This document shows, piece by piece, positions 1 through 64,000 of a DNA stretch of 64,000 nt (within the stretch, counting starts at the first letter, position 1; each line of letters begins with the position of its first letter). The notes below the pieces were generated by a model. It did no database searches, had not been told where the DNA came from, and worked only from the letters and a program-made list of their open reading frames with translations. The position numbers and the translations under genes were made by a program. The stretch comes from Escherichia phage JY01. The DNA is taken from the sequence record OR995200.1. One strand, written 5' to 3'.

Positions 1-265
1 TCAAAGGACCGCGAACGAAATCAATTTTACAATCTGATCCATTCACAAACATCATATCAGCATTTACATCATGACACAATGCTTTTGCTACAGTTGTTTT
101 ACCTGTTCCTGGAGAAGGAGAATGAAGAATAATATGTGGAATCTTACCTTTACTTGTAATAGATTTAAAGGTTTCTTTATCAAAGGCGGGAAGAATACAT
201 TCATCGATAGTAGATGGACGATATTTCTGTTCAAGAATGTGTTCTTTTTCATTTACGGTAATCAT
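1..265 (-). CDS. 44: Clamp-loader large subunit gp44, N-terminal part (continues past window start)
   Basis: Minus-strand translation from ATG at 265 reads MITVNEKEHILEQKY, recognised as T4 gp44 N-terminus; sits directly downstream of gene 45; SD GAGGAAA upstream. Confidence 0.8.
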   Translation of the reverse strand, partial: MITVNEKEHILEQKYRPSTIDECILPAFDKETFKSITSKGKIPHIILHSPSPGTGKTTVAKALCHDVNADMMFVNGSDCKIDFVRGPL

Positions 266-299
266 AATTTCCTCATTCAAGTTTTAGTGTAAATTATAA

Positions 300-313
300 A
301 GGGCCGAAGCCCT
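300..313 (-). other. UUCG-tetraloop hairpin between genes 45 and 44
   Basis: Minus strand AGGGC-UUCG-GCCCU directly after the gene 45 stop, followed by UUUAUAAUUU and the gene 44 SD. Confidence 0.6.
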
Positions 314-316
314 CTA

Positions 317-1003
317 TTAAAAATCGTGGGTAGAATCAGCTTCAAGAGCTACTACATAATTCGCGTGTTCACCTTCAAATTTAGCAGCACCTTGTTTACC
401 TTTTGCCCAGAGCAGAAGTTTATAATTTCCTGGTTGCATTTTCATATTTGCCATATTGATAATGAAATTAAATGTATTTTCACCATCATAATCACCAAGA
501 GTCAAAGAATATTTAACACGGGTCAGAGCAGAATCTTCTACTTTATTAAAACCGTTAATTACGATTTTACCTTCTTTTACCGTGATAGCAATTGTATCAA
601 TCTGCAGACCACGAGATACACGCAACAGCTGTTGAAGGTCTTCAGCTTTAATTTCAGTAACAACAGATGCTACTGGGAATGGAATTGGTTTATTAGGAGC
701 AACTACTGTACTCGGATCGGCTGCTGGCCAAAAAATTGTTGAACGGGCATCAGCAATTTTAATATTTCCATCTTCTGACTGGGAAATTTCTGCATCATCA
801 TTAACTAAAGACAGAATACCGAGAAAACCATTCAAATCGTAAATTGCTACATCAAAATCAATAGTGTCAGAAATATTTGCTTCCGCATAAGTTGTACCAT
901 TAACTGCACGAGTCATAATAAATTGACCGGATTTAAGCATAATACCAGAGTTAATAGTAGCGAAATTTTTAAGCAGAGCAGTAGTATCTTTAGACAGTTT
1001 CAT
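317..1003 (-). CDS. 45: Sliding clamp (DNA polymerase processivity factor) gp45
   Basis: 228-aa ORF, sequence recognised as T4 gp45 (MKLSKDTTALLKNF...). Confidence 0.95.
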   Translation of the reverse strand: MKLSKDTTALLKNFATINSGIMLKSGQFIMTRAVNGTTYAEANISDTIDFDVAIYDLNGFLGILSLVNDDAEISQSEDGNIKIADARSTIFWPAADPSTVVAPNKPIPFPVASVVTEIKAEDLQQLLRVSRGLQIDTIAITVKEGKIVINGFNKVEDSALTRVKYSLTLGDYDGENTFNFIINMANMKMQPGNYKLLLWAKGKQGAAKFEGEHANYVVALEADSTHDF

Positions 1004-1032
1004 GTAATTTCCTTCAATTCAAATGAGATTTA

Positions 1033-1058
1033 ATTTTATAACTAATTTAATAAAGCAA
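1033..1058 (-). promoter_or_regulatory. MotA-dependent middle promoter for gene 45
   Basis: Minus strand reads aaTTGCTTTA (MotA box) then 10 nt then TATAAAAT, about 30 nt upstream of the gene 45 ATG. Confidence 0.7.
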
Positions 1059-1448
1059 TTAACGATTAAAATCAGCAGCAATTGTTTCCGCAACAATTTG
1101 AGCAGCAACAATTAGACGTTCATCTGCATTACCGCAATAATCATCTTCAAGGCGTTCACCGCATGAAGTCATAATAAATTTAGCACCAGCATTTAGAGAT
1201 TCTGTCGTATGTTTGCGCATTAGTTCAATCCATTTATTACTTACTTCACGATCGATAGCTTCATAATATGCATGACGAGCAGGTGCAGATTTAATTTTGT
1301 TCTGAATAACTTCCATTGCGTTATCAGAAAGAGACAAAACCCATGCGCGACGAATTTTATTTTGGTTTTGCGGATTTGAGTCAGAACGCACGTGTTTTGG
1401 CTGAATATCTTTTACATCAACAGTATAATTCACAGTAATTTTAGTCAT
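1059..1448 (-). CDS. rpbA: RNA polymerase binding protein RpbA
   Basis: 129-aa ORF, same size and position as T4 rpbA between 45 and 46. Confidence 0.8.
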
Positions 1449-1457
1449 AATACACCT

Positions 1458-1646
1458 TTAGTCATAATAATCAGTAACAGTCCAAGCTTCATTTCTATTG
1501 GACATTATTTTTGTATATTCTGCTTTAAATGCATTCCTAAGCATAGATTCAGTAACTATATGCTCTTCATTAGAAAAATTATTTCTCAGAATATATCGTT
1601 TTATTTCAGGAATAGTTAATAGATGCTGTCCAGTTGAATATTCCAT
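1458..1646 (-). CDS. Hypothetical protein (T4 45.2 position)
   Basis: 62-aa ORF co-oriented and tightly packed between rpbA and 46. Confidence 0.5.
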   Translation of the reverse strand: MEYSTGQHLLTIPEIKRYILRNNFSNEEHIVTESMLRNAFKAEYTKIMSNRNEAWTVTDYYD

Positions 1647-1701
1647 GTTTTTCCTCCATAGAGATTATACTCTAATAAATTAAAGCATAATCTCTTATAA
1701 A

Positions 1702-3384
1702 TTAAACCATTACAGTAAATCGACCAACTTTCTTCATTTGAAGATGCTGACCGTATGCTTGCGGGTCATGGTCTCTATGCGAAATAACAAAAACATTAGT
1801 ATTTTTTAAACTATCTAAAATAGTTGAAATAGCTTTTACACCTTCAACGTCGGTCGCTGAATCAAAAACTTCATCAAGAATTAGTGTGTTTATTTTAACG
1901 CCTGAAACTTTTTCAGCAATATCACGCCAAGTAAATAAAAGAGCAATATCAATTCGCGCTTTTTCACCTTGACTGAATGAAGCATAACTAAAATCTTCAC
2001 GACCACGTGATTTAATTGTCTCATTAAATTCTTCATCTAATGTAAACACATAATCCGCTTCCATTATTTTAAGATAATGGTTAATCTGCTTATTAAATAA
2101 TGGAATGTACTTTTTAATAATAGCACCTTTAATACCAGAATCTTTGAGCATATCAGTCAAAATTCCTCGGTGGTATTTTTCCATTACTAAATTAGTTTTT
2201 GTCTTAACAATTTTATCAAGTTCTTCTTGAAGCAGTGCTATTTCATCAGCATGGTCAATAAACTCAGAAGATGCTTTTTCTATAGCCGCTTTAACCTTTT
2301 TAGCTTTATCTACTGCTGCGATCAGAGATTGCTTTTTATTGCGAATATCATTTGCCAACGACTGCTGGGTTTTAATATTATCTCGGTATTCATCAACAAG
2401 AACTTTTAAATTATCACGATGTGTTGAAAGCTGTTCAAACGAATGCGTACATTCAGAAACTTTATCTTTAATTTTAGAAACAACTTTATCACCTGAACTT
2501 AATTGTGACAAGCAGGTTGGGCATAATCCACCTTCGTGATACATATTAATGACTTTATTATACGAGTCAATTTTTGATTTAATTAAAACTGCTTCTTGAC
2601 CGATTTTATTAAATGCATCAGTCGGGTCTTCATCTAAAACAATATTAACTAATCTTTCATTAGCTTCTTCTATTTCCGATTTTAGCGTTCTAGCTTCTTT
2701 TGCCAAATCATCATACATATTTTGAAGACGAGTAAGGTTGTCACCCGTTAATTTTTTCTGGCGTTCAACGTTATCATTATATATTTTAATTTGTTGGATA
2801 ATACTATCTTTTTTAACATCAAGCACTTGGTTTTGTGAATTTAATTCACGTATTAGTGCTTTATTAAGCTTATCCATTTCAGCTAATGTTCCTACCTCAA
2901 GCAGGTCTTCCACAAGCTTTCTTCGCGCAGGGGTCGACAAACCCATGAAAGGGGTATACCCTGCTGTACCAAGGACAACAATCTGCTTGAAACTGGCATA
3001 TGACATTCCGATAAGCTGTTCAAATTCTGCTTGGAAATCTTTACTGCTGGCAGATTCATTAAGACGTGTACCGTTAACGGTGATTTCGAAAACGTTTGGT
3101 TTTTGTCCTCTTTTGATATAGTACTTTTTCTCATCATATTCCATCCACAGTTCAACTAAAAGTTCTTTCTTATTTGTGCTGTTTATTAATTGACCTTTCT
3201 TTACATCACGAAATGGCTTGCCAAAAAGCCCAAATGTGATGGCTTCTAACATAGTAGACTTACCACCGCCATTTCGTCCAGTAATAAGAGTTTTTTGAAC
3301 CTTATCTAATTGAATGCCAATAGGATTTCCACCTACTGACATTATATTTTGATACCTAACTCGGTTTAGTTTAAAATTCTTCAC
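1702..3384 (-). CDS. 46: Recombination endonuclease subunit gp46 (Rad50/SbcC-like ATPase)
   Basis: 560-aa ORF with N-terminal Walker A GRNGGGKST, long coiled-coil middle, C-terminal signature/Walker B region (LILDEVFD). Confidence 0.92.
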   Translation of the reverse strand: MKNFKLNRVRYQNIMSVGGNPIGIQLDKVQKTLITGRNGGGKSTMLEAITFGLFGKPFRDVKKGQLINSTNKKELLVELWMEYDEKKYYIKRGQKPNVFEITVNGTRLNESASSKDFQAEFEQLIGMSYASFKQIVVLGTAGYTPFMGLSTPARRKLVEDLLEVGTLAEMDKLNKALIRELNSQNQVLDVKKDSIIQQIKIYNDNVERQKKLTGDNLTRLQNMYDDLAKEARTLKSEIEEANERLVNIVLDEDPTDAFNKIGQEAVLIKSKIDSYNKVINMYHEGGLCPTCLSQLSSGDKVVSKIKDKVSECTHSFEQLSTHRDNLKVLVDEYRDNIKTQQSLANDIRNKKQSLIAAVDKAKKVKAAIEKASSEFIDHADEIALLQEELDKIVKTKTNLVMEKYHRGILTDMLKDSGIKGAIIKKYIPLFNKQINHYLKIMEADYVFTLDEEFNETIKSRGREDFSYASFSQGEKARIDIALLFTWRDIAEKVSGVKINTLILDEVFDSATDVEGVKAISTILDSLKNTNVFVISHRDHDPQAYGQHLQMKKVGRFTVMV

Positions 3385-3596
3385 AAAAGATTCCTTTTAA
3401 TGTATCTTTTAGACCATTCTATCATATCATCATAATCTAAAAAGTATTCATCAAATTCAGCCATGCAAACAACACCTTGTGCTACTTTTGATGTGATATA
3501 AATTATTCCAACATATCTAGAATCTTCTTCGGTATAATCAATATTTGCTATGAATTCATCATTAATGTCAAATGTCGAAAACTTCACAGTATGCAT
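3381..3596 (-). CDS. Hypothetical protein (46.1 position)
   Basis: Track ORF 3381..3644 trimmed to internal Met after the end of the upstream ORF; stop overlaps gp46 start. Confidence 0.45.
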   Translation of the reverse strand: MHTVKFSTFDINDEFIANIDYTEEDSRYVGIIYITSKVAQGVVCMAEFDEYFLDYDDMIEWSKRYIKRNLL

Positions 3597-3831
3597 CCTT
3601 AATACAAGATACAGCCATATCTTGTAATGATTTAGGTGTATCATTATCTAAAATGTTGAAGTTAAAAGATACGGCCCAATCAGTGCATACCGTAACCTTT
3701 TTAATACAATTATCTTCAACCTCTAACGGTTCAAACCAATATTCAATAATTTCTTTATGCCCAATATCATCTTTTACTTCGCATTCAAAATGCTGACTCA
3801 TCATAACATTTTTAAATTCATCAAAAGTCAT
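3568..3831 (-). CDS. Hypothetical protein (46.2 position)
   Basis: 87-aa ORF; start overlaps gp47 stop by 4 nt, suggesting translational coupling. Confidence 0.5.
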   Translation of the reverse strand: MTFDEFKNVMMSQHFECEVKDDIGHKEIIEYWFEPLEVEDNCIKKVTVCTDWAVSFNFNILDNDTPKSLQDMAVSCIKDAYCEVFDI

Positions 3832-4847
3832 TGTGTTGCCTCTACATATAACTGATTTGCATATTGAATAAGTGCTTCGCGATCAGAATCAGTGATGTCT
3901 GGAATTGCATTAATGTATTCTTCCATCAATGTCTGAAGAGATTGAACTTCAACTTCTTCACTATCATCTGACTCAACAGAGTTATCAATCTTTGACACAA
4001 CTCGTAATGAATGCACAACTTTTTCTAGTTCAGATTCGAACTTCGTTAAATTTTTGTCTACTTCAGTTACTATAACACGCACTGATAGATTTGTAAAATC
4101 TTTATAGTCAATTTTTCCTTTAAATGGATAATGAATTCTACGATGCCAGGTAGTATTGTTTGGAATAAATTCCATTCGTTCTGTTTCTGTATCAAACATC
4201 CAGAACCCACGAGGGTCATTCTCGTCACCTGCAGTTAGTGTCCATGGTGTCCCAATATATCTAACGTTAGCAGCCTCAGAGATAGTATGGAAGTGACCAG
4301 ACCACACTTCTTTATAAGTCTTAAGGAAATCAGGTTCAAGACCATGAGATTTCATTCCTTTATAAAAATAAAATCCATTCAGTTCCCAGTGACCAACACA
4401 AAAAGAAGCAGATGAAGTTTTGATGTGTTCAAGAATTTCACCAGTATTTTCTTCACACATCCAAGGAATCAAATCAATCAAACACCCGTCAAAATCTACT
4501 GTAGTAGGCTTATCATATACTTTAACATTAGGATATTTAGCCAAAAGCTCAGTAGAAGCATTTGGATGCATTACATTTTTGTAGTGAAGATCGTGATTTC
4601 CTACAATAGTATGTAGGGTAATACCAGCATCATCAAGCATTTGAACTATTTCACGAGCAAACTCCATAGTTTTATGCGTGATCGCTTTTCGCACATCAAA
4701 AATATCACCGTATTGAATCCATACCGTAATTCCATTTTTCTTAGAATATTCTATCGCTTGCTTAATTCCATCAATTTGAATACCGCGAATCCACTCATCA
4801 TCAGCTTTAACGCCTAAATGCCAATCACCTAAATTTAAAATTTTCAT
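3828..4847 (-). CDS. 47: Recombination endonuclease subunit gp47 (Mre11/SbcD-like phosphoesterase)
   Basis: 339-aa ORF with calcineurin-like phosphoesterase motifs (GDWH..., GDIFD, GNHD, GHFH). Confidence 0.92.
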   Translation of the reverse strand: MKILNLGDWHLGVKADDEWIRGIQIDGIKQAIEYSKKNGITVWIQYGDIFDVRKAITHKTMEFAREIVQMLDDAGITLHTIVGNHDLHYKNVMHPNASTELLAKYPNVKVYDKPTTVDFDGCLIDLIPWMCEENTGEILEHIKTSSASFCVGHWELNGFYFYKGMKSHGLEPDFLKTYKEVWSGHFHTISEAANVRYIGTPWTLTAGDENDPRGFWMFDTETERMEFIPNNTTWHRRIHYPFKGKIDYKDFTNLSVRVIVTEVDKNLTKFESELEKVVHSLRVVSKIDNSVESDDSEEVEVQSLQTLMEEYINAIPDITDSDREALIQYANQLYVEATQ

Positions 4848-5006
4848 ATATCAAGAACCGTCATTGAAATGCAAAATAAAATTATTGAAATAAACCCATC
4901 TGGTGTGCTAAAGAACCCAATCCAACATGCTCTAGTGAATAGATAAAATGCGAGAAAAAGTATCACATATCCAAGAAATATCATTATATCAAACTCCGTA
5001 TAAAGC

Positions 5007-5024
5007 TAAAGGGCCGAAGCCCTT
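5007..5024 (-). other. UUCG-tetraloop hairpin at the a-gt 3' end
   Basis: Minus strand AAAGGGC-UUCG-GCCCUUU overlapping the a-gt stop codon. Confidence 0.55.
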
Positions 5025-6226
5025 TATTTTGTAATAATGTCAAACTGTTCTTTAAAACAGAAGCTTGAATCTTGATGCTGATACAAAAATTCATAAGCTT
5101 TTTCACGTTCGCGGTCATAAAGAGCTCGGTCAGATGACAGTTCTTTAATACGTTCAAATGTTGATTCCATATCATTTTCATCAAACCAAATGATACCGCT
5201 ATCATGCGAGGTCAAAGGAGTATTATCAACACGGAATTTTAAATTTTCGCCAGTAGATTTCCAAAATACCGGAATTGTTCCACATGCACCAAGCTCGAGA
5301 TGAGTATATTCTAAAGAACGTTGTAGATATTTTTTATCCAACTTACTCAACTGATAACCAAAACCGGATTTACTCATACGTTCAAGCATTTCGCTATTTA
5401 CATAACGGTCAAGAATTTGCGTTGGCAAATTAGGAGCAATTTTAATTTGGTCTACTTGATGAAGACGATAATACTCGTATGGAATTCCTTTTTCTTTAAT
5501 AGGAATGAACGCTGGAGAACGTTCCAGACCTTCCATAATAGTACTTAGTCCTGCAGGTTTAAGATGTTTTTCATGAAAATCAAACATCTGATAAAAACCT
5601 TTCCATGTAGTCGTACGACCAATCCAACGGTTAACATTCATGTTAACTTCAGAAACATCTTTCCAGTAGGTTGACCGAACCTTCGCAATATCCATAGGAG
5701 GCTGAAAGTTATATACTGTCGGTGCTTCTTCAATATCATCAAACAGAGAAACAGTTTCTGGATACCATTCTTTCATCAGAACTTTATTAAAATCGCCATT
5801 ATCAGAATGGCTAAAAATAACATCAGCTCGACGAACAGTTTCTTCTAATCCCAAATTTCGACGCAAAGAAAGAGAAGAATGGTCATGCTGATAAACTACA
5901 ACACGAACAGAAGGTTTAATGTTATCAATAATTTTTTTATAGTTATTAATAGTGTCTTCTTCAACCGAAGTAGCAGGAACTGAATTGATAATTAGAATAT
6001 CACAATCATTTACCAGCTTAAGTGTTTTATCGTATTCTTTTGCCAATAAAACCGGAATTGAAAATGATTTATAATCATGCGCACAATTACGAGTAAATGA
6101 TTTATCTTTAGCATAAACCAAAGTTACTTCATGACCATTTTTAATAAACCAATCACGTTGCTCAAGAGAAAATTTAGTTACACCACAACCTTCAAGACCT
6201 CGAGCCATAAAAATACATACTTTCAT
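5024..6226 (-). CDS. a-gt: DNA alpha-glucosyltransferase
   Basis: 400-aa ORF, sequence recognised as T4 alpha-gt (…CIFMARGLEGCGVTKFSLEQRDWF…). Confidence 0.85.
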   Translation of the reverse strand: MKVCIFMARGLEGCGVTKFSLEQRDWFIKNGHEVTLVYAKDKSFTRNCAHDYKSFSIPVLLAKEYDKTLKLVNDCDILIINSVPATSVEEDTINNYKKIIDNIKPSVRVVVYQHDHSSLSLRRNLGLEETVRRADVIFSHSDNGDFNKVLMKEWYPETVSLFDDIEEAPTVYNFQPPMDIAKVRSTYWKDVSEVNMNVNRWIGRTTTWKGFYQMFDFHEKHLKPAGLSTIMEGLERSPAFIPIKEKGIPYEYYRLHQVDQIKIAPNLPTQILDRYVNSEMLERMSKSGFGYQLSKLDKKYLQRSLEYTHLELGACGTIPVFWKSTGENLKFRVDNTPLTSHDSGIIWFDENDMESTFERIKELSSDRALYDREREKAYEFLYQHQDSSFCFKEQFDIITK

Positions 6227-6250
6227 TTAATATCCTCTTTGTTTTGGTTT

Positions 6251-6275
6251 ATTTTACCAAAAATTTATAAAGCAA
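6251..6275 (-). promoter_or_regulatory. MotA-type middle promoter for a-gt
   Basis: Minus strand reads aTTGCTTTAt then 10 nt then TAAAAT, upstream of a-gt start at 6226. Confidence 0.55.
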
Positions 6276-6276
6276 T

Positions 6277-6296
6277 ATAGGAGCCGAAGCTCCTAT
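6277..6296 (-). other. UUCG-tetraloop hairpin upstream of the a-gt middle promoter
   Basis: Minus strand AUAGGAGC-UUCG-GCUCCUAU, 8-bp stem. Confidence 0.55.
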
Positions 6297-6469
6297 CCGC
6301 ATAATACACCGTATAGAGGCTCATTAGAGCTTCTAAATTTTATACGCTTATATGTTATAGTTCCTTCTGCTTTAGCTTTATCATGAGACTCTTTAAAGCG
6401 TCTCATCATTTCCTTTTTAGAGGAACGAATTTTATTATAATCTATTTCAGAAGTCTGGATGTTCATCTT

Positions 6470-6676
6470 TCATAACTGCCACCATTTTTTGACTTGATAA
6501 GAATCAACCCACACTTTCATATTAGGGTCTGCTCTTACAATAGGAGGATTAACTTCTTTAATTGAACTATCATGGTATTCTTTTTCAGAAATTTTCACAC
6601 AAAGATGACCATTCAAAGATTCAGTAAATCCTGCATTAATTTTAAGACGCTTGAATTTTACATGTGTAAGCATCAA
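6470..6676 (-). CDS. Hypothetical protein
   Basis: 68-aa ORF in the minus-strand early block. Confidence 0.4.
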   Translation of the reverse strand: MMLTHVKFKRLKINAGFTESLNGHLCVKISEKEYHDSSIKEVNPPIVRADPNMKVWVDSYQVKKWWQL

Positions 6677-6959
6677 TCATATCCTCAATCTGCGATCTAG
6701 TAGTCTTCCAAAGAATACTAATAAGTTCATCGTTATATGGCTGTTTTAGAATATCCCGACTTTTCTTGATAGCATATTCGTATTGAGCAAAATTATTATT
6801 TTCAGCTGCAATCTGAGCGTGCTTATAAAGACGATTCAGTTCGCGTTTGTTTTTAGACAATAACTTATTTGCTTTTCTTTCTGCTTCAAGACGGTTCTTT
6901 TCTTCAATAGAAGAAATAAGCTTTTCCACTTCATCATTAATTTCGGGTTTATCAGTCAT
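6642..6959 (-). CDS. Hypothetical protein, charged coiled-coil-like
   Basis: 105-aa ORF; stop adjacent to next ORF start. Confidence 0.5.
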   Translation of the reverse strand: MTDKPEINDEVEKLISSIEEKNRLEAERKANKLLSKNKRELNRLYKHAQIAAENNNFAQYEYAIKKSRDILKQPYNDELISILWKTTRSQIEDMIDAYTCKIQAS

Positions 6960-6960
6960 A

Positions 6961-7179
6961 TTATTTCTCTAATATAAAATAAAAATCATCATCTGTTAAA
7001 TGATACCGATAGTTTAATTCTACACCATTAGATTTAAAAGCGGTATCATACGGATTTTCTGGATCAATATCAATGTCAAGAGCTAAAACTTCCCTGAGAT
7101 ACATTTTAAGTAAATAGGGAATAGCTTCAACTTCAGGTATTTCTTCCAAGAATCCGGAGAGGTTAATCGTTAGCCTCAT
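6961..7179 (-). CDS. Hypothetical protein
   Basis: 72-aa ORF immediately downstream of gene 55, overlapping its stop. Confidence 0.5.
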
Positions 7180-7720
7180 ATAAAAAATCCAAACTAGGAG
7201 AATCGTCTACAACACTTTTCTTTTCAGCCCCCGGTGTTCTATAGGTTGATTCTTCGTAATGCGTCATTTTATCATAGATGTCTTGAATAAAAGTTTCATC
7301 TACTAACGCAACCATATCGTCGTCACGGCTGTCATAGACATTGTGAACGAAGTAACTATATTTCTTTGCAACTTCCTTACGTTCTTTTTTAATACGCTGG
7401 ACGAATGCATTAAAACAAGCTTGAGTTATATATGCATGTGGGTTTTTATATTTCGTTTCATCAAAATTATGAAGCCCCTTAATAGAAGCTTCTATACCAT
7501 CTGCAATCATTTCTTGTTTCCAAGACTGGGTGTATCCTGAAAAGTTGAAACGTTTAGATAAGCCTTCTGCAATAAGCATAATGGCTAATCCGATAGTATC
7601 ATTCTGACGAACTACTTTATTTGGGTCTTTATTATTTGCTAATTCTGTTTTCCAATCAATAATAGCTTGTAAAAGCTCTTTATTGTTTACGTAATTATAT
7701 TTAGGCTTAGTTTCTGACAT
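7163..7720 (-). CDS. 55: Late-transcription sigma factor gp55
   Basis: Track ORF trimmed to Met3 ([24 protein letters not shown]), recognised as T4 gp55, 185 aa. Confidence 0.9.
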
Positions 7721-7798
7721 TTTCACCTCTTAGCTCAATTCATAGATCTATTATATCATAATATTTGAAGATCTATCTTAAAGCATAGAGGATATCAG

Positions 7799-8068
7799 TT
7801 ATCTAAGTAAACAGTATGCTTGGAACACTTTCTCCATCATCTTTTTAAATTCATGAATATCTATGTAATGATCATTAATATCAGCGCGATATAAAAAGTC
7901 TAAAAACTTTTTATGGGTATTAGAATATTTACTTCCAGTTAATTCAGAAACATGGCTTTCCCAATATCCAACACCAGTTTTATTTGGGAAAAATGAAATT
8001 TTCATGTATTGGTCAACATAGAAAATACCAAAATTTTCAATAGCAATAGAAATATTAATTAATTTCAT
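7799..8068 (-). CDS. Hypothetical protein
   Basis: 89-aa ORF in a co-oriented tightly packed series. Confidence 0.5.
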   Translation of the reverse strand: MKLINISIAIENFGIFYVDQYMKISFFPNKTGVGYWESHVSELTGSKYSNTHKKFLDFLYRADINDHYIDIHEFKKMMEKVFQAYCLLR

Positions 8069-8286
8069 ACATTCATCAACTTAGCCGCTTCAAGAGCTGC
8101 ATCTAGTGAATCAAATTGGTCAACATATTCAATTAATTCGCCGTAATTAGCGTATAACCACCATTGGCTAAATTCATACTCAAGGATGAATCCGTTTCCT
8201 TCAATTTGAGTTAAACCAATGCCATTTGTATTTACTTCGTATCCGGCAAGACGCAAATCGTTAATAAGAGATTCGTTCATATTCAT
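8065..8286 (-). CDS. Hypothetical protein
   Basis: 73-aa ORF; 4-nt start/stop overlaps with both neighbours. Confidence 0.5.
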   Translation of the reverse strand: MNMNESLINDLRLAGYEVNTNGIGLTQIEGNGFILEYEFSQWWLYANYGELIEYVDQFDSLDAALEAAKLMNV

Positions 8287-8609
8287 ACCTTAGCAATTTT
8301 CAGGTCAGCAAATTTTTTCTTGCGTTGATTTTTCATGCGACGAATAGTTTTATCGGAAATTTCATGCTTTTGATAAGCTTTAGATTCTACACCAAAAGCT
8401 TTAACATCAAATTCTGACAAGATATATTGAACCAACAATTCACGGACAGTATTGCGTCCAATTTTCTGATCATTCTGTTTCATCGTCTGATGAAGTTCTT
8501 TTTCCCATTTATCCAAAATTTGAGGAGTTACAATATCGCCTTTTTCTAGCAAAGAAACTACTTTATCATATGCGTAAGAATTGATGGCGTTTTTAATTTG
8601 AATAGTCAT
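8283..8609 (-). CDS. Hypothetical protein
   Basis: 108-aa ORF; 4-nt overlap with downstream ORF. Confidence 0.55.
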   Translation of the reverse strand: MTIQIKNAINSYAYDKVVSLLEKGDIVTPQILDKWEKELHQTMKQNDQKIGRNTVRELLVQYILSEFDVKAFGVESKAYQKHEISDKTIRRMKNQRKKKFADLKIAKV

Positions 8610-8642
8610 ACATTATCCTCAATTGCATTAAAAATTTATTAT

Positions 8643-8664
8643 CCAAAAAAGGGCCGAAGCCCTT
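8643..8664 (-). terminator. Rho-independent terminator (UUCG tetraloop hairpin plus U-tract)
   Basis: Minus strand AAGGGC-UUCG-GCCCUU followed by UUUUUUGG. Confidence 0.6.
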
Positions 8665-8863
8665 AGCTAAACTTTTTGGCACCCTTCCAGCCTTCATACA
8701 TCATTGCGGCTGATATTAATATTGCTCCTGAGCAACTTGAATATTTGTGATTCCAAAACCAGTTTAGAAAAACTTCGTCATCAATACCTTGTGCTATCAT
8801 ATTTTCAAAGAACTGACGACGAGCTTCTGCAATTCGCTGCGATAATTTAGATTCAGGATTCAT
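8663..8863 (-). CDS. Hypothetical protein
   Basis: 66-aa ORF followed by a UUCG hairpin plus U-tract. Confidence 0.45.
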   Translation of the reverse strand: MNPESKLSQRIAEARRQFFENMIAQGIDDEVFLNWFWNHKYSSCSGAILISAAMMYEGWKGAKKFS

Positions 8864-9079
8864 TTAAATTTTCCAATTACCGTTTTCATCAATGAATTTA
8901 ATCCAGTCATTTACTGACCACTTAGTTGTATCGCCTTTTGGAGTAACATTTAAAGTATATAGCCCTTGCTTAAAAAGCATTCGTTTGATATTCATATTTT
9001 CCTCAGCTGTAACGATAACACTCGTTTGATTTACGTTTAGCAACTCGTTGAGAAGTATTATAATCAAAATCATCGTCAA
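8864..9079 (-). CDS. Hypothetical protein (start uncertain)
   Basis: 71-aa track ORF whose 5' part overlaps the upstream ORF; true start probably internal. Confidence 0.35.
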   Translation of the reverse strand: MTMILIIILLNELLNVNQTSVIVTAEENMNIKRMLFKQGLYTLNVTPKGDTTKWSVNDWIKFIDENGNWKI

Positions 9080-9341
9080 TGTAAACTGATTTTTTCAACT
9101 TTCTTACTTCACCGCGTAATTGACGATTTAACTCATCTTTAACTTCTGAATCAATGCCTTTCATTCTACGCCATTTATCTGAGCGAAAAATGTTTTCAAC
9201 CATATCTTTATGACTTACACCGTCTGGAGCTTTACGCTTTCCAAAATAGTCATAATCACGCACTTTTAAGTCTTTACGACGATACGTTTTACCCATGGAG
9301 TTTAATTTCCTTAGCAACTGAACTAAATACAGCACGATCAC
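9003..9341 (-). CDS. Hypothetical basic protein
   Basis: 112-aa ORF rich in K/R; probable true start at internal MGKTYRRK (about 9296). Confidence 0.5.
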   Translation of the reverse strand: MIVLYLVQLLRKLNSMGKTYRRKDLKVRDYDYFGKRKAPDGVSHKDMVENIFRSDKWRRMKGIDSEVKDELNRQLRGEVRKLKKSVYIDDDFDYNTSQRVAKRKSNECYRYS

Positions 9342-9494
9342 AAATCATACGTTTGTTCCATTTAATCACAGTATAATGAACATCTAAATCATCGACTGCT
9401 GTAACAATAACGATATGTCCGTTAACACGATAGTACTGGTCAATTTTAATCTCTTTATCAACCATATCAATTCCTCAAAGGTAATTCATATGTT

Positions 9495-9525
9495 AATAAT
9501 ACCACGGTTTGAACTTCTTGTAAAC
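9495..9525 (-). promoter_or_regulatory. Early (sigma70-type) promoter
   Basis: Minus strand: UP-like tttcacaaagtt, GTTTAC, 17 nt, gtgGTATTAT. Confidence 0.6.
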
Positions 9526-9595
9526 AACTTTGTGAAAATTATTTTAGGGAATGATAAGAAGGGAACGATAGCTTAGAATGGTAATATACAGAATG

Positions 9596-9620
9596 TAAGA
9601 AAGAAAGGCCCAGAGGGCCC
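9596..9620 (-). terminator. Terminator-like hairpin after nrdH
   Basis: GGGCC/GGCCC stem followed by U-rich tract on the minus strand. Confidence 0.45.
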
Positions 9621-9623
9621 GTC

Positions 9624-9947
9624 TTAGTCTTCTATGATATCTCTATCATATCCAAGTGAAATGAGAGTTTCTTTGAAGTGTTTAATGTTCTTTTGTCTAG
9701 AATCATTAATGAAAATGACTGGATAACGAATGTTAAGAGATGTGAATCCAGCGCGTTTAGCAAGAGATACAATCAGCGGACGATCATACTCAATCTTACC
9801 ATTATTTGTAAGAACTTTATAGAAAGTAAAAGGAGCATTGAGCTCCTTTAGAAGTTTTGTAACTGATTGACATCCAGGACAACGACCAACTTCATCTGGA
9901 ATTCCGTAGACTTCAATCTTATTCTTTAAGTTCGAGTTTTGTTCCAC
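9624..9947 (-). CDS. nrdH: Glutaredoxin-like protein NrdH (start uncertain, possibly GTG)
   Basis: CPGC redox motif in EVYGIPDEVGRCPGCQ; 5' 130 nt of the track ORF overlaps the upstream ORF in another frame, so a GTG start near 9947 is proposed. Confidence 0.65.
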   Translation of the reverse strand: MEQNSNLKNKIEVYGIPDEVGRCPGCQSVTKLLKELNAPFTFYKVLTNNGKIEYDRPLIVSLAKRAGFTSLNIRYPVIFINDSRQKNIKHFKETLISLGYDRDIIED

Positions 9948-10230
9948 GAGAAATAATTCCTTGGTAAGCCCAATAAGGAGGATTAACAGAATCCTCACCA
10001 GAGTTTTCTTCAGGAAAATAAACCTGGATAACGAAGCCGGATTCATCAAAGGTGAAATAAGTAGTAGGCAGTTCACCTAACAAATCGGCACGAGCGTTGA
10101 TTTCTTCGAGGTCTTGTTCACGTCCAGCCCAGAAGCTTGGGTTCAGACTACATTCATAGAAATAATAGTCATTACCGAACATATCAAAACCATTCCAACT
10201 CTCTACTACATACCGCTCAAAACTAATCAT
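9919..10230 (-). CDS. Hypothetical protein
   Basis: 103-aa ORF, co-oriented. Confidence 0.5.
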   Translation of the reverse strand: MISFERYVVESWNGFDMFGNDYYFYECSLNPSFWAGREQDLEEINARADLLGELPTTYFTFDESGFVIQVYFPEENSGEDSVNPPYWAYQGIISRGTKLELKE

Positions 10231-10232
10231 AA

Positions 10233-10448
10233 TTAAGCCTTTTTATCAAGAACAGCATTCAGCTTGTTAGTAATTTTATCCAGACGCTCATTGAACTCAC
10301 TAGAAGATAAGCCTTTTTCTGGAGAAATTAAGCTAATCACGAAAAATACAACAATAAAAGGAATAAGGAAAATAGCTCCAACTGCCATAAACAGAAAGAA
10401 TGTTACAGTTGTAAGAAAATCAGCTAAACCTTTACGAAATTTATACAT
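10233..10448 (-). CDS. Hypothetical small membrane protein
   Basis: 71-aa ORF with a hydrophobic segment (FLFMAVGAIFLIPFIVVFFVISLI). Confidence 0.5.
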   Translation of the reverse strand: MYKFRKGLADFLTTVTFFLFMAVGAIFLIPFIVVFFVISLISPEKGLSSSEFNERLDKITNKLNAVLDKKA

Positions 10449-10568
10449 ATTTTACCCTTAATTGATTAACCAAGCATTGATAAGCACTAAACTATATTGG
10501 GAATAAAATTCTGGACCAAAATGAAAAATCATATCATTTATAGTATCCATAATATAATATAATTCAAT

Positions 10569-11039
10569 TTAATCATGTTTCCACACCCCATCGGTATTTG
10601 ACCAAAGTCGCTGATTGTCTGATCCTCGCCACAGCTTTTTGGTCGGAAGATTTTTCTCATACTTCCCATCAATAATAACATCAACATATTTAAGCATTTC
10701 TAGTTGTTTAATATCTTCAAACTTATATCCTGTCCACAACCAAATGCTTTTATTGGGATAAAGATTTTTTACTGTTTGAACGATGCAATGAATAACATCT
10801 CGGTTATCAGGATAGAGAGGGTCACCTCCGGTTATAGTCAATCCTTCTATATAATCATTATTCAAACATTCAATCAATTGTTCTAGTGTTTCACCAGTGA
10901 ATGGAATACCATTTCTAGCATTCCATGTTGATTTATTATAACACCCTTCGCATTTATGCAAACAACCTGTGACGAAAAGAACGACCCTGCATCCAGGGCC
11001 ATTCACAAAATCACAGGGATAAAATCTATCATAATTCAT
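10569..11039 (-). CDS. nrdG: Anaerobic ribonucleotide reductase activating protein (radical SAM) NrdG
   Basis: 156-aa ORF with CX3CX2C cluster (CLHKCEGC); 4-nt overlap with nrdD stop. Confidence 0.9.
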   Translation of the reverse strand: MNYDRFYPCDFVNGPGCRVVLFVTGCLHKCEGCYNKSTWNARNGIPFTGETLEQLIECLNNDYIEGLTITGGDPLYPDNRDVIHCIVQTVKNLYPNKSIWLWTGYKFEDIKQLEMLKYVDVIIDGKYEKNLPTKKLWRGSDNQRLWSNTDGVWKHD

Positions 11040-12853
11040 TGGTGTTTAACCCTATGCATGATTTCTTTATTTTTACCGAGATTAAATCCGCGTTCGTTCG
11101 GATTTCCCAAATAACCACATGTTCTTCTTATGGTATTCATCTTTTTAGGATCAGTTTCTCCGCAAATAGAACAAACAAATCCGTTTTCAGTAGGAGTCAT
11201 TTCATGGGTACTTCCACATGTAAAACATTTATCTACTGGCATATTAACACCAAAATAATCTAAATGTTGTGCGGCATAATCCCATACAGCCTCAAGACCT
11301 TTTAAGTTATTTTTCATATCAGGAAGTTCAACATAAGAAATGTGACCACCTGTCGCAATGAAATGATATGGCGCTTCACGAGAAATCTTTTCAAACGGAG
11401 TAACATTTTCTTCTACTGAAACGTGGAAACTGTTAGTGTACCAGCCTTTATCAGTAACATCCTTTACACTTCCATATTTTTCTGTATCAAGTTTACAGAA
11501 GCGATAGCAAAGGTTTTCAGCAGGAGTAGAATACAAGCTAAAAGCAAATCCAGTTCTTTCAGTCCACTGTTTAAGATGAGCATTCATTTTAGTTAAAATT
11601 TCTTGCCCAATATCACGACCGACAAGAATATTCAATTCGTGAATACCAATGTATCCTAAAGACACTGAACTTCTACCGTTTTTAAATAACTCAATTATGT
11701 CGTCATCAGGTTTAAGACGAACCCCGAATGCACCTTCTTGGTAAAGAATAGGAGCAACAGTCGCTTTAACTCCTTTTAAGGAACTAATTCTACACATCAA
11801 AGCTTCAAAACATAAATCCATTCGCTCATTGAACAATTCAGTAAATTTCTGTTCATTGAACTGTGTTCCAATATAAGAATCTAACGCAATACGAGGAAGA
11901 TTCAGTGTTACAACACCAAGATTATTACGTCCATCAAGAATTTCATTGCCAGTCGAATCTTTCCATACGCTCAAGAAACTACGGCATCCCATCGGGGAAA
12001 CAGGAACAGATGAACCAGTGATAGCTTTATTGTTCTTAGCTGAAATAATATCAGGATACATCCTTTTGCTTGCACACTCTAAAGCAAGCTGCTTAATATC
12101 ATAGTTCGGATCGTCTTTATAAAGATTAACACCTTCTTCAACAAACATAACAAGCTTAGGGAAAATAGGAGTTATCCCATCACGACCAAGACCTTTAATA
12201 CGATTTTTCAAAATTGCTTTCTGAATCATTCGTTCAGTCCAGTCAGTTCCTGTACCAAATGTAATTGTTACAAAAGGAGTCTGTCCGTTTGAACTAAAGA
12301 GAGTATTTACTTCATATTCATAAGCTTGGAATGCATCGTATACGTCTTTTTCTGTTTTAGATTGGGCATAATTCAGTGCATCGGCGATTTGCCATTTTTC
12401 TGCGTCTTCGATATGTTTTGCATAGGTGCGTTTAACATAAGGAGAAAGTACTTTATCTACATTAGCAAAAGTCGTTCCGCCATATTGATGGGAAGCAACT
12501 TGCGCAGTAATTTGTGCCATAATTGCAGTAGCAACACCGATTGATTTAGGAGTTTCAATCTGCGCATTACCAAGCTTAAATCCGTTCTCAAGCATTCCTT
12601 TTAAATCTACTAAACAACAATTAGTAAATGGAAGAGCAGGGGAATAATCAATATCATGAAAATGAATAATTCCGCTTTCATGCGCTTTCATAATAAAAGA
12701 CGGGACCATATTTTTGGCAATGTGTTTAGACACAATACCAGCCATAAGGTCCCGTTGAGTTGGAAAAACACGAGAATCTTTATTAGCATTCTCGTTTAAA
12801 AGGTCTTTATTAGTTTTATGAATCAATCCTTCAATTTCTTTTTCAATTGTCAT
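11036..12853 (-). CDS. nrdD: Anaerobic ribonucleoside-triphosphate reductase NrdD, uninterrupted
   Basis: 605-aa ORF with C-terminal glycyl-radical motif RRTCGYLG and Cys-rich zinc ribbon (CFTCGSTHE...CSICGE). Confidence 0.93.
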   Translation of the reverse strand: MTIEKEIEGLIHKTNKDLLNENANKDSRVFPTQRDLMAGIVSKHIAKNMVPSFIMKAHESGIIHFHDIDYSPALPFTNCCLVDLKGMLENGFKLGNAQIETPKSIGVATAIMAQITAQVASHQYGGTTFANVDKVLSPYVKRTYAKHIEDAEKWQIADALNYAQSKTEKDVYDAFQAYEYEVNTLFSSNGQTPFVTITFGTGTDWTERMIQKAILKNRIKGLGRDGITPIFPKLVMFVEEGVNLYKDDPNYDIKQLALECASKRMYPDIISAKNNKAITGSSVPVSPMGCRSFLSVWKDSTGNEILDGRNNLGVVTLNLPRIALDSYIGTQFNEQKFTELFNERMDLCFEALMCRISSLKGVKATVAPILYQEGAFGVRLKPDDDIIELFKNGRSSVSLGYIGIHELNILVGRDIGQEILTKMNAHLKQWTERTGFAFSLYSTPAENLCYRFCKLDTEKYGSVKDVTDKGWYTNSFHVSVEENVTPFEKISREAPYHFIATGGHISYVELPDMKNNLKGLEAVWDYAAQHLDYFGVNMPVDKCFTCGSTHEMTPTENGFVCSICGETDPKKMNTIRRTCGYLGNPNERGFNLGKNKEIMHRVKHQ

Positions 12854-13323
12854 TTTAAACTCTTTCTAAGCTGCTTCTTAAATGAAGCTATTAATTGTGT
12901 TTTAGTGTCAGATTCATTATATTCAAATCCTCTTTGAAGCATCTCGGCCATCATTTCCTCTTTTCCTAAACGAGAAAATTCCTTTGATTTATCTCCAACA
13001 AAGTTAGGGTGAATATTATTTTGGGTGTAATCGGATTTTAAATAAGTAAGTAAATTTTCTAACCATTCAAGATAATCAACACCTTGTCCCTTTAAGCCAG
13101 AACGATTAAATTTATGCTTCATTTGACCTTCTGCGGCATTGCATAGATTACAAAGCAATCCACGTACCTTTCCTGCTTTTGGTCCATTTAATTCATGGTC
13201 ATGATCAAGATGATTAGCTTGAACATCAGGATTTAGTTCTCGTTGGCAAATTAAGCATTTACCGTTTTGTGCATTATAAAATTTTTGTTTTTCTTCTTTG
13301 TATAATTTGCCAGTCAATAACAT
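12850..13323 (-). CDS. 49: Endonuclease VII (Holliday junction resolvase) gp49
   Basis: 157-aa ORF recognised as T4 endo VII (MLLTGKLYKEEKQKFY…CLICQ…CNLCN zinc site). Confidence 0.9.
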   Translation of the reverse strand: MLLTGKLYKEEKQKFYNAQNGKCLICQRELNPDVQANHLDHDHELNGPKAGKVRGLLCNLCNAAEGQMKHKFNRSGLKGQGVDYLEWLENLLTYLKSDYTQNNIHPNFVGDKSKEFSRLGKEEMMAEMLQRGFEYNESDTKTQLIASFKKQLRKSLK

Positions 13324-13368
13324 AATAAAACCCTTACCTTAAATAGATAAGGGTATTTATTATTTTTA

Positions 13369-13411
13369 AGTATTGTAAAACATTCGATGCAATCGTTTAT
13401 ACTGTCGAATC
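13369..13411. repeat. Imperfect direct repeat, copy 1 (second copy at 13581-13624)
   Basis: About 43 nt aagtattgtaaaacatt(c/t)gatgcaatcg… shared with the pin 3' end, 4 mismatches, 212 nt apart. Confidence 0.8.
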
Positions 13412-13578
13412 ATCTTTTTAGTAGGACGAGAATAGGTTCCTACGCAAGTGGTCATATGAGGGTCCGTAGAATGTCCTTTAATAAAAAGTTTCCAAACCTT
13501 ACCGCCATTTAACTTTTCAGTATAAACCAATTCGGTTTTCATTAAAATGTCCTGTCAGAAAAAGAATTTTGAGTTTTT

Positions 13579-14064
13579 TCAAGTATTGTAAAACATTTGA
13601 TGCAATCGCTTATATTGCCGAATCTTTTGGTCAGAAAAAGAAATTTGAGTTTCAAGCCATTCAATGTACTCTGCGGCAGCTTGCATCAGGTTACCTTCAT
13701 AGCCATCGTTATTTTCTTGCGCAGCTAATTTAGCTAATGCGTATGAAATACGTTCACCTTGAAAAGCGGCTTTAGGATTCTGAACATCTTGGCTAGTTCT
13801 CTCTACAACTTCTTCAATTTCGCCATTTTCAACGGATTCAGTATTCCACAAACACCAGTATGTAATTGGCTTATCATAGATGTTAATAATCTTTCCGTCG
13901 GAAAGTTCAATTTCAATAATTCCAGTATCAGGTTCTATATCATCTTCGCATTCTTTTGCAAGTTCACGAACTTTAAAGACAGTACCTGCACTAAGTTCCG
14001 GCCAGTAATTACATAGCCCTGTATCAACACGATTAATTCTAAACCACTTATCTACTGTAATCAT
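13579..14064 (-). CDS. pin: Protease inhibitor Pin
   Basis: Track ORF trimmed to Met7 (MITVDKWF…), 161 aa, matching T4 pin size and position. Confidence 0.75.
   Translation of the reverse strand: MITVDKWFRINRVDTGLCNYWPELSAGTVFKVRELAKECEDDIEPDTGIIEIELSDGKIINIYDKPITYWCLWNTESVENGEIEEVVERTSQDVQNPKAAFQGERISYALAKLAAQENNDGYEGNLMQAAAEYIEWLETQISFSDQKIRQYKRLHQMFYNT
13581..13624. repeat. Imperfect direct repeat, copy 2 (encodes pin C-terminus)
   Basis: Matches 13369-13411; a second short repeat gtcagaaaaagaa(t/a)tttgagtt occurs at 13551-13572 and 13630-13652. Confidence 0.8.
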
Positions 14065-14186
14065 GTCCCATCTCCATATCAATTAAGTCATTTATCGTTG
14101 GTTCATTATATACTGTTTCTTCATCAGTGTAAACCGGTTCTTCCGGCTCTGGCTCTACAGTTTCCCATCTAGCCGCCCACCAAGGT

Positions 14187-14396
14187 TTAACCCCGAAGCT
14201 TATTAAGTTCTTCATAATCAATCCAGGATTCTAATCCTGATGGCAGGTCACATTCAATTTCCCAAAGAAGTTCTTCAATTTTATGAAGACGATCTAATTC
14301 TTCAACAGGAATAGTAACCATTGATGGAGCTCTTGCTGCACTAATATCGTATATCATATTTACCCCAGTTTGACCATGCAATCGCCGTATTTCCAC
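14187..14396 (-). CDS. Hypothetical protein
   Basis: 69-aa ORF between pin and nrdC. Confidence 0.45.
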   Translation of the reverse strand: MEIRRLHGQTGVNMIYDISAARAPSMVTIPVEELDRLHKIEELLWEIECDLPSGLESWIDYEELNKLRG

Positions 14397-14575
14397 TTAG
14401 AAATAGACTTTTCACCATTAGAATAATAAACTTCGAGTTTAGCACGATTATTTTTAATTTGAATAACCTTGGCTGTCATCAAAGTTCCATACCCATAATA
14501 AACTGCAACTTCATCACCTACATATACCGCGCTTCCGCGGTAATCATGAATATAGTCAGTTCCTTCGAGCATCAT
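14360..14575 (-). CDS. Hypothetical protein
   Basis: 71-aa ORF; overlaps nrdC stop by 4 nt. Confidence 0.45.
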   Translation of the reverse strand: MMLEGTDYIHDYRGSAVYVGDEVAVYYGYGTLMTAKVIQIKNNRAKLEVYYSNGEKSISKWKYGDCMVKLG

Positions 14576-14835
14576 TTAAAATATTCTCGCAGTTGGTCAA
14601 ATCCACCAATATGACTTCCATCAGGAGCAAATACCTGAGGCATTGTCAAGCCGATTTGAGTATCACGACCTAGTTTAGTCAGAAGCTCAGCGATTTTCTC
14701 ATCATCAAAAACACCTTTTTCCGGCATAATGTTGATAAATTCAAACGGCTGTTTCTTCACAGTCAAAAGACGTTTTGCATTATCGCAATACACGCATTTA
14801 TGAATGTTGCTATCATAACCATATACTTTAAACAT
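14572..14835 (-). CDS. nrdC: Thioredoxin/glutaredoxin NrdC
   Basis: 87-aa ORF with CVYC active site, recognised as T4 thioredoxin. Confidence 0.85.
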   Translation of the reverse strand: MFKVYGYDSNIHKCVYCDNAKRLLTVKKQPFEFINIMPEKGVFDDEKIAELLTKLGRDTQIGLTMPQVFAPDGSHIGGFDQLREYFK

Positions 14836-14836
14836 A

Positions 14837-15079
14837 TTATTCCTTAATTCCTAGTACTTGTTTAAAAGTCTCGTCGTAATCAAGACTTTGGCCCGTTTGT
14901 TCTTTATGTTTGTATATAATATCACTTACTTCTGATAGCATATTTTTATATGAACGAGTTAAAGCAGATTTAAGCACGCTGTATCTATCAGGAAATTTAC
15001 CGTGTTCATTATAATAAGCTATTGCTAATTCACGGACTGCCTTTTCAGCAGCCTCCATATATTCTTTACGCTTGGTCAT
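14837..15079 (-). CDS. Hypothetical protein
   Basis: 80-aa ORF, co-oriented. Confidence 0.5.
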
Positions 15080-15081
15080 TT

Positions 15082-15471
15082 TTAATCCAAAATATTATTA
15101 GGCATTGGTTGAACACTCACAAGTTCTTTAAAGAACTCAGTAGAGTCAGGCAATTTAACCATTTCCGGAGCATGCTTACTGAATTTATGTTTACATTGAC
15201 GGCATTTATATTCAAGCTCTGGTTTACGCCAGTTAATCAACTGAACTTGTTCAGTACCGCATTCAGGGCAATTAGGAACGTTTTTAGAAGCTCTTTCACG
15301 TCGTTCAACCATAGCCATAATAGCATCCCATGCTGGAGGTTTAAAATCTAAATCGTCGCAGCCGTGAATCTTTCCACGCATTTCCATATCATCTTCCTCA
15401 CCAGCCATAATAATTTTAATTAAACTGGAATTACTTGAAGCTGCAATGTCTTCTAATAAACGCTTTTTCAT
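15082..15471 (-). CDS. Hypothetical protein with putative zinc ribbon
   Basis: 129-aa ORF with CPECG…CRQC pairs. Confidence 0.5.
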
Positions 15472-16397
15472 TTCAATACCTCAATAGCATTACGTAAACC
15501 ATTTGCTTTTGCATTAAGAGCTTTTAACAATTTGGTGTGTTCTGCAATTTGGGCTTCAACTTCAATCAAACGGGCATTGAGATATTCACGTTCTTCACTC
15601 AGATTATCAACCTTTTCTACTTTAGGCTCTTTTACAACTGTCTTATATGTATTAGGGTTCTTCAGTTTAATTAGAATGCGTGAACTGTATAACATTGAAC
15701 CATTATCTTCGGTTTCGTCATACATTTCCACTACGTCCATAATTTTTAACATCATGCGGAGTTTATAAGACAACGAACGAATAGTTTTGTTGTGCTTATT
15801 AATTTCTTTAGCTGTCATGGTGCCAAGATTACGTGAGTAATAATAAGGAACCTGGATATTAATTAATACTGATGAACCACCTGGCTTGTGTGTTACTTCA
15901 TCAGCAATAACCCAGTCCTTAACATGAACTGTATTTGTACGGTCATCGCCCGCGGTAAATAGTTTGCGAGCATGCTTAAAAAGCATATTCACTTGGTCAT
16001 TGAATTGACAAGCAAATTTATCAGCAAATTTAGTTTCAGGAATGGTAGAAAACCAATCAGCCAAATGAGTCTTTTTAACATCATTAACAATAGTAAATTC
16101 AACCAAATCGGTTATAGATGTCTCAGATTTAATGAAGCTTGGCTTCATAAAGTTTTTAATGTTCTCATGAGCTACAGTAGAAGATAACATACGAGAACGT
16201 TTAAACCATTCAAGCAAATTTCCTAACGAATGAGAATAAGCATTCTGAGTATCTTTACAGATATGATTTTCCTGCCCAACATATTGAAGAAAATCACGAA
16301 GAATATTATTAACTACTGCTCTGTGCCCTATCTGATAATTACGATGTTTAGTAATAAGACTGTCAAAATAATCAATATAATGTTTACGAGTTTTCAT
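15468..16397 (-). CDS. Hypothetical protein with C-terminal coiled coil
   Basis: 309-aa ORF; heptad-like C-terminus (…[33 protein letters not shown]). Confidence 0.6.
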   Translation of the reverse strand: MKTRKHYIDYFDSLITKHRNYQIGHRAVVNNILRDFLQYVGQENHICKDTQNAYSHSLGNLLEWFKRSRMLSSTVAHENIKNFMKPSFIKSETSITDLVEFTIVNDVKKTHLADWFSTIPETKFADKFACQFNDQVNMLFKHARKLFTAGDDRTNTVHVKDWVIADEVTHKPGGSSVLINIQVPYYYSRNLGTMTAKEINKHNKTIRSLSYKLRMMLKIMDVVEMYDETEDNGSMLYSSRILIKLKNPNTYKTVVKEPKVEKVDNLSEEREYLNARLIEVEAQIAEHTKLLKALNAKANGLRNAIEVLK

Positions 16398-16449
16398 ATT
16401 CTTCTCACTTGGTTAATGATTTATGCTCCAAGCCATCCTTGGCTTTAAA

Positions 16450-17451
16450 TTACTTAATTAACTGTAAAGCTTGTTCAAGACGATCTAGGCGATTAACAGA
16501 TTCTTCCCAAATCCTTTTAGCCTGTTCATATTCTTTTTGCGCTTTATTAGAAATTTCTAGAACTTCTTTATAAGCTTTTTCCAGTGCAATAACTTCTGGA
16601 CGAATTTCTACCGGTTCAGGTGAATCGTCAAGATTATCCATTAGTTCCTCAAGGGTAGTTTCTTCTTTAGGAGTATTCACAATTTCCTCACATTTTTGTT
16701 GGTAAATTTCTTTATCAGTCGGTGAGTACGCACACTTTACTTCACGAAGGCTAATTATAATTTTATATCCTTCCCAACCGCATATATTCTTAAAAGGATA
16801 AGTATGAATATTTTCTACTGTTTCCATACAAAGTAATGCGGTCTCTAATTGACGAGTTATAGTGCTAGCAATTGAGAAAAATTTATTAATGTTCTTTTGG
16901 TTAGTTTCTGGTGTAAAAAATCCATAATTCACAAAAATAGCTACTTTATTTTTATCAAGCTCATATTCTTTTACGATAATCATATCAGAAGCTAAAGGAT
17001 GAATTTGACGATAATCACCATAACATAATTTAGAAGCTGATTTTAAAATTTGTCCTTTAAAAAGTCTGAAATTACTAATCCAACGACGAGTAAAAATATT
17101 CTCAGGGTCTTCTTTATTATTAAGATGATAAGAATTAACATCACCGAACCAATTATATCCTACTACATCTTTGGTTCGTTTAATTTCTTTCCCAAAATTA
17201 CCAAGAATATCCCGATTAACCAAATATGAAAGAAGACGAGACTCTTTAAAGGTTTTCTTGATAACATCTTTATCTACACGGCTAGAAATTTTACGAATTT
17301 CATGAATAAATTTAGTAGAAGAAACAATACTTGCATCAACACTATTGAGCCATTGATTGATAATAGAAAGAACGATATTTTGACCAAACATCGGTATAGC
17401 TTTATCATCAATAACGCTATTGAATGATTTGATATATTCGTTACGAGTCAT
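16450..17451 (-). CDS. Hypothetical protein with C-terminal coiled coil
   Basis: Track ORF trimmed to MTRNEYIKSF, which is preceded by GAGGAG; C-terminal coiled coil. Confidence 0.6.
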   Translation of the reverse strand: MTRNEYIKSFNSVIDDKAIPMFGQNIVLSIINQWLNSVDASIVSSTKFIHEIRKISSRVDKDVIKKTFKESRLLSYLVNRDILGNFGKEIKRTKDVVGYNWFGDVNSYHLNNKEDPENIFTRRWISNFRLFKGQILKSASKLCYGDYRQIHPLASDMIIVKEYELDKNKVAIFVNYGFFTPETNQKNINKFFSIASTITRQLETALLCMETVENIHTYPFKNICGWEGYKIIISLREVKCAYSPTDKEIYQQKCEEIVNTPKEETTLEELMDNLDDSPEPVEIRPEVIALEKAYKEVLEISNKAQKEYEQAKRIWEESVNRLDRLEQALQLIK

Positions 17452-17479
17452 AATAATCTCCTCAGTAGAAAGTAAGAAC

Positions 17480-17509
17480 ATTATACCACATCCTTGTGGC
17501 GAAGTAAAC
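17480..17509 (-). promoter_or_regulatory. Early promoter
   Basis: Minus strand: GTTTAC, 17 nt, tgtgGTATAAT; upstream of 16450..17451. Confidence 0.6.
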
Positions 17510-18513
17510 TAGTTCAGTGCATTTAGTGCGTTGTTCAGTTTAGAACGTTGCTTTGTCAGATTTTGAACTCTTGACTGCGCTTGTTCTAGCACCTTTTCAG
17601 CTTCTAGCATTTCATTGGTTGCTTTAACGAGTTCATCATCTACTGCTTTAAGAGACTTCTCAATCGCATCGGCGTGCCATTTTTCTACAGGTTTAAAATT
17701 TGAATTTTCAGTAGGAAGAAAACTCACTTTATTAAGTTTCCATGCATCTGTACTACTTGAACTGTACATCCAACATTTAGGATCGTTGGATGAGCAATTA
17801 GTTTGAGGTTCAGGTTTTTTCTCTTGCGTAACTTCGTCCTTTCTCAAAAAATCGTATTTAAATGAAACGATCATATCAAGTTCATATGTTGTCGTATCTA
17901 ACTTAAATCGTTCAAAACGAGGTAAAATCTTAGATTGAACAGCAGAAACAACATCCATATACTTAAATGCTTCTGTCAACTGTGATTTAAGGCATTCACA
18001 AATTGAAAGAGAATTTTTTGTATTAGGTTTAAAGCTAATTCGTGCAGTTCTGTTATTTTCTTTTAATGGTCTTACTTCCATCTGAAGAGTATAACCATCA
18101 AATTTCAGATTCTTTAAGTTAATGTCAGAGCCTTTTAATCGACTAGCTGTGGACAAAATTTGCTTTAATTGTCTACGGAACAGAGCAATAAATCTCCATT
18201 CAATACGATAATGATTTGGATTGAAAAATCCAGATGATAAATCGACCTTACTTTGACCAACGCCTTGAACAAATAGAGGATTTTTATAATCAATAGTTTT
18301 ACAGAAATCGGTGAGCTGTTCACGAGCAGTCATTTGTGTAATATACCCCGCTTTACTAAAATGACGTAACCATTCACTGCTATTCATATATTTAAAGTGA
18401 ATATCACGATTAACTTTATCAGGGTCTAAATTATTTTGGCACAAAAATGTCATAACATCACGAGTATAGCTGGCATTACGAACCATATCTTCAATTTGAG
18501 AACGAGTTTTCAT
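17509..18513 (-). CDS. Hypothetical protein with C-terminal coiled coil
   Basis: 334-aa ORF; N-terminus MKTRSQ resembles MKTRKH of the 309-aa neighbour. Confidence 0.6.
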   Translation of the reverse strand: MKTRSQIEDMVRNASYTRDVMTFLCQNNLDPDKVNRDIHFKYMNSSEWLRHFSKAGYITQMTAREQLTDFCKTIDYKNPLFVQGVGQSKVDLSSGFFNPNHYRIEWRFIALFRRQLKQILSTASRLKGSDINLKNLKFDGYTLQMEVRPLKENNRTARISFKPNTKNSLSICECLKSQLTEAFKYMDVVSAVQSKILPRFERFKLDTTTYELDMIVSFKYDFLRKDEVTQEKKPEPQTNCSSNDPKCWMYSSSSTDAWKLNKVSFLPTENSNFKPVEKWHADAIEKSLKAVDDELVKATNEMLEAEKVLEQAQSRVQNLTKQRSKLNNALNALN

Positions 18514-18521
18514 GGTGTTCC

Positions 18522-19445
18522 TTAAGATTTAAGTAAATCAACAATTTTAATTAATTTTTCACGCTCAGATTTAGCTTTACTACTCAATCCAGATAGTCTA
18601 AAAATTTCATCATCATATTGTTGAATAGAAATATTCAGCTCTTCAATCTGCTTATTAAAATAATCAATTTGTTCAGAATGTTTTTCGTTACTACGAACTG
18701 GTACAGGTTTTGTAGGCAATTTAGTTGAACTGGATTCATCCGGGCGATAAATTAAAATACAACTTGAACCAATTGGACATTTTGCACCAGATGAATATTC
18801 TAATGTTCCAGATTCTTTTAAAACTTCAAAAGCTAAACAGAGATGATGACCCATATTGACATAATCAGTAGAGCGAGCTCTGATGTAATAATCATCTCCA
18901 CGAGTACTAAATTTAAAGCATTTAAGGTCTTCTGTATTATTGGTCTTAAAAATCATTTGTTTATCTAGACCTTTAGCTAATCGAGCGCCTAATGCTAATA
19001 ATCGTCGTTGATTTTCCCACAAATCTGCAATCATTTGGTCAAATGATAATTTTGGCATTAGTCGACCATAAAGGTCATATCCTTTATTATAATTACGAAG
19101 AATTTCACTCGCATTAATACGAGACAATGCTCCAATTTTATTAAGGGCTTTCATGATGCGATTAGATAAACTCATTCCAGATCCGTTTGTTCGCTGTAAA
19201 TGTTTTTCTAATCCAAATCCAATATCAACTTTAAATTTATCTAAAATTTCAGCATGAACATCTCTGTCAATAACATTCAAATCCAAAGTTGGGTTAAATC
19301 TATGAAAAAATTTATCTGGCTCTCCACGACGAAGTACAGTCCATTCATTCAATTTTTTATTAACTAAAGATTTAATTACTGTATTGACATTATTAATTAC
19401 TACTGACATATTTTCCTCACTCAATTTCAATTTTACTAAATACAC
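18522..19445 (-). CDS. Hypothetical protein with C-terminal coiled coil (start uncertain)
   Basis: 307-aa ORF; alternative start at MSVVINN. Confidence 0.55.
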   Translation of the reverse strand: MYLVKLKLSEENMSVVINNVNTVIKSLVNKKLNEWTVLRRGEPDKFFHRFNPTLDLNVIDRDVHAEILDKFKVDIGFGLEKHLQRTNGSGMSLSNRIMKALNKIGALSRINASEILRNYNKGYDLYGRLMPKLSFDQMIADLWENQRRLLALGARLAKGLDKQMIFKTNNTEDLKCFKFSTRGDDYYIRARSTDYVNMGHHLCLAFEVLKESGTLEYSSGAKCPIGSSCILIYRPDESSSTKLPTKPVPVRSNEKHSEQIDYFNKQIEELNISIQQYDDEIFRLSGLSSKAKSEREKLIKIVDLLKS

Positions 19446-19824
19446 AGAATATGATGGAAAAGACTATATAAGCACCGCATACAGATTGAACTAATACCAT
19501 TCCAAAGAACCAAACGATATTATCAAACAATGTCTGTTTTACGTCGAAAGGACGTAAACTTACAGTAATATTATCACCTTTTTCTATTGAAGAATACATC
19601 TCTGGGGAAATATATTCACTAAATCTATAACCGTCTTTGAGTTCATATACGGCAATAAACGATAAACTAGACCCCTTTCCTTGAGTTCCTGTAATGGTAT
19701 TAACTACAGTAACATCATAATCTTTATAATGCATATAATCATTAATAGCATAATAACCATATGCAATTACTATACATAAACAACATATCAATAAATTCAA
19801 TCTTTTAATTATCAACTGTTTCAT
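19417..19824 (-). CDS. Hypothetical membrane protein
   Basis: 135-aa ORF with N- and C-terminal hydrophobic segments. Confidence 0.5.
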   Translation of the reverse strand: MKQLIIKRLNLLICCLCIVIAYGYYAINDYMHYKDYDVTVVNTITGTQGKGSSLSFIAVYELKDGYRFSEYISPEMYSSIEKGDNITVSLRPFDVKQTLFDNIVWFFGMVLVQSVCGAYIVFSIIFCVFSKIEIE

Positions 19825-19879
19825 AATAATCTCAATTAAAAGGGCTTAGAACCATTATACCATCCTTGGTATAAAGCGG

Positions 19880-20407
19880 TTATGCGAGTACCGTCTTTAA
19901 CCGTTCTTCAAATTTCCGAAGAGTGTTCTGGCGTTCAGCTCTTTGCTTTTTGTAAGTTTCAATACGCTCTGAAATGAGAGTGTATCGTTCATTTACTGAT
20001 TCTTTCATAAAATCAGGAATTTCACGAGAAGCTTTAATCTCATCAAATTTATCAATAACAGCTTGCTCTTCAGCAATTAAGTTATCATACATTAAAATAT
20101 CTTTCTTGATGAACTCAATATCTTCTTGAGTTACACGAGATAATTTAGATGCTTTATCCTTTTTGTACTGTTCGTTAGTATCACGAGACCAGTGTAATGT
20201 ACGATTTTTATTCGTATTTTTGTAAATTTCTACAATACCAATTTCATCAATAATAACGATCCAATTCCAACGGGATTTGTAAATTTGTCCTCCATCAACA
20301 GTGATTTCACCTCCGATTGAGATGTCGTTAAAGAACTTGCTTTGTGCTTCAGATTTAAATTTACCATCGTTGTAATTTACCAAGTTGAAAATATCTTTAG
20401 CGTTCAT
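19880..20407 (-). CDS. Hypothetical protein with C-terminal coiled coil
   Basis: Track ORF trimmed to MNAKDIF; the annotated first 20 codons are a read-through of the promoter/5'-UTR module. Confidence 0.55.
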   Translation of the reverse strand: MNAKDIFNLVNYNDGKFKSEAQSKFFNDISIGGEITVDGGQIYKSRWNWIVIIDEIGIVEIYKNTNKNRTLHWSRDTNEQYKKDKASKLSRVTQEDIEFIKKDILMYDNLIAEEQAVIDKFDEIKASREIPDFMKESVNERYTLISERIETYKKQRAERQNTLRKFEERLKTVLA

Positions 20408-20433
20408 TTTCTGTTCCTCCGTAGTTGATAGTT

Positions 20434-20465
20434 GTATAGTACCACAGAGGAACAGTCTTGTAAAC
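20434..20465 (-). promoter_or_regulatory. Early promoter with conserved 5'-UTR module
   Basis: Minus strand: GTTTAC, 17 nt, tgtgGTACTATAC, then AACTATCAACTAC GGAGG ATG. Confidence 0.6.
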
Positions 20466-20467
20466 AA

Positions 20468-20782
20468 CTAAAAGAAACTTCTTTCACAATTTTTTCCACT
20501 GAACCAAGCGCTCACTGCTTTCTTAGTCTCAGGAGCAGTGTTATCCATAAACCATTCAAAGGCAGCCTTTTTATGATTCTGGAGGGCTTCTCGGGCTTTA
20601 ATCTGCTCACGGTCTATTAACACTAACATATGAGCCTTTCTTGTCACCAAGGGCTTCTTATGATTCTTGGAGTATTCCCAGTCATTTGTCCAACGCATTG
20701 TCGTTGCGAACTGAAATACTGCTTCTTTAATTTTAGTTTCGTAAATTTCACGAGCCTTTGAGTATAACATCATTACCTCCAT
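20468..20782 (-). CDS. Hypothetical protein
   Basis: 104-aa ORF. Confidence 0.5.
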   Translation of the reverse strand: MEVMMLYSKAREIYETKIKEAVFQFATTMRWTNDWEYSKNHKKPLVTRKAHMLVLIDREQIKAREALQNHKKAAFEWFMDNTAPETKKAVSAWFSGKNCERSFF

Positions 20783-20871
20783 TTACCAGTTTAATTCTAG
20801 TCATCTTTTTGATGGCAGTCCATATAATCTATTTCTGAACTGCCTTTTTGTCATAGAAGGCCTCTTATGAA

Positions 20872-21840
20872 TTATTTCAGAAGAGTAACCTCAGCAATTT
20901 CTTCCCAACCGTTTTTGTCGGTCATAATAAAGTCAGCAAGATAAAGAGCAGTACGCAGTGAAACATTGCGTAAACGATTAACATTGACTTTCATCCATGA
21001 TAATGCTTTATAAGTTTCTTCATCAGAAAGACCGCGCTTTTGCATCATGTCAGTTGAAAGAATAACATCTTCAACCCTGACCATAATTTCTTCATTAGTG
21101 TGAACACCCAAATCCAAATAAACTGAGCGGGACACTAATGCTTGTAAATGTGGAGCAAGTTTAGTACCACGGTCTAATTCGCGGTCAATGTCAACGTTTG
21201 TGATAAAAACAATCGTTCCTTTAAATTCAAACTCACGCTCAATGCCTTTTTCTTCTAAGTAAGAAGATGCAGTGCTCCAGCAGACTTTACGGGTCTCTCC
21301 AGTGTCCAGAGCGGCTTTTAGAAGATTAAGAATATCCATATCAGAGAAAACATCCACATCATCAATCAAAAGGACAGAATTCTCTTCACGATTATTCCAA
21401 AGCTGCTCATAAAGACCGATACCGGAGATTTTACCGTTAATGCTTTTATATTCAATGTATCCAATATCATTTGCTTTATTTAAAGCTTTATCTAAAGAAT
21501 ACGTTTTACCAATACCTGCTGCACCAGAGATAATTAATGAACGAATGTTTCCGTTAATAATACCATTCGTCATCATTCCCATAACATTAAATCTTTTATT
21601 AATGCGGGTTTTCATATCTTCATACGATTCTTTAACTTCTTCAACTTTTACACCATCATATGAAATGTCTGATTTGTAAACCCAAACACCGCGACGTTTA
21701 CCGTCAATTTCAACAAAAACTTTACCATCTCCTTGTGCATCTACCGGAGCATTATCTGGGAACCATTCGCCTAAGAGCTCAAAAGTTCCAGAGATTTCTT
21801 TACCGAAGTAGATACCCTTATTGATAGTTACAGTTTTCAT
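20872..21840 (-). CDS. AAA-type P-loop ATPase
   Basis: Walker A GAAGIGKT and Walker B LLIDDVD; true start is the second ATG after GGAG. Confidence 0.7.
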   Translation of the reverse strand: MKTVTINKGIYFGKEISGTFELLGEWFPDNAPVDAQGDGKVFVEIDGKRRGVWVYKSDISYDGVKVEEVKESYEDMKTRINKRFNVMGMMTNGIINGNIRSLIISGAAGIGKTYSLDKALNKANDIGYIEYKSINGKISGIGLYEQLWNNREENSVLLIDDVDVFSDMDILNLLKAALDTGETRKVCWSTASSYLEEKGIEREFEFKGTIVFITNVDIDRELDRGTKLAPHLQALVSRSVYLDLGVHTNEEIMVRVEDVILSTDMMQKRGLSDEETYKALSWMKVNVNRLRNVSLRTALYLADFIMTDKNGWEEIAEVTLLK

Positions 21841-21876
21841 TTTATTCTCCAAATCTGTATCAGTAGTTGATAGTTG

Positions 21877-21907
21877 TATAGTACCATAAAGCTTTATGAT
21901 TGTAAAC
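21877..21907 (-). promoter_or_regulatory. Early promoter with conserved 5'-UTR module
   Basis: Minus strand: GTTTAC, 17 nt, ttatgGTACTATAC AACTATCAACTACTGA; upstream of the AAA ATPase gene. Confidence 0.6.
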
Positions 21908-21929
21908 CGTTTTGTGAAAAATTTTTGAA

Positions 21930-21955
21930 ATAAAAAAGGGAGCCCGAAGGCTCCC
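21930..21955 (-). terminator. Rho-independent terminator after the nucleotidyltransferase gene
   Basis: Minus strand GGGAGCC-UUCG-GGCUCCC followed by UUUUUUA. Confidence 0.65.
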
Positions 21956-21957
21956 TA

Positions 21958-22971
21958 TCATTTATAATAACTTCGGTGGTTTTCAAGATAGACCTTCTCA
22001 AGGAAGTCATCCCAGAAACTCATGTCTACTGTTTTAGGCATACCGTTCTTAGAAGCTTCAGTAGATGCTGCTTCTACTTGATCGACCACATCTTCTAAAA
22101 ACTCTTGAACCGTTTTAAATGGATGCTTACCCAACTTCACGTCGAGAATAAATGGAGCGTCTTGAAGTGGATAAATCAAGTCGCCAGTTTTGTAAATTTC
22201 CAATAGTTGAAGTCCACCACGACAGGCATGACTCAGAGCTTTCCAGTCAATGCCTTCATTGGCTTCGGCCTTACGAGCACGTTCACCATATTCAGCATCT
22301 AATTTGTTCAGTGACTGCTTAAGCTCAATAAGAGAAAGCGTTGTCTGATATTTACGACCCAATACAGTGTAGAACGTTTGTGGACCTGTTTTCTCATGAT
22401 TATGGAATACCCATTCACAGAACTCGTTTTCTGGAAGACGATGCTTAATATCTTCAATTTTAGTGCGACGTTGTCCTTGTGTTCCATCTTCTCGGTAGAC
22501 ATTCCGTTGATCAGGAATTTGATTAACTACTTTCAATACATCACGTAATGCAGCCAAACGAGAACCCTTGACACCGTATTTAGAAGCTTGCTTGCGGACA
22601 TATCCTAAATAGGATTTCATGTTAGTCGTATAAAAACGAGAACGGTTGTCTTGAATAAACTTCCACACATCAGGCAAATCGGATTTAACCACTAGTTCAG
22701 GTGGAGTGTGAAGCATATCCAATGCTACAGTTTCACCATCTGCTGCTAATTTAAAGAAATATTTAAGACTGTATAGTTCATGGTCAATATCATCTTTAGT
22801 GTTTTTAGATGATGTGTTGTTAGTGTTTTTACTCATATGCTCTTTAACATTTCCGATAAGAATATCGCGAGCACGAGGAACAAAGATTTCTTTAAAATCT
22901 ACATCAGATTCTGGAGTAGAAGTTCCATAAAGATGACTACCAAAATAGCTTTTCATTACTGTTTTCATCAT
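21958..22971 (-). CDS. Putative nucleotidyltransferase-fold protein
   Basis: N-terminal motif FGSHLYGTSTPESDVD fits the GS…D.D signature of polymerase-beta-like nucleotidyltransferases. Confidence 0.55.
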   Translation of the reverse strand: MMKTVMKSYFGSHLYGTSTPESDVDFKEIFVPRARDILIGNVKEHMSKNTNNTSSKNTKDDIDHELYSLKYFFKLAADGETVALDMLHTPPELVVKSDLPDVWKFIQDNRSRFYTTNMKSYLGYVRKQASKYGVKGSRLAALRDVLKVVNQIPDQRNVYREDGTQGQRRTKIEDIKHRLPENEFCEWVFHNHEKTGPQTFYTVLGRKYQTTLSLIELKQSLNKLDAEYGERARKAEANEGIDWKALSHACRGGLQLLEIYKTGDLIYPLQDAPFILDVKLGKHPFKTVQEFLEDVVDQVEAASTEASKNGMPKTVDMSFWDDFLEKVYLENHRSYYK

Positions 22972-23429
22972 TCAGCCTTATATTCAATAACAGGACATAC
23001 TTTAGCTTTACGGGCTTTTAAAAATTCGACGATAATAGATTTCTTGGGTTGAATAGGAGGTAAACCTTTATACGCCCTATCAATATTTTCTACATGTAAA
23101 GCATAATCCTTTTTCCATTTATAATCTTTATATTTTTCATGCAGTTGTGCAGGAATAACAAATGAACCAATAATAAGTAAAACAAGCAAAATGGCAAGTA
23201 TAAATGCTGATGGAATAAGAGTCCATAAACTACCAAAAATAAGCCATTTCTGCATGATTTCTGCACAGATAATAGTTAGACCTGCGAGTATAGTACATCC
23301 GAAAAAAGAAACGAAAAATGTAGGAATAACAACAGACCAAAAATACGCGCATAGTGTCTTAGGTCGTTGCCATTCATCGTTAAACAATTTGAATAATTTA
23401 TAGTGCCAAGAGTTTTCATTAATAATCAT
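22968..23429 (-). CDS. Hypothetical membrane protein
   Basis: 153-aa ORF with 3-4 predicted TM segments. Confidence 0.5.
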   Translation of the reverse strand: MIINENSWHYKLFKLFNDEWQRPKTLCAYFWSVVIPTFFVSFFGCTILAGLTIICAEIMQKWLIFGSLWTLIPSAFILAILLVLLIIGSFVIPAQLHEKYKDYKWKKDYALHVENIDRAYKGLPPIQPKKSIIVEFLKARKAKVCPVIEYKAE

Positions 23430-23431
23430 AA

Positions 23432-23953
23432 TTATCCTTTCATTGAAGGCGTAACGGTTGTTAAATACTTAATCATAGCTTCAGCTTCTGATTTTGATAA
23501 TGAAATTTCTTCATTGTTTTGACGAATAGAAATAAAATCCGGATGACGGTCACCACCAGCTTTTAAAACACACATATAAGTATCGACTTCGCCTTCAATA
23601 TTTGAAATGATTGAAGCAGTTCCGCATGAATGTGGTTTTTGATAAATCAATACAGCTTTTCTTCCACCGTTTGACTGTTCATAGGCTTTTAATACATCAA
23701 GCAAATCAGTTCTTTTATCAATAGCTAAAATGTTATTTTCATCTTCAATGTTAAATCCTTCGGATACTTCATAAAGTGTTACCCATAAATCACCGATGTC
23801 AATAACAGCATTTACTTTTCCACGACTTTCAAGAGTATGACAAATTTTCTTGATTTCGTCATAACTCATTTTAATAATATCATCTCCTTGACTAAGGAAG
23901 ATGTCATTTTTAAATTCAACACGAATTAAACCGCTTCCACTTGAAATAAACAT
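23432..23953 (-). CDS. Hypothetical protein, paralogue of 23960..24514
   Basis: 173-aa ORF; C-terminus SIRQ…SKSEAEAMIKYLTTVTPSM parallels the neighbour's SIRQ…TKDEAIALKTYLDSVIPTM. Confidence 0.5.
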   Translation of the reverse strand: MFISSGSGLIRVEFKNDIFLSQGDDIIKMSYDEIKKICHTLESRGKVNAVIDIGDLWVTLYEVSEGFNIEDENNILAIDKRTDLLDVLKAYEQSNGGRKAVLIYQKPHSCGTASIISNIEGEVDTYMCVLKAGGDRHPDFISIRQNNEEISLSKSEAEAMIKYLTTVTPSMKG

Positions 23954-23959
23954 ATTTCC

Positions 23960-24514
23960 TCACTTTGAAATCATAGTTGGAATGACAGAATCAAGATAAG
24001 TCTTTAGTGCAATAGCTTCGTCTTTGGTAAATGTGACAATATGTGATCGAAAATCGTCAATTTGACGAATAGATACTATATCTCCCTCTTCATAGCATTT
24101 TGAAACATTTAAAATAGTTTCATCATTCTGATTACAGGAGTTAGTAATAATAGCATTACATTTTTTAAACCATTTTAAATTATGTTTTCTTTTAGTAGAA
24201 TCATAAAAATATTTAATGTTAGTTATAAAATTATCCCAATTATTAATTGATAAGCACATTGACTCGCTTTTAATATTAAATCCTGGGCATGAAGAATAAA
24301 AATGAATTTTATGCTCATCATTAATGCTTACAATTTTATCAGTGTAAGCATATTCAATTTGGGTTAAATGAACAATTTCACTAGACGTAAAATATAACAT
24401 ATCATCTTCTTGCGTCAAACGATACATGTTATTTACTTTTTCTATAGCCAATTCACCAAAAAGCACACTATCTTCTAATACTAATCGTTTCATATTAATC
24501 CTTTTTATTGGCAT
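23960..24514 (-). CDS. Hypothetical protein, paralogue of 23432..23953
   Basis: 184-aa ORF sharing the C-terminal motif. Confidence 0.5.
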   Translation of the reverse strand: MPIKRINMKRLVLEDSVLFGELAIEKVNNMYRLTQEDDMLYFTSSEIVHLTQIEYAYTDKIVSINDEHKIHFYSSCPGFNIKSESMCLSINNWDNFITNIKYFYDSTKRKHNLKWFKKCNAIITNSCNQNDETILNVSKCYEEGDIVSIRQIDDFRSHIVTFTKDEAIALKTYLDSVIPTMISK

Positions 24515-24773
24515 GAATTTGTTCTAAAATTTTAGAGTATTCCTTTGTATCAGATTTACGTACAATCGATACACTATACGGCATACTATCGGTGTCTTTT
24601 ATAAAGCGTTCCAAATGACATTCTAATAAAATTTCTGGATTATAAATCGTGTACATCAAATTACCTGTTGCTCCACGATATTGACAGATTTCTACTGATT
24701 GAACACCATTCCATAATTTTGTTAAGACCAAATCACCTACTTCTAATTTAGGAAAGCCCATGTTATTCACCAA
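24495..24773 (-). CDS. Hypothetical protein
   Basis: 92-aa ORF. Confidence 0.45.
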   Translation of the reverse strand: MVNNMGFPKLEVGDLVLTKLWNGVQSVEICQYRGATGNLMYTIYNPEILLECHLERFIKDTDSMPYSVSIVRKSDTKEYSKILEQIHANKKD

Positions 24774-24948
24774 TTAAAGTTTCAATATAAGAATCAAGAT
24801 TTACTTTAGCTTCTTCCATAAGAGTTTTGTATTTAATCTTGTTGGCATGTCCGGAGAAAGCTGATTCATCAATAATTGTTGATGTATGAACAGCTTTACT
24901 ATACGTCTCAATTAATTCTCTTAATTTAAAAGCCTGCTCACTTGTCAT
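24763..24948 (-). CDS. Hypothetical protein
   Basis: 61-aa ORF; start overlaps the stop of an upstream 34-codon ORF (ATGTAATG). Confidence 0.4.
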   Translation of the reverse strand: MTSEQAFKLRELIETYSKAVHTSTIIDESAFSGHANKIKYKTLMEEAKVNLDSYIETLIGE

Positions 24949-25080
24949 TACATACTCCTTTGAATAATATCAATAATGTTGTTCACCAAATTATAAGTAA
25001 ACATTGGGTAATTATATTGAATCATCACATACACAACAAACAAAACTTTCATTCTCTTCTCCTTGACAGTTGGCAAGATT

Positions 25081-25110
25081 ACTATACCATAATCTTGCCA
25101 ACTTGTAAAC
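25081..25110 (-). promoter_or_regulatory. Early promoter with -10 inside a perfect 12-bp inverted repeat
   Basis: Minus strand: GTTTAC, aa, GTTGGCAAGATT atggtatagt AATCTTGCCAAC. Confidence 0.5.
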
Positions 25111-25275
25111 CATTAAATGACGTTTTCGATAAAATTCTGAAGCTTTGTATGAGCATCAACCATGATTTTCAATTCTTCTTTAGCGAAAGCTGTGCCTCTT
25201 TCACGAGAAGAGCATTCATAGTCAGAAACTGCATTAGCATATTCTTCAATTAGTTTCATTAAAAACATCTGCTTT

Positions 25276-25470
25276 TCAGTTTTCATTATTCCACCTAATC
25301 ATTTCAAGATATTGAACTAACTTAGCTTTAGATTTATCCAAATCCTTTTTAGCTGTTTCTATACCGTCGTATGAATATCCTTCACAATGCTCAACTGCTA
25401 ATTGATATGAATCTATTTCAATATCACGTGCTAATTTAATGATTTTTTCAAACTGTTCATGTGTTAGCAT
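25276..25470 (-). CDS. Hypothetical protein
   Basis: 64-aa ORF. Confidence 0.4.
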   Translation of the reverse strand: MLTHEQFEKIIKLARDIEIDSYQLAVEHCEGYSYDGIETAKKDLDKSKAKLVQYLEMIRWNNEN

Positions 25471-25472
25471 AC

Positions 25473-25676
25473 TTAAACTCTCGTATTATGATCGATAATT
25501 TCATCAAGAAACATATCTAACGCTTCTAAAGCATTATCAACTTTAGTTTCAAAGTCTTTAATGCCTTTATTCGAAATACCCGATGAATACCAAGCAAAGT
25601 CAATCAGCTCTTCATCTGCTTTACGAATTGAAGTCACTAATTCCTTGATTTTATCTGCTTGCTCTATACTAATCAT
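25473..25676 (-). CDS. Hypothetical protein
   Basis: Track ORF trimmed to internal Met after the upstream ORF end. Confidence 0.4.
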   Translation of the reverse strand: MISIEQADKIKELVTSIRKADEELIDFAWYSSGISNKGIKDFETKVDNALEALDMFLDEIIDHNTRV

Positions 25677-25864
25677 TATTCCACCACATATGACAGAGAG
25701 AATATTGCACACGCCATGTGAGTTGCAACTTCATCACACATATTATAACGTTTCTTAAGAAGTTCTACAAGTTCTTCACTAGTAACTTCATCCATGTCGA
25801 CGAAAAAATCACCATTAATGATGACGTAGATATTTCCTTCTTGATTAAGTGCTTCAATTTTCAT
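25676..25864 (-). CDS. Hypothetical protein
   Basis: Track ORF trimmed to MKIEALNQ; the upstream extension is the promoter/UTR module. Confidence 0.4.
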
Positions 25865-25892
25865 GATGTTCTCCTCTTTATCCGATAGTTGT

Positions 25893-25922
25893 ATAGTATC
25901 ACAGCTCAAACGGAAAGTAAAC
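25893..25922 (-). promoter_or_regulatory. Early promoter
   Basis: Minus strand: GTTTAC, 17 nt, tgtgATACTATAC; follows a terminator hairpin. Confidence 0.6.
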
Positions 25923-25931
25923 CGGTAAAAT

Positions 25932-25955
25932 GAAAAAAGTCTCCCGAAGGAGACT
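25932..25955 (-). terminator. Rho-independent terminator
   Basis: Minus strand AGUCUCC-UUCG-GGAGACU followed by UUUUUU, then an early promoter. Confidence 0.65.
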
Positions 25956-25959
25956 AATG

Positions 25960-26346
25960 TTATTCGAGGGAAAGAAGATACTTACTCTGGTAAAACATTC
26001 CAGTAATATCATCTATCGTGCTTTGAATGGCTGGAGGCATTTCTTTATAAATGCTGTTAGATTGGTCTAGTATGCGATCAATCATTTTAATTGTGTCGGT
26101 AGGAAGTTTACTGGCATCTGGAATTGAAGGCGTGTATTTTCTACCAGAATACCCCAAATATTGCTCACCAAATTTATCAATCAAATCTGGCAATTCGGAG
26201 AAAATAAAATCGTATGCTTTGTGTCTAGCATAACTTTTAGTTTCAAAATGCGCAGAATGAAAATAAGCTTGTGCAGCCATTAATAAACCTAAGTATTCAT
26301 CTGCCTTTGAAGGTTTTCCACTTTGTGAAAAGTCGCTGAATTTCAT
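25960..26346 (-). CDS. Hypothetical protein (rI.-1 position)
   Basis: 128-aa ORF immediately downstream of rI. Confidence 0.55.
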
Positions 26347-26636
26347 TCAGTCTCCAATTTAATGTTCATAATTCTAGCGTATGATTGTGCCATCTCCGCG
26401 CCTCGTTCTATACATTCAAAATCAGAAGAGCACGGGTCATTTTTATAGGTCGTTCTCATAAAACTATAGAACTGTTCAGATGATTCTACGCTTTTATTTT
26501 CAAAAAGCATATAAACATGTCTAATACCAGATTCCATAAATTTATCAAAATGAGGATCGACATTCGCTTCAATCGATGGTGATAAAGCAAATGACAATCC
26601 TAGCATGGCAAATAGTGCCGTTGCTTTTAAGGCCAT
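26343..26636 (-). CDS. rI: Lysis inhibition regulator RI
   Basis: 97-aa ORF recognised as T4 RI (MALKATALFAMLGLSF…); N-terminal signal-anchor. Confidence 0.85.
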   Translation of the reverse strand: MALKATALFAMLGLSFALSPSIEANVDPHFDKFMESGIRHVYMLFENKSVESSEQFYSFMRTTYKNDPCSSDFECIERGAEMAQSYARIMNIKLETE

Positions 26637-26648
26637 AAAGGCCTCCTA

Positions 26649-26861
26649 TCATTTTTGTCCTGTATTTACTTTATGCCGATGCACGGCCTTAACTTTATCA
26701 AGGTATTTTTCAAAATTTCGCAATCTAGTATAGTCTGCCGGAGATTGGTTGAGTGATACTTCTCGACGCAAAGCTGAAATGATATTTCCAACTTCCCTAC
26801 GAATTTCATCTAATTGAAGCACAGTAAGATTGCGAAGTTGCTTTTCAGTTAATTGTAGCAT
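26649..26861 (-). CDS. Hypothetical protein
   Basis: 70-aa ORF between tk and rI. Confidence 0.45.
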
Positions 26862-26903
26862 ATATACCCCTTTAGTTAGATAAACCTATTTATAACTTTT
26901 GCA

Positions 26904-27485
26904 CTAACCGAGCTTTTTAGTTAATTCGTTCCAGTGTTTTCTACACAAAGAAACATAAATTTCATCACCAATACAGATTTGATTACCTTCTTTAACTGGT
27001 GTTCCATCTTCCATTAATCGAGCTGTCATAATCGCTTTTTTGCCGCAATGACAAACTGCCTTTAGTTCAATAAGTTTATCTGCAATCGCCAAAAGTTCTT
27101 TAGAACCTTCAAACAATTTTCCAGCGAAATCAGTCCTTAATCCATAAGCCATAACAGGAACATTATATGTATCAACAATTCGGCTTAATTGGTGCACCTG
27201 TTCAGTTTTTAAAAACTGAGCTTCATCTACAAATACGCAATGAATATCTTTTTGTGCTTCAGCCCATTTATAGAACTCGAAAATATCCATATCATCTGTA
27301 ATAATATTCGCTTCCTGCTTAATTCCAATGCGAGAAACAACTTCACAGACAGAATCGCGAGTATCAATAGCAGGCTTAAGAACTAATACACCCATTCCAC
27401 GTTCTTTATAATTATGTGCAGCAGTCAAAAGAGAAGCAGATTTTCCAGCATTCATTGCTGCATAAGTAAAAATTAAACTCGCCAT
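26904..27485 (-). CDS. tk: Thymidine kinase
   Basis: 193-aa ORF with P-loop AMNAGKSASL and C-terminal zinc-ribbon cysteines. Confidence 0.92.
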   Translation of the reverse strand: MASLIFTYAAMNAGKSASLLTAAHNYKERGMGVLVLKPAIDTRDSVCEVVSRIGIKQEANIITDDMDIFEFYKWAEAQKDIHCVFVDEAQFLKTEQVHQLSRIVDTYNVPVMAYGLRTDFAGKLFEGSKELLAIADKLIELKAVCHCGKKAIMTARLMEDGTPVKEGNQICIGDEIYVSLCRKHWNELTKKLG

Positions 27486-27494
27486 ATCACCTTC

Positions 27495-27680
27495 TTAAAG
27501 CGTATTCACATAAGCTATTAATTCATTTTCTTTCTTATCAAACCGATCAGCAAATTCTTCCTGCTGTTCGGGAGATAGCGGGCCGTATTCATCATAAAAG
27601 GTGTTTGCTTCTGTATGCTCATCTAGAAGTTCATGGATAAGCTCAAACAATTTATCTTTTTGTTCTTTGCTTAGGCTCAC
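27495..27680 (-). CDS. Hypothetical acidic protein
   Basis: 61-aa ORF. Confidence 0.4.
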   Translation of the reverse strand: MSLSKEQKDKLFELIHELLDEHTEANTFYDEYGPLSPEQQEEFADRFDKKENELIAYVNTL

Positions 27681-27849
27681 AGTATGTCAATCCCCAAAAG
27701 TTTTAAAATGACTCGTTTCTGATTCATAACCGCTACGATTGAATGACCGTTGGGGTCTTTTTGACCTGATCCAATTATAAATCCTTTTTGCGCAGAAAGT
27801 TTAATCAAAACATCAAGTTCACGTAATAATTGATATTTTAAATCATCAT

Positions 27850-28077
27850 TCATTTTGGTTTACCTTCTTTAACGAAATCTGGATAAGGATAAAATCCCGA
27901 ATAAAATCCTTCACCTTTATGATTGATACATCCTTTATTAGAACAATAGCACCAATAATCGAAATCACAAGCCATTTCATCGTTGCATAAAGCAAAAACA
28001 ACCGGCCACTTACACTTTTCACAGTGGGCATTTTTAAGAATACTAGTTTGGCTCATAACCATGTAACCTTTAAGCAA
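27850..28077 (-). CDS. Hypothetical Cys-rich protein
   Basis: 75-aa ORF with many Cys/His; preferred over the overlapping 27846..28031 frame. Confidence 0.4.
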   Translation of the reverse strand: MLKGYMVMSQTSILKNAHCEKCKWPVVFALCNDEMACDFDYWCYCSNKGCINHKGEGFYSGFYPYPDFVKEGKPK

Positions 28078-28265
28078 TATTCTTCTACATGTTGTTTACG
28101 ACCTTTCTTATCAATAAAGGTATATTCAACGAATGCCCCAATGTAGTCTTTATCTACATCATGTGGACTATTAATTGGACATTTAGTACGGCAAATGCGT
28201 TCCCATTGACGAATAATTACTGCTTTGTTTTTAGGATCAAACGGATGTGGGTAATGCACTTTCAT
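28053..28265 (-). CDS. Hypothetical protein
   Basis: 70-aa ORF. Confidence 0.4.
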   Translation of the reverse strand: MKVHYPHPFDPKNKAVIIRQWERICRTKCPINSPHDVDKDYIGAFVEYTFIDKKGRKQHVEEYCLKVTWL

Positions 28266-28716
28266 AATCCACCACTATTAAATCAATATCAGGAGTAAAC
28301 ATGTCGATTAATTTAGAAACCTTATCCCAATCGCCGCCAGCAATACCACAACCTATGCGTGGAATGTAAATTACCGGTTTAAACAAAAGGGTTTCTGCCT
28401 GTAGATTTAATTCTATCATGCAGTTTACTAAAGCACCATAATCAAGATTAGGACCTGGTTCGTATTGCGTATACAGGTTATAGCATATACCAAATCCCGT
28501 AGGACTATGTTTAAAAACAATAGACATATCGCCTAATTTATCGCGAGAACCGTACTCAGTAGTGGTTTTATCTATTTCTAAAATTTTGGGATAGGCTCTG
28601 GCTAATTGACCCGCTACACCTGAACCCATAGTATGAAAACAATTGCACCCGTGCGCAATAATATTACCTTCAAGAAAGAGGGCGACAATATCGCCCTTGA
28701 TATATTTTACAATCAT
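28237..28716 (-). CDS. Macro-domain protein (putative ADP-ribose binding/hydrolase)
   Basis: 159-aa ORF with macrodomain-like motifs (HGCNC…GSGVAGQLA and GCGIAGGDW). Confidence 0.6.
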   Translation of the reverse strand: MIVKYIKGDIVALFLEGNIIAHGCNCFHTMGSGVAGQLARAYPKILEIDKTTTEYGSRDKLGDMSIVFKHSPTGFGICYNLYTQYEPGPNLDYGALVNCMIELNLQAETLLFKPVIYIPRIGCGIAGGDWDKVSKLIDMFTPDIDLIVVDYESALPTSV

Positions 28717-29054
28717 CTAGTACTCAATCCTCGATTATAAGAATCTACCAAACGGTCAACCATTGAATGACAAGCGGCTTTATCTTTCTCCTCCGCAACT
28801 GAACATTCTAAGGTATTCCACTTTTTAGCATATCGTTTTAACAATGTATCATTTTTGTATCTGCTTGATTTATCTCTTTCTCCGTCTTTATATGCATATA
28901 TTAATTTCTGCGCAAATTCAGCTTGGCATGCTTTATTTTTCCCGCAATAATCCGCTGCAGTACGGTTTACATACTCTCTAATTTCAGTATATGATGTATC
29001 TGCTAACGCAGAAAATGAAATTAATCCTATACATAAAACCAAAATTTTAGTCAT
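28713..29054 (-). CDS. Putative secreted protein (vs position)
   Basis: 113-aa ORF with N-terminal signal peptide (MTKILVLCIGLISFSALA) and 4 Cys. Confidence 0.5.
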   Translation of the reverse strand: MTKILVLCIGLISFSALADTSYTEIREYVNRTAADYCGKNKACQAEFAQKLIYAYKDGERDKSSRYKNDTLLKRYAKKWNTLECSVAEEKDKAACHSMVDRLVDSYNRGLSTR

Positions 29055-29592
29055 TTACTATTTCCAAAAGTTTATTATTTTTAAGGTAATTAGCCTTTTC
29101 TAGGACTTCAGAAGCATATTTAGAACCTGCTTTAACATTCCATCCCGAATTATAAGAGGATATTGCTTTTCTTATATCGCCCTTATGTATATTTAACCAA
29201 TAAGAAAGTTCAATGTACGCCCAGGAAGCTGAATTGGACCGTTTATTCAACATTCTTTTTATTTCAGCATCGGTCATATTATAACCAAGTTCCTTAACTC
29301 TTGCTCGCATAGTAGGCAAATAATTTTGGAACATTCCGTAGGCGTGATGCTTTGGTTTAGATTTTAAATTAACTCCGCCAGAGCTTTCTTGCCATAAAAT
29401 GGCTGCCATTATATGACCTAATCCGCTCTTGTGGATATTTTTGTGTGTTTTATATTTTCCATCCTTAGAAAATTGTTCCCCGAATTGATACGCGTAACGC
29501 ATGTTATCGAGTTGGACATTACTGAAAGTATGCTCGGAGCTATGTGCCATCATTGAAATGGCCAATAGACCAGCGAGTAGTGCTTTTCTCAT
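29047..29592 (-). CDS. Putative periplasmic lytic-transglycosylase-like protein (vs.1 position)
   Basis: 181-aa ORF with signal peptide and WQESSGG motif resembling the catalytic Glu-Ser region of lytic transglycosylases. Confidence 0.55.
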   Translation of the reverse strand: MRKALLAGLLAISMMAHSSEHTFSNVQLDNMRYAYQFGEQFSKDGKYKTHKNIHKSGLGHIMAAILWQESSGGVNLKSKPKHHAYGMFQNYLPTMRARVKELGYNMTDAEIKRMLNKRSNSASWAYIELSYWLNIHKGDIRKAISSYNSGWNVKAGSKYASEVLEKANYLKNNKLLEIVND

Positions 29593-29599
29593 GCTTACC

Positions 29600-30061
29600 T
29601 CATTGAGTTTTAATTACTGCTTTAGAAGCCTTTCCTGGTAAACGACGACTGTTGATAATTGCCATCCTGCATTGGAGTGACGGGTCTTTGAACTTCTCAT
29701 TAGGTTTACAAACTGTAAATCCAAGCCAAAGATTTCCATCTGTGATTTCTAAACGTCCAGGACGATATTCAACCCCATCAATAAAATCCTCGTCAATGTC
29801 AGGACGCGGAGGCATACTCAGGAATTCATTAACTTCTAAAACATGGTCTTTTATTTTGTGGAATAATTCAAAAACATATGTCTCATCAATCTCCCGTTGA
29901 ATTGCACGATCAAGAAGATGTTGAGAATATTTTAGATGAAACGATGAGACTCCTGCTGCTTTTGATGCCTCACGAATCTCATTGTTAATTTGACGAAACT
30001 CCGACTCAAAATGACGACGAAGCTTATTTCGACGGATAAAAACTTCTGTATTGATAGTCAT
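29600..30061 (-). CDS. regB: Endoribonuclease RegB
   Basis: 153-aa ORF recognised as T4 RegB (MTINTEVFIRRNKLRRHF…). Confidence 0.9.
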   Translation of the reverse strand: MTINTEVFIRRNKLRRHFESEFRQINNEIREASKAAGVSSFHLKYSQHLLDRAIQREIDETYVFELFHKIKDHVLEVNEFLSMPPRPDIDEDFIDGVEYRPGRLEITDGNLWLGFTVCKPNEKFKDPSLQCRMAIINSRRLPGKASKAVIKTQ

Positions 30062-30088
30062 GTTGTTCTCCTCTTAACTGATAGAAAA

Positions 30089-30118
30089 ATTATACCACAG
30101 TCAAGAGGAAAAGTAAAC
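30089..30118 (-). promoter_or_regulatory. Early promoter for regB
   Basis: Minus strand: GTTTAC, 17 nt, tgtgGTATAAT, about 28 nt upstream of regB ATG. Confidence 0.65.
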
Positions 30119-30120
30119 AG

Positions 30121-30399
30121 TTATTCTTTAAATCTAATCAATTTATTCATAGACTTTGAAACTTCTGCACGAACCTCATGTAAGTTTTTAAGCTGTTCAA
30201 GACGCTGCTCATAGTAAGCAATTTCATCTTCTTCGAGACAGTCCTGTGAATCTTCTTTAAGATAACGTGCATAGTCCTGAAAAGCTTTACGGACTACTTC
30301 CTGGAAGTCATCAAGACTTTGAATTTTCTTAGGAGCGACAGATACACGACGAGGTGCAGTATAATACTCATAACCAAACCCTGCACTTAATTGAGCCAT
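30121..30399 (-). CDS. Hypothetical protein
   Basis: Track ORF trimmed to internal Met. Confidence 0.45.
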
Positions 30400-30665
30400 T
30401 AGTATTTTTCCTCTGGTTTGAACACTGCACGACAAGCCCACATACTGGCTTCTTTGAGTTTCGTTTTAGCAATAGTTAACTGATCGAGGCTTTCAGCATA
30501 ATTCTTCGCGAGTTCATAGTCTTCACAGCTATCAAATGCTTCCCAAAATTCATCGTATAAAGCATCAAAGATAAGTCCTAAACGAACTTCAGCGTCTTTG
30601 ATAGCATTCACTTTACCGATTTTCTCTTCAGTATGCGGCTTATAACCTTTAATGTCTTCAATCAT
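30399..30665 (-). CDS. Hypothetical protein
   Basis: Track ORF trimmed to internal Met. Confidence 0.45.
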
Positions 30666-30879
30666 ATTTGACTTCCTCACCAGTACATAAATCATATTCA
30701 ACTAAACGAATAGGTTCATGAATGCCATATCCCTGAACAGAAATTTCTGTAGTAGGATAAATTCCATCAATATCACCCATATTCCACGCTTCGTTAAATT
30801 GCTGTTCGCCTGAATTACTAAACCACTCGGCGAAAGCATTTAGCACATCTTTAGAACCTTCAATAATTATCTTTGCCAT
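30658..30879 (-). CDS. Hypothetical protein
   Basis: 73-aa ORF abutting the GrcA-like gene. Confidence 0.45.
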   Translation of the reverse strand: MAKIIIEGSKDVLNAFAEWFSNSGEQQFNEAWNMGDIDGIYPTTEISVQGYGIHEPIRLVEYDLCTGEEVKYD

Positions 30880-31241
30880 TACAAACTCTCGGTGAAGGTA
30901 CGAGCGATAACGTCGCGCTGCTGTTCCGGAGTCAGAGAGTTAAAGCGAACTGCATAACCGGATACACGGATGGTCAGCTGCGGATATTTTTCCGGATGCT
31001 TAACTGCATCTTCCAGAGTTTCACGACGCAGAACGTTAACGTTCAGGTGTTGACCACCTTCAATTTTAACTGTAGGCTGTGGCTCAATTTCAATTTCACG
31101 GGCATGCAAACCGTAGAAAATTTCTGGGTCTACAAAAGAGTCCTCTTTAAAGGTTTTAGAGACAATAATTCGTGCTTGAATACCATCTTCAAAATAAATA
31201 GTGCCTTTATGTGTGCCTTCAAGAATTTGATATGCTTTCAT
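30879..31241 (-). CDS. Autonomous glycyl-radical cofactor (GrcA/YfiD-like)
   Basis: C-terminal about 70 aa recognised as near-identical to E. coli GrcA, including the glycyl-radical motif RVSGYAV. Confidence 0.8.
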
Positions 31242-31248
31242 ATAAACC

Positions 31249-31578
31249 TCAATTAGAAAATAAATTTATCCAAGATTGTTCTTTAATTAAAAATGGCTCA
31301 GCATCATATGCCATTAAACTTTGGGTAATTAATCCTTTAAAAGGTCCATCAATAAATTCCATGGTAAAATATGGAATTTTATTCATTAGCCGTGCATTAG
31401 GAGCAGTACACAAAACTCTGCATCCTTTGAATACACCTTTTTGTAATTTGTATTGCTTGGGATAAAATTCGCTCAAAATGTTATTATTTGCCAAAATTTC
31501 AAAATGATTCACCAATTTATTTTTAATAGTTTTTGGCGAAAAATAAAGATATTCGAAAAGCTGTGTGTCTGTCATCAT
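31249..31578 (-). CDS. Hypothetical protein
   Basis: 109-aa ORF. Confidence 0.45.
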
Positions 31579-32165
31579 TGCATTCCAATCACAAAAAATT
31601 GAGGACGAACTGTTTCACCTGTTTCAGCATTATAGCTTCGACAACAGTGTTGTACCGTTTTAATATGGATATTGTAAATCTTATCCATATCAGGAGCTTT
31701 AATAGGTTCGTCAATTATGTACAAGATACGAGAAAGCGATAACCCACGGAATTTATGACCTTCATTACCGATAAAACTACGGACAGAATCAGTAAATAAA
31801 CGAAAACGTATATCATCATTAGAATAACGCGAAAATTCCTTTTTAATGTTATTTGCAGAAATTTTAGCGTAAGCTGAAGTATTAGAAAGAACAATAACTG
31901 TTCCGCCATCATACAGCCAATTAGCAGCAAAGTTAGTCACAGCAATTGATTTACCGGATTGACGTCCACCATCTATACGAAGTGTGCAGTACTGTTTGAG
32001 CACATCTTCCATTGGTGGAAGATAATCATTCTTACAAATTTCTTCTACTCTAGCATCAGAATGGTGTGTAAAAGCATTCATCAGGGATAGATAAGGACCA
32101 GTTAAAAATGTTCTCATTTTATTCTCTCTAAGTTTGGGCCATTCCGTGGCGCATGAATTGTCCAT
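31575..32165 (-). CDS. Hypothetical P-loop protein
   Basis: 196-aa ORF with Walker-A-like GGRQSGKS. Confidence 0.5.
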   Translation of the reverse strand: MDNSCATEWPKLRENKMRTFLTGPYLSLMNAFTHHSDARVEEICKNDYLPPMEDVLKQYCTLRIDGGRQSGKSIAVTNFAANWLYDGGTVIVLSNTSAYAKISANNIKKEFSRYSNDDIRFRLFTDSVRSFIGNEGHKFRGLSLSRILYIIDEPIKAPDMDKIYNIHIKTVQHCCRSYNAETGETVRPQFFVIGMQ

Positions 32166-32258
32166 TTCTGTATTTACCCATTACCGCACTTGGGCTCGAC
32201 CTTATCACAGGTTGGCGGGAATCCCTCACAGAATCATGAGGTCCAGGTTGTTCCCATA

Positions 32259-32732
32259 TTATTTGAACGATTTAACGTACTGAATAGAACCCTTACTATT
32301 CACAAAGGCAATTTTACCATTTTTATTATACATGGTAGCAGTACGCTGATAACCATAGGTTTGTTTACCAGATTGATAACCAACTAATGCAAAATTATCT
32401 TCACCCATTTTATTCTGTTTAGCGCGAATGCGTTCATGACCATGTGCCATAAGAACCTTAGCATCACCAGTTGCAATGGATCGACGAGTTTTTTCATCTT
32501 CAACTGCATTAACAAAGTCGTCAAATGAATCAAATTTAGCATGAGATTTATTATACAATTTTCCATCTACTGCATAATTATATCCCTGTACATCCATCTC
32601 AACTTCTGTACCATCATCCAATACAGCAGTAATTTTTTGACCTTTTTTAAATTTCAAAAGATCAGTAAAAGATTCAGCAATAATTTGAGAATTAATAGCT
32701 GCTTCAGTGATAAATTCTTGATATGTTTTCAT
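32259..32732 (-). CDS. Internal-protein-like head protein with capsid-targeting leader
   Basis: 157-aa ORF starting MKTYQEFITEA, the T4 internal-protein leader type; late promoter TATAAATA about 35 nt upstream. Confidence 0.6.
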   Translation of the reverse strand: MKTYQEFITEAAINSQIIAESFTDLLKFKKGQKITAVLDDGTEVEMDVQGYNYAVDGKLYNKSHAKFDSFDDFVNAVEDEKTRRSIATGDAKVLMAHGHERIRAKQNKMGEDNFALVGYQSGKQTYGYQRTATMYNKNGKIAFVNSKGSIQYVKSFK

Positions 32733-32741
32733 GTGTTTCCT

Positions 32742-33158
32742 TTAAATGTAAATATTTTTACCGTAGTATTTATACCAGTGTGGCTTCATTAAAATTTTTT
32801 CATCGAGTCGTTGTTGACTCAATTTAATAGCTGATTTGCATGGATTATAATCATTTTTCCATTCTGCTGGAATATCGCTGATGTCAGGAACTTCAGTATC
32901 TTTTATATTGAACCCACGTTTTAAGCATTCCGTTATAATGTCTGATTGACGCTTTCGCAAAAATTCTAACTTATCGTAAAAGAACGTAACATGACCAGAG
33001 CCTAAAATAAACTCGGAAGATATTTTAAAATCTTTAACCCGCTTACCATTTGCCACATGTTTACGAACTATACCAAAAACGCGTGGCAATTCACGGTATT
33101 CTGCGATTAAATGTTGATCAGCAAGTTCAGATACTAAAGTCAAATTAATACGAGTCAT
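32742..33158 (-). CDS. denV: Endonuclease V (pyrimidine-dimer DNA glycosylase) DenV
   Basis: 138-aa [20 protein letters not shown]…; recognised as T4 DenV but visibly diverged. Confidence 0.9.
32767..32774 (-). promoter_or_regulatory. Late promoter (gp55-type TATAAATA)
   Basis: TATAAATA on minus strand about 35 nt upstream of the internal-protein-like gene at 32732. Confidence 0.65.
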
Positions 33159-33182
33159 TTTATCCCTCCAAGTAACTGTGAA

Positions 33183-33213
33183 TATACTATCACAATTCTA
33201 GAAGAAAGTAAAC
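33183..33213 (-). promoter_or_regulatory. Early promoter for denV
   Basis: Minus strand: GTTTAC, 17 nt, tgtgATAGTATAT; SD GGAGGG before denV ATG. Confidence 0.55.
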
Positions 33214-33217
33214 AACT

Positions 33218-34186
<969 letters not shown>

Positions 34187-34205
<19 letters not shown>

Positions 34206-34675
34206 TCAGTGATAAAATTATTTAAATTTTGAGTATATTTCTTTTCATCAAAAATCTTTTGCTGCCTACGTAACCGCCATGGCATTTCAATGAACACGCA
34301 CCATATTCCTGATAGTACTGCTGCTGTAAAAATATTAACAAGTATAATTAAAAGAATCCAATCTTCCGTTCTGCCTACTGGACTTTCTCCAAAGAAGCAA
34401 AATACAAATGATGTCACAGGAAAACTAATAATATACCACAGAATAACCTTCTTATCTGTGAACCAATCAGCGTTCGTTAACTTAGCGCGACCATTATGAA
34501 TACACACGAATTTATCATCTGTTATAATAGATGGCTTAGCTGCTTGATATCCCATTCTAAACTCCCTAATCAACAAATTTTTCATATCTTCAGAACAACC
34601 ATTCCAGTCAACTCTATCAACTGAAATGCCATCATCCCCATCATCTAAATCATACCAGCGAGTTTTTAAAATCAT
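34187..34675 (-). CDS. Hypothetical membrane protein, paralogue family member 1
   Basis: 162-aa ORF with TM segments and C-terminus …NNFITECRKLK. Confidence 0.5.
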
Positions 34676-35046
34676 TTAATTTTCCTACAATCACTCACAA
34701 ACTCTTCCATTGATTCTTTTTCAATATAAGACATGTAGCTATTATATTCCTTTAATTGTATTTTGTAATCTTTTTTTCTTTGCCAATTTATTTTAAAATT
34801 ATCATAATGAAAATATAACATGGTACCAAAGAATGAAAATAATGAAATCGCTATAGTATAATGAAGTTCACTCCAAACTTCTATTATATCTATTATACCG
34901 CTGACGTTACTACGGATGTTTAAAATAAGACAGTCAATTAACAATCCAAAAAGACTACCCGCAAGAGCTGCAGCCAACGCTACAGCAAAAATTAAAAATG
35001 ACTCAGGAAGAGAATATTTGACTTTATTTAGTTTTGGCTTTTGCAT
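34672..35046 (-). CDS. Hypothetical membrane protein, paralogue family member 2
   Basis: 124-aa ORF with TM segments and C-terminus …EEFVSDCRKIK. Confidence 0.5.
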   Translation of the reverse strand: MQKPKLNKVKYSLPESFLIFAVALAAALAGSLFGLLIDCLILNIRSNVSGIIDIIEVWSELHYTIAISLFSFFGTMLYFHYDNFKINWQRKKDYKIQLKEYNSYMSYIEKESMEEFVSDCRKIK

Positions 35047-35441
35047 CGTGATTCCTTAACAAATTTCATAATTTCATCAAATTCATGCGCAGCAAGTTTA
35101 AGCTGATGTTCCTTTTTAATCTTTTTACACTGAGCTTTCCAATCACGTACACGTTTACGATAGTGTCTTCCTTGATACCAATATCCTATCCAATTTATAG
35201 GTACTAATAAAAGCGGAACTACCAACGGAAGAATTAGTGTTGCTCCAAATATTGCACCAGATTCAATATCAGTCATAACGTCTATAACCATTCCAGCAAT
35301 CACCAGAATCACAAATGATACAACTACCACAGGACCTATTAACACATCAGTAGAAATTATCTGACGCTTTAATTCATACTTCAACGGTTTACTTGGAAGG
35401 TATAGTGATGGTTTTGACATATTCTCTACATTCCTTAACAA
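35028..35441 (-). CDS. Hypothetical membrane protein, paralogue family member 3
   Basis: 137-aa ORF with TM segments and C-terminus …AQCKKIK…FVKESRCK. Confidence 0.5.
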   Translation of the reverse strand: MLRNVENMSKPSLYLPSKPLKYELKRQIISTDVLIGPVVVVSFVILVIAGMVIDVMTDIESGAIFGATLILPLVVPLLLVPINWIGYWYQGRHYRKRVRDWKAQCKKIKKEHQLKLAAHEFDEIMKFVKESRCKSQN

Positions 35442-35997
35442 ATTTTTCTAATAATAAATCGCTTTCAAAATTGGGATTTTCTACGAATTTATCAAAAAGA
35501 TCATCGACAATAGTTAAGATATTCTTTTTACTAAGAATACGTTTATTTTCATATTTTGTTTCAGAGTCAACTATAAGAGTAAAGAAATATTTCTTGCCCT
35601 GAAATTTTACAGTAGTATCAATATAGAATAAATTTGACTTTTGTAAATTACGTTTAAACCATGCATCACTTAAACTATAAACGCCAAGATAATCATAATC
35701 GTCGTTTAAATAACAGACCGTCCATTCAGGAGAAACAAAATCAGTAAATTCAACGTCAAAATCGCATGTTAATAAATGAATTGATTCAATACTGTTAATA
35801 AGTATTCCAGGACGTATTAAAGACTTTTTACCTCTAGAAAATCTTCCAGAAAGATTTTCAACAGTTTCATATGAAGAACCCCAATAATAATTACGTCCTT
35901 CTGCCATACGTTTAAGAGCATTTAATAATTGGTCTGGAACATCAACCTGTCTTTGGAACTCTTCAAACATTGAATTGAAATCACTTTGCATTTTCAT
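35389..35997 (-). CDS. Hypothetical protein
   Basis: 202-aa ORF. Confidence 0.5.
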   Translation of the reverse strand: MKMQSDFNSMFEEFQRQVDVPDQLLNALKRMAEGRNYYWGSSYETVENLSGRFSRGKKSLIRPGILINSIESIHLLTCDFDVEFTDFVSPEWTVCYLNDDYDYLGVYSLSDAWFKRNLQKSNLFYIDTTVKFQGKKYFFTLIVDSETKYENKRILSKKNILTIVDDLFDKFVENPNFESDLLLEKFVKECREYVKTITIPSK

Positions 35998-36017
35998 TCC
36001 TACTTACTCCAAGTAAT

Positions 36018-36033
36018 AGGGGCCGAAGCCCCT
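36018..36033 (-). other. UUCG-tetraloop hairpin between two early genes
   Basis: Minus strand AGGGGC-UUCG-GCCCCU; no U-tract. Confidence 0.5.
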
Positions 36034-36038
36034 TATCA

Positions 36039-36632
36039 TTATTTCAGAGAATTAATATATTCCTGAACATCGGCAGAGGTAGTTTCAACCCCAGAAATAT
36101 TACCATTAAAGGTTTCAACTCGAGCAAGAGTATCTTCAATATCAACCTTAGTCAGTGCTGCAATTTCAACTACATCATCAGCAGTACTAATTCCAAGGGC
36201 ATTCGCGGCGCGAGTTTCACGGATATATTCCAATTTAACTGCAAGTTCTTGGCGAGCATCATCTAACTCAACTACTTTCTTGGCGATTTCAATTCGCATT
36301 TCAGCATAACCATCAGCTTTAGTAGTCAACTGCTCAGCTGTTCGACGATATAGTAAACCAAGTTTAGCATGCATTGTTACATCTTGACCTTCCGAAAGGA
36401 GCTTGCGAATTTCACGCTCTTTTGATTCGGCCTGCTTATTCTTTTCGACAATAAGTTCACGAATACGCTTTTCTTCATTAATAGATTTAACAGAAGCAGT
36501 TTTTAGATCTTTAATTTTATCAAGCAATTTTGCTGCTGCGGCAGTATACTGCTCTTCAACAGATAGATTTTTAGCCATAGCAGAACCAAGTTTAGTGCGA
36601 ATAAACTCAACAATTTTCTTCAGTGTGTTCAT
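36039..36632 (-). CDS. Hypothetical coiled-coil protein (tentatively PspA/IM30-like)
   Basis: 197-aa largely alpha-helical, charged heptad-rich ORF; the PspA resemblance is impressionistic. Confidence 0.5.
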
Positions 36633-36674
36633 AGTATTTCCTTAGGTTGATTAGAAATTAAAATCTGCAGAAGA

Positions 36675-36704
36675 ATTATATCATGCTACTTAAGAGATGT
36701 AAAC
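36675..36704 (-). promoter_or_regulatory. Early promoter
   Basis: Minus strand: GTTTAC, 18 nt, TATAAT; upstream of 36039..36632. Confidence 0.5.
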
Positions 36705-37194
36705 TATTTTTAATTTTACAAATTCGTTCAGCTTCTTCAACAGCGGCAGTGATAATGCTTTTAGCTATAGGAGTACTAATACTAGTAGCTTTTACACTTA
36801 ACACGATTTCTTTATCTTTACCAGGCCAACCCCACGATTTTTCACCATGGGTGCCTTTAATTACAGCAGACACCTCAAGTGAGCATCCATTATCGCATGT
36901 TTTTACATTAACAACCCAAGTGTCACTTTTCTCAACCGGTTTATCCCAGTAAATATTAAGAATACGTGGAACATCAAATTTAGCAGGGCAAATCTTAACC
37001 GTAAGACCTTCGCTTTCTAGCCAATTAATAAGAGGGCGTTCATACATGCGGCGATGTGGGCTTTGAACTCGACAAGCTTTGTACCCATTGCTTGCGGCTT
37101 CACTAAGCTCTTCTAATACCTGCTTTTGCATTATTGATAAGATACCATCAAAAGATTTTTCGGAAGTTTCATTCAGTTCGGTATAAAGAGACAT
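36676..37194 (-). CDS. Hypothetical protein
   Basis: Track ORF trimmed to MSLYTELNET, which is preceded by GAGGAAA. Confidence 0.5.
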   Translation of the reverse strand: MSLYTELNETSEKSFDGILSIMQKQVLEELSEAASNGYKACRVQSPHRRMYERPLINWLESEGLTVKICPAKFDVPRILNIYWDKPVEKSDTWVVNVKTCDNGCSLEVSAVIKGTHGEKSWGWPGKDKEIVLSVKATSISTPIAKSIITAAVEEAERICKIKNSLHLLSSMI

Positions 37195-37211
37195 AACAGT
37201 TTTCCTCAAAT

Positions 37212-37250
37212 TATAGGCTCATAATATCTCAATCATGAGCCTATGTAAAC
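37212..37250 (-). promoter_or_regulatory. Early promoter with -10 region bracketed by inverted repeat
   Basis: Minus strand: GTTTAC, ATAGGCTCAT gattgagATATTAT GAGCCTAT. Confidence 0.5.
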
Positions 37251-37514
37251 TTATTTCATATTATTGAAATATTCTTCTGCGATTTCGTCGTTATCATGGT
37301 AAACTTTAGAAGACAGTTTAACATAACCTTCAGCAGTGAACATGTTAATCACAACCTTTACAGTATACCACTGACCATCTTCATTACCCATTACTGCATA
37401 GGTTTCAAACATCGGATGATCAGGACCGATAACTTTAATATCATTCACCGTACGACCGAAATCTTCTGAAACACATTTCATAAAGAAGTTGAACAGTTCA
37501 CCGTAATTATCCAT
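37251..37514 (-). CDS. Hypothetical protein
   Basis: Track ORF trimmed to MDNYGELF; upstream GGAG belongs to the promoter/UTR module. Confidence 0.45.
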   Translation of the reverse strand: MDNYGELFNFFMKCVSEDFGRTVNDIKVIGPDHPMFETYAVMGNEDGQWYTVKVVINMFTAEGYVKLSSKVYHDNDEIAEEYFNNMK

Positions 37515-37556
37515 TTCATTCTCCAAGTTGTTTTCTGTATCAGTAGTTGATAGTTG

Positions 37557-37587
37557 TATAGTACCATAGAAGAACAGGGATGTAAAC
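37557..37587 (-). promoter_or_regulatory. Early promoter with conserved 5'-UTR module
   Basis: Minus strand: GTTTAC, 17 nt, ctatgGTACTATAC AACTATCAACTACTGA. Confidence 0.6.
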
Positions 37588-37715
37588 AGTTTTGTGAAAA
37601 ATTTTTAAAAAGTTTTGGGGAATTCTAGGGCAGGGAGGGGAAATCAAAGGATAGGATAATATATTATAAAGGGTAGAAACTAAATGATGTCTAGAGAGGC
37701 CTGGAAAGGCCTAGA

Positions 37716-37747
37716 TACCAAAAAGCCCCAACCTTTCGGCTAGGGCT
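37716..37747 (-). terminator. Rho-independent terminator downstream of the internal-protein-like gene
   Basis: Minus strand stem AGCCCUAGCC/GGUUGGGGCU with GAAA loop followed by UUUU. Confidence 0.6.
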
Positions 37748-37754
37748 AAGAATG

Positions 37755-38228
37755 TTATTTGATTTGTTTAGCAGACCAAATGCGGTCTTTAATAATTTTT
37801 TGGATATCTTCAACATACTCAAGAGAGTGAGCATGTGGGTTATCTTTGAAACTATAAGCACGAGCTAGTTTTTGGCCTTCAGTTTTGATTACTAAAAGCT
37901 CTTTAAGGATAGCTTCATATTTGGAGATAATTCCTTTAACAATATTTTTCTCTTGTGCGACTTTAGGATCTGCTTTAGGAGCAGGTTTACCCGAAGCCTT
38001 TGCAAAAGCAGCGCCAGTAGCAACTAAACTTTTCCAGGCCATACTAACTGCATTTCCCGTAAATCCTTCCGCTTTCATGTCGCGTGCGAACTGGAATCGT
38101 GATTCATCAGAAGCATCTTTGTAAGAATATTTACCCGCTGCAATGGCTGCTTTTGCGACAGCTTGAATTTCGGTGCTAGATGCTTCATTTAACACCGCTT
38201 CATTTAAAAATTGAGTATATGATTTCAT
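37755..38228 (-). CDS. Internal-protein-like head protein with capsid-targeting leader
   Basis: 157-aa ORF starting MKSYTQFLNEA; late promoter upstream; terminator hairpins on both sides. Confidence 0.6.
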   Translation of the reverse strand: MKSYTQFLNEAVLNEASSTEIQAVAKAAIAAGKYSYKDASDESRFQFARDMKAEGFTGNAVSMAWKSLVATGAAFAKASGKPAPKADPKVAQEKNIVKGIISKYEAILKELLVIKTEGQKLARAYSFKDNPHAHSLEYVEDIQKIIKDRIWSAKQIK

Positions 38229-38268
38229 CTTATTTCCTGTTTTAATTCGTGGATTTAATATACTACTA

Positions 38269-38276
38269 TATTTATA
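38269..38276 (-). promoter_or_regulatory. Late promoter for internal-protein-like gene
   Basis: TATAAATA on minus strand about 40 nt upstream of ATG at 38228, right after the terminator U-tract. Confidence 0.65.
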
Positions 38277-38305
38277 CCAAAAAGCCCCAACCTTTCGGTC
38301 GGGGC
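38274..38305 (-). terminator. Rho-independent terminator at the end of the tRNA/stable-RNA unit
   Basis: Minus strand stem AGCCCCGACC/GGUUGGGGCU with GAAA loop followed by UUUUU. Confidence 0.65.
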
Positions 38306-38353
38306 TAAGCCTTGCGGCAACCTTGTCGGGGTTCCACCTGCTAAGGCAAGTGT

Positions 38354-38514
38354 TTGTACGAAACGCCGGGATTCGAACCCGGTTATTAAGCAGTTGACGC
38401 TACTCAATATTTTTAAAAGGCCATATCTCGACCATATCCGAACGTTCCGTCAAAAACGCTACTCGGCTTACGGCAAAGATATTTCCTCGAATCGATAATT
38501 CGGTGCGCCGTTTC
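38354..38514 (-). ncRNA. Candidate tRNA-like stable RNA (compare T4 species 1/2 RNAs)
   Basis: Perfect T-arm-like element CCGGGTTCGAATCCCGG, complementary ends AGAAACG/CGTTTCG, no ORF, terminator immediately downstream. Confidence 0.3.
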
Positions 38515-38615
38515 TGCTGTGATGTAAGAGGGCATCAATAAACGCAAAGATTATTAACGCAATTCCTTACTCAGGGAACATCAGTCCGACGACTTACCGG
38601 TAGCGACCCGGTTTC

Positions 38616-38966
38616 TTAATATTCTTTTAAAGCATCAATCTGTTTACGGCGTTCACGCCATAAATCAATTGCTTCATACGCGGATTCAACATTTCGAATT
38701 GGACGGCATTTATATAAAGATTTGTGATTTTGATATTGCGTAGATAACGGAATTTTATCTAAAAGGTCTTTACGTTCAAAGTATTCGTAACCATCTAAGC
38801 CAAATGAACGATTTTTGAGAAATTGCCAATGACCAAATTCGTTTTGAATATAAATATAATCCGCATGTTGATAAAGTAAATTAATTTCACGAAATGAGAT
38901 ATGTTTTTCATATTCATTGAAGTAAAATGTTAAATCATGAACTACTAAATAAACATTACCTTTCAT
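38616..38966 (-). CDS. Hypothetical protein within the tRNA region
   Basis: 116-aa ORF between tRNA-Arg and the stable-RNA candidate. Confidence 0.45.
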   Translation of the reverse strand: MKGNVYLVVHDLTFYFNEYEKHISFREINLLYQHADYIYIQNEFGHWQFLKNRSFGLDGYEYFERKDLLDKIPLSTQYQNHKSLYKCRPIRNVESAYEAIDLWRERRKQIDALKEY

Positions 38967-38984
38967 ATTTTCCTCACTTATAAT

Positions 38985-39060
38985 TGGTCGAGGCAGTAGG
39001 GATCGAACCTACGACCTAGGACTTAGAAGGTCCTTGCTCTTCCTTCTGAGCTATGCCCCG
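38985..39060 (-). tRNA. tRNA-Arg (anticodon UCU)
   Basis: 76-nt cloverleaf read by hand; anticodon loop CUUCUAA; T-loop GGTTCGATCC; CCA encoded. Confidence 0.8.
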
Positions 39061-39064
39061 TAAT

Positions 39065-39140
39065 TGGGGTGACCGATGGGAGTCGAACCCATGACTACGA
39101 GAATCACAATCTCGAGTTCTACCAACTGAACTACGGCCAC
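39065..39140 (-). tRNA. tRNA-His (anticodon GUG), no encoded G-1
   Basis: 76-nt cloverleaf GTGGCCG…; anticodon loop TTGTGAT; discriminator C; CCA encoded; 5' flanking base is U. Confidence 0.65.
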
Positions 39141-39254
39141 ATTAATACCTACTCCAACAATCAAGATGTCTTCACACGAAATTAAGAGAAGAGTGATCAG
39201 TTCAACCCCTATAATCGCGTCAAGTAGATATTAATGTGACAGTTGTCACAAATT

Positions 39255-39329
39255 TGGCGGACGTGATAGGATTCGAACCTATAACCAATCGCTTAACAGG
39301 CGATCGCTCTGCCATTGAGCTACACATCC
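39255..39329 (-). tRNA. tRNA-Asn (anticodon GUU)
   Basis: 75-nt cloverleaf GGATGTGTAGCTCAATGGCAGAGC…; anticodon loop CTGTTAA; CCA encoded. Confidence 0.75.
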
Positions 39330-39333
39330 AAAT

Positions 39334-39420
39334 TGGTGGGGAGTGATGGAGTCGAACCACCCGAGTCGCAATGACAATGAATTTACAGTCCACACCGCTA
39401 CCTCTACGGGATAACTCCCC
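39334..39420 (-). tRNA. tRNA-Tyr (anticodon GUA), long variable arm
   Basis: 87-nt class II cloverleaf; anticodon loop CTGTAAA; 3-bp D-stem; CCA encoded. Confidence 0.7.
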
Positions 39421-39433
39421 TTAATTCATAATT

Positions 39434-39508
39434 TGGTGGCCCTGGGTGGAATTGAACCACCATCTGGCGATTATGAGTCGCTTGCTTGAACCTTCCAGCT
39501 ACAGGGCC
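39434..39508 (-). tRNA. tRNA with CAU anticodon (Ile2 by T4 synteny, or Met)
   Basis: 75-nt cloverleaf; anticodon loop CTCATAA; lies 1 nt downstream of tRNA-Thr, as in the T4 Thr-Ile dimer. Confidence 0.7.
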
Positions 39509-39509
39509 T

Positions 39510-39585
39510 TGGTGCTGATTGACGGAATCGAACCGCCGACCTTCTCATTACAAGTGAGTTGCTCTACCTACTGAGCTAAATCAGC
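39510..39585 (-). tRNA. tRNA-Thr (anticodon UGU)
   Basis: 76-nt cloverleaf GCTGATTTAGCTCAGTAGGTAGAGC…; anticodon loop CTTGTAA; CCA encoded. Confidence 0.8.
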
Positions 39586-39590
39586 AAAAC

Positions 39591-39680
39591 TGGCGGAGGT
39601 GATAGGATTCGAACCTATGAATCGCCGGAGCGACTGCCGGTTTTCAAGACCGGTGCATTCAACCACTCTGCCACACCTCC
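39591..39680 (-). tRNA. tRNA-Ser (anticodon UGA), long variable arm
   Basis: 90-nt class II tRNA; anticodon stem CCGGT/ACCGG with loop CTTGAAA; CCA encoded. Confidence 0.75.
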
Positions 39681-39682
39681 AG

Positions 39683-39756
39683 TCTCCATACAAGGATTTG
39701 AACCTTGGACCTCCTGATCCCAAATCAGGCGCTCTACCAAACTGAGCTACACGGAG
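39683..39756 (-). tRNA. tRNA-Pro (anticodon UGG), CCA not encoded
   Basis: 74-nt cloverleaf; anticodon loop TTTGGGA; 2-nt spacer to tRNA-Ser (Pro-Ser dimer arrangement). Confidence 0.75.
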
Positions 39757-39766
39757 TAAATTAAAT

Positions 39767-39840
<74 letters not shown>

Positions 39841-39845
39841 AAATT

Positions 39846-39932
39846 TGGTGCGAGAAGTGGGACTCGAACCCACAAGGAAATCATTCCGCAGCATTTTAAG
39901 TGCTGTGCCTTTACCAATTTGACCATTCTCGC
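39846..39932 (-). tRNA. tRNA-Leu (anticodon UAA), long variable arm
   Basis: 87-nt class II tRNA; anticodon stem CAGCA/TGCTG with loop CTTAAAA; CCA encoded. Confidence 0.8.
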
Positions 39933-39933
39933 G

Positions 39934-40006
39934 CTGGGAATAAAGGACTCGAACCTTTGCATCCTGGAATCAAAATCCAGTGCCTTACCAACTTGGCTAA
40001 TTCCCA
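39934..40006 (-). tRNA. tRNA-Gln (anticodon UUG), CCA not encoded
   Basis: Starts TGGGAATTAGCCAAGTTGGTAAGGC with U1-A72; anticodon loop TTTTGAT; 1-nt spacer to tRNA-Leu (Gln-Leu dimer). Confidence 0.8.
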
Positions 40007-40092
40007 ATTATTAACAAAGGCTCTCAAGCAAGAACCCTTGATGATAGAGGGTATTAATCAGTGCGGTATGAGTTAATAATAACAAATAATTC

Positions 40093-40617
40093 TTAAAGCA
40101 AATTAAACATTTTAACGGTCGGCAAAACAATTTCTTCTTCTATATAAGAGTATTTAACACTCTCAACTACACGCAAGAAATCATAGTCATAATATTCAGA
40201 AGCATGACCAAGAATATCAATAAGGCCTTCAAATATCTTATTACCATTCACAAAGAATAAGTCAAATACACGTTCTTCATCTTCTTCGGATTTATTACCA
40301 AGGTCAACTTCTATATCAAAGACCTTTTTAATGAATTCTGGATAAAGTTGTTCTGAGAACAGTCCTTCAACCAAGTATTCATAAATAAAAAGCGATTGCT
40401 CGCTGAACAAGCCATTACCACAATAACGTTCAGCTTTAGTACTAGAATGTCTGCTTTTAAACTTCTTTAAAAGATATTGGAACTGTAAGATTTCATGCTC
40501 TTCTACGCCAAACAGTGTTTTAGTTTTATAGTTGTCACCATCATTTTCCCAGGTAGTGACATCAATTACGTAACCCTGCGGAATTGTAGTACCTAAACAA
40601 ATATTCATTTTCACCAC
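40093..40617 (-). CDS. Hypothetical protein
   Basis: 174-aa ORF downstream of the tRNA array. Confidence 0.5.
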   Translation of the reverse strand: MVKMNICLGTTIPQGYVIDVTTWENDGDNYKTKTLFGVEEHEILQFQYLLKKFKSRHSSTKAERYCGNGLFSEQSLFIYEYLVEGLFSEQLYPEFIKKVFDIEVDLGNKSEEDEERVFDLFFVNGNKIFEGLIDILGHASEYYDYDFLRVVESVKYSYIEEEIVLPTVKMFNLL

Positions 40618-40901
40618 GCTGCATTAATATAAGTATATTTAATACATTCAAGACTTAAAGGATTCTTGAAAATATCATATTCAAGAGGACCTTTTTCTGT
40701 TTCAATAAAGAAATCAAAATTTACTGTATTAAATTTACGGTCTTCCTTCACTAATTTAACCTGAGAAGATGAACGGTCAATGTAAACCTTTTCAACTTCA
40801 AAACATGTTAAAATGCCATAATCATCAATCAAGGCTTTAGCTGCTTCTTGATCATATTTATATCCATTTTCAATGGACGATACTTTAGCATAAAGAATCA
40901 T
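40611..40901 (-). CDS. Hypothetical protein
   Basis: 96-aa ORF. Confidence 0.45.
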   Translation of the reverse strand: MILYAKVSSIENGYKYDQEAAKALIDDYGILTCFEVEKVYIDRSSSQVKLVKEDRKFNTVNFDFFIETEKGPLEYDIFKNPLSLECIKYTYINAAW

Positions 40902-40903
40902 TA

Positions 40904-41284
40904 TTACCCTTCATCAACAATAGTATGAGTGTGGGCATTTACAATTTGCCACCAATCAAAGCGATTAGAACCATACATTGGTTTGTTCTCATTTTCTTTG
41001 ATAATGTCACGGAGTTCATCTTCGGTAGCGGCTTTCGCGATTAAATCAGCATATCCACCGCGAGGATAATAATTATCACCTGCAAAAAGTAAAAAGTTTG
41101 GTTTAATGTTATTGAACTCTTCAAGAGTAATAACTGTTCCACCAGGTTGAACAATATCTACATAACTATATCCTAATTTTTGAGCAGCATCTACTGCTTC
41201 AAGCAAGGTATCATGAGCCCATCCAATTTGGCAATCTGGCTTTTCAGATGGATTAGCCTGATAATCTGCATATACTTTATACAT
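40904..41284 (-). CDS. Hypothetical protein
   Basis: Track ORF trimmed to MYKVYADY. Confidence 0.45.
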   Translation of the reverse strand: MYKVYADYQANPSEKPDCQIGWAHDTLLEAVDAAQKLGYSYVDIVQPGGTVITLEEFNNIKPNFLLFAGDNYYPRGGYADLIAKAATEDELRDIIKENENKPMYGSNRFDWWQIVNAHTHTIVDEG

Positions 41285-41285
41285 T

Positions 41286-41471
41286 TTACTCACCTTTAGA
41301 AATTTTATCCATAACGATAGCAATTAAACCAATTAAAAATGCTACTACAAGTGAAAATACATTTTCTGCTGTAGTTAATAATCCGCATATAAATCCAACA
41401 AACATTGAAAAACTAAAAGCGGAAGCAGAAATTGCAATAGCAACATTTCGAATTAATTCACAGCGTTTCAT
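41286..41471 (-). CDS. Hypothetical small membrane protein
   Basis: Track ORF trimmed to MKRCELIRNV; hydrophobic; upstream extension is the promoter/UTR module. Confidence 0.4.
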   Translation of the reverse strand: MKRCELIRNVAIAISASAFSFSMFVGFICGLLTTAENVFSLVVAFLIGLIAIVMDKISKGE

Positions 41472-41496
41472 TTTATTCTCCTCAGTAGTTGATAGG

Positions 41497-41529
41497 GTAA
41501 TAGTATCACTACTAAAACCCCGTGTAAAC
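41497..41529 (-). promoter_or_regulatory. Early promoter with conserved UP/5'-UTR module
   Basis: Minus strand: tttcacaaagtt, GTTTAC, 17 nt, gtgATACTATTAC, CCTATCAACTACTGAGGAG. Confidence 0.6.
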
Positions 41530-41541
41530 AACTTTGTGAAA

Positions 41542-41799
41542 TTATTTTAAATCTTCTAATCGTTTCTTCATCTTAGAACCATTTTTAGCGATTTCTCCTG
41601 CGTCAGAGCATAATGCTAAAAGTGCTTTAACTTTAGTTTGGTCTCCTTTAAAAGACGAAGGATCGACTGCAGCAGCAAGTTCTTTAATACGAGAGAAAAG
41701 ACGCTCAGCTTCAGCTAAAGCCATTCCAAGCTTTACTTCCATACCATGAGAAGATTCAGTGATAATAGTTTCTGTAGCAAACTCTTTATAAGTTTTCAT
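41542..41799 (-). CDS. Internal protein I-like (ipI position, capsid-targeting leader)
   Basis: 85-aa ORF starting MKTYKEFATE, immediately upstream of 57B as T4 ipI is. Confidence 0.6.
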   Translation of the reverse strand: MKTYKEFATETIITESSHGMEVKLGMALAEAERLFSRIKELAAAVDPSSFKGDQTKVKALLALCSDAGEIAKNGSKMKKRLEDLK

Positions 41800-41821
41800 T
41801 TTATTTTTCCTAATTAATTTT

Positions 41822-41860
41822 GATGAGGTAATAGTATCACTACCTCATCAGTGTGTAAAC
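41822..41860 (-). promoter_or_regulatory. Early promoter for ipI-like gene, -10 in hairpin loop
   Basis: Minus strand: GTTTAC, acac, TGATGAGGTA gtgatactat TACCTCATCA. Confidence 0.55.
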
Positions 41861-41872
41861 AACTTTGTGAAA

Positions 41873-42569
<697 letters not shown>

Positions 42570-42570
<1 letters not shown>

Positions 42571-43295
42571 TATAGTACCTTTAGTGTATTTTTAATTTTA
42601 GAAAAAAGTTCTTCAAGAGAACCATCGTTTGTAATTACTAAATCACCATCACGAATTGGCAATCCAGCTTCTGTAATATGTGTATCATTGGATTTTTGAC
42701 CAGGACGAACTACATGAATTACTGTAGCACCCATCGCCCTAGCCGCATCCATTTCATGATCTTGACGAGTATCAGGAACGATATAATAATCATAACCTGA
42801 GTTAAATTTATCAAGATAATCTAAAGCAAATAATTTTACCCAGTACATGCGGTCGAAGTTATTAACAATCAAATCCGTACCTAGGGCTTGCATCAGACGA
42901 CGGACTGACCATTGATCTTCAATATTATTTATAACGTCAATAATCTTGTTAAATGCTACGGAATTAACTGATTCTTTTCCTTCGTCATCAAAAACAAACA
43001 CACCTTTAATTGGGCTTTTACCATTAAGATAGCAAAATGCTTGTTCCATAATTGTGATTACTTCTAATTTAGTCAGATTTAAATTAGTCTCACGATCATA
43101 GTCAATTCCTTCAAACTCTTTACGAGTTAAGCAAGGATAGTCAGTGTTTGCTGCAAATACTCCCCATGCATAAGCCAATGCATCCTTAATAGGACCAGCA
43201 AGTTGGTATTTAACTGCAGAATAATTGCTCATGATAAAATCAGCAGTAGTATCTTTTCCACTACGCTTTACACCGCTTAAAAAGATTAGTTTCAT
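42570..43295 (-). CDS. 1: Deoxynucleoside monophosphate kinase gp1
   Basis: Track ORF trimmed to MKLIFLSGVKRSGKDT (P-loop), 241 aa. Confidence 0.9.
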
Positions 43296-43344
43296 GTGTT
43301 TCTCCTCAAATTTAATTAAGATTATAACACACAAAACTGAAGCA

Positions 43345-43875
43345 TTAAACTTCTGCTATAATTTTTCCATCTTTTTCTACTTGAAAATAGGTGTAAGGAA
43401 TCGTTGCAGTACATACTAAAGCCGGGTCTGAATCTTCTGTGTAGCTAAATTCTACTTCAGATAGGTCAGAAACCCACGGCTTATAAAAATTTATTGACAT
43501 CACGATTTCAGTTTTGCTATTATCTAAGATGTAAAGCGTAATGTACTCAGGACCTGTTTTTTGGGCAGTATTTTCACCTGTAAGATAGTTGCTAGTTCCT
43601 AGCATCCATTCATACATTCCTATCCACGACTTAAGTTCTTCATCAACTATAAATCTCACAATGAGTGGATCATACTCAAATGTAACACCTGGACGTTGTG
43701 CTCGGCCCAGTCCAAACGGCCCAGTCACGGTATCAGTAACAGGTATTCTAATTCCTGGAATAGGAACTGACTGAGCATTTAAAGTAAAAGCAGATGTAGT
43801 ATTACTATGTGGTATTGATACTACAAAGTTAGTTGTATTTGCTTGGTTAAAAATTTGTTGCAGAGCTTGCGACAT
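43345..43875 (-). CDS. 3: Tail completion / sheath stabiliser protein gp3
   Basis: Track ORF trimmed to MSQALQQIFNQ, 176 aa, T4 gp3 size and position. Confidence 0.85.
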   Translation of the reverse strand: MSQALQQIFNQANTTNFVVSIPHSNTTSAFTLNAQSVPIPGIRIPVTDTVTGPFGLGRAQRPGVTFEYDPLIVRFIVDEELKSWIGMYEWMLGTSNYLTGENTAQKTGPEYITLYILDNSKTEIVMSINFYKPWVSDLSEVEFSYTEDSDPALVCTATIPYTYFQVEKDGKIIAEV

Positions 43876-43981
43876 ATATTCCTCATAATGCTTTATAACT
43901 GTTGGTGGTATAATGGGTCTAAGTCCCTTCCATTCAATTCCATTTAGAACAAACAACAGAAAAGAATGGAAGATAATAGAA

Positions 43982-44806
43982 TTAGATATTTGACCAGACT
44001 TTGTTTGCAGAGAAACGTTTTCCTTTTGAAACGAACTGCTGAAGTGGCATTAACACAACGTTCGCCCAGTCTTTCGGGGCGATTTCAACGAGGCTACCCA
44101 TAATATTACCAGGTATATATGCCTTAATCATTTGGTCTGCACCCCTAAATCCTTTCACTTGACTCCAATCAATTTTTAATTTCGTTTTATTAGTAATAGT
44201 AGGTGTATTTGAATATTGCTTTAAAAGCTCTTCTAGAAATTGCTGACGAGCTTTAGGTGGAATATAGTGCAAGTTCAATCCGTACATTAAATTATGTTTA
44301 CCTAAACCAAGGTAAATTATCAAAGGAAATTTATCCCAATAAGGAAGAGTTTCCTTGTGTTTAGCATCATAAGCAAAAGCATATATTCGTCCCGGCTGCG
44401 GGCGAACAACTTTATGTCCTTTTACTTGCTTAATAGTTTCGGCAAACCATTTTCTGGTTTTATTATTAATTGCTGCACCTTCATTACGAATTTTATCGCG
44501 CAATGTTTGTCTGAATGAATTTATCATAAGCAGTTGTCTTTCTTGCTTATTGAGCTTATTCATTGGTTTTGATTCAAGCTTTTGAATCTTTTCAGCCGTT
44601 TTAATTCCTGAAGCATATTTTGACATTGCCGAAGTAAACGTAGAGTATTTGATTCCTCTTTCTTCAGCAAATTGCTTTCCTGTCATTCCTTTTGCTTTGG
44701 CCTTTTTATATTCAAGACCTATTTGAATCCATTTCTTTTCGTTTAATGATTGCTTAACCTTTGGAACTTGGGGAGTGCTTTCATTAATTATTTGAAAAAT
44801 AGCCAT
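43982..44806 (-). CDS. 2: DNA end-protector protein gp2
   Basis: 274-aa basic ORF, T4 gp2 size and position. Confidence 0.88.
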
Positions 44807-45258
44807 TATGCCCCCTTAAAGCCAAGAGCTCGTAATCCATCTTCTGTTAGAATTCTAAATTTTATTCCACGCTTTTCAGCTAAAGCTTGCGCTGCTTTCC
44901 ATTTGTCGGTATTAACAGAATATGTATAAATTTCATTCATAAATCTTTTCTTCGCTGCGGTTGTTAGATGTGCTGGTTTAACTGGTGGTTGTGTTTCTTT
45001 TTTAGGTTTTATTTCAATAAAAAATTCTTGTCCAGAAGAATCTTTCATCCAAATATCCATGAAGTATCTACGTTTTTTCCCTTCGGCATTACAAAAATAA
45101 GGAATTACTGCTGTTTCACTACCCCATGCAATAATTTCTGGATTTTTATCTAACCATTCAAAAAAGAATTTTTCCCAATTTGATCTATACGTAATTTTTT
45201 TAGGGTCACCTCTATACTTTGATATATTTTTAGGAACCCATTTTCCAGAATATGCCAT
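44806..45258 (-). CDS. 4: Head completion protein gp4
   Basis: 150-aa ORF, T4 gp4 size and position; late promoter upstream. Confidence 0.88.
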
Positions 45259-45269
45259 TGGATTCTCCT

Positions 45270-45277
45270 TATAAATA
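45270..45277 (+). promoter_or_regulatory. Late promoter for gene 53 and the plus-strand baseplate block
   Basis: TATAAATA 29 nt upstream of the gene 53 ATG. Confidence 0.7.
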
Positions 45278-45284
45278 GATAATA

Positions 45285-45292
45285 TATTTATA
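45285..45292 (-). promoter_or_regulatory. Late promoter for gene 4 (divergent from the gene 53 promoter)
   Basis: Plus-strand TATTTATA is TATAAATA on minus, about 27 nt upstream of gene 4 start. Confidence 0.65.
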
Positions 45293-45305
45293 AACAGGAG
45301 GGCCC

Positions 45306-45896
45306 ATGCTCTTTACATTTTTTGATCCGATTGAATATGCGGCCAAAACGGTGAATAAAAACGCGCCGACTATTCCTATGACAGATATTTTTAGAAACTA
45401 TAAAGACTATTTTAAACGCGCTCTTGCGGGATACCGCTTACGTACTTATTATATCAAAGGTTCACCACGTCCGGAAGAATTAGCAAATACTATATATGGA
45501 AATCCACAGCTGTATTGGGTTTTATTGATGTGTAATGATAATTATGATCCATATTATGGATGGATTACTTCACAAGAAGCTGCTTATCAAGCATCTATAC
45601 AAAAATACAAAAATGTGGGTGGAGACCAAATAGTATATCATGTGAATGAGAACGGTGAAAAATTTTATAATTTAATATCATACGATGATAATCCATATGT
45701 TTGGTATGATAAAGGCGATAAAGCTAGAAAATATCCTCAATATGAAGGAGCACTTGCTGCGGTCGATACGTATGAAGCGGTTGTTCTTGAAAATGAAAAA
45801 CTTCGTCAAATAAAAATAATAGCAAAATCAGACATTAATTCATTTATGAACGACCTTATACGTATAATGGAGAAATCTTATGGAAATGATAAGTAA
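45306..45896 (+). CDS. 53: Baseplate wedge protein gp53
   Basis: 196-aa ORF; late promoter TATAAATA 29 nt upstream. Confidence 0.9.
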   Translation: MLFTFFDPIEYAAKTVNKNAPTIPMTDIFRNYKDYFKRALAGYRLRTYYIKGSPRPEELANTIYGNPQLYWVLLMCNDNYDPYYGWITSQEAAYQASIQKYKNVGGDQIVYHVNENGEKFYNLISYDDNPYVWYDKGDKARKYPQYEGALAAVDTYEAVVLENEKLRQIKIIAKSDINSFMNDLIRIMEKSYGNDK

Positions 45897-47607
45897 TAAC
45901 CTTAATTGGTTTGTTGGTGTTGTTGAAGATAGAATGGACCCATTAAAATTAGGTCGTGTTCGTGTTCGTGTTGTTGGTCTGCATCCACCTCAAAGAGCAC
46001 AAGGTGATGTAATGGGTATTCCAACTGAAAAATTACCATGGATGTCAGTTATTCAACCTATAACTTCTGCAGCAATGTCTGGAATTGGAGGCTCCGTTAC
46101 TGGACCGGTAGAAGGAACTAGAGTTTATGGTCATTTTTTAGACAAATGGAAAACTAACGGAATTGTCCTTGGTACATATGGCGGAATAGTTCGCGAAAAA
46201 CCTAATAGACTTGAAGGATTTTCTGACCCAACTGGACAGTATCCTAGACGTCTAGGAAATGATACTAACGTATTAAACCAAGGCGGAGAAGTAGGATATG
46301 ATTCGTCTTCTAATATTATCCAAGATAGCAATCTAGACACTGCGATAAATCCTGATGATAGACCATTATCAGAAATTCCAACTGATGATAATCCAAATAT
46401 GTCAATGGCTGAAATGCTTCGCCGCGATGAAGGATTAAGACTAAAAGTTTATTGGGATACCGAAGGATATCCGACAATTGGTATTGGTCATCTTATCATG
46501 AAGCAGCCAGTTCGTGATATGGCCCAAATTAATAAAGTTTTATCAAAACAGGTTGGTCGTGAAATTACCGGAAATCCAGGTTCTATTACAATGGAAGAAG
46601 CGGTAACTTTATTTGAACGTGATTTAGCTGATATGCAACGTGACATTAAATCACATTCTAAAGTTGGCCCAGTTTGGCAAGCAGTTAATCGTTCTCGTCA
46701 AATGGCATTAGAAAATATGGCATTTCAGATGGGTGTTGGCGGTGTAGCTAAATTTAACACAATGTTAACTGCTATGTTAGCAGGAGATTGGGAAAAAGCA
46801 TATAAAGCCGGTCGTGATTCATTGTGGTATCAACAAACAAAAGGCCGTGCATCCCGTGTTACCATGATTATTCTTACGGGGAATTTGGAATCATATGGTG
46901 TTGAAGTGAAAACTCCAGCTAGGTCTTTATCGGCAATGGCTGCTACTGTAGCAAAGTCTTCTGACCCGGCTGACCCTCCTATTCCAAATGACTCGAGAAT
47001 TTTATTCAAAGAACCAGTTTCTTCATATAAAGGTGAATATCCTTATGTACATACAATGGAAACTGAAAGCGGTCATATTCAGGAATTTGATGATACCCCT
47101 GGGCAAGAACGATATAGATTAGTTCATCCAACTGGAACTTATGAAGAAGTATCACCGTCAGGAAGAAGAACAAGAAAAACTGTCGATAATTTGTATGATA
47201 TAACCAACGCTGATGGTAATTTTTTGGTAGCCGGCGATAAAAAGACTAACGTCGGTGGATCAGAAATTTATTACAACATGGATAATCGTCTTCACCAAAT
47301 AGATGGAAGCAATACAATATTTGTACGTGGCGATGAAACTAAGACGGTTGAAGGTAATGGAACTATCCTAGTTAAAGGTAATGTTACTATTGTAGTTGAA
47401 GGTAATGCTGACATTACAGTTAAAGGAGATGCTACCACTTTAGTTGAAGGAAATCAGACTAATACAGTAAATGGAAATCTTTCTTGGAAAGTTGCTGGGA
47501 CAGTTGATTGGGACGTTGGTGGTGATTGGACAGAAAAAATGGCATCTATGAGTTCTATTTCATCTGGTCAATACACAATTGATGGATCGAGGATTGACAT
47601 TGGCTAA
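45880..47607 (+). CDS. 5: Baseplate hub / tail-associated lysozyme gp5
   Basis: 575-aa ORF with internal lysozyme domain (MAEMLRRDEGLRLKVYWDTEGYPTIGIGH) and C-terminal VEGN repeats. Confidence 0.95.
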   Translation: MEMISNNLNWFVGVVEDRMDPLKLGRVRVRVVGLHPPQRAQGDVMGIPTEKLPWMSVIQPITSAAMSGIGGSVTGPVEGTRVYGHFLDKWKTNGIVLGTYGGIVREKPNRLEGFSDPTGQYPRRLGNDTNVLNQGGEVGYDSSSNIIQDSNLDTAINPDDRPLSEIPTDDNPNMSMAEMLRRDEGLRLKVYWDTEGYPTIGIGHLIMKQPVRDMAQINKVLSKQVGREITGNPGSITMEEAVTLFERDLADMQRDIKSHSKVGPVWQAVNRSRQMALENMAFQMGVGGVAKFNTMLTAMLAGDWEKAYKAGRDSLWYQQTKGRASRVTMIILTGNLESYGVEVKTPARSLSAMAATVAKSSDPADPPIPNDSRILFKEPVSSYKGEYPYVHTMETESGHIQEFDDTPGQERYRLVHPTGTYEEVSPSGRRTRKTVDNLYDITNADGNFLVAGDKKTNVGGSEIYYNMDNRLHQIDGSNTIFVRGDETKTVEGNGTILVKGNVTIVVEGNADITVKGDATTLVEGNQTNTVNGNLSWKVAGTVDWDVGGDWTEKMASMSSISSGQYTIDGSRIDIG

Positions 47608-48136
47608 TATACTTCCAATGAGCGCTGATTTAGGAGAATCCATGGAAGGTTCTTCTATCGACGTCACCTTTACCGCTCAATTAGAAACAGGTGAAACGTT
47701 AGTATCTATAAATATAACTAGTTACGAAGAAACTCCTGGGGTTTTAGTAGAAGAAAATCGTTTATATGGAACGTATGAATCTGTATTTGGATTTGGAAAT
47801 GATGCGTTGAAATATCGTTTAGATAATGAATTTAAAACCGCTGCTTCATGGGAAGACCTTCCAACTGATTCTAATACTCAGTTATATTTATGGAAAGCTC
47901 CTCAAAACCTCCAGAAGACATTCACTTACGAAGTAACATTAATATATGACTATCAAGAACAAAGTGAATCTGGAGGTTCTGGCAGTAATTCTAGGTCATC
48001 TTCTGATACTACTGAACCGACAGATCCTCCTGCTCCAGTAAGAAAAACTCTCGTTAAAAATTATACTAAAACTATAGTTGGAAATTGGAGTCGTTGGGCT
48101 AATAAGCTGAGAAGCTATGTGTATGAGAGGCCATAA
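47579..48136 (+). CDS. Hypothetical protein (5.1 position)
   Basis: 185-aa ORF between genes 5 and 5.4. Confidence 0.6.
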
Positions 48137-48430
48137 ATGTCAGGATTAAGTTATGATAAGTGTGTTACTGCTGGCCATGAAGCGTGGCCTCCAACAGTTG
48201 TGAATGCTACACAAAGTAAAGTATTCACTGGAGGAATTGCTGTTCTAGTAGCAGGCGATCCAATTACAGAACATACAGAAATTAAAAAGCCATATGAAAC
48301 ACATGGCGGAGTGACACAACCTAGAACTTCTAAGGTATATGTCACTGGAAAGAAAGCTGTTCAAATGGCTGATCCAATATCATGCGGTGATACTGTGGCT
48401 CAGGCATCATCTAAAGTATTCATTAAATAG
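48137..48430 (+). CDS. 5.4: PAAR-repeat spike-tip protein gp5.4
   Basis: 97-aa ORF matching T4 gp5.4 size and position; small Cys/His-containing beta-rich protein. Confidence 0.8.
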
Positions 48431-48438
48431 GATTTAAA

Positions 48439-50421
48439 ATGGCAAATACCCCTGTAAATTATCAATTAACAAGAACAGCAAATGCTATTCCCGAGATATT
48501 CGTCGGGGGTACATTTGCTGAAATAAAACAAAACCTCATTGAATGGCTTAATGGCCAAAATGAATTTTTGGATTATGATTTTGAAGGCTCAAGATTAAAC
48601 GTTCTATGTGACCTTTTGGCTTATAATACATTATACATTCAGCAGTTTGGTAATGCTGCCGTGTATGAAAGCTTTATGCGTACTGCTAACTTACGTAGTT
48701 CAGTAGTTCAAGCTGCACAAGATAATGGATATTTACCTACTTCAAAATCAGCTGCTCAAACTGAAATTATGCTAACTTGTACAGACGCATTGAATAGGAA
48801 TTACATCACAATTCCTCGCGGTACTCGCTTTTTAGCATATGCAAAGGATACTTCTGTTAATCCTTATAACTTTGTATCTACCGAAGATGTTATTGCTATT
48901 CGTGATAAAAATAACCAGTATTTTCCACGTTTAAAATTAGCCCAAGGACGTATAGTAAGAACTGAAATCATTTATGATAAATTAACACCTATTATCATTT
49001 ATGACAAAAACATAGATAGAAACCAAGTTAAACTATACGTTGATGGAGCAGAATGGATTAACTGGACAAGAAAGTCAATGGTTCATGCTGGTTCTACATC
49101 AACAATTTACTACATGCGTGAAACTATTGATGGAAATACTGAATTTTATTTTGGTGAAGGTGAGATTTCCGTTAATGCGGCAGAAGGAGCATTGACTGCT
49201 AATTATATTGGAGGTCTTAAACCTACCCAGAATTCTACGATTGTTATTGAGTACATCAGTACTAACGGTGCAGATGCGAATGGTGCAGTCGGATTTTCAT
49301 ACGCAGATACATTAACAAATATAACTGTCATCAATATTAACGAAAATCCAAATGATGACCCAGATTTTGTCGGAGCAGATGGCGGCGGTGATCCAGAAGA
49401 TATTGAGCGTATTCGCGAATTAGGTACTATTAAACGCGAAACCCAGCAACGCTGCGTAACCGCAACTGATTATGATACATTTGTCTCAGAAAGATTTGGT
49501 TCTATTATTCAAGCTGTTCAGACTTTCACTGATTCTACTAAACCTGGGTATGCATTTATTGCTGCTAAACCTAAATCAGGATTGTATTTAACTACTGTAC
49601 AGCGTGAAGATATTAAAAATTATCTCAAAGATTATAATTTAGCGCCTATTACACCGTCAATTATTTCTCCTAATTATCTTTTTATTAAGACTAATTTAAA
49701 AGTCACATATGCTTTAAATAAACTACAAGAATCCGAACAGTGGCTTGAAGGTCAAATAATTGATAAAATTGATCGTTATTATACAGAAGATGTAGAAATT
49801 TTTAACTCATCTTTTGCCAAGTCTAAGATGTTAACTTACGTAGATGATGCAGATCATTCTATCATTGGTTCATCAGCAACTATTCAAATTGTTCGTGAAG
49901 TACAAAACTTCTATAAAACGCCTGAAGCAGGTATTAAATACAATAATCAAATAAAAGATCGTTCTATGGAATCTAATACGTTTTCATTTAATTCTGGACG
50001 AAAGGTTGTAAATCCTGATACTGGTTTAGAAGAAGATGTATTATATGACGTTCGTATAGTATCAACAGACCGAGATTCTAAAGGAATTGGTAAAGTTATT
50101 ATTGGTCCATTTGCTTCTGGCGATGTTACAGAAAATGAAAACATTCAGCCGTATACAGGCAACGATTTTAACAAATTAATAAACTCCACCGGACGTGACA
50201 AATACTATGTTATCGGTGAAATAAATTATCCAGCCGATACAATTTATTGGAATATCGCTAAAATTAATTTAACATCTGAAAAATTTGAAGTTCAGACTAT
50301 TGAATTATATTCTGACCCAACCGATGATGTTATCTTTACTCGCGATGGTTCACTGATTGTATTTGAAAATGACTTACGTCCACAATACTTAACTATCGAT
50401 TTGGAGCCTATATCACAATGA
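48439..50421 (+). CDS. 6: Baseplate wedge protein gp6
   Basis: 660-aa ORF, T4 gp6 size and position. Confidence 0.92.
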   Translation: MANTPVNYQLTRTANAIPEIFVGGTFAEIKQNLIEWLNGQNEFLDYDFEGSRLNVLCDLLAYNTLYIQQFGNAAVYESFMRTANLRSSVVQAAQDNGYLPTSKSAAQTEIMLTCTDALNRNYITIPRGTRFLAYAKDTSVNPYNFVSTEDVIAIRDKNNQYFPRLKLAQGRIVRTEIIYDKLTPIIIYDKNIDRNQVKLYVDGAEWINWTRKSMVHAGSTSTIYYMRETIDGNTEFYFGEGEISVNAAEGALTANYIGGLKPTQNSTIVIEYISTNGADANGAVGFSYADTLTNITVININENPNDDPDFVGADGGGDPEDIERIRELGTIKRETQQRCVTATDYDTFVSERFGSIIQAVQTFTDSTKPGYAFIAAKPKSGLYLTTVQREDIKNYLKDYNLAPITPSIISPNYLFIKTNLKVTYALNKLQESEQWLEGQIIDKIDRYYTEDVEIFNSSFAKSKMLTYVDDADHSIIGSSATIQIVREVQNFYKTPEAGIKYNNQIKDRSMESNTFSFNSGRKVVNPDTGLEEDVLYDVRIVSTDRDSKGIGKVIIGPFASGDVTENENIQPYTGNDFNKLINSTGRDKYYVIGEINYPADTIYWNIAKINLTSEKFEVQTIELYSDPTDDVIFTRDGSLIVFENDLRPQYLTIDLEPISQ

Positions 50422-53400
50422 CAGTAAAAGCGCCTTCAGTCACTAGTCTCAGAATTTCCAAGTTATCCGCTAATCAGGTGCAAGTACGCTGGGATGACGT
50501 TGGTGCTAATTTCTACTACTTTGTAGAAATCGCTGAGACAAAATCAAACTCGGGAGAAAATCTCCCGAGTAATCAATATCGTTGGATTAATTTAGGATAT
50601 ACAGCAAATAATAGTTTCTTTTTTGATGATGCTGATCCACTGACATCATATGTTATTAGAGTAGCTACAGCTGCGCAAGATTTTGAGCAGTCTGATTGGA
50701 TTTATACAGAAGAGTTTGAAACTTTTGCTACGAATGCTTACACATTTCAAAATATGATTGAAATGCAATTAGCTAATAAATTCATTCAGGAAAAGTTCAC
50801 TCTTAATAATTCTAATTATGTCAATTTCAATAATGACACAATAATGGCTGCGTTGATGAATGAATCATTTCAGTTCAGCCCATCGTATGCTGATGTCTCA
50901 TCAATCAGTAATTTTATTATTGGTGAAAACGAGTATCATGAAATACAAGGTTCTATTCAGCAAGTATGTAAGGATATTAACCGAGCTTATTTGATGGAAT
51001 CAGAAGGGATTCTATATCTTTTTGAGCGTTATCAACCCGTAGTTAAAGTATCCAATGATAAAGGACAAACCTGGAAAGCTGTAAAGCTCTTCAATGACCG
51101 TGTAGGATATCCTTTATCTAAGACTGTATATTACCAATCTGCAAACACAACATACGTTCTAGGATACGATAAGATTTTCTATGGCCGTAAATCGACTGAC
51201 GTTAGATGGTCAGCAGATGATGTCAGATTCAGTTCACAGGATATAACATTTGCTAAATTAGGAGACCAACTTCATTTAGGATTCGATGTTGAAATCTTCG
51301 CTACTTATGCGACTTTACCAGCGAATGTATACCGTATAGCTGAAGCCATTACTTGTACGGATGATTATATCTATGTTGTTGCCAGAGATAAAGTTAGATA
51401 TATAAAAACGAGTAATGCACCTATAGATTCTGACCCGTTATCACCAACATACTCGGAAAGACTTTTTGAACCTGATACAATGACTATAACTGGAAATCCT
51501 AAAGCTGTATGCTATAAAATGGATTCTATTGGTGATAAAGTTTTTGCTCTTATTATTGGTGAAGTTGAAACATTAAATGCTAATCCTAGAACATCAAAAA
51601 TAATTGATTCCGCTGATAAAGGAATATATGTTTTAAATCATGATGAAAAAACATGGAAAAGAGTTTTTGGTAATACCGAAGAAGAAAGAAGACGTATTCA
51701 ACCCGGATATGCGAATATGTCAACTGATGGTAAATTAGTTTCTCTGTCTTCGAGTAATTTTAAATTTTTAAGTGATAACGTTGTTAATGACCCTGAAACT
51801 GCTGTAAAATACCAGTTAATCGGTGCTGTTAAATATGAATTTCCTCGCGAATGGTTAGCTGATAAACATTATCATATGATGGCGTTTATAGCGGATGAAA
51901 AATCTGATTGGGAGACTTTTACTCCTCAACCGATGAAATACTACGCAGAACCGTTCTTTAATTGGTCTAAAAAATCTAACACTCGATGTTGGATAAACAA
52001 CTCTGATAAAGCTGTTGTAGTTTATGCAGATTTGAAATACACCAAAGTTATTGAAAATATTCCAGAAACGTCACCAGATAGATTAGTGCATGAATACTGG
52101 GATGATGGCGATTGCACTATAGTAATGCCAAATGTTAAATTCACCGGATTTAAAAAATACGCATCAGGAATGCTTTTCTACAAATCTTCTGGCGAAATAA
52201 TTTCTTATTATGATTTTAACTATCGTGTGAGAGATACAGTAGAAATTATTTGGAAGCCAACTGAAGTATTTTTAAAAGCATTTTTACAAAACCAAGAGCG
52301 CGAAACTCCTTGGTCACCAGAAGAAGAACGTGGATTAGCTGACCCTGATTTAAGACCATTGATTGGCACAATGATGCCTGATTCTTATTTGTTACAAGAT
52401 TCTAATTTTGAGGCATTTTGTGAAGCATATATTCAATATCTTTCTGACGGATATGGAACTCAGTATAACAATTTACGAAATTTAATTCGTAACCAATATC
52501 CACGAGAAGAGCATGCGTGGGAATATTTATGGTCAGAAATATATAAAAGAAACATTTATTTAAATGCTGACAAACGCGATGCTGTTGCAAGATTTTTTGA
52601 ATCACGTAGCTATGATTTTTATTCTACTAAAGGAATTGAAGCATCATATAAATTTCTTTTTAAAGTTCTTTATAATGAAGAAGTTGAAATTGAAATTGAA
52701 TCGGGAGCAGGTACTGAATATGATGTAATCATTCAATCTGATTCTCTTACAGAAGATTTAGTAGGACAAACTATCTATACTGCAACCGGAAGATGTAATG
52801 TTACTTATATAGAAAGAAGTTATTCTAATGGTAAATTGCAATGGACCGTGACTATACATAATCTTTTGGGGCGGTTAATAGCAGGACAAGAAGTTAAAGC
52901 AGAAAGACTTCCGGGCTTTGAAGGCGAAATTATTCGTGGGGTTAAAGGAAAAGATTTGCTTCAAAATAATATAGACTATATTAATAGAAGTAGATCATAT
53001 TATGTAATGAAAATTAAATCCAATTTACCTTCTTCTCGTTGGAAATCTGACGTTATTCGTTTTGTTCATCCAGTAGGATTTGGATTTATAGCAATTACCC
53101 TTTTAACGATGTTTATTAATGTTGGTTTAACTCTTAAACACACAGAGACTATAATTAATAAATACAAAAACTATAAATGGGATTCTGGATTGCCTACTGA
53201 ATATGCTGATAGAGTAGCTAAATTGACTCCAACTGGTGAAATTGAGCATGATTCGGTAACAGGCGAAGCAATTTATGAGCCTGGCCCAATGGCTGGTGTA
53301 GAATATCCTCTTCCTGATGACTATAATGCTGAAAATAACAATTCAATATTTCAAGGTCAATTGCCGTCTGAACGACGTAAATTAATGAGTCCTTTATTTG

Positions 53401-53516
53401 ATGCATCTGGAACAACATTTGCGCAATTTAGAGATTTAGTTAATAAACGTCTAAAAGATAATATAGGAAATCCAAGAGACCCTGAAAATCCAACACAGGT
53501 TAAAATAGATGAATGA
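50418..53516 (+). CDS. 7: Baseplate wedge protein gp7
   Basis: 1032-aa ORF, T4 gp7 size and position. Confidence 0.92.
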   Translation: MTVKAPSVTSLRISKLSANQVQVRWDDVGANFYYFVEIAETKSNSGENLPSNQYRWINLGYTANNSFFFDDADPLTSYVIRVATAAQDFEQSDWIYTEEFETFATNAYTFQNMIEMQLANKFIQEKFTLNNSNYVNFNNDTIMAALMNESFQFSPSYADVSSISNFIIGENEYHEIQGSIQQVCKDINRAYLMESEGILYLFERYQPVVKVSNDKGQTWKAVKLFNDRVGYPLSKTVYYQSANTTYVLGYDKIFYGRKSTDVRWSADDVRFSSQDITFAKLGDQLHLGFDVEIFATYATLPANVYRIAEAITCTDDYIYVVARDKVRYIKTSNAPIDSDPLSPTYSERLFEPDTMTITGNPKAVCYKMDSIGDKVFALIIGEVETLNANPRTSKIIDSADKGIYVLNHDEKTWKRVFGNTEEERRRIQPGYANMSTDGKLVSLSSSNFKFLSDNVVNDPETAVKYQLIGAVKYEFPREWLADKHYHMMAFIADEKSDWETFTPQPMKYYAEPFFNWSKKSNTRCWINNSDKAVVVYADLKYTKVIENIPETSPDRLVHEYWDDGDCTIVMPNVKFTGFKKYASGMLFYKSSGEIISYYDFNYRVRDTVEIIWKPTEVFLKAFLQNQERETPWSPEEERGLADPDLRPLIGTMMPDSYLLQDSNFEAFCEAYIQYLSDGYGTQYNNLRNLIRNQYPREEHAWEYLWSEIYKRNIYLNADKRDAVARFFESRSYDFYSTKGIEASYKFLFKVLYNEEVEIEIESGAGTEYDVIIQSDSLTEDLVGQTIYTATGRCNVTYIERSYSNGKLQWTVTIHNLLGRLIAGQEVKAERLPGFEGEIIRGVKGKDLLQNNIDYINRSRSYYVMKIKSNLPSSRWKSDVIRFVHPVGFGFIAITLLTMFINVGLTLKHTETIINKYKNYKWDSGLPTEYADRVAKLTPTGEIEHDSVTGEAIYEPGPMAGVEYPLPDDYNAENNNSIFQGQLPSERRKLMSPLFDASGTTFAQFRDLVNKRLKDNIGNPRDPENPTQVKIDE

Positions 53517-54513
53517 TTCAAGTGTTATCTATCGTGCGATAGTTACTTCAAAATTTAGAACAGAAAAAATGTTGAATTTTTATAATTCAATTGGAAGTGG
53601 TCCGGATAAAAACACTATCTTTATCACATTTGGAAGATCAGAACCGTGGTCATCAAATGAAAATGAGGTGGGCTTTGCCCCACCTTATCCTACCGATTCT
53701 GTATTAGGTGTAACTGACATGTGGACGCATATGATGGGAACAGTAAAAGTTCTTCCATCAATGCTTGATGCAGTTATTCCTCGTCGAGATTGGGGAGATA
53801 CTAGATATCCGGATCCATACACATTTAGAATTAATGATATTGTAGTGTGTAACTCAGCTCCTTACAATGCTACTGAATCAGGCGCAGGCTGGTTAGTATA
53901 TCGTTGTTTAGATGTTCCTGATACTGGAATGTGTTCAATCGCATCTTTAACTGATAAGGATGAATGCCTCAAATTAGGTGGAAAATGGACTCCTTCTGCT
54001 AGGTCAATGACTCCTCCTGAAGGCCGAGGAGATGCTGAAGGAACAATTGAACCTGGCGATGGATATGTATGGGAATATCTTTTTGAGATTCCGCCTGATG
54101 TATCTATAAATAGATGCACGAATGAGTATATTGTAGTTCCTTGGCCTGAGGAATTAAAAGAAGACCCGGCTAGATGGGGGTATGAAGATAATCTCACTTG
54201 GCAGCAAGATGATTTTGGGTTAATTTATCGTGTTAAAGCTAATACAATTCGTTTTAAAGCATATTTAGATTCAGTTTATTTTCCTGAAGCTGCATTGCCG
54301 GGAAATAAAGGATTTAGACAAATATCGATAATTACAAATCCTCTTGAAGCTAAAGTTCATCCAAATGATCCAAACGTTAAAGCTGAAAAGGATTATTATG
54401 ATCCTGAAGATTTAATGAGGCATTCGGGTGAAATGATTTATATGGAAAATAGGCCACCTATTATTATGGCAATGGATCAGACAGAAGAAATCAATATTCT
54501 GTTTACATTTTAA
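53509..54513 (+). CDS. 8: Baseplate wedge protein gp8
   Basis: 334-aa ORF, T4 gp8 size and position. Confidence 0.92.
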   Translation: MNDSSVIYRAIVTSKFRTEKMLNFYNSIGSGPDKNTIFITFGRSEPWSSNENEVGFAPPYPTDSVLGVTDMWTHMMGTVKVLPSMLDAVIPRRDWGDTRYPDPYTFRINDIVVCNSAPYNATESGAGWLVYRCLDVPDTGMCSIASLTDKDECLKLGGKWTPSARSMTPPEGRGDAEGTIEPGDGYVWEYLFEIPPDVSINRCTNEYIVVPWPEELKEDPARWGYEDNLTWQQDDFGLIYRVKANTIRFKAYLDSVYFPEAALPGNKGFRQISIITNPLEAKVHPNDPNVKAEKDYYDPEDLMRHSGEMIYMENRPPIIMAMDQTEEINILFTF

Positions 54514-54517
54514 ATTA

Positions 54518-54541
54518 AGGGAGCCCATGGGCTCCCTTTTT
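54518..54541 (+). terminator. Rho-independent terminator after gene 8
   Basis: Palindrome GGGAGCCCATGGGCTCCC followed by TTTTT. Confidence 0.65.
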
Positions 54542-54544
54542 CTT

Positions 54545-54552
54545 TATAAATA
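54545..54552 (+). promoter_or_regulatory. Late promoter for gene 9
   Basis: TATAAATA 25 nt upstream of the gene 9 ATG, just after the gp8 terminator. Confidence 0.7.
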
Positions 54553-54576
54553 CTATAAACTCATAAGGAAACCGCT

Positions 54577-55443
54577 ATGTTCATTCAAGAACCAAAGAAA
54601 TTGATTGATACCGGCGAAATTGGTAACGCTTCTACTGGTGATATCTTATTCGACGGTGGTAATAAAATTAATAGTGATTTTAACGCAATTTATAATGCGT
54701 TTGGCGATCAACGTAAAATGGCAGTAGCAAATGGCACCGGAGCAGATGGTCAAATTATCCATGCTACTGGGTATTATCAAAAACACTCTATTGCAGAGTA
54801 TGCAACTCCAGTAAAAGTTGGCACTAGACATGATATTGATACTTCTACCGTAGGTGTTAAAGTTATCATTGAAAGAGGCGAACTTGGCGACTGCGTTGAA
54901 TTTATTAACTCGAATGGATCAATATCAGTTACTAATCCTTTAACGATTCAAGCTATTGATTCAATTAAAGGCGTTTCAGGTAATTTAGTAGTAACTAGTC
55001 CATATAGTAAAGTTACTTTACGTTGTATTTCATCTGATAATTCTACGTCGGTTTGGAATTATTCTATTGAAAGTATGTTTGGGCAAAAGGAATCACCAGC
55101 TGAAGGTACATGGAATATTTCTACATCTGGATCAGTTGACATTCCACTATTTCATCGCACTGAATACAATATGGCTAAATTGCTAGTTACGTGCCAATCA
55201 GTAGATGGAAGAAAAATTAAAACAGCAGAAATAAATATTCTTGTGGATACTGTTAATTCAGAGGTCATTTCTTCTGAATATGCTGTCATGCGAGTTGGGA
55301 ATGAAACCGAAGAAGACGAAATCGCTAATATTGCATTTAGTATTAAAGAAAATTACGTAACGGCGACTATAAGTTCTTCAACTGTCGGTATGAGAGCAGC
55401 AGTTAAAGTTATCGCTACGCAGAAAATCGGGGTGGCTCAATAA
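54577..55443 (+). CDS. 9: Baseplate wedge / long-tail-fibre socket protein gp9
   Basis: 288-aa ORF starting MFIQEPKKLIDTGEIGNASTGDILFDGG; late promoter upstream. Confidence 0.92.
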   Translation: MFIQEPKKLIDTGEIGNASTGDILFDGGNKINSDFNAIYNAFGDQRKMAVANGTGADGQIIHATGYYQKHSIAEYATPVKVGTRHDIDTSTVGVKVIIERGELGDCVEFINSNGSISVTNPLTIQAIDSIKGVSGNLVVTSPYSKVTLRCISSDNSTSVWNYSIESMFGQKESPAEGTWNISTSGSVDIPLFHRTEYNMAKLLVTCQSVDGRKIKTAEINILVDTVNSEVISSEYAVMRVGNETEEDEIANIAFSIKENYVTATISSSTVGMRAAVKVIATQKIGVAQ

Positions 55444-57248
55444 TGAAACAAAATATTAATATCGGTAATGTTGTAGATGATGGTACCGGTGACTACCTGC
55501 GTAAAGGTGGTATAAAAATAAATGAAAACTTTGATGAGCTTTATTATGAACTCGGTGATGGTAATGTTCCATATTCAGCCGGTGCTTGGAAAACTTATAA
55601 TGCTTCATCTGGGCAAACATTAAAAGCTGAATGGGGAAAATCATACGCTATTAATACTTCGTCTGGAAGAGTAACACTGCAACTTCCTAAAGGAACTGTT
55701 AATGATTATAATAAAGTAATTAGAGCTAGGGATGTATTTGCAACATGGAATGTTAATCCAGTTACTTTAGTAGCCGCTTCTGGTGATACTATCAAAGGAT
55801 CATCGTCATCGGTTGAAATTAACGTTCAATTTAGTGATTTAGAGCTAGTTTATTGCGCTCCGGGCCGTTGGGAATATGTCAAAAATAAACAAATTGACAA
55901 AATTATTAGTTCAGACATTAGCAATGTAGCTCGTAAAGAATTTTTAGTCGAAGTTCAAGGACAAACAGACTTTTTAGATATTTTCCGTGGAACTAGTTAT
56001 AATGTTAATAACATCAGAGTAAAACACCGCGGTAATGAATTGTATTACGGCGATGTTTTTAGCGAAAATAGCGACTTTGGTTCTCCTGGAGAAAATGAAG
56101 GCGAATTAGTTCCTCTTGATGGATTTAATATTCGATTAAGACAGCCTTGTAATATTGGTGACACTGTTCAAATTGAAACATTTATGGATGGTGTATCACA
56201 ATGGAGAAGTTCATATACAAGACGCCAAATAAAAGTATTAGATTCAAAATTAACGTCAAAAACTTCTTTAGAAGGAAGTATTTACGTTACTGATTTATCA
56301 ACAATGAAATCAATTCCATTCTCTGCATTTGGATTAATTCCTGGAGAACCTATTAATCCTAATTCTCTTGAAGTTCGTTTTAATGGAATTTTACAACAAC
56401 AAGCTGGAACAGCTGGATATCCTCTGTTTTTGTGTGAAGGCGCTAGTTCAGATACGCAAGAAGGATGTATATCTCTTGGTGGTGAATGGAAAGAATCAAA
56501 CACAGATTATTCTATAGAATATGAAGATGGAAAACCTACCAGTCTTTTATTTGATAGAAAATTTGAATCAGGCGATATAATCGTTATAACGTGGTTCAAT
56601 AATGATTTAGGAACTCTTTTAGAAAAAGATGACATCATTGAATTGACTGATGACCGTTATGTTAGCAAAGGATCATCTACCGAAGTTACTGGTGATGTAG
56701 CCTTAACTGATTTTGATAAAATCGGTTGGCCAAATGTTGAAAAAGTTGATTCTTATACTAGAACATATAATTCAATATCATCTATTTTCGATAGCATTTA
56801 TCCCATTGGTTCAATTTATGAAAATGCTATAAACCCAAATAATCCGGTGACTTATATGGGGTTTGGTTCATGGAAATTATTTGGTAAAGGACAAGTTTTA
56901 GTAGGATGGAATGATGATGTTACGGATCCAAACTTTGCATTAAATAACAATGATTTAGATTCTAGCGGAAATCCTTCGCATACTGCCGGTGGAACAGTTG
57001 GAACAACATCAGTGACACTTGAGAACGCAAATCTTCCTGCGACTAAAACTGATGAAAAAGTTTTAATTGAAGATGAAAACGGATCAGTTATTATTGGAGG
57101 TTGCCAATATGACCCAGATGAAACTGGTCCTATATATACAAAATATCGTGAAGACTACGCAACAACAAACTCTTCACATACTCCTCCTGCTAATATTAGT
57201 AATATTCAACCGTCTATTACTGTATACCGTTGGATAAGGATTGCATAA
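55443..57248 (+). CDS. 10: Baseplate wedge protein gp10
   Basis: 601-aa ORF, T4 gp10 size and position. Confidence 0.92.
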
Positions 57249-57907
57249 TGAGTTTACTTAATAATAAAGCGGGAGTTATTTCCCGCTTAGCAGATTTTCT
57301 TGGTTTTAGAACTAAGAAAAATGATATTTCGGTTATGAATAATCAGCCAGTAGGTGCTGTAACAATTTCACAAATAGCAAAAGGTTTTTATGACCCAAAT
57401 GTAGAATCTGCTATCAATGATGTTAGAAATATGGCAGAGCAACAGGTTGGAGCTGTATTAGTTAATATAAGTGGCGTATCTCCTACTGGCGTGCAGCAAA
57501 CAGACTATTGGTCATTTGAAGGAACTGTTACTGATACTTCAGCCAAACCAGGTGACCCAGTTATTGTTAATATGTTTGGCATTCCTGTTAAAGCTACTAA
57601 TGGAATGACTTCAATCGAATTTACCAGTGCCGTTAGAACAGCTCTGCAGGAAATGGTTGCAAAATTTATTGCAATTGATTCATTTGAAGACCATCCTACC
57701 ATAGGAAATAAAATACAAGTTAAGTATTTAGATAACCAAGAACATATCTTAGAACAATACTCTGATAAAGGAATTACTTTCAAACAGGAAATAATTTCTC
57801 CTTCTAAACCTGGGTATGGAACTTGGCAATTATTAGGTGCGCAAACTGTTACGCTAGATAGTCACACCCAACCTACAGTATTTTATTATTTTGAGAGAAT
57901 AGCATGA
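57248..57907 (+). CDS. 11: Baseplate wedge / short-tail-fibre connector gp11
   Basis: Track ORF trimmed to [20 protein letters not shown], 219 aa. Confidence 0.88.
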
Positions 57908-59454
57908 GTAACAATACATATCAGCACGTATCAAATGAATCAAAATACGTTAAATTCGATCCTGCAGGATCGAATTTTCCTGGCACTGTCACGACAGTGC
58001 AGTCAGCATTATCAAAAATAAGTAATATCGGCGTAAATGGTATTCCTGATGCAACTATGGAAGTTAAAGGAATAGCAATGATTGCATCGGAGCAAGAGGT
58101 TTTAGATGGAACTAATAATTCTAAAATCGTTACACCAGCTACATTAGCAACAAGATTATTGTATCCAAATGCTACTGAAACTAAATATGGATTAACACGC
58201 TATTCAACAAATGAAGAAACTTTAGAAGGCTCAGATAATAATTCATCAATAACGCCACAAAAACTGAAATACCATACTGACGATGTATTCCAAAATAGGT
58301 ATTCATCTGAATCATCAAATGGAGTTATTAAAATATCATCTACTCCTGCGGCTTTGGCTGGAGTAGATGATACTACGGCGATGACTCCGTTGAAAACCCA
58401 AAAACTCGCAATAAAATTAATTTCGCAAATAGCTCCTTCAGAAGACACAGCATCAGAATCTGTTAGAGGTGTAGTTCAGTTATCAACTGTCGCTCAAACT
58501 CGTCAAGGAACTCTCCGCGAAGGATATGCAATTTCTCCGTATACCTTTATGAATTCTGTTGCAACACAAGAATATAAGGGTGTTATACGTTTAGGAACAC
58601 AATCAGAAATTAACAGTAATTTGGGAGATGTTGCAGTAACAGGTGAAACATTAAATGGTCGAGGAGCTACCGGTTCTATGCGTGGGGTAGTAAAATTAAC
58701 GACGCAAGCCGGTATTGCCCCTGAAGGTGATAGCTCTGGAGCATTAGCATGGAACGCAGATGTAATTAATACTCGCGGTGGACAAACTATTAATGGTTCT
58801 TTAAATTTAGATCATTTAACAGCAAATGGAATTTGGTCGCGCGGCGGAATGTGGAAAAATGGCGATCAACCTGTTGCCACTGAAAGATATGCGTCCGAAA
58901 GGGTTCCAGTTGGAACTATTATGATGTTTGCTGGAGATTCAGCTCCTCCTGGTTGGATTATGTGCCACGGCGGAACCGTGTCAGGAGATCAATATCCTGA
59001 TTATAGAAACACGGTTGGAACAAGATTTGGTGGTGATTGGAATAACCCTGGCATTCCTGATATGCGAGGTCTTTTCGTCAGAGGAGCTGGCACGGGCGGT
59101 CATATTTTAAATCAACGAGGGCAAGATGGTTACGGGAAGGATAGACTTGGTGTAGGATGTGACGGAATGCATGTTGGCGGTGTTCAAGCACAACAGATGT
59201 CATACCATAAACATGCTGGTGGTTGGGGAGAATACCAAAGACATGAAGCTCCATTTGGCGCGTCCGTTTATCAAGGATATCTTGGAACTAGAAAATATGC
59301 CGACTGGGATAATGCTTCATACTTCACTAATGATGGATTTGAATTAGGTGGACCGAGAGATGCCCTTGGTACACTTAATCGTGAAGGATTAATTGGTTAT
59401 GAAACTAGACCATGGAATATATCATTAAACTATATTATTAAAATTCATTACTAA
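57904..59454 (+). CDS. 12: Short tail fibre protein gp12
   Basis: 516-aa ORF with repetitive N-terminal and middle segments and His-rich C-terminal domain, in the gp12 position. Confidence 0.9.
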
Positions 59455-59463
59455 GGATTACAA

Positions 59464-60921
59464 ATGATTGAATTAAAAGATTTACCTTTTGTTGATAGTG
59501 TTCCTGACGGAGGTCAGGAGCGTATTTCATGGATTAAAAATGGTGAAGAAATACTAGGAGCTAGTACTAAGTATGGAAACGATGGATCAATGAATAGACC
59601 AACTGTGTCCGTATTTAAAAATGTTGAGGTTCTTGATGAAAATATAGGAATTCTTAAAACTGCCGTTGAAACATCACAGGAAGATATTAAAACAATTCAA
59701 GGCATTTTGGATGTATCTGGAGATATCGAAGCACTATCACAGATTAGCGTTAATAAAAATGACATATCAAATTTAAAGACGCTTACGAATGAACACACTG
59801 ATATATTAAATGGTACAAATGCCACTGTTGACCGCATTCTTTCTGATATAGGTCCATTTAATGAACACGCAAATTCAGTTTATAGAACAGTTCGAAATGA
59901 TTTGTTATGGATTAAAAGAGAATTAGGGCAATATGCTGGACAAGATATTAATGGTCTTCCTGTTGTAGGAAATAGCAGCACGGGTATGAAGCACCGTATC
60001 ATTAATAATACAGATGCTATAACTTCCCAAGGAATACGTCTAAGTGATTTGGAAGAAAAATTTATTGAATCTGATGTAGGTTCACTGACAATTGAAGTTG
60101 GAAATCTTAGACAAGAACTTGGACAAAGACCATCTTCATTTAGTGAAAGCATATATTCACGTATGCATAATTTAGATCAATCGCAGATTAATCTTAGTTC
60201 CGAAATTAAATCTATCAAAACTTCTATTGGATATCCAGGAAATACTTCAATAATCACAGATGTCAATGTCAATAGTCAAGAAATTTCAGCTTTAAATGAT
60301 GAACTAAATAAAAGTGGCGGCGTTAAACAGCGATTAACTGTTATTGAAACATCGATTGGTTCAGATGATATTCCTTCTAGTATTAAAGGTCAAATTAAAG
60401 ATAATACCACTTCTATTGAATCTTTAAATGGAATTGTAGGTGAAAACACCTCGTCCGGTTTAAGAGCTAACGTTTCATGGCTAAATCAGATAGTTGGAAC
60501 TGATTCTAGCGGAGGTCAACCTTCTCCTCCGGGGTCTCTTTTAAATAGAGTTTCAACTGTTGAAACCTCTGTTAATAGACTTAACAATGATGTTCAAAAC
60601 TTACAGGTTGAAATTGGTAATAACAATTCCGGAATTAAAGGGCAAGTTGTAACACTAAATAAATTAGTAAATGGAACAAATCCGAATGGTTCAACTGTCG
60701 AAGAACGCGGATTGACTAATTCAATAAAAGCTAATGAGACTAACATTTCTTCAATTAATCAAGAGATTCGTAGTATTAAAGGTAATGTGTCCTCATTACA
60801 GAGGGATGTCCAGACTTTACAAGAAGCTGGTTATATTCCTGAAGCTCCAAAAGATGGTCAAGCTTACGTTCGTAAAGACGGCGAATGGGTATTGCTTTCT
60901 ACCTTTTTATCACCAGCATAA
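59464..60921 (+). CDS. wac: Fibritin (whisker antigen control) Wac
   Basis: 485-aa coiled-coil ORF ending in the foldon [27 protein letters not shown]. Confidence 0.93.
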
Positions 60922-60925
60922 CATG

Positions 60926-60939
60926 GGGCCGCAAGGCCC
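60926..60939 (+). other. GCAA-tetraloop hairpin between wac and gene 13
   Basis: GGGCC-GCAA-GGCCC immediately after the wac stop codon. Confidence 0.5.
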
Positions 60940-60952
60940 TAAAGGATTTTAA

Positions 60953-62654
<1,702 letters not shown>

Positions 62655-62695
62655 TAAATATTATAAACTAATTAAAGCCCAGATTAGGAGAAATC

Positions 62696-64000
<1,305 letters not shown>

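Follow-up and report, generated by a model that had tools for sequence, protein, structure and literature searches.

The 64,000-nucleotide stretch of Escherichia phage JY01 DNA analysed here (referred to as the window) carries the gene nrdD without the intron that splits its T4 counterpart, and it lacks all six homing endonuclease genes of the corresponding part of the T4 genome. We consider it very probable that the window is a Tequatrovirus segment with the arrangement of phage T2 rather than that of T4, that its nrdD is best explained as the common, never-invaded form of the gene, that T4's five free-standing homing endonuclease genes are likewise missing from it, and that it would behave as T2 does when it meets T4. 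The segment extends from gp45 to gp15, with minus-strand genes up to approximately 45.3 kb and plus-strand genes beyond, and its best nucleotide matches are Tequatrovirus genomes at 97–98%, none of them identical. Covering about 38% of a genome of roughly 167 kb, it brings into view six of the 15 positions at which T4 harbors homing endonuclease genes.

The nrdD gene (11036..12853, minus strand), which encodes the large subunit of the class III (anaerobic) ribonucleotide reductase, was recognized from its open reading frame, its Pfam profile and its identity to T4 NrdD. The ORF listing gives it as a single uninterrupted frame of 605 codons beginning with ATG, as the preliminary description had reported, and a chance feature is excluded given this length in DNA of 35% G+C. 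Its product matches the Pfam family NRDD over positions 1–562 of 562 (E 1.7e-170), with a C-terminal Gly_radical domain (E 2.8e-25), and shares 99.3% of its amino acids with the protein from the spliced T4 gene (four substitutions). The gene itself runs collinear with the T4 exons after splicing, at 96.4% nucleotide identity. The T4 reference (NC_000866, assembled from four annotated stretches) has nrdD annotated as two exons with I-TevII inside, which bears out the earlier statement that the T4 gene is interrupted by an intron encoding this enzyme. In the alignment with the T4 gene the sole gap is this 1033-nt intron (T4 44815..45847). It follows nucleotide 538 of nrdD, so that the proposed alignment to the T4 exons places the empty site between window positions 12316 and 12315, where no extra bases are present. 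On the coding strand the site, taken from -2 to +20 by alignment to the T4 exons (12296..12317, minus strand), reads AT up to the insertion point and ATGAAGTAAATACTCTCTTT after it.

The neighborhood of nrdD is also that of T4, in which the gene keeps company with nrdG, 49 and pin; in the window nrdD overlaps at its start with the stop of gene 49 and at its end with the start of nrdG. The latter gene (10569..11039, minus strand), which encodes the activating enzyme, was identified by its ORF and by Pfam matches of its product to Fer4_12 (E 2.8e-47) and Radical_SAM, and thus a radical-SAM activase adjoins nrdD. T4 has mobC between the two genes; here the ATG of nrdG overlaps the stop codon of nrdD as ATGA at 11036..11039, and because of this direct overlap these four nucleotides represent the empty mobC/segH position. 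The blastn alignment breaks at window 11039, and T4 42917..43517 is left without counterpart. On the other side, gene 49 (12850..13323, minus strand) encodes endonuclease VII, as indicated by the Pfam domains Endonuclease_7 (E 8e-22) and Endonuc-dimeris, the PHROG family endonuclease VII and 99.4% amino-acid identity to T4 gp49 in tblastn. A weak match to a PHROG family named “HNH endonuclease” (E 5.7e-6) was also obtained, and endonuclease VII has a fold and active site related to those of the His-Me/HNH enzymes. Gene 49 is a conserved Holliday-junction resolvase at its normal position that belongs to an HNH-related nuclease family, and a homing enzyme is ruled out.

In T2 (AP018813) nrdD is likewise continuous (605 codons, 1818 nt) and ends in an overlap with the start of nrdG, mobC being absent. 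The T2 insertion site is identical to that of the window from -40 to +33, and the gene as a whole is 96.6% identical in nucleotide sequence. T2 also shares the lack of segB, an identical tRNA-Asn gene and, beside tRNA-Arg, an ortholog of a 116-codon ORF discussed below. The two are collinear almost throughout, with a few differences: the window has 11 tRNA genes and T2 nine (those for His and Thr are extra in the window), about 860 bp between genes 46 and 46.1 are found only in T2, and an ORF located between tRNA-Met and tRNA-Ser in T2 is missing from the window.

A continuous frame would also be left behind if an intron had once been present in this nrdD and had been deleted precisely, perhaps when a copy of the spliced transcript recombined with the gene, but such a history has very little probability. 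No group I intron was found by Rfam at the gathering score in the whole 64-kb window or, even at E ≤ 1, within 10000..14000, and the covariance model of the group I catalytic core (RF00028) had no match in the window; the nrdD intron of T4, used as a positive control, is recognized with 105 bits (E 1.7e-27). Precise loss would moreover be expected to leave T4-type flanks, including a G at -2, while those of the window are of the T2 type. The fused T4 exon junction was not encountered in uninterrupted form in any of 50,697 phage records, the best full-length match being 93.8%, followed by the T2 type at 91.3%. Since the T4-type junction is never uninterrupted in these records, T4-type flanks travel together with the intron, as co-conversion predicts. 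The never-invaded state of the window's allele hence remains the preferred reading.

The window and T2 differ from the T4 exons at seven nucleotides adjoining the insertion site (-2, +8, +11, +14, +15, +17 and +20), all of them synonymous and spread over six of eight consecutive codons. This density, seven in 22 nt between -2 and +20, compares with a background of 3.6%; seven differences were reached at the insertion site in none of 20,000 permutations, and anywhere in the gene in 0.1%. One might suppose from this clustering, and from the lack of an uninterrupted T4-type junction among phage records, that the window holds an immune allele, in which the seven differences were selected to block binding or cleavage by I-TevII so that the intron is unable to home. 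The stretch from -2 to +20 would then be the footprint of a conflict with the intron, and the T2-type sequence at least partly resistant to I-TevII. We regard both the selected immunity and this footprint as improbable. The very same sequence is present in T2, which is the classical partner without the intron in crosses with T4, and a second, similar cluster of differences is found at positions 1008–1033 of the gene, which indicates that clusters of this kind are no peculiarity of the homing site. A linkage between T4-type flanks and the intron is predicted by co-conversion during homing, and the G at -2 can be accounted for by pairing with the intron's guide sequence, as outlined below. If the idea were nevertheless true, partial resistance would help to explain why the intron is rare despite its efficient homing in the laboratory.

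A second lineage of introns occupies the same position of nrdD in 236Ecol005PP and pSe_SNUABM_01 and shares only 64% identity with the intron of T4. Both lineages have a G at -2 and the motif GCTCAT near the 5′ end of the intron, which can pair with ATGAGT of the exon, with a U-G wobble at the splice site. In a short fold the helix is kept with the T4 exon and lost with the A that the window has at -2. Judged from these sequences and this minimal fold, the G at -2 would reflect the need of the intron's guide sequence to pair with the exon.

The part of T4 that is collinear with the window (31.6–96.7 kb) is annotated with six homing endonuclease genes, mobB, mobC, I-TevII, mobD, segB and segC, in line with the earlier remark that T4 carries seg and mob endonucleases in this general region; the insertion sites of the T4 genes have been compiled (PMC2988022 Table 1). 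All six are missing from the window, as seen from blastn and from reading the junctions, and in four cases the junction is clean and empty. The blastn alignment of the window to T4 is collinear and interrupted at precisely the places where T4 has mobB, mobC, mobD, segC, the nrdD intron and the segB region. When the 15 homing endonuclease proteins of T4 were compared to the window by tblastn, nothing below E 0.06 was obtained. Profile HMMs were built from the Seg/I-Tev and Mob families of T4 and run against all stop-to-stop segments of at least 25 aa in six frames of the window, where the best Seg/Mob match had an E-value of 0.39 and less than 7 bits. [quoted passage not shown] The two domain profiles score the T4 proteins on which they were trained at 83–175 bits.

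Pfam was searched with the coding-strand ORFs of at least 45 aa except those of gp6 to gp15, and among these ORFs no GIY-YIG, SegE_GIY-YIG, HNH, NUMOD, LAGLIDADG or T5orf172 domain was detected. Ten ORFs were scanned singly, namely gene 49 and nine that have no T4 counterpart or only a diverged one, and the other ORFs of the coding strand as far as gene 5.4 were concatenated for the scan; the structural genes of gp6 to gp15, which lay outside it, are orthologous to T4 genes over nearly their full length. Nothing nuclease-like was added by PHROGs or NCBIfam. In single scans Pfam detects all six of the T4 enzymes, but a spike-in control revealed that concatenation lowers its sensitivity: the GIY-YIG match of SegC was lost, while the NUMOD3 match of SegC and the HNH match of MobC were kept. 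For this reason the negative result rests mainly on tblastn, the six-frame profiles, the single-protein scans of the main ORFs lacking a T4 counterpart and, for the other ORFs, the orthology to annotated T4 genes. The recommended profile searches for GIY-YIG and HNH domains returned no homing endonuclease domain in the window, and the characterization of the phage as a T4 relative devoid of T4's selfish elements is confirmed by blastn and tblastn for all six elements of the collinear region. The broader claim that no GIY-YIG or HNH-type ORF occurs anywhere in the window holds for homing endonucleases according to tblastn, six-frame profiles and Pfam, but its literal wording has to be qualified, because gene 49 belongs to an HNH-related family.

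The edges of the junctions were taken from the ends of blastn segments and from direct reading, as global MAFFT alignment misplaced gap edges across the large segments present only in T4. The empty mobB position (6218..6241, minus strand) lies between the alpha-glucosyltransferase gene (5024..6226) and the a-gt.2 homolog, where the alignment breaks between window 6217 and 6242 and T4 37817 and 38679, and the junction sequences leave 24 nt in place of the 861 nt of T4. The mobD position (22973..23934, minus strand), without blastn match to T4, is occupied by other genes, namely a membrane-protein gene (22968..23429) and an additional, second copy of the MobD.1/y05I-like gene (23432..23953); these genes belong to phrog_944 and the Pfam families T4_y05I_N and T4_y05I_C, and Pfam found no HNH domain in them. 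The segment with segB is replaced at window 38617..39488 in the blastn comparison with T4. The empty segC position (48133..48138, plus strand) is defined by a break at window 48138/48133 versus T4 80217/80775 and by the junction sequences: gene 5.1 (47579..48136) abuts gene 5.4 (48137..48430), a PAAR gene with a PAAR_motif match, and both segC and 5.3 of T4 are missing. The practical yield is a set of exact coordinates for the six empty homing endonuclease positions.

The window has a cluster of 11 tRNA genes (38985..40006, minus strand; identified by ARAGORN and Rfam) that contains no segB. A potential target of SegB is there: the tRNA-Asn gene of this minus-strand cluster (39255..39329), 100% identical to that of T2, has the GGTTCGAATCC core. 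The preferred 27-bp site of SegB lies wholly within tRNA-Asn of T2L, and when T4 is crossed with T2L, inheritance of segB is close to 100% and the tRNA markers of T2L are lost (PMC2330249).

Next to the cluster, between the homolog of the species-2 RNA gene (rnaD) and tRNA-Arg, lies an ORF of 116 codons (38616..38966, minus strand; phrog_3355), whose product shares 86% of its amino acids with that of the ORF at the same place, beside tRNA-Arg, in T2; two such ORFs have been described in the tRNA region of T2L (PMC2330249). Its family is very small and confined to T4-like phages (seven clusters among 5.8 billion proteins and six representatives among 1.84 billion). The preliminary description had singled out this ORF as a possible hidden homing endonuclease, but it turned out to be no recognizable nuclease: neither Pfam nor NCBIfam assigns it to a family, profile-profile comparison by hhalign with GIY-YIG and HNH alignments gave probabilities of 0.1–0.2%, and the AlphaFold2 model (pLDDT 63, from a shallow alignment) had no Foldseek match in the PDB at E < 0.25, a low-confidence result that carries little weight either way. 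A predicted strand-strand-helix-strand arrangement at its start and an invariant arginine had prompted the idea of a small GIY-YIG domain, which was rejected on account of the hhalign probability of 0.2% and the silence of Pfam.

Close to the tRNA cluster the window has four uncharacterized insertions relative to T4, the ORFs at 36676..37209, 37755..38228, 38616..38966 and 40093..40617, and a homing endonuclease of an undescribed family might instead be concealed among them. All four occupy intergenic positions that vary, which is also where free-standing homing endonuclease genes are found, and are without Pfam or NCBIfam family; it has also been cautioned that complements of homing endonucleases are under-counted (PMC10448857). 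Against this, none of the four matches a nuclease profile, the 116-codon ORF has neither a detectable relation to GIY-YIG or HNH enzymes nor a fold match, and it is present also in T2, a phage counted with a single homing endonuclease gene. We therefore rate the chance of such a family as very slight and retain the reading of a T2-type segment in which the T4 homing endonuclease genes are missing.

It is reasonable, judged from the sequence, to regard the window's nrdD as an intron-minus recipient, since its empty site is base for base that of T2 from -40 to +33, and the uninterrupted exon junction that characterizes a recipient allele for I-TevII is present in the gene. The substrate on which I-TevII was characterized is the fused T4 exons, and the enzyme reportedly cuts 13–15 nt into exon 2. 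T2 is reported to receive the nrdD intron in T4 × T2 crosses (Quirk et al. 1989; Sandegren and Sjoberg 2004). Because the site of the window differs from the fused T4 exons at seven of 22 nucleotides, with the cut position included, the expectation that it can be cleaved is based on its identity to T2 and on these reported crosses.

In a mixed infection with T4, the DNA of the window would be expected to act as T2 does, since both its nrdD site and its tRNA-Asn are identical in sequence to those of T2. By this analogy, exon 2 would be cleaved by I-TevII a few bases from its start and tRNA-Asn by SegB, and repair of the double-strand break off the T4 copy would lead to the intron or segB being copied in with flanking T4 markers, following the mechanism of cutting, repair and co-conversion established for homing in T4 (PMC2988022). 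Markers of the window would be expected to be excluded in such infections.

That the T4 introns and the majority of the seg and mob genes are missing from most T-even phages has been known since the late 1980s. An uninterrupted nrdD is the norm among T4 relatives and no distinguishing trait, and the observation from which this analysis started is correct but ordinary, already known and documented for decades. It has little importance beyond correct annotation and the assignment of the segment to the T2-type arrangement. With an 80-nt probe across the site, the empty site was found contiguous in 973 of 1038 phage records. The full T4 intron was detected by megablast in at least 25 records, many of which are laboratory stocks of T4; this count is too low, as the diverged lineage is missed by megablast and two more records were found, and 973 of 1038 is the better figure. 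T4 itself has been described as an oddity with 15 homing endonucleases, most related genomes having few (PMC2988022), and T2 as poor in homing endonucleases within a lineage that is rich in them (PMC10448857). One homing endonuclease gene has been counted in T2 and none in RB26, RB69 and JS98 (PMC2993671 Table 5). The closest nucleotide matches of the window at 97–98% include RB51, RB68, RB32, SHBML-50-1 and Sa45lw, in all of which nrdD is contiguous, although RB32 and RB51, unlike the stretch studied here, are listed with four homing endonuclease genes each, counted genome-wide (PMC2993671 Table 5).

The fused exon junction of the T4 type was not found uninterrupted in any of 50,697 phage records, the best match reaching 93.8%. 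A second lineage of nrdD intron, inserted at exactly the same site as the T4 intron, occurs in two phages, Escherichia phage 236Ecol005PP (nrdD intron locus L007, 2003..4866) and Salmonella phage pSe_SNUABM_01 (L008, 2003..4865). This intron is about 1045 nt long, shares only 64% identity with that of T4 and was missed by the megablast search. In 236Ecol005PP the annotation splits the I-TevII-like ORF into two pieces, and the ORF may therefore be disrupted. Both intron lineages have a G at position -2 relative to the insertion site, a base that, judged from the sequence, could pair with the intron sequence GCTCAT; the window (12296..12317, spanning -2 to +20) and T2 have an A at this position.

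A second dense cluster of differences to T4 lies within nrdD at gene positions 1008..1033 (window 11821..11846), with seven differences in about 20 nt, V338T among them, and part of it is shared by T2. The intron site is therefore not the only place with a patch of local divergence.

At the position of mobC, T4 carries a duplication of about 20 nt (ATGAATTATGAYAGAATYTAT) on both sides of the gene (T4 42896..42916 and 43518..43538), whereas the window has a single copy (11019..11039). Owing to this duplication, MobC and NrdG of T4 both start with MNYDRIY, and the insertion of mobC may have been guided by the sequence in common at the start of nrdG. In place of T4 mobD, the window has two genes (both within 22968..24514): one for a membrane protein of phrog_944 and a further, diverged copy of the MobD.1/y05I-like gene, which adjoins the counterpart of T4 mobD.1. 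T2 is longer than the window by about 860 bp between genes 46 and 46.1 (AP018813, 32873..33734; window counterpart 3368..3375), and this additional stretch includes a 204-aa ORF that is absent from the window and may be the single HNH-type homing endonuclease gene reported for T2.

The window encodes 11 tRNAs (Arg, His, Asn, Tyr, Met, Thr, Ser, Pro, Gly, Leu and Gln; 38985..40006), more than the eight of T4 or the nine of T2, in a mosaic cluster that combines a T2-type end (Arg to Met) with a T4-type Thr and an extra His. Near this cluster, one ORF replaces T4 e.7 (36676..37209) and two are inserted relative to T4 (37755..38228 and 40093..40617, the latter with a counterpart in T2). All three lack a counterpart at the corresponding T4 positions and gave no match in Pfam and NCBIfam searches; they are members of PHROG families of unknown function.

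Five intergenic stretches of 60-110 nt (20403..20469, 21834..21942, 37505..37610, 41466..41557 and 41794..41878) show 76-96% identity to several scattered T4 intergenic regions (near 6.6, 27.0, 70.6, 146.8, 163.6 and 167.0 kb), and probably represent repeated promoter-containing sequences.

Follow-up and report, generated by a model that had tools for sequence, protein, structure and literature searches.

A C-terminal tail common to pin and a neighbouring DUF7279 gene, and the probable origin of the repeats between gene 49 and pin in a Tequatrovirus

The repeated sequences between gene 49 and pin in the phage DNA analysed here (64,000 nucleotides of Escherichia phage JY01, hereafter the window) are best explained overall by a history that we consider likely: an ancestral pin gene of 148 codons and a separate small gene, orf58, would have been fused by a deletion, and the resulting T4-type allele would later have been joined to an unfused allele of the HY01 type, giving the arrangement of the window. 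The window belongs to the genus Tequatrovirus; nrdD, gene 49, the 58-codon ORF (orf58) and pin all lie on its minus strand, and positions 13300-13700 match several Tequatrovirus isolates at 100% identity and RB32 at 98.5%. The features of the region are the following.

11036-12853, minus strand: nrdD.
12850-13323, minus strand: gene 49 (endonuclease VII), an ORF of 157 aa, the downstream neighbour.
13330-13354, minus strand: terminator-like stem-loop of 10 pairs between the orf58 stop and the gene 49 start.
13366-13542, minus strand: orf58, 58 codons and a stop, ending ...KKMIRQYKRLHRMFYNT-stop.
13368-13411, minus strand: repeat copy B', the native orf58 tail, codons ...IRQYKRLHRMFYNT and part of the stop codon.
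13542-13574, minus strand: relic of an unfused pin 3' end, ACTCAAAATTCTTTTTCTGACAGGACATTTTAA (TQNSFSDRTF-stop), which includes copy A'.
13554-13576: repeat copy A', part of the relic of the unfused pin end.
13574-13579, minus strand: novel junction, an A6 run that links the pin stop (TGA, 13579-13581) to the relic.
13579-14064, minus strand: pin (PinA, Lon protease inhibitor family), T4-type fused form, 161 aa, ending ...SFSDQKIRQYKRLHQMFYNT-stop.
13579-13624, minus strand: repeat copy B, the captured orf58-type tail at the pin C-terminus, IRQYKRLHQMFYNT and the stop.
13630-13652, minus strand: repeat copy A, pin codons ...ETQISFSD, the final native pin segment before the fusion point.

Counting from the conserved ATG gives pin 161 aa; the program-made ORF list has it start at a TTG (14082). 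About 40 nt upstream of this ATG, inside a 49.1-like ORF, lies a near-consensus sigma-70-like promoter (14105-14133, minus strand; TTTACA, a 17-nt spacer and TATAAT, 11 of 12 matches); the total of promoter-like matches across the region was not above the expectation from shuffled sequences.

On the other side of the interval, every matching phage record names gene 49 as endonuclease VII, and the gene anchors the interval, outside the rearrangement. The stem-loop that precedes it (13322-13363 for the RNA fold) has a folding energy of -18.1 kcal/mol with a z-score of -4.97, and the 3' arm of its extended form reaches into the gene 49 start region. This structure is conserved in all four structural alleles described below (as represented by T4, HY01, RB32 and ECP2301) and forms their common downstream flank; some records annotate it as a terminator. 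In T4, a hairpin that governs the translation of gene 49 from long transcripts has been described. Further downstream, nrdD is one uninterrupted ORF of 605 codons in the window, the T4 record giving the gene as a two-piece join, and in phages MLP2 and Shinka a homing endonuclease CDS is found just beyond gene 49, where the window has nrdD. The window phage appears to be without the nrdD intron and its endonuclease.

Two pairs of direct repeats, which keep the same order and orientation as expected of unequal recombination or partial tandem duplication, are present between gene 49 and pin. The preliminary description had already noticed both, and its coordinates need only small corrections. The longer repeat, given there as 43 nt with four mismatches, indeed has four mismatches and extends over 44 nt (13368-13411 versus 13581-13624), with a start-to-start spacing of 213 and a weak extension to 63 nt at 83% identity (13349-13411 versus 13562-13624). 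The shorter one, given as 22 nt, does occur twice, with a first copy placed about 3 nt off (13551-13572); it covers 23 nt with one mismatch (13554-13576 versus 13630-13652) at a spacing of 76. Likewise, the small ORF described as having 59 codons at about 13364-13543 is present, with 58 codons and a stop at 13366-13542. In 300 dinucleotide-preserving shuffles of positions 13250-13800, the best pair of 44-mers had at least 16 mismatches (against 4 observed) and the best pair of 23-mers at least 4 (against 1), none of the 300 shuffles equalling the observed mismatch count for either pair; both repeat pairs are thus far beyond chance. A third candidate repeat (13467-13488 versus 13543-13564, 82% identity) was treated as a chance match. 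The 23-nt pair corresponds to the end of pin and its relic, and the 44-nt pair to the captured and the native tail: copy B' is kept in all DUF7279 homologues, and copy B is missing from the unfused pins of HY01, EcMI02, ECP2301, VR5 and SF.

The small ORF between gene 49 and pin is an old and conserved gene. It matches the Pfam family DUF7279 (PF23945) with 62.7 bits (cut-off 24.5; E = 3e-17) over profile positions 1-53 of 53, and PHROG 3272 with an E-value of 3.4e-34 over positions 1-58 of 59. Homologues of 54-62 aa, full length in each case, are found in four genera of the Tevenvirinae, a tblastn search retrieving 369 phage records, 363 of them with at least 80% coverage; in this search the identity was at least 90% in Tequatrovirus, about 76-84% in Dhakavirus, 42-58% in Mosigvirus and 38% in Gelderlandvirus. 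Over 28 pairs, dN/dS ranges from 0.03 to 0.51 and is mostly 0.1-0.3, with dS up to 0.88; the comparisons between Tequatrovirus and Dhakavirus give 0.14-0.30 at dS of 0.46-0.88. Read directly from these comparisons, orf58 is a genuine gene that evolves under purifying selection. We rejected the notion that it is a scar-derived ORF or a pseudogene, since it is present in genomes without the duplication and in other genera, and is under purifying selection. In phage MLP2, which carries the window type of arrangement, a 2-bp deletion in orf58 (GGAACCTTCTCG versus GGAACCTATTCTCG) leaves an annotated product of 40 aa; the truncated copy is a pseudogene, unless the sequence is in error.

The best-conserved part of the family is the tail, RPTK(K/R)MIRQYKRLHRxFYN, which is found in all four genera. 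In an alignment of nine close homologues (at the level of Tequatrovirus, Dhakavirus and SF-type Mosigvirus), residues R39, P40, T41, K42, I45, R46, K49, R50, H52, R53 and F55 are invariant. For the basic 58-aa protein, AlphaFold2 predicts beta-strands at 2-9, 15-22 and 31-36 and a single C-terminal helix at 42-56, from a shallow alignment and with a pLDDT of 81.7 for the best model and 55-63 for the other four. In this model, the tail common to orf58 and pin is the predicted C-terminal basic helix of orf58 (...MIRQYKRLHRMFYNT).

An exhaustive profile search against 1.8 billion representatives returned only 8 matches at E <= 1e-3, among which three long multi-repeat proteins looked spurious by Pfam scan; a word-indexed search with the orf58 family returned 10 clusters, all DUF7279, and two scans of IMG/VR added only 5 and 6 further loci. 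A sequence search of the PDB gave no match for orf58 or pin, and the fold matches of orf58 were only to sub-structures, so that no match in the profile, Pfam, PDB or fold searches assigns a function to orf58. DUF7279 was named in no paper in our literature search; the only match to the RB69/RB32 ORF names, 'Aeh1ORF087c', was unrelated.

The gene order pin - orf58 - gene 49 is kept in Mosigvirus SF and in Dhakavirus VR5, and the short pin of VR5 ends RFSDKAF-stop and overlaps orf58. In E33 (Dhakavirus), SHSML-52-1 and UTK0003, orf58 is present without an adjoining pin. In Escherichia phage JN02 (Mosigvirus), two divergent DUF7279 paralogues flank pin (906-1073 and 1501-1677), a SHSML-type copy directly upstream and a SF-type copy, unannotated in the record, directly downstream. 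This suggests that DUF7279 genes have been duplicated around pin before, and such copies could be recombination flanks for the gain or loss of pin.

The window pin matches PF10465 (Inhibitor_I24) with 159.9 bits (cut-off 27), its residues 4-141 aligning with positions 2-135 of the 136 in the profile, and PHROG 2167 over residues 1-146, whereas residues 147-161 match positions 44-58 of PHROG 3272. Both pin profiles stop at about residue 146, and native pins end ...SFSD(R/K)AF-stop (HY01, ECP2301 and Dhakavirus VR5). Since profiles and unfused pins end without the tail and the last 15 residues match the orf58 family, pin acquired the tail of orf58; the presence of the tail throughout the orf58 family, the membership of orf58 in DUF7279 and the purifying selection on it show the tail to be native to orf58. 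By this direct comparison of the sequences, the T4-type pin is a pin-orf58 fusion in which pin took the orf58 tail and not the reverse. The junction has the same length in all fused pins, which differ only by point substitutions (DRMIQQ, DQMIRQ, DQKIRQ), and this points to a single fusion event. In a small sample, the tail shows only synonymous changes in Tequatrovirus orf58 and the substitutions M44K, R46Q, H52N and R53Q in pin, three of them at positions (R46, H52 and R53) that are invariant in the closer orf58 homologues and the fourth at one that is nearly so; small as the sample is, these substitutions would fit a relaxed or altered constraint after capture.

The interval between pin and gene 49 is polymorphic among the phages in GenBank. 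Base-by-base reading of representatives distinguishes four structural alleles.

H allele: pin of 148 aa ending ...ETQ(I/N)SFSDRAF-stop, the stop overlapping the orf58 start (TAATG); orf58 ends ...KKMIRQYKRLHRMFYNT-stop. Members: HY01, Ec_MI-02 (EcMI02), HMD-9, Aplg8, IME537 and LF73P3.
T allele: pin of 161 aa ending ...SFSDRMIQQYKRLHQMFYNT-stop, without orf58. Members: T4, Shinka and IMG/VR contigs, with T2 and T6 by junction search.
E allele: pin of 148 aa, orf58 cleanly removed. Member: ECP2301.
W allele: T-type fused pin, then the 33-nt relic ACTCAAAATTCTTTTTCTGACAGGACATTTTAA (TQNSFSDRTF-stop), then an intact orf58. Members: the window, RB32, RB33, FN, WL-3 and MLP2.

The exact sizes of the differences can be read directly from these sequences. 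The H and T alleles differ by a 137-bp deletion (GACCGA/GCATTT ... AAAAAG/ATGATT) whose +2 frameshift leaves pin fused to the final 15 orf58 codons; H and E are separated by a deletion of 169 bp with an AAT microhomology. The W allele exceeds H by exactly 76 bp and T by exactly 213 bp, that is, by the two repeat spacings, and its relic matches the pin end of HY01, EcMI02 and LF73P3 (...ETQ(I/N)SFSDRAF-stop, with the TAATG overlap). The proposal of the preliminary description that a partial tandem duplication or a recombination scar lies between gene 49 and pin is therefore borne out, T4 lacking 213 bp and the HY01-type phages 76 bp, and the comparison with T4 and its relatives that it called for shows an arrangement that is not universal, a polymorphism with exact differences of 213 and 76 bp.

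The fused pin junction is present in 362 of 472 Tequatrovirus records. A 76-nt query across the W junction (13530-13605) matches 112 records with at least 80% coverage and 94.7-100% identity, which leaves about 250 T alleles (the fused total less W). About 110 records are unfused, split roughly equally between H (about 50-60) and E (about 50-60), both counts being approximate as the joining of BLAST pieces blurs the two classes. The W allele is common and far from universal. Its orf58 shows at least 99% identity across about 110 records, and a junction that hardly varies among its carriers indicates that the W form arose once and is no artefact. Another partial duplication at this locus is seen in Escherichia phage BYEP02 (OR757454, about 500-703), in which a T-type fused pin is followed by TGAAAATAAT, then some 70 nt from the 3' end of an E-type pin (AAAEYIEWLETQISFSDRAF-stop) and an E-type junction. 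Gene 49 is split into two CDS in this record, which may be a chimeric or low-quality assembly.

The order of events and the mode of joining that we infer from these alleles are as follows. In the ancestral layout, a pin of 148 aa (...SFSDRAF-stop) would have overlapped the separate gene orf58 (DUF7279) through TAATG. A deletion of 137 bp would then have taken out the stop of pin together with orf58 codons 1-43, placing pin in frame with the last 15 orf58 codons, as in the 161-aa PinA of T4, with loss of orf58. In a second step, a T4-type allele would have been joined illegitimately, just past its stop and within the A-run, to an unfused allele at ...TQNSFSD, producing in succession a fused pin, the 33-nt relic, an intact orf58 and gene 49. 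Illegitimate joining of a T4-type and an unfused-type allele is the most likely source of W. Against it stands the junction itself: a CTTGAAA motif adjoins both W breakpoints, but the run has 5-6 A where 3 are expected. A clean microhomology junction at CTTGAAA was given little weight in view of these 2-3 extra A, and we call the join illegitimate since the junction is not the clean product of this microhomology. The run has 6 A in the window and RB32 and 5 A in FN, a variation among W phages that is expected of slippage in non-coding sequence. Frameshifting or read-through from pin into orf58 over the A6 run was rejected, as the frames allow only a 12-residue extension ending at TAA. A donor unfused allele combining the exact window orf58 haplotype (GHSTDPHM, TAA stop) with the AGGACA leader was not found.

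The order of the two steps could also be different. A tandem duplication of about 210 bp (from the end of pin through orf58) may have come first, followed by a 137-bp deletion in the first orf58 copy that gave W, with T-type alleles arising later by recombination between the tail copies and H-type alleles able to re-arise through the 23-nt repeat. We regard this order as unlikely. It needs a number of events similar to that of the favoured one, W turns into T or H when exactly one spacing, of 213 or 76 bp respectively, is lost, a deletion within a duplicated copy costs no gene function, and DUF7279 appears to have been duplicated around pin before, in JN02. Moreover, the tail of Shinka, a T allele, carries the markers of the W orf58 copy (AAA, CGA and the TAA stop), as expected of a crossover between tail copies, showing that exchange across the tail repeats occurs. 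However, no Tequatrovirus allele with two full tandem copies of orf58 was seen, nor any 148-aa pin with the window AGGACA leader among the sampled partial matches. The sampled T alleles (T4 and four IMG/VR contigs) have TGA followed by AAATAATAAATA, as in the 3' end of H-type orf58 in the unfused alleles, whereas the orf58 copy of the window has TAA followed by AAAATAATAAA; because of this 3' context, simple deletion from the present window haplotype does not account for these T alleles. The T allele is also the most numerous (about 250 records, T2, T4 and T6 among its carriers), and the identity of at least 99% among W-type orf58 copies suggests a young haplotype. Fusion before juxtaposition is favoured on these three grounds, namely the context of the stop codon, the abundance of T and the uniformity of the W orf58.

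The juxtaposition would also have changed the expression of orf58. In H alleles, orf58 is probably coupled translationally to pin through TAATG; in W alleles, pin ends 36 nt upstream of orf58 and the relic would act as an untranslated leader. In W, the relic carries a Shine-Dalgarno-like AGGA motif 7 nt before the orf58 ATG, and it differs from the H-type pin end only 8-13 nt before the ATG, where CGAGCA (H) is replaced by AGGACA (window), AGGGCA (FN) or AAGGCA (WL-3). The anti-Shine-Dalgarno duplex is modestly stronger in W (-3.0 to -4.0 kcal/mol) than in H (-2.2 to -2.8 kcal/mol). Since IME537, an H phage, also uses AGG as an Arg codon in its coding pin end, part of the leader change may predate the juxtaposition. 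With a difference of 1-2 kcal/mol, these values are suggestive at most of a Shine-Dalgarno compensation in the W leader.

Another question is whether the capture was adaptive. The tail could be a portable module under selection, namely a basic amphipathic helix with a binding partner common to both proteins, in which case both its uptake by pin and its persistence beside orf58 would be adaptive and not neutral side effects of recombination; we find this doubtful, and somewhat less probable than the duplication-first order. All fused pins examined keep the fused frame open, and fused pins are the majority (362 of 472); the tail is the most conserved part of orf58 and its single predicted helix; and pin and DUF7279 genes adjoin in three genera, with translational overlap in two. 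On the other hand, the tail in pin is altered at residues that are invariant in orf58 (R46Q, H52N, R53Q), and neither protein has a sequence match in the PDB, the fold matches of orf58 being limited to sub-structures. Furthermore, about 110 Tequatrovirus records keep a tail-less pin, which argues that a functional pin gene can do without the tail. A more specific version, more doubtful still, would make the 15-residue basic helix a transferable interaction module and DUF7279 proteins the partners or co-factors of pin in host proteostasis (with Lon or another AAA+ machine), the binding of T4 PinA being partly owed to the captured helix. If this reading were true, the W allele would have been selected for restoring a free small protein while keeping a tailed inhibitor.

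The preliminary description had proposed that a duplication of the pin 3' end created the small ORF, which would then be a new and probably non-functional 58-codon ORF with a pin-like C-terminus. This accounts for the 14 C-terminal residues common to both proteins and for a second, pin-derived repeat between them, but the polarity has to be reversed, as the ORF is a DUF7279 gene found in four genera. The HY01-type phages have orf58 without a fused pin; orf58 always carries the tail, including in Dhakavirus (E33, where no pin adjoins), Mosigvirus and Gelderlandvirus; and orf58 passes the DUF7279 threshold with dN/dS of about 0.1-0.3, while the pin models exclude the tail. Recent transfer of the DUF7279 genes of the other genera from a window-type Tequatrovirus is argued against by identities of 38-80%, and we consider the whole proposal very improbable. 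An assembly or sequencing artefact, in which two co-cultured phages were collapsed into one contig, is hardly credible: chimeras may exist at this locus, as in BYEP02 with its T-type pin next to a pin-only fragment and its split gene 49, but the W junction occurs, with minor variants, in 112 phages sequenced independently from many laboratories and hosts, RB32 and RB33 included.

The favoured history, with fusion followed by juxtaposition, corrects the direction of the apparent duplication, and the comparison shows that the textbook Lon inhibitor of T4, PinA, bears a C-terminal segment foreign to the pin family. For the mapping of the PinA-Lon interface and for PinA modelling, pins of both kinds, with the tail (161 aa) and without it (148 aa), exist in nature and are directly comparable. 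The locus also offers a countable example of the reshuffling of small-gene alleles in T-even phages within a few hundred bases, by fusion, clean deletion and heteroallelic juxtaposition. The arrangement of the window is an ordinary polymorphism of phage microevolution and recombination, found in over 100 genomes whose deposited records already annotate it, and the processes are those of standard phage genetics: deletion fusion, clean microhomology deletion and partial heteroallelic duplication.

Among known systems, the closest is T4 PinA itself, whose binding and inhibition of the E. coli Lon protease are known from literature cited in PMC8835725. The window pin is its near-identical orthologue, 161 aa long with the same fused C-terminus and with point changes at the junction only (DRMIQQ in T4, DQKIRQ in the window). 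What the present comparison adds to the knowledge of PinA is that its last 15 residues are foreign to the pin family and derive from a DUF7279 neighbour; in a literature search of partial coverage, we found no paper on a pin fusion or on a fusion origin of the PinA C-terminus. In RB32, RB32ORF078c has the same sequence as the window orf58, in the same layout, and its GenBank note ('similar to RB69ORF087c, JS98orf087clike, pin') records the similarity and leaves it unexplained.

In T-even phages, partial tandem duplications arise by illegitimate or unequal recombination. The window resembles them in its in-register direct repeats, its novel junction and the existence of alleles that lack one repeat unit; it differs in that its units come from a fused and an unfused allele, which makes it a heteroallelic juxtaposition and not a simple duplication. 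With repeats as short as 23 nt and 44 nt (4 mismatches in the 44-nt pair), the allele should be fairly stable. The fusion itself recalls the classical r1589 deletion of T4 rII, which reportedly joins the rIIA and rIIB cistrons: in both cases an upstream stop and a downstream start are deleted, with in-frame read-through into the C-terminal part of the downstream gene. Unlike r1589, the pin fusion is a natural allele that has become the majority form of its genus, and it retains only 15 codons of the downstream gene.

Follow-up and report, generated by a model that had tools for sequence, protein, structure and literature searches.

NrdC.3 to NrdC.6 of a T4-like phage: four ancient, highly diverged paralogs with predicted coiled-coil tails

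The closest described relative of the proteins analyzed here is NrdC.5 of phage T4, which lets T4 overcome Dsr1, a SIR2-type abortive-infection protein; in one complementation experiment, a T4 deletion clone plated again on Dsr1 cells when nrdC.5 alone was expressed from a plasmid (Srikant et al., eLife 2022, PMC9391042). The nrdC.1-6 block has also been lost spontaneously from T4 with viability kept. A counter-defense role has been demonstrated for NrdC.5 only, in T4, and the literature mentioning these genes reports no function for NrdC.3, NrdC.4 or NrdC.6. A second point of reference is DSAD1, an SPbeta-phage inhibitor of DSR2 that is reported to bind the repeat-type sensor region of this SIR2 NADase abortive-infection protein (PMC10973363, PMC10981675).

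Here we analyzed a stretch of 64,000 nucleotides of Escherichia phage JY01 (OR995200.1; hereafter, the window), which is part of a Tequatrovirus (T4-like) genome and whose DNA at the locus of interest is 96.8% identical to that of Tequatrovirus phages. A preliminary description of the window had drawn attention to five open reading frames in a row, said to combine unrelated-looking N-terminal domains with heptad-rich C-terminal tails. All five are present on the minus strand (Table 1) and were assigned, by synteny and annotation, to nrdC.3, nrdC.4, nrdC.5, nrdC.6 and nrdC.8. The sizes given at the time (309, 333, 334 and 175 aa) hold for all except nrdC.6, which encodes 295 aa rather than 307 aa, as the start alignment shows that MSVVIN / MSQAIN is conserved in other genera and that the longer version begins at an upstream GTG. 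The two MKTR starts noted belong to NrdC.3 and NrdC.5, while NrdC.4 begins with MTR. The five genes are not strictly consecutive: nrdC.7 intervenes between nrdC.6 and nrdC.8, and its product, annotated in T4 as a predicted membrane protein, has two hydrophobic stretches (N- and C-terminal) and lacks a coiled coil in the COILS-type scan described below. Two promoter-like sites were also recorded, of which the one between nrdC.5 and nrdC.4 is compatible with the 333-aa start of nrdC.4; in total, such consensus matches are no more numerous across the region than in shuffles.

Table 1. Genes, C-terminal segments and promoter-like sites of the locus (positions in the window)
Feature	Position	Strand	Remarks
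nrdC.3	15468..16397	-	309 aa; family member, closest paralog nrdC.4; phrog_1435, E 9e-116
NrdC.3 tail, residues 259-309	15471..15623	-	COILS-type score 1.72; shuffle tests
nrdC.4	16450..17451	-	333 aa; family member; phrog_1435, E 6e-169
NrdC.4 tail, residues 286-333, end ...RLDRLEQALQLIK	16453..16596	-	COILS-type score 1.68
Promoter-like site, nrdC.5-nrdC.4 gap	17480..17508	-	TTTACT, 17 nt, TATAAT, with TG; consensus match only
nrdC.5	17509..18513	-	334 aa; Pfam DUF7235 (PF23882), 369.8 bits
NrdC.5 tail, residues 278-334, end ...TKQRSKLNNALNALN	17512..17682	-	COILS-type score 1.88; predicted single long helix
nrdC.6	18522..19409	-	295 aa (conserved start); PF26899 in source database; divergent member of the family
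NrdC.6 tail, residues 242-295, end ...EREKLIKIVDLLKS	18525..18686	-	COILS-type score 1.57; predicted helix, kink at SGL, helix
nrdC.7	19417..19824	-	135 aa; not a member of the NrdC.3-6 family
nrdC.8	19880..20407	-	175 aa; phrog_2274; well conserved family of its own, PF26901
NrdC.8 heptad-patterned C-terminal segment, residues 136-175, end ...RKFEERLKTVLA	19883..20002	-	COILS-type score 1.57
Promoter-like site directly upstream of nrdC.8	20436..20464	-	TTTACA, 17 nt, TACTAT, with TG; consensus match only

NrdC.3, NrdC.4, NrdC.5 and NrdC.6 belong to a single family, confined to T4-like (Straboviridae) phages, of which they are ancient and highly diverged paralogs. That is, their N-terminal domains (heads) are not unrelated but homologous, based on profile matches, bridging sequences, and a shared architecture and set of Foldseek targets. 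NrdC.3 and NrdC.4 both fall into phrog_1435 and match each other by BLASTP (27% over 160 aa, E 2.6e-5), and their combined profile aligns collinearly with NrdC.5 in hhalign (probability 85-86%, E 5e-6). Head-only HMMs built without the clade under test still ranked NrdC.4 (E 1.6e-11), NrdC.5 (5e-10), NrdC.3 (1e-3) and NrdC.6 (1e-3) highest among those ORFs of the window that lay outside the training set. Direct hhalign comparison is weak for NrdC.6 (P = 0.009 to 0.08). The AlphaFold2 monomer models of NrdC.5 (mediocre, with a mean pLDDT of 64.6 and one of five models acceptable) and NrdC.6 (pLDDT 74.8) show an identical order of structural elements, and Foldseek searches of BFVD with the two returned full-length targets in common (A0A2Z4QAR2, A0A0K1LMI4 and A0A7G3KGN9). 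NrdC.3, NrdC.4 and NrdC.6, whose database families are phrog_1435, phrog_2257, PF26897 and PF26899, themselves lie below the reach of the DUF7235 model in the Pfam search; this model does match the head of a related protein, P0217 (E 1e-4), and three further proteins bridge the clades by matching NrdC.4 and NrdC.5 (P0234), the head of NrdC.6 and the tail of NrdC.4 (P0236), or the tail of NrdC.5 and the head of NrdC.6 (P0223). Against 1.84 billion representative sequences, the joint profile found only 37 proteins, about 20 of them full length (285-355 aa), and all those that were traced came from T4-like genomes of ~170 kb. The paralogous family supposed in the preliminary description thus stands for these four, with more support than was supposed since their heads are homologous too, and loses NrdC.8.

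Models and alignments show a predicted layout common to all four proteins. At the N-terminus, ~130-150 residues form a basic domain made up entirely of helices, which is followed by a small strand-strand-helix-strand-strand domain, the fastest-evolving region, and by a disordered linker; at the C-terminus, 45-55 residues form an amphipathic helix that has a heptad pattern and ends in the family motif. The heptad-patterned helical C-terminus claimed for all five proteins was found in each of them by coiled-coil scan, a/d pattern and shuffles. Specifically, a COILS-type scan, with its matrix calibrated on this window, assigned one high-scoring C-terminal segment to every protein (scores of 1.57-1.88, i.e., high rather than low in 5/5) and none to the neighbors NrdC.2, NrdC.7, NrdC.9, NrdC.10 and NrdC.11. 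At a cut-off of >= 1.45, only six of the 100 gene-like ORFs of the window carry such a segment; five of the six are the proteins in question, within six consecutive genes, which happens in 3.9e-5 of random placements. In each tail, a/d positions are hydrophobic in 75-92% of cases vs. 17-33% for the other positions, and composition-preserving shuffles matched the heptad pattern in 0 to 112 of 5000 trials per tail (0 for NrdC.5 and 22 for NrdC.8). AlphaFold2 predicts a single helix for NrdC.5 (residues 278-333, pLDDT 71-90; the high-scoring segment spans 279-334) and two for NrdC.6 (242-274 and 277-294; the high-scoring segment spans 238-273), in both cases preceded by a disordered linker. Weak PDB sequence matches to the tail region are all to classical coiled coils (Spc42, the PKG zipper, P22 gp26 and NEMO), and the NrdC.8 segment also matches coiled coils weakly.

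The tails of NrdC.3 to NrdC.6 share the C-terminal motif QRxKLxxA[LI]xxLK, which spans the last two heptads and in which non-core positions are conserved as well (Q and A at g, K at c and at e); in the a/d core itself, a is mostly I/L, d mostly L, and one a position holds a polar Arg. Ortholog tails are 26-81% identical across genera, in most cases the best conserved region of the protein (that of NrdC.4 is almost invariant between genera), and paralog tails are 9-23% identical. Alignment of the C-termini gave a mixed outcome: small leave-one-clade-out HMMs detected no significant likeness among the four tails, but the DUF7235 model matched NrdC.6-clade tails end to end in five proteins (E 4e-7 to 3e-4). 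Since the small HMMs were not significant, tail homology rests on position, the homologous heads, and the Pfam matches through intermediate sequences. NrdC.8 was rejected as a family member: its profile compares with that of NrdC.3-6 at chance level (P = 0.11), it scores 4.2 bits against the family tail HMM, no higher than the coiled coil of gp46, and it has its own family, PF26901. With a beta-rich N-terminal part and helical structure from about residue 95, this small protein stands apart from NrdC.3-6, and its helical C-terminal region has no demonstrable kinship to them.

We consider it reasonably probable that NrdC.3-6 constitute a modular counter-defense family, with variable heads that bind targets and a tail that self-associates, and that NrdC.8 is separate. 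These host-range proteins would be early products of infection. Through their variable head and middle domains they would recognize different host targets, and each protein would self-associate through its conserved tail, most likely as a parallel dimer given the a/d composition and the polar Arg at one a position. Tails conserved among orthologs and drifted among paralogs would then prevent cross-pairing between paralogs. The suggestion that the tails are a shared oligomerisation or targeting module is plausible in view of their conservation between orthologs and the family-wide motif. The genes also behave as is expected for counter-defense genes in being dispensable, variable in copy number (0 to 4, with genera that have 4, 3, 1 or 0), divergent in allele and naturally fused. 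For instance, nrdC.3 has three allele classes, and the one in the window is only ~61% identical to T4 NrdC.3; the nrdC.3-6 block shows natural fusions, splits and deletions; and phages without the family carry NAD-salvage genes at the equivalent locus.

Alternatively, the tail might be a docking or targeting module, that is, a conserved C-terminal helix that binds one common partner (a machine of the host or a protein of the phage), to which the heads would deliver different cargo or targets. The conserved non-a/d residues of the family-wide motif and the retention of a tail in the natural fusions are consistent with docking, and TPR domains often bind helical or C-terminal peptides. A candidate partner would be the repeat-type sensor domain common to Dsr1 and Avs7-type defense proteins, the Dsr1 sensor being a TPR-repeat domain common to several defense families (PMC12803255). 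However, outside the short terminal motif the paralog tails are poorly conserved for a common interface, and their a/d pattern is typical of a self-associating coiled coil, so that docking seems unlikely. Still less probable is a single hetero-oligomeric, multi-headed complex of the paralogs, perhaps with NrdC.8, held together by the tails. The genes are adjacent and co-oriented, multi-copy arrays accompany nrdC.8 in four genera, and the heptad tails are of similar length in all, but copy number varies (4, 3, 2, 1), viable phages have a single member (Mineola, Acj9) or have lost several (Manna, ACG-C40), the NrdC.6 tail is frameshifted in the T4 reference strain, and plasmid-borne nrdC.5 alone restored plating on Dsr1 cells.

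We likewise give little credence to dimeric nucleic-acid-binding proteins (early regulators or DNA/RNA-directed factors) in which the basic helical head binds, the zipper dimerises, and the anti-Dsr1 effect is indirect. All four N-terminal domains are indeed basic (pI 9.4-10.0, net +6 to +10), and residues 30-86 of NrdC.3 resemble the XerC/XerD recombinase N-terminal domain below threshold (E 0.003-0.03). This resemblance is nevertheless limited to one paralog, searches of Pfam, NCBIfam and PDB returned no DNA-binding-domain match reaching threshold, and the extreme divergence, allele classes and dispensability would be unusual in regulators of the phage program. Finally, the A+T-rich genome (window G+C 31-39%) could yield K/E/N/I/L-rich sequence that coiled-coil predictors over-call, the five tails being convergent or compositional artefacts in proteins without shared ancestry. 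The non-significant tail-only HMMs and the undetectable homology of NrdC.8 to the other four fit such convergence; the rarity and clustering of C-terminal coils among ORFs of equal composition, and shuffled tails that seldom match the observed pattern, make it very improbable. For NrdC.3 to NrdC.6, absence of shared ancestry is already refuted by the homologous heads, and the idea remains for NrdC.8 only.

Among known systems, the closest is T4 NrdC.5, of which the nrdC.5 product of the window is the ortholog (90.6% identity). The distant paralogs NrdC.3, NrdC.4 and NrdC.6 have the same architecture but belong to other database families. The likeness of NrdC.5 to DSAD1, which is reported to lie in an accessory region, is one of functional analogy only (PMC10973363, PMC10981675): we saw no likeness to the family in sequence or fold, no BFVD or PDB match points to DSAD1, and its target DSR2 senses the tail tube, whereas the reported trigger of Dsr1 is the major capsid protein. 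The locus also resembles the counter-defense clusters of T4, among them the dmd-tifA-adfA 'anti-TA island' (PMC9391042), in being a run of non-essential early genes that varies among relatives, is prone to deletion and amplification, and narrows host range when lost. Unlike that island, which encodes unrelated small proteins, nrdC.3-6 encode four paralogs that share both their design and their tail. A further parallel comes from the ankyrin-repeat proteins of poxviruses, tandem paralogs whose recognition domains evolve fast and whose common activity is supplied by a short, conserved PRANC/F-box-like domain at the C-terminus. The parallel is an analogy without homology, in which variable target-binding heads are joined to a conserved C-terminal module, this module being PRANC/F-box-like in the poxvirus proteins and a predicted coiled-coil helix in NrdC.3-6.

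In the window, which comes from a T4-like phage, the five ORFs that carry heptad-patterned C-terminal segments (the tails) are nrdC.3, nrdC.4, nrdC.5, nrdC.6 and nrdC.8, named after the T4-style annotation of phage NR1 and T4, and are located between nrdC (glutaredoxin) and nrdC.10/nrdC.11 in a part of the window (15000-21000) that shares 96-97% DNA identity with many Tequatrovirus genomes. Two details of the preliminary description needed to be revised: nrdC.6 encodes 295 rather than 307 aa when read from the ATG that is conserved in other genera (MSVVIN / MSQAIN), and the five ORFs are not strictly in a row because nrdC.7, whose product is hydrophobic at both ends, intervenes between nrdC.6 and nrdC.8; the tailed ORFs make up five genes in a run of six. 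Genes for small membrane proteins occur among those of the family: nrdC.7 is the case in the window, and Gaprivervirus and Dhakavirus genomes carry an unrelated-looking, 71-aa transmembrane ORF between their nrdC.6 and nrdC.5 homologs. Directly downstream of nrdC.3, with overlapping ends, is the gene for NrdC.2 (104 aa in T4), which has a CxxC...CxxC zinc-ribbon motif and sub-threshold Zn_ribbon matches. On the other side of the block, NrdC.10 shows sub-threshold matches to AAA/STAND-type NTPases, while NrdC.11, conserved in ~1500 phage records, has a 42-bit match to RlaP, a nucleotidyltransferase family known from RNA-repair operons, with a strong bidirectional hairpin terminator between the two genes. 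No Rfam families were found in 14500-23500, and the promoter scan returned a count not above that of shuffled sequences (39 sites vs. 35.9). Three intergenic, TG-extended promoter-like sites, called by consensus match, are compatible with early transcription but are not evidence for it; early expression of the nrdC.3-6 block is taken from the literature.

Coordinates of the features discussed, in the window and in comparison stretches from other phage genomes (L numbers)
Feature	Stretch	Coordinates	Strand	Length (aa)	High-scoring C-terminal segment (residues)
546-aa ORF	window	1702-3342		546	
400-aa ORF	window	5024-6226		400	
nrdC.2	window	15082-15471		129	
nrdC.3	window	15468-16397	minus	309	259-309
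nrdC.4	window	16450-17451	minus	333	286-333
nrdC.5	window	17509-18513	minus	334	279-334
nrdC.6	window	18522-19409	minus	295	238-273
nrdC.7	window	19417-19824		135	
nrdC.8	window	19880-20407	minus	175	136-175
nrdC.10	window	20872-21852			
Hairpin terminator	window	21937-21956			
nrdC.11	window	21958-22971			
nrdC.6, T4 reference	L002 (AF158101)	5103-5930		275	
Transmembrane ORF, Gaprivervirus and Dhakavirus	L003; L007; L008	6793-7008; 4827-5042; 4856-5071		71	
Manna_094, Salmonella phage Manna	L005	6215-7252		345	
Split nrdC.5 homolog, SP18	L006	5038-5942			
Deletion locus, ACG-C40	L015	4305-4716			
NMN adenylyltransferase/Nudix and nicotinamide phosphoribosyltransferase genes, Aeromonas phage 44RR2.8t	L013	7013-8071 and 12769-14223			
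Adenylyltransferase/Nudix gene, Klebsiella phage phiKp_20	L014	6099-7160			

The tails themselves were borne out in all five proteins. A COILS-type scan with a 28-residue window found one high-scoring segment per protein, always C-terminal, with scores of 1.57-1.88, which are to be read against a calibration on the window rather than as nominal probabilities; the neighboring NrdC.2,.7,.9,.10 and.11 had no such segment. By this calibration, 11 of 100 gene-like ORFs of the window reach a score of at least 1.45 anywhere and six of them do so within the last 30 residues, five of the six being the proteins described here, and only 3.9e-5 of random placements would put five of six positives inside six consecutive genes. 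The sixth is the 400-aa ORF, which by its place in the gene order probably encodes the alpha-glucosyltransferase. In the 546-aa ORF the coiled coil is internal, which fits gp46 (Rad50-like). A matrix-independent test gave the same picture for the five tails, with hydrophobic residues at 75-92% of the a/d positions vs. 17-33% of the others, and between 0 and 112 of 5000 composition-preserving shuffles matching the heptad pattern, depending on the tail. All five tails thus show heptad periodicity beyond composition, the canonical mark of a coiled coil. In the AlphaFold2 (AF2) monomer models, a disordered linker is followed by an unbroken helix in NrdC.5 (278-333) and by two helices in NrdC.6 (242-274 and 277-294). 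Sequence searches of the PDB with the tail part of the family profile and with the helical part of NrdC.8 returned weak matches to classical coiled coils and to nothing else, all at E >0.02. Other candidates were dismissed as sub-threshold, namely the coiled-coil regions of BrxC and PgrA (PADLOC and NCBIfam) and the Pfam families PHL, DUF4164 and DUF3238.

The N-terminal parts (heads) had been described as unrelated-looking, and for four of the five proteins this view does not hold, as profiles, bridging proteins and models show the heads of NrdC.3, NrdC.4, NrdC.5 and NrdC.6 to be homologous. At the level of simple comparisons there is little to see: NrdC.3-NrdC.4 is the sole pair linked by BLASTP among the five proteins and the only one placed in one PHROGs family (phrog_1435), and the others belong to separate database families (NrdC.5, DUF7235/phrog_2351; NrdC.6, phrog_2257/PF26899; NrdC.8, phrog_2274/PF26901). 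Paralogs have no nucleotide similarity beyond the 12-nt MKTR start codons, indicating that the duplications are old. Profile-profile comparison (hhalign) with alignments from four genera aligned NrdC.3+4 collinearly with NrdC.5 at 85-86% probability, and NrdC.6 with the other families weakly (P 0.009-0.08). In a MAFFT alignment, all four proteins have common motifs in a common order, i.e., an M(K)TR start, F.K...[LI]S...A.E.L.[ND][FY].K, [IL]L..[GA][AS][RK]L..G.D and M[DE][VT]V, followed by the tail. When head HMMs were built leaving one clade out, the tested protein was in each search the top non-training ORF of the window (NrdC.4, 1.6e-11; NrdC.5, 5.2e-10; NrdC.6, 9.7e-4; NrdC.3, 1.2e-3).

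Models and database searches extend this relationship. The AF2 models of NrdC.5 and NrdC.6 (mean pLDDT 64.6 and 74.8, respectively), the two on which structural order was compared, have an identical order of elements, namely an N-terminal helical domain, two beta hairpins separated by a helix, a disordered linker and, at the end, a long helix. Foldseek searches of BFVD with the two models gave full-length targets in common, which are uncharacterised proteins of ~330 aa from Klebsiella phage Mineola, Citrobacter phage Merlin and Enterobacter phage IME523. Word-indexed protein searches returned close relatives only, which left the profiles and the AF2 input shallow; a HMMER search of 1.84 billion representative proteins with a joint profile covering all four families (E up to 1e-3) returned 37 proteins, free of coiled-coil noise, about 20 of which are full length (285-355 aa). 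All traceable ones, including the Merlin protein found by Foldseek, come from ~170 kb T4-like genomes. Three proteins act as bridges, one matching NrdC.4 and NrdC.5 (P0234), one the NrdC.6 head (1.3e-6) and NrdC.4 tail (9.6e-5) (P0236), and one the NrdC.5 tail and NrdC.6 head (P0223). Pfam DUF7235 (PF23882; gathering cut-off, 30 bits) covers NrdC.5 over residues 1-334 with 369.8 bits and has no match to NrdC.3, NrdC.4, NrdC.6 or NrdC.8 of the window at E up to 0.1, while relatives of NrdC.6 score 20.7-30.2 bits, mostly via the tail: five NrdC.6-clade tails are matched end to end (E 4e-7 to 3e-4), and a sixth protein by its head (1e-4). Hence, we read DUF7235 as a superfamily-level link and not as a family to which NrdC.3, NrdC.4, NrdC.6 or NrdC.8 belongs. 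Taken together, these data show that NrdC.3, NrdC.4, NrdC.5 and NrdC.6 share ancestry and architecture, and we refer to them and their distant relatives as the NrdC.3-6 superfamily.

The suggestion of a paralogous family therefore stands for these four proteins, by their heads, and fails for NrdC.8 in the profile tests. Aligned with the 36-sequence family profile by hhalign, NrdC.8 gave P = 0.11 over 22 columns, i.e., chance level; the family tail HMM scored it at 4.2 bits (E 1.6), equal to the coiled coil of gp46; and there were no NrdC.8-type proteins among the joint-profile matches. NrdC.8, whose first half is rich in beta structure and whose second half is helical, and which belongs to a well-conserved family (at least 67% identity across four genera), is on these sequence comparisons not a member of the superfamily, with no tie found, and simple convergence is the rival account of its tail resemblance, one that holds for NrdC.8 alone.

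The tails of the superfamily end in a recognizable motif. The two terminal heptads of the 36 family members compared follow Q(g) R(a) x K(c) L(d) x x A(g) [LI](a) x x L(d) K(e), that is, Q-R-x-K-L-x-x-A-[LI]-x-x-L-K with zero to two residues left to the C-terminus, and the counts of the best motif columns are L 33, L 31, A 27, K 24, R 22 and K 20 of 36. NrdC.5 and NrdC.6 fit it well; NrdC.3 and NrdC.4 keep L..A[IL]..[LI]K but lack QR. When orthologs from different genera are compared, the tail is in most cases the best-conserved region (NrdC.6, 61-69% identity vs. 29-46% elsewhere; NrdC.3, 77% vs. 33-68%; NrdC.8, 77-81% vs. 63-68%) and the strand-helix-strand middle domain the least conserved, whereas paralog tails within one genome are only 9-23% identical. 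Small tail-only, leave-one-clade-out HMMs did not link the clades significantly, and in offset scoring anchored at the C-terminus most NrdC.3-6 pairs fell into the expected register (offset 0 or 1) at z of only 2-3; therefore, no homology of the tails is claimed on tail data alone. The relationship among the C-termini, which the preliminary description had left to alignment, is accordingly supported in part, by the DUF7235 matches to NrdC.6-clade tails and not by the tail-only HMMs.

It is also important to note that hundreds of phage GenBank records label nrdC.2 to nrdC.11 (15082-22971) as "thioredoxin", a label that apparently spread from the neighboring gene name or the prefix nrdC, and that a 2026 DRT1 paper handles nrdC.8 as a nucleotide reductase. 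Searches of Pfam and NCBIfam gave no thioredoxin/glutaredoxin domain match in the five proteins, no reductase domain was detectable in them, and the AF2 models of NrdC.5 and NrdC.6 have architectures different from the thioredoxin fold. A thioredoxin/glutaredoxin identity, and with it the GenBank label, is therefore not supported for nrdC.3-6 and nrdC.8.

What is known about function concerns NrdC.5. A T4 clone with deletions lost growth on E. coli ECOR17 owing to the SIR2-domain defence protein Dsr1, and expression of T4 nrdC.5, whose product is 90.6% identical to NrdC.5 of the window, was reported to let the phage grow again on cells carrying Dsr1 (Srikant et al., eLife 2022, PMC9391042). 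According to a 2026 preprint (PMC12803255), the TPR-repeat sensor that Dsr1 has in common with Avs7 and further defence proteins recognises the major capsid proteins of phages. We found no functional reports for NrdC.3, NrdC.4 or NrdC.6 in the searchable literature, where seven papers name any of nrdC.3-6 or nrdC.8. The block as a whole looks like arms-race cargo in its behavior. T4 spontaneously loses nrdC.1-6 and stays viable (PMC9825161), and the number of family copies varies from four in Tequatrovirus and three in Mosigvirus, Dhakavirus and Gaprivervirus to one in Jiaodavirus and Acinetobacter phage Acj9 and zero at the loci of Aeromonas phage 44RR and a Slopekvirus. Among 653 phage records with otherwise very similar genomes, nrdC.3 falls into three discrete allele classes, at identities of at least 90% (357 records), about 75-78% and about 60% (T4 type), which differ most in the middle domain (48%) and linker (33%), and the genes next to it are 90-99% identical to those of T4.

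Rearrangements within the block are common as well. For instance, Manna_094 of Salmonella phage Manna is a natural NrdC.6-NrdC.4 fusion, in which residues 1 to about 270 of NrdC.6 (the head plus the first helix of the tail) are joined at DEI/EEI to NrdC.4 residues 251-333, with nrdC.5 and most of nrdC.4 deleted, and a metagenomic protein (P0057) is a chimera of NrdC.5 (145-266) and the C-terminal half of NrdC.3. The nrdC.5 homolog of SP18 is split into two ORFs; a deletion in ACG-C40 runs from early nrdC.5 into the nrdC.3 tail, removing most of nrdC.5, nrdC.4 and nrdC.3; and Sf25_gp220 (P0105, 378 aa) is an over-long NrdC.6. NrdC.6 of the T4 reference, with the C-terminus ...QIEELIFLFNNMMMKFSDYLD, looks from its sequence like the product of a frameshift that removed the coiled-coil tail found in the window, NR1 and other genera. 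Of the family-less phages, 44RR2.8t has NMN adenylyltransferase/Nudix and nicotinamide phosphoribosyltransferase genes near nrdC.11, and phiKp_20 has only an adenylyltransferase/Nudix gene annotated in the nrdC.11 region. The 44RR pair resembles the published NAD-reconstitution pathway, a known phage answer to NAD-depleting defences, Dsr1 included.

Based on these observations, we favor the view that NrdC.3-6 are probably a modular counter-defence family, in which the variable head and middle domains would recognise targets, the flexible linker would join this part to the tail, and the conserved coiled-coil tail would drive self-association of each protein. A counter-defence role for NrdC.3,.4 and.6, as well as oligomerisation, are what we infer from the data on the family. 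Under coiled-coil design rules, I/L at a, L at d and a polar a residue favor a parallel dimer; read by these rules, the tail core (a mostly I/L, d mostly L, one a position polar Arg) suggests self-association of the NrdC.3-6 tails, with a parallel dimer favored. Conservation between orthologs coupled to divergence between paralogs is what would be expected of coiled coils that pair with themselves and are barred from cross-pairing, although other readings are also compatible with this pattern. A rival model in which the paralogs form a hetero-complex through their tails we judge very improbable, and one in which the tail docks on one partner common to the paralogs we consider decidedly doubtful.

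A different proposal is that NrdC.3-6 are dimeric nucleic-acid binders. The N-terminal helical domains of the four proteins are all basic (pI 9.4-10.0, net +6 to +10) compared to tails that are near neutral to slightly acidic, and residues 30-86 of NrdC.3 match the N-terminal domain of the XerC/XerD recombinases, at sub-threshold E of 0.003-0.03; even so, there is in our view little chance that this is the role of the family. Finally, a bolder version of the counter-defence model, which we regard as unlikely but worth stating, is that the fast-evolving head and middle domains of each paralog neutralise a different host immune protein, with the C-terminal helix as the common working part for inhibition. 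Plausible targets would be the various effectors equipped with the TPR sensor that detects capsid protein in Dsr1 and Avs7, and the tail might either match the oligomeric state of the defence protein or dock into the repeat sensor. If true, this would make NrdC.3, NrdC.4 and NrdC.6 three hitherto unrecognised anti-defence proteins, and the terminal motif a marker of a whole inhibitor class in T4-like phages.

Returning to the proposed modular counter-defence family, NrdC.5 is among the few known counters to SIR2-type abortive infection, and our results turn it from a single orphan into a family with three adjacent architectural siblings and ~20 distant, full-length relatives in T4-like phages. 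NrdC.3,.4 and.6 become prime candidates for anti-defence functions, with the middle domain, the most variable part, as the likely specificity element and the conserved tail as a defined, deletable module. Further, the variation in family copy number, together with the allele classes and natural fusions, may account in part for why therapeutic T4-like phages differ in host range. We found no account in the searchable literature of nrdC.3-6 and nrdC.8 as one family, or of their tail. The genes themselves are long-known T4 hypothetical ORFs, each with a database family; what is new is not another kind of system but the added members and the defined architecture for the family of a known anti-defence protein.

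Follow-up and report, generated by a model that had tools for sequence, protein, structure and literature searches.

Early promoter/leader cassettes of a TACTAT subfamily recur before different genes in a T4-like phage

INTRODUCTION

The early promoters of phage T4, on which unmodified or Alt-modified E. coli sigma-70 RNA polymerase acts, are strong promoters that combine UP, -35, TGn and -10 elements with further regions of consensus (Hinton 2010, PMC2988021), and their hallmark is a GTTTAC sequence at positions -36 to -31 (Nolan et al. 2006, PMC1524935). In the phages RB49 and phi1, genes are excised or inserted by recombination of composite elements termed PeSLs (promoter-early stem-loop), each of which combines a stem-loop with an early promoter, a ribosome-binding site (RBS) and an ATG (Arbiol et al. 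2010, PMC2839356); in RB49 the stem-loops are described as "overlapping the -10 box" (PMC2839356). A later study, which added T4/PST, gave the consensus of PeSLs as TTTACW-N17-TAYWAT (Comeau et al. 2014, PMC4122927). The RBS of such leaders may also be a site of RNA cleavage, the consensus of strong RegB/S1 sites being GG*AGRAYARAA (Durand et al. 2006, in Uzan & Miller 2010, PMC3014915).

In this work, we analyzed a 64,000-nt stretch of phage DNA (the window), in which a preliminary description had noted a promoter plus leader block repeated at five loci and had taken it for a mobile promoter/leader cassette. The cassette reading was correct, but its identity with the textbook T4 early promoter and with the published PeSLs went unrecognized. 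Given the match to both, the preliminary description had in effect rediscovered, correctly, elements that were already known; the repeated cassette is real but ordinary. The loci are very probably sigma-70-dependent T4-type early promoters (Pe) of one paralogous TACTAT subfamily, organized as complete expression cassettes that would be targeted by RegB and shuffled by recombination.

RESULTS

Five loci with positional orthologues among the T4 promoters

Judged by its sequence, the window belongs to a T4-like phage (Tequatrovirus). In a sequence search, an 8-kb stretch around the loci was 96 to 99% identical to hundreds of Tequatrovirus genomes, with Shigella phage SfPhi01 as the closest match (99.0%), and the segment from 12.3 to 43.9 kb is colinear with T4 (NC_000866, 45.8 to 76 kb) except for several indels. 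GC skew and gene layout indicate minus-strand genes up to about 45 kb of the window. The loci at 20465, 21907, 25922, 37587 and 41529 align to T4 positions 53943, 55384, 58780, 70696 and 73572, and their positional orthologues are the T4 promoters upstream of nrdC.8, nrdC.10, mobD.5, e.8 and trna.4, respectively; the T4 promoter at 53943 is thereby the orthologue of the nrdC.8 cassette (20405 to 20489). Orthologous sites in phage Lutter (MT682714) carry the annotation "promoter," and the one before nrdC.10 carries "terminator" as well. Copies of the cassette lie in the nrdC-mobD, e-tRNA and internal-protein regions, and the proteins encoded downstream of the five loci have no Pfam family in common.

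Architecture of the cassettes

The repeated block was found on the minus strand at all five loci, as had been described. Every locus has GTTTAC, 18 nt and TACTAT, that is, TTTACA-17-TACTAT (TTTACT at 25922), with TG at -15/-14, so that an extended -10 of the TGn type (TGG or TGA at -15 to -13) is present in 5 of 5, as is a GGAG located 7 to 9 nt upstream of the ATG. The loci thus have GTTTAC at -36 to -31, 17-bp spacing, TG at -15/-14, an A-rich UP region and extra consensus in common with the T4 early promoters of which they are the positional orthologues, and nothing essential differs.

A generic sigma-70 scan was uninformative, returning 43 and 27 matches against 34.7 and 26.6 in shuffled sequence; the TG flag of the sigma-70 scan was raised at four of the listed loci, the one at 25922 being absent from that scan's list. 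Only the specific T4 pattern, GTTTAC-N16-18-TACTATNC, discriminates the loci from shuffled sequence, with four matches in the window against 0.00 expected (100 shuffles). The fifth locus, 41529, carries TACTATTA instead of TACTATNC.

Similarity between the copies continues into the leader. The leader 15-mer ACAACTATCAACTAC occurs exactly at 20421-20435, 21863-21877 and 37543-37557, with none expected by chance, and elsewhere in the window it has no further match with fewer than three mismatches. The loci at 21907 and 37587 share a 34-nt identity (-16 to +18); their UP regions are nearly identical as well, but their spacers differ. The leaders at 25922 (ACAACTATCgg...) and 41529 (TAcCCTATCAACTACTGAGGAG) are partial family members, and in a search for repeats the loci came out as families D1, D3 and D4. 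The composite consensus given in the preliminary description merged two leader variants into one.

The upstream part is less uniform. A putative A/T-rich UP region (about -40 to -60) is present at 21907, 37587 and 41529, each time with TTTCACAAA. The UP region of 25922 is a T-rich terminator tail and does not contain TTTCACAAA; that of 20465 is coding sequence, and there TTTCACAAA occurs only as its reverse complement, within the upstream coding region.

The individual cassettes, all on the minus strand, are composed as follows. In the nrdC.8-orthologue cassette (20405 to 20489), the upstream part (20489-20466) belongs to the coding sequence of nrdC.9 and is followed by the -35 TTTACA (20464-20459), the TGn (20444-20442), the -10 TACTAT (20441-20436), the predicted +1 A (20429), the GGAG (20420-20417) and the ATG (20407-20405). 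The nrdC.10-orthologue cassette (21838 to 21931) has a UP region with TTTTTCACAAAAC, a -35 at 21906-21901, a -10 at 21883-21878, a predicted +1 at 21871, GGAGAATAAAA from 21850 and an ATG at 21840-21838. In the mobD.5-orthologue cassette (25862 to 25946), the -35 TTTACT (25921-25916), the -10 (25898-25893), the predicted +1 (25886), the GGAG (25874-25871) and the ATG (25864-25862) are in the same order, and the leader has only ACAACTATC in common with the other loci. The e.8-orthologue cassette (37512 to 37611) combines a UP region with TTTTTCACAAAAC, a -35 at 37586-37581, a -10 at 37563-37558, a predicted +1 at 37551, GGAGAATGAAA from 37524 and an ATG at 37514-37512. Likewise, the trna.4-orthologue cassette (41469 to 41553) has ATTTCACAAAG in its UP region, a -35 at 41528-41523, a -10 at 41505-41500, a predicted +1 at 41493, the leader variant TACCCTATCAACTACTGAGGAG, GGAGAATAAAA from 41481 and an ATG at 41471-41469. 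A sixth TACTAT-class promoter (41860; 41797 to 41884, minus strand) stands upstream of an internal-protein-like gene (41542-41799). It has the same UP, -35 and -10 elements as 41529, differs from it in the leader, and contains an inverted repeat straddling the -10.

The start sites were placed by reference to a promoter named in the T4 record, "early promoter Pe133295." The G of its GTTTAC is at 133331, and since the coordinate in the name equals 133331 minus 36, +1 lies 36 nt downstream of this G. From this spacing, we infer that transcription of the family would start at the A of CTATCAA, corresponding to 20429, 21871, 25886, 37551 and 41493 in the window. Wolfram-Schauerte et al. (bioRxiv 10.1101/2024.04.04.588121) have reportedly determined start sites for T4 by dRNA-seq.

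In each copy, an A/T-rich UP region (often TTTCACAAA), a GTTTACA -35, a TG-extended -10 and the initiator CTA(+1)TCAA are followed by an A/C-rich leader of 20 to 37 nt that is predicted to be unstructured, a GGAG RBS with A-rich sequence, and the ATG. According to the proposed mechanism, host RNA polymerase would fire the cassettes right after infection, and the open leader would permit immediate translation.

The RBS end of the leader resembles RegB sites

The leader had previously been raised as a possible nuclease target, a suggestion that agrees with the RBS end of the leaders and with the gene content of the window. The regB endoribonuclease gene is located at 29600 to 30061 on the minus strand (PF10715, E = 8e-69), and its product is the trans-acting nuclease expected, from these sequence matches, to cut the GGAG RBSs of the leaders. 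The RegB/S1 consensus GGAGRAYARAA is matched at 11 of 11 positions at 21907 and 41529 and at 10 of 11 at 37587; the matches at 25922 (9/11) and 20465 (8/11) are weak. For the last ~11 nt of the leader, the nuclease-target idea therefore has a known answer. As in RegB/S1 sites, the GGAG lies in the initiation region of an early gene, within an A-rich consensus, and is predicted to be unpaired, and regB is present; these sites explain only those last ~11 nt, and at 20465 and 25922 the match is limited to 8 to 9 of 11.

RNAs started at the promoters are predicted to be unstructured (free energy of 0 to -3.3 kcal/mol, z of -0.5 to +1.5), and the RBS/GGA is unpaired in these predictions. At gathering score, Rfam covariance models recovered only 10 tRNAs in the window and no family at the five loci. 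Later in infection, RegB would cut the RBS and thereby inactivate the early mRNA.

Hairpins and stem-loops at the promoters

At the nrdC.8 locus (20465), a hairpin spans the promoter (20411 to 20455, minus strand), with a 15-bp stem, -23.8 kcal/mol and z = -6.3. Its 5' arm (20455-20441) is in the spacer, its 3' arm (20425-20411) covers the RBS GGAGG, and its loop contains the -10 box and +1. Owing to this spacer-RBS pairing, an RNA reading through from nrdC.9 would bury the GGAGG and a promoter-started RNA would not, so the hairpin is predicted to silence the read-through RNA. A comparable arrangement exists at the T4 genes e, soc, 49 and I-TevI, where a hairpin in the read-through RNA buries the RBS and a promoter inside the hairpin gives a translatable RNA. 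The window promoters of regB (30118) and denV (33213) have the same hairpin design (z = -5.4 and -2.7, respectively), and at 20465, regB and denV the spacer pairs with the RBS region and +1 lies in the loop, as in the classical cases. In the classical T4 hairpins, the internal promoter is a late or middle one; here it is early, and the effect on translation is a prediction. Early promoters embedded in RBS-burying hairpins are a modest refinement, and no new kind of element.

The stem of 20465 is kept in the T4 nrdC.8 and ndd.4 variants, the three differences of ndd.4 all being of the wobble type, with pairing preserved. Moreover, the nrdC.8 promoter of Dhakavirus VR5 and the denV promoter of T4 are one cassette, with stems that differ by a compensatory A-U to U-A change. 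RNAalifold across genera gave little formal covariation for nrdC.8, because Mosigvirus HX01 and VR5 pair in other registers. At three other promoters (41860, 37250 and 25110), the -10 is straddled by a strong inverted repeat that leaves the RBS uncovered. Hairpins at the -10 of the 20465 and 41860 types match the RB49 PeSL stem-loops that overlap the -10 (PMC2839356).

Terminator-like stem-loops are found at two further loci. One (AGGGAGCCTTCGGGCTCCCT plus a T run, 21937 to 21956, minus strand) lies immediately upstream of the 21907 promoter and corresponds to the stem-loop part of a PeSL, the orthologous Lutter site being the one annotated "terminator"; the other (AGTCTCCTTCGGGAGACT plus a T run, 25938 to 25955, minus strand) directly precedes the 25922 promoter. 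An adjacent or overlapping stem-loop is thus present at 3 of the 5 loci (21907, 25922 and 20465). That of 41529 is weak (z = -1.5), and at 37587 there is no adjacent stem-loop, the nearest terminator being 137 nt upstream.

A TACTAT subfamily with its own initiator and leader

The extent of similarity beyond the -10 was compared among 35 intergenic T4 promoters of the form GTTTAC-N18-TAnnnT, taken from the assembled genome. The -10 is TACTAT in 14 of them, including the motA promoter, and only these 14 carry information downstream of the -10 (-6 to +13, consensus acaaCtATCAActactga). Their UP region is also stronger, while the 21 others are nearly uninformative downstream of the -10. CTATC at -2 to +3 was found in 10 of the 14 TACTAT promoters against 1 of the 21 others in T4 (Fisher p = 5e-5), and in 5 of 6 against 1 of 8 in the window (p = 0.026); all promoters followed by CTATCAA are TACTAT promoters (10/10 in T4, 4/4 in the window). 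Initiator and UP motif covary with the type of -10. The claim that identity runs past the -10 into the leader is borne out, as the mark of a subfamily and not of a general consensus. The distinction of a TACTAT/CTATCAAC(TAC) initiator/leader class from a TATAAT-type class is a modest refinement; the split is not spelled out in the reviews of T4 early promoters on which this comparison draws.

To avoid motif-based ascertainment, orthologues of nrdC.8 were fetched through their neighboring genes. The nrdC.8 promoters of HX01 and VR5 match CTATCAACTAC at 11 of 11 positions, with unrelated spacers, and "N4-CTATC(A/G)A" behind the -10 recurs across genera; together, these observations point to a constraint on the initiation region. 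In addition, GGAGAATAAAATG is common to all genera examined. Other genera have repeated leader blocks of their own, namely agtCCTATCAAAACAAA in phage ST2 and TACTTCATACCAAACAAAT in the Gelderlandvirus STML-198, suggesting spread or homogenization within lineages. Loci from metagenomes and IMG/VR had been found by an exact leader match, which biases their apparent conservation; region-by-region variability across these orthologues was therefore set aside, and the neighbor-gene orthologues were relied on instead. A selection test on e.8 (window, ST2 and T4) is without power because the whole locus is ~93% identical.

Both descent and selection contribute to the identity of the copies. The long identity between copies would stem from common descent, homologous recombination or gene conversion among them (PeSL-type shuffling) would maintain it, and purifying selection on the initiation region would help to keep it. 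The promoter spacer would be free to diverge, or would be tuned to pair with the leader.

This degree of conservation could also mean that the invariant block of initiator and leader (ACAACTATCAACTACTGA) serves as a dedicated cis-regulatory target and that the TACTAT class is a functionally distinct regulon. Only one promoter class has the block, which contains the quasi-repeat tACTAT-aca-ACTAT-ca-ACTAC, and CTATCAACTAC is kept at 11 of 11 positions across three genera in which the spacer has wholly diverged. Early-promoter shut-off and Alt selectivity are, moreover, not understood according to reviews (PMC2988021, PMC3014915). However, no binding factor is known or predicted, there is no Rfam family match at the loci, and the block at nrdC.8 is partly explained by the spacer hairpin together with the RBS/RegB site. 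Equivalent promoters in other genera carry different repeated leader blocks, which argues for lineage-specific descent or homogenization and not for a universal operator, and which makes a dedicated regulatory target unlikely. Similarly unlikely, when taken together, are its specific variants: an operator for a shut-off factor, a signal for Alt/ModA-modified RNA polymerase, sigma-dependent proximal pausing through the ACTAT units, or an RNA signal.

It is less probable still, and in our view very unlikely, that the loci resemble one another merely through the general T4 early-promoter consensus, without homology as cassettes. GTTTAC, TG and TAnnnT are indeed common to all T4 early promoters, and "additional regions of consensus" have been noted in reviews (PMC2988021). 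Such an explanation is at odds with the 21 non-TACTAT promoters, which have almost no information downstream of the -10, with the joint variation of -10 type, initiator and UP motif, and with the exact identities of 15 to 34 nt between copies. Conservation is accordingly not confined to the -35 and -10 hexamers, and the loci are best described as one paralogous subfamily of early promoters.

Distribution and recombination of the cassettes

A 100-nt query covering the nrdC.10 module matched 546 phage records, almost all of them Tequatrovirus, and among the matches listed the module occurs at 6 to 8 places per genome in most genomes. The genes behind the cassettes were compared in a small pooled sample (T4, the window, and T4-like contigs from IMG/VR and metagenomes). 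In this set, TACTAT cassettes precede 31 distinct 12-residue N-termini, or ~20 after merging of near-identical orthologues, and the genes include motA, imm.1-like, ndd, frd and internal-protein genes. An identical full promoter, spacer included, can stand before different open reading frames (ORFs) in different phages. Paralogue pairs are mosaics: identity is at least 95% for the initiation region and at least 85% for the UP region, but ~40% for the spacer.

A comparison of the window with T4 gave 42 homology breakpoints, 5 of which lie within cassettes; 1.4 would be expected, as the cassettes make up 3.3% of the region (P = 0.012). These five breakpoints represent three events. In the first, ipIII and ipII were lost and an ipIII-type promoter was fused to denV (33162/33169). 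In the second, e.7 was replaced along with the e.6 promoter (36649/37199). In the third, a different internal-protein gene took the place of ipI between the 41860 and 41529 cassettes (41547/41776). Among the five listed loci, only 41529 is at a T4 breakpoint; none of the 42 window-T4 breakpoints is at the nrdC.8, nrdC.10 or mobD.5 cassette.

The cassettes resemble PeSLs in being composite, multicopy elements of hyperplastic regions that mark the boundaries of insertions, deletions and replacements, in fitting TTTACW-N17-TAYWAT, and in having the RBS and start codon at the 3' end at all five loci. They differ from PeSLs at 37587 and 41529, which lack a convincing adjacent stem-loop; as only three of the five loci have one, the PeSL architecture is incomplete at these two. 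The proposal of a mobile promoter/leader cassette fits the multicopy occurrence in 546 records, the ~20 different downstream genes, the cassette shared by VR5 nrdC.8 and T4 denV, and the enrichment of breakpoints. The word "mobile" is appropriate in the sense of shuffling, probably by homologous recombination, and not in that of autonomous transposition, given the mosaic copies and the lack of terminal repeats.

That the block copies itself as a unit, as an autonomous or endonuclease-mobilized element such as a mini transposon or a homing-endonuclease target, is highly improbable. It is multicopy, near-identical and next to variable genes, and T4-like genomes have many seg and mob homing endonucleases. 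Nevertheless, the copies are mosaic, with unrelated spacers, and are not systematically beside endonuclease genes. Upon inspection of the loci, similarity faded upstream and ended at the ATG, and there were no terminal inverted repeats or target-site duplications.

False N-terminal extensions of ORFs

The cassettes also account for the N-termini that had been noted as shared and artefactual in the translated ORFs, and mechanical ORF calling from TTG reproduced both exactly: the ORF at 19880 to 20467 gives MFTRLFLCGTIQLSTTEEQK-MNAKD, and the one at 41286 to 41531 gives MFTRGFSSDTITLSTTEENK-MKRCE. These false extensions arise because the TTG in ag-TTG-TTTAC, in the -35 region, is in frame with the real ATG. 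The chance that the long TTG-started ORFs are real and their shared N-terminal peptides translated is negligible: the frames are open from the TTGs at 20467 and 41531, but each TTG is within the -35 region, upstream of the predicted +1 and with no RBS before it, GGAG lies 7 to 9 nt before the internal ATG, the T4 reference begins nrdC.8 and trna.4 at that ATG, and no open frame runs through the block from that TTG at 21907 or 37587. Even in the T4 reference, the annotated start of ndd.4 seems to be an ATG within a cassette leader.

DISCUSSION

Recognition of the cassettes gives the correct transcription units and the true start codons in the annotation of T4-like phages, where mechanical ORF calling added a false 20-residue TTG extension at two loci. 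The cassettes are a known means by which T4-like phages would combine immediate-early expression, switch-off by RegB and the swapping of accessory genes by recombination. The TACTAT/CTATCAAC split and the RBS-burying hairpins could help in the study of Alt-responsive early promoters and of the restriction of early expression.

Sequence features of the early-promoter cassettes and the start codon of ndd.4

At the cassette upstream of the nrdC.8 orthologue (promoter 20465), the -10 box and the beginning of the transcribed region together make up a quasi-repeat, tACTAT-aca-ACTAT-ca-ACTAC, which runs on the minus strand from 20441-20436 through to 20421 and is also seen at 21878-21863 and 37558-37543 on the same strand. 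Its second unit (ACTAT) is similar to a weak -10 element, with A at position 2 and T at position 6. Upstream of this promoter, the UP-type motif TTTCACAA was found only as its reverse complement (attgtgaaag; 20475-20484, minus strand), in the 3'-terminal part of the nrdC.9 coding region.

In the T4 reference, the annotated start of ndd.4 (NC_000866, 166636-166764; L016:41737-41865) is an ATG that lies within the cassette leader (ctATGgaggaac) and overlaps the ribosome-binding site. A second ATG, 15 nt downstream of the annotated one, is preceded by a proper GGAGG site. T4 ndd.4 as annotated is probably 5 codons too long at its start, and this is probably the same type of artefact as the false N-terminal extensions of open reading frames at the window cassettes.

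Early-promoter families in other T4-like genera

Phage ST2 (L045) and the Gelderlandvirus STML-198 (L046) have their own early-promoter families with long common leaders, TATAGTagtCCTATCAAAACAAA and TACTATtacttcataccaaacaaat, represented at 16283, 24043, 25339 and 36005 in ST2 and at 12249 and 23720 in STML-198. All of these leaders have a GGAGAATAAAATG-like ribosome-binding site at the 3' end. The ST2 record is classified as Guernseyvirinae/Kagunavirus, yet its gene content is T4-like.

Duplications and differences in gene content from T4

A terminator hairpin (AGCCC..GAAAGGTTGGGGCT, with TTTT directly after it) is present as two near-identical minus-strand copies, 37724-37747 and 38283-38306, both of which align to a single T4 stretch (70825-70859). 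Judged by sequence, the approximately 525 bp between them, which have no T4 counterpart, look like an insertion bounded by the repeated terminator. Close to the gene 49/pin junction, the two copies of a 63-nt direct repeat (13349-13411 and 13562-13624; 83% identical) share one T4 counterpart in the alignment, 46894-46944, and this suggests a small insertion with flanking duplication. Gene 5 contains, in its 3' part, six tandem 24-nt units (GTTGAAGGTAATGGAACTATCCTA-like; 47323-47490, plus strand), which correspond to the beta-helix repeat known from the needle of gp5.

The window departs from T4 in its gene content at 22972-23935, 33162-33169, 36649-37199, 38616-39489 and 41547-41776. It lacks the T4 genes ipII and ipIII, e.7 and its adjoining promoter are replaced, and ipI gives way to a different internal-protein-like gene of 85 aa that keeps the MKTYKEF N-terminus. 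The mobD and segB stretches of T4 gave no alignment to the window. Rfam identified ten tRNA genes (38988-40006, minus strand), compared with the eight annotated in T4.

Inverted repeats at further early promoters

Strong inverted repeats straddle the -10 box at further early promoters in five minus-strand regions of the window. At promoters 25110 (25030-25134; folding z score, -5.7), 37250 (37190-37274; z = -3.1) and 41860 (41797-41884; z = -4.7), the predicted hairpin leaves the ribosome-binding site uncovered. At the regB (30059-30142; z = -5.4) and denV (33150-33237; z = -2.7) promoters, its 3' arm lies over the ribosome-binding site, and therefore RNA reading through from upstream would, on the folding model, be untranslatable.

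Follow-up and report, generated by a model that had tools for sequence, protein, structure and literature searches.

Organization of the locus

Two neighbouring open reading frames (ORFs) of 173 aa and 184 aa, reported by a sequence-only reading of this DNA, lie on the minus strand of the window (the whole 64-kb stretch of phage DNA that was analysed). They sit in a minus-strand block between tk/rI and nrdC.11. The 2.1-kb stretch around the pair is 100% identical to Shigella phage SfPhi01 and 95–99% identical to many other Tequatrovirus genomes; by sequence the phage is itself a Tequatrovirus, and its genome is AT-rich (∼35% GC). The same syntenic position, with rI/tk on one side and the nrdC.11 nucleotidyltransferase gene on the other, was found in T4, T2, phage 107, EO1, JS09, VR7, EcS1, fHe-Yen9-01 and metagenomic contigs. 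In the direction of transcription the order is four DUF7438 genes, a 92-aa Phage_tudor ORF, the 184-aa ORF, the 173-aa ORF, a 153-aa membrane protein gene and NrdC.11. The features are as follows:

21937–21956: terminator-like hairpin at one end of the block
21958–22971, minus strand: NrdC.11 nucleotidyltransferase
22968–23429, minus strand: predicted membrane protein of 153 aa (PHROG 944, ‘membrane protein’), directly downstream of the 173-aa gene
23432–23953, minus strand: 173-aa paralog, T4_y05I family; not in T4, present in most Tequatrovirus records
23441–23650, minus strand: C-terminal domain of the 173-aa paralog (aa 102–171; Pfam T4_y05I_C)
23441–23530, minus strand: conserved block SIRQ...TPSM of the downstream gene (aa 142–171)
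23669–23950, minus strand: N-terminal domain of the 173-aa paralog (aa 2–95; Pfam T4_y05I_N)
23957–23961, minus strand: GAGGA ribosome-binding site of the 173-aa gene, read from sequence
23960–24514, minus strand: ortholog of T4 MobD.1 (UniProt P39240, Y05I; 93% identity), maximal ORF of 184 aa
23972–24181, minus strand: C-terminal domain of the MobD.1 ortholog (aa 112–181), predicted to be a single β-sheet + helix unit like PUR repeat III
23972–24073, minus strand: conserved block SIRQ...VIPTM of the upstream gene (aa 148–181), predicted last strands and terminal helix of repeat 3
24194–24484, minus strand: N-terminal domain of the MobD.1 ortholog (aa 11–107 of the 184-aa ORF), two predicted ββββα repeats
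24495–24773, minus strand: Phage_tudor ORF of 92 aa (Pfam E = 2.8e-40), directly upstream of the pair
24499–24503, minus strand: AAGGA ribosome-binding site ahead of ATG 24493, read from sequence
24763–24948, 25113–25286, 25276–25470 and 25473–25712, all minus strand: four DUF7438 paralogs
25938–25955: terminator-like hairpin at the other end of the block

Genes of the block either overlap or lie 0–8 bases apart, and every one has a Shine-Dalgarno sequence of its own. This packing, together with the terminator-like sites, points to co-transcription of both paralogs in one tight minus-strand string. A scan for sigma-70 promoters was uninformative (40 sites against 30 expected).

The Phage_tudor ORF is not found at this locus in the T4 reference but occurs in the loci examined that have both copies, the fusion or the 173-type alone (see below). 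The four DUF7438 paralogs (∼57–67 aa; Pfam E 1e-14 to 1e-16), in tandem a short way upstream of the pair, are a second, larger paralog array of the same hyperplastic region, and DUF7438 genes also flank tk in related contigs. Elsewhere in the window, 11 tRNA genes (Arg, His, Asn, Tyr, Met, Thr, Ser, Pro, Gly, Leu and Gln) are clustered on the minus strand at 38985–40006, coinciding with a bump in GC content (0.43) at 38–40 kb. T4 is usually credited with eight tRNAs; the set of the window phage is therefore larger. GC skew turns from negative to positive near 45–46 kb (interval ∼44000–46000), consistent with a switch of the predominant coding strand.

Two tandem paralogs of the MobD.1 family

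The two proteins are similar over nearly their full length: BLASTP aligns the 173-aa with the 184-aa protein over 170 columns at E = 2e-10 (25% identity, 48% positives). Smith-Waterman scores compared with those of 2000 shuffles give z = 14.4 for the whole proteins, 7.4 for the N halves alone and 7.9 for the C-terminal parts alone; in each of the three tests 0/2000 shuffles reached the observed score. The similarity of the C-terminal parts, which had been proposed from a shared motif, is thus significant on pairwise alignment, and the motif as originally spelled out occurs verbatim in both proteins:

C-terminal block of the 173-aa protein: SIRQNNEEISLSKSEAEAMIKYLTTVTPSM
C-terminal block of the 184-aa protein: SIRQIDDFRSHIVTFTKDEAIALKTYLDSVIPTM

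Membership of the family was defined by an HMM score above the curated Pfam gathering cut-off for both domains, and both proteins lie well above it. The 173-aa protein scores 115.8 bits against T4_y05I_N (E = 1.5e-33; cut-off 24.9) and 80.7 bits against T4_y05I_C (E = 1e-22; cut-off 27); the 184-aa protein scores 138.2 bits (E = 1.5e-40) and 76.9 bits (E = 1.5e-21) against the same models. Both also match PHROG 1502 (6.2e-67 and 1.4e-77, respectively); NCBIfam returned no match for either paralog. The 184-aa ORF is the ortholog of T4 MobD.1 (PF24449 T4_y05I_N, PF24448 T4_y05I_C; PHROG 1502), whereas the 173-aa copy has the same two Pfam domains and PHROG but only ∼25% identity to it. A family HMM run over all ORFs of the window recovered these two copies and no others. 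These comparisons identify the pair as true tandem paralogs within the T4 MobD.1 (Y05I) family.

The sequence-only reading had further held that the N-terminal regions have diverged, and that the pair reflects a local duplication followed by diversification. The N-terminal parts are indeed divergent (23% identity, against 31% for the C-terminal parts), yet they are still clearly homologous, since both pass the T4_y05I_N model. The tandem paralogy likewise stands; the recent duplication does not (see below). That interpretation was therefore only partly right, because the paralogs are homologous throughout and appear ancient rather than recent.

The true start of the MobD.1 ortholog is probably the ATG at 24493 (M8 of the ORF), giving a product of 177 aa. 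This ATG follows directly after the stop codon of the preceding gene; the 177-aa form is the one annotated in phage 107 and JY01, and the exact 177-aa sequence is present in public records. Ahead of the 173-aa gene, the GAGGA ribosome-binding site shares bases with the TGA stop codon of the preceding paralog, an arrangement that suggests translational coupling of the 173-aa gene to its neighbour.

Both genes are intact and under purifying selection among close relatives, with dN/dS values of 0.09–0.25 for the 173-aa gene against its close relatives and 0.28 for the MobD.1 ortholog against T4 (counts are small in both cases). The exact sequences of the paralogs recur across many public phage genomes.

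One RefSeq name for the MobD.1 ortholog, ‘molybdopterin-guanine dinucleotide biosynthesis protein MobD’, was rejected: Pfam detects no Mob domain. The label appears to arise from the T4 gene symbol mobD (mobile endonuclease D). Homologs of MobD.1 and of MobD.4 widely carry the molybdopterin label in RefSeq phage and bacterial records, which looks like a name collision with the T4 symbol that has spread through annotation.

Distribution of the family and states of the locus

In T4 the stretch between nrdC.11 and mobD.1 is taken up by mobD, which encodes an HNH homing endonuclease. T4 therefore has no counterpart of the 173-aa gene, whose position mobD occupies, and it lacks the membrane-protein gene as well. 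T4 is the minority state at this locus, judged by sequence records: a 401-nt probe spanning the point where the two paralogs meet is at least 80% covered in 436 phage records, against 47 for the equivalent T4-type junction (mobD.1/mobD). A tblastn search with the 173-aa protein found 433 phage records at an identity of at least 80%.

The family as a whole is narrow and, on the sequences searched, confined to T4-like phages. An exhaustive HMM search of 1.84 billion representative proteins returned 29 clusters, which are T4-like phage sequences as far as they can be traced; one of the 29, a 1572-aa repeat protein (P0070), was rejected as spurious.

Among these phages the locus takes several forms. 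Mosigvirus (JS09) and Gaprivervirus (VR7) carry MobD.1 alone, followed by the membrane protein and nrdC.11. The Tequatrovirus phage EO1 combines the 173-aa gene with a MobD.1 allele at 50% identity. A metagenomic T4-like contig has a 173-type gene alone at the locus, with 40% identity to the window copy in the N-domain and 81% in the C-domain. Kagamiyamavirus EcS1 and Tegunavirus fHe-Yen9-01 have only a 74–75-aa gene for the C-terminal domain, directly upstream of a membrane-protein homolog; the conserved C-terminal block is also found in stand-alone proteins of 70–87 aa, at the same locus in these two genera. Finally, six contigs from at least four sequencing runs contain a natural in-frame fusion: a single 179-aa gene (protein P0021; locus L007 4001–4540, also L008–L010) made up of a 5′ part of ∼385 nt from the MobD.1 gene and a 3′ part of ∼150 nt from the 173-type gene, joined at a GA(A/T)ACT microhomology.

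Frameshifts interrupt the two family genes in the record of T2, AP018813 (L003 2952–3491 and 3501–4019): the coding sequence of MobD.1 runs through three frames, and in the 173-type gene a middle section is out of frame and contains stop codons. From the sequence these frameshifts may be real decay or sequencing error.

A sub-threshold match to DUF7189 was seen at aa 136–164 of the 173-aa protein, covering the C-terminal strand and helix (E = 3.5e-5, 24.4 bits against a cut-off of 27). A distant contig encodes small DUF7189 proteins (54–66 aa) close to its family gene (L014 989–1189 and 1543–1707). By sequence, the C-terminal repeat may have another truncated relative in DUF7189.

In T4 the segment nrdC.11–mobD.3 can be deleted (PMC9825161), and the family is therefore accessory. 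Moreover, since T4 retains MobD.1 in the absence of the 173-aa paralog and of the membrane protein, neither partner is obligatory.

The adjacent membrane protein

Every non-T4 locus examined has a homologous membrane protein adjacent to the family gene. Beyond the window, homologs lie immediately downstream of a family gene at nine other loci, including those with the C-domain only (phmmer E from 1e-15 to 3e-74). Positions of homologs (∼150 aa) are:

L004 4014–4466: membrane-protein homolog
L005 4050–4523: membrane-protein homolog
L011 3197–3685: membrane-protein homolog
L012 3216–3644: membrane-protein homolog
L013 2060–2512: membrane-protein homolog
L014 2299–2772: membrane-protein homolog

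The ends of the protein are conserved: IINxNSWHxKL...LCxYFW at the N-terminus and F(L/I)KA(R/K)KxKxCPx(I/L)E at the C-terminus. It is possible, from this arrangement of genes, that the membrane protein is a functional partner of the family proteins. Gene order is broadly conserved in T-even phages, and adjacency is therefore weak evidence of coupling.

Age and origin of the pair

What relates the two genes can be asked at two levels: whether the similarity is real at all and, if so, how old it is. That it arises by chance or composition, or that one copy is a functionless decaying pseudogene, is a reading with next to no remaining probability, the BLASTP, Pfam, shuffle and dN/dS results having already refuted it. 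The AT-richness of the genome, the frameshifts that interrupt both family genes in the T2 record and the fact that the region is deletable in T4 would lend it some colour, but no shuffle in 2000 reproduces the similarity, the Pfam E-values range from 1e-21 to 1e-40, dN/dS is well under 1 for both genes, and intact copies are present in more than 400 phage records. That the pair arose by a recent in-situ tandem duplication in this phage lineage, followed by rapid divergence, is a version of the local duplication proposed by the original reading, and the adjacency, shared orientation and common two-domain architecture of the genes agree with it. In bootstrapped neighbour-joining (NJ) trees, however, the 173-type gene pairs with its neighbour in 0–2% of replicates; they are never sisters. 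In the whole-protein tree the 173-type forms its own clade at 100%, while T4-type MobD.1, the other Tequatrovirus alleles and Mosigvirus MobD.1 group together, to the exclusion of the 173-type, at 96%. The split therefore predates the divergence of MobD.1 between genera, or the 173-aa lineage has evolved much faster. The identity of the pair (23% in the N-domain, 31% in the C-domain) is also lower than that between MobD.1 orthologs of different genera (36–38% and 58–65%), no nucleotide similarity remains between the two genes, and one contig has the 173-type gene alone at the locus. NJ is a simple method, sensitive to long branches, and a rate increase in one copy after duplication could make the split look older than it is; even so, a recent local duplication is unlikely and, as stated, is not supported by the sequence comparisons.

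An old origin can take more than one form. The tandem state may derive either from an old duplication with subsequent losses or from unequal recombination between phages with divergent alleles: given the tree and the existence of genomes with MobD.1 alone and with the 173-type alone, the second route could equally have produced it. Within each lineage, by sequence comparison, the N-domain diverges much faster than the C-domain: two MobD.1 alleles share 38% identity in the N-domain and 65% in the C-domain, and two 173-type alleles 40% and 81%.

Predicted fold

AlphaFold2 produced a confident model of the 184-aa protein from an alignment of 35 sequences (mean pLDDT 87.1, pTM 0.63). The model has three successive β-sheet + helix units:

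Unit 1: strands 10–43, helix 44–52
Unit 2: strands 60–90, helix 93–107
Unit 3: strands 112–163, helix 164–180

Structural neighbours of the model include human PURA repeat III (7.6), StWhy2 (7.5), MRP1 (7.3) and Borrelia Pur-alpha (7.3), and also PC4/Sub1, YdbC and a phage T5 PC4 homolog (5.0–6.1). Foldseek matched Pur-alpha repeat III with a target-normalised TM-score of 0.85; the whole-chain E-value to Pur-alpha is weak (0.059). Most whole-chain Foldseek matches in the PDB (FACT/Pob3, Ctf4, sliding clamp) were disregarded as spurious tandem-domain matches with TM-scores <0.2, and high TM-scores were confined to Pur-alpha repeat III. A structure search of BFVD gave good matches to family members only. 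From the aligned lengths, the N-domain would account for the Pur-alpha I–II match and the C-domain for the one to repeat III.

In the predicted 184-aa protein the N-terminal domain has the arrangement ββββα-linker-ββββα within one chain, which defines a type I PC4-like domain. The MobD.1 ortholog is thus predicted to have a Pur-alpha-like architecture: a type I PC4-like N-terminal domain followed by a lone third repeat. Profile comparison of the repeats is in part consistent with this. Repeats 1 and 3 align by hhalign with a probability of 90.5% (E = 1.3e-6), pairing ‘..LTQEDD..i.ft..Ei..l’ with ‘..IRQ.DD..v.fTK.EA.aL’, and cross-domain HMM matches agree; repeat 2 has no profile similarity to repeats 1 and 3 (probability <1%), the predicted topology being common to all three.

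At the level of sequence no link to PUR, PC4 or Whirly proteins was detected. Neither protein matches the PurA family in Pfam at E up to 1, and the family HMM finds no Pur-alpha chain among all PDB sequences at E up to 10; a match to CsoS1D in that search was attributed to chance (E = 0.5). The resemblance of the model to the PUR family is structural only, and a strict PUR-family sequence-profile match is absent. The 173-aa protein gave a poor model (alignment of 21 sequences, pLDDT 54.6) with helices at equivalent places, and its fold is therefore taken from its homology to the 184-aa protein.

Comparison with known proteins of this fold brings out further differences. Eukaryotic Pur-alpha (PURA; repeats I–II 3k44, repeat III 5fgo) has no detectable sequence similarity to the phage proteins, which are acidic. 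PURA is about twice the size of the proteins of the MobD.1 family. MRP1/MRP2 and Whirly proteins are basic, form tetramers and lack a third repeat. The Trypanosoma MRP1/MRP2 and the Whirly proteins (p24/PBF-2, StWhy2) bind RNA or ssDNA (PMC7549692). The single-repeat Pur-alpha of Borrelia burgdorferi, Bpur (3n8b, 3nm7), likewise without sequence similarity to the phage proteins, is a documented nucleic-acid-binding transcriptional modulator (PMC3764826); the stand-alone C-terminal repeat proteins described above parallel it.

A possible mechanism

In the PC4-like fold two ββββα repeats swap their helices, either in one chain (type I) or between two (type II), and a single ββββα repeat is considered ‘highly unlikely’ as a folded entity (PMC7549692). 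Pur-alpha is the only reported protein with both types: its repeats I–II bind nucleic acid and its repeat III dimerises, and Pur-alpha/Pur-beta heterodimers through repeat III are formally possible (PMC7549692).

Read against this background, the fast-evolving N-terminal part of the MobD.1 ortholog, with its two ββββα repeats, would be an intramolecular type I PC4-like domain, and the conserved C-terminal block would be the last strands and helix of the lone third repeat; for the 173-aa paralog this architecture is extended by homology only. Since one repeat of this fold would probably be unstable on its own, the C-terminal repeat would pair with a second copy. By analogy with Pur-alpha, the products would be homodimers, with heterodimers a further possibility in phages that have both genes and probably co-translate them, so that two variable N-terminal domains for ligand binding would be brought into one complex. 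On this analogy the conserved block most likely serves to pair with another such repeat, a role that fits with the block being the most conserved part of the protein, free-standing in other T4-like genera and exchanged in the natural fusion. The membrane protein encoded alongside may be a further contact of the conserved C-terminal tail.

By analogy of fold, the ligand of the N-domain would be single-stranded DNA or RNA, but the composition of the proteins speaks otherwise. All full-length family members are acidic (pI 4.1–5.8, net charge −3 to −30); a per-domain calculation, made for the two window proteins only, finds acidity in both domains of each. The best-conserved motifs of the N-domain, QEDD and NIExE, are acidic too, and other structural neighbours (an SsgA-like protein, the KhtT N-domain, COMM domains and PsiB) use the fold without binding nucleic acid. 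For these reasons we slightly favour a protein ligand, such as a nucleic-acid-binding protein of host or phage, or nucleic-acid mimicry, over classical nucleic-acid binding. In the literature searched, mobD.1 is named in a single paper, as a landmark only, and nothing functional on MobD.1 or y05I was found.

The main competitor is that these are bona fide ssDNA- or RNA-binding regulators, in which an N-domain like PUR I–II binds and melts nucleic acid and the paralogs recognise different sequences. Most of the top structural neighbours do bind nucleic acid (Pur-alpha, MRP1/2, p24, StWhy2, Bpur, PC4/Sub1, the T5 PC4 homolog and YdbC), and nucleic-acid-binding surfaces are common to PC4-like domains (PMC7549692). 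The family proteins are aromatic-rich (12–20 per protein), and known members of the fold stack bases with aromatic residues. The Pfam label ‘putative transcription factor’ implies the same function, presumably on the basis of fold analogy. Against this, every full-length family member is acidic, and such uniform acidity, a feature of composition, argues against binding of ssDNA or ssRNA on the β-sheet face; we regard regulators of this kind as less likely, but as a strong alternative. More speculative, and improbable as a whole, is the idea that the family is a phage-specific second class with Pur-alpha's combination of types I and II, turned acidic: the N-domain would mimic nucleic acid or capture a host nucleic-acid-binding or defence protein, the C-repeat would form homo- and heterodimers and perhaps dock on the membrane protein, and copy number and allele shuffling would tune host range.

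The explanation we prefer, with a probability of about one half, is that the two genes are ancient paralogs of the accessory MobD.1 family with a Pur-alpha-like fold, in which the C-repeat serves pairing and the variable N-domain binds a ligand, with a lean towards a protein target.

Significance

As a genome feature the pair is ordinary: uncharacterised and accessory, both genes lie in a part of T-even genomes known to be hyperplastic. The family is already in Pfam and PHROG and is represented in hundreds of GenBank records, and its novelty is therefore low. The exception is the T4 reference: at the site of the mobD homing endonuclease it has lost both the second paralog and the membrane protein. 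Because of this loss no T4 gene name exists for the more common two-gene state, which annotations call ‘hypothetical’ or wrongly give a molybdopterin biosynthesis name. What is new here is the history of the locus, together with a testable hypothesis: a Pur-alpha-like architecture of three repeats with a C-terminal dimerisation repeat. If confirmed, it would provide a viral example of an architecture that a 2020 review called unique to Pur-alpha (PMC7549692, Janowski & Niessing).
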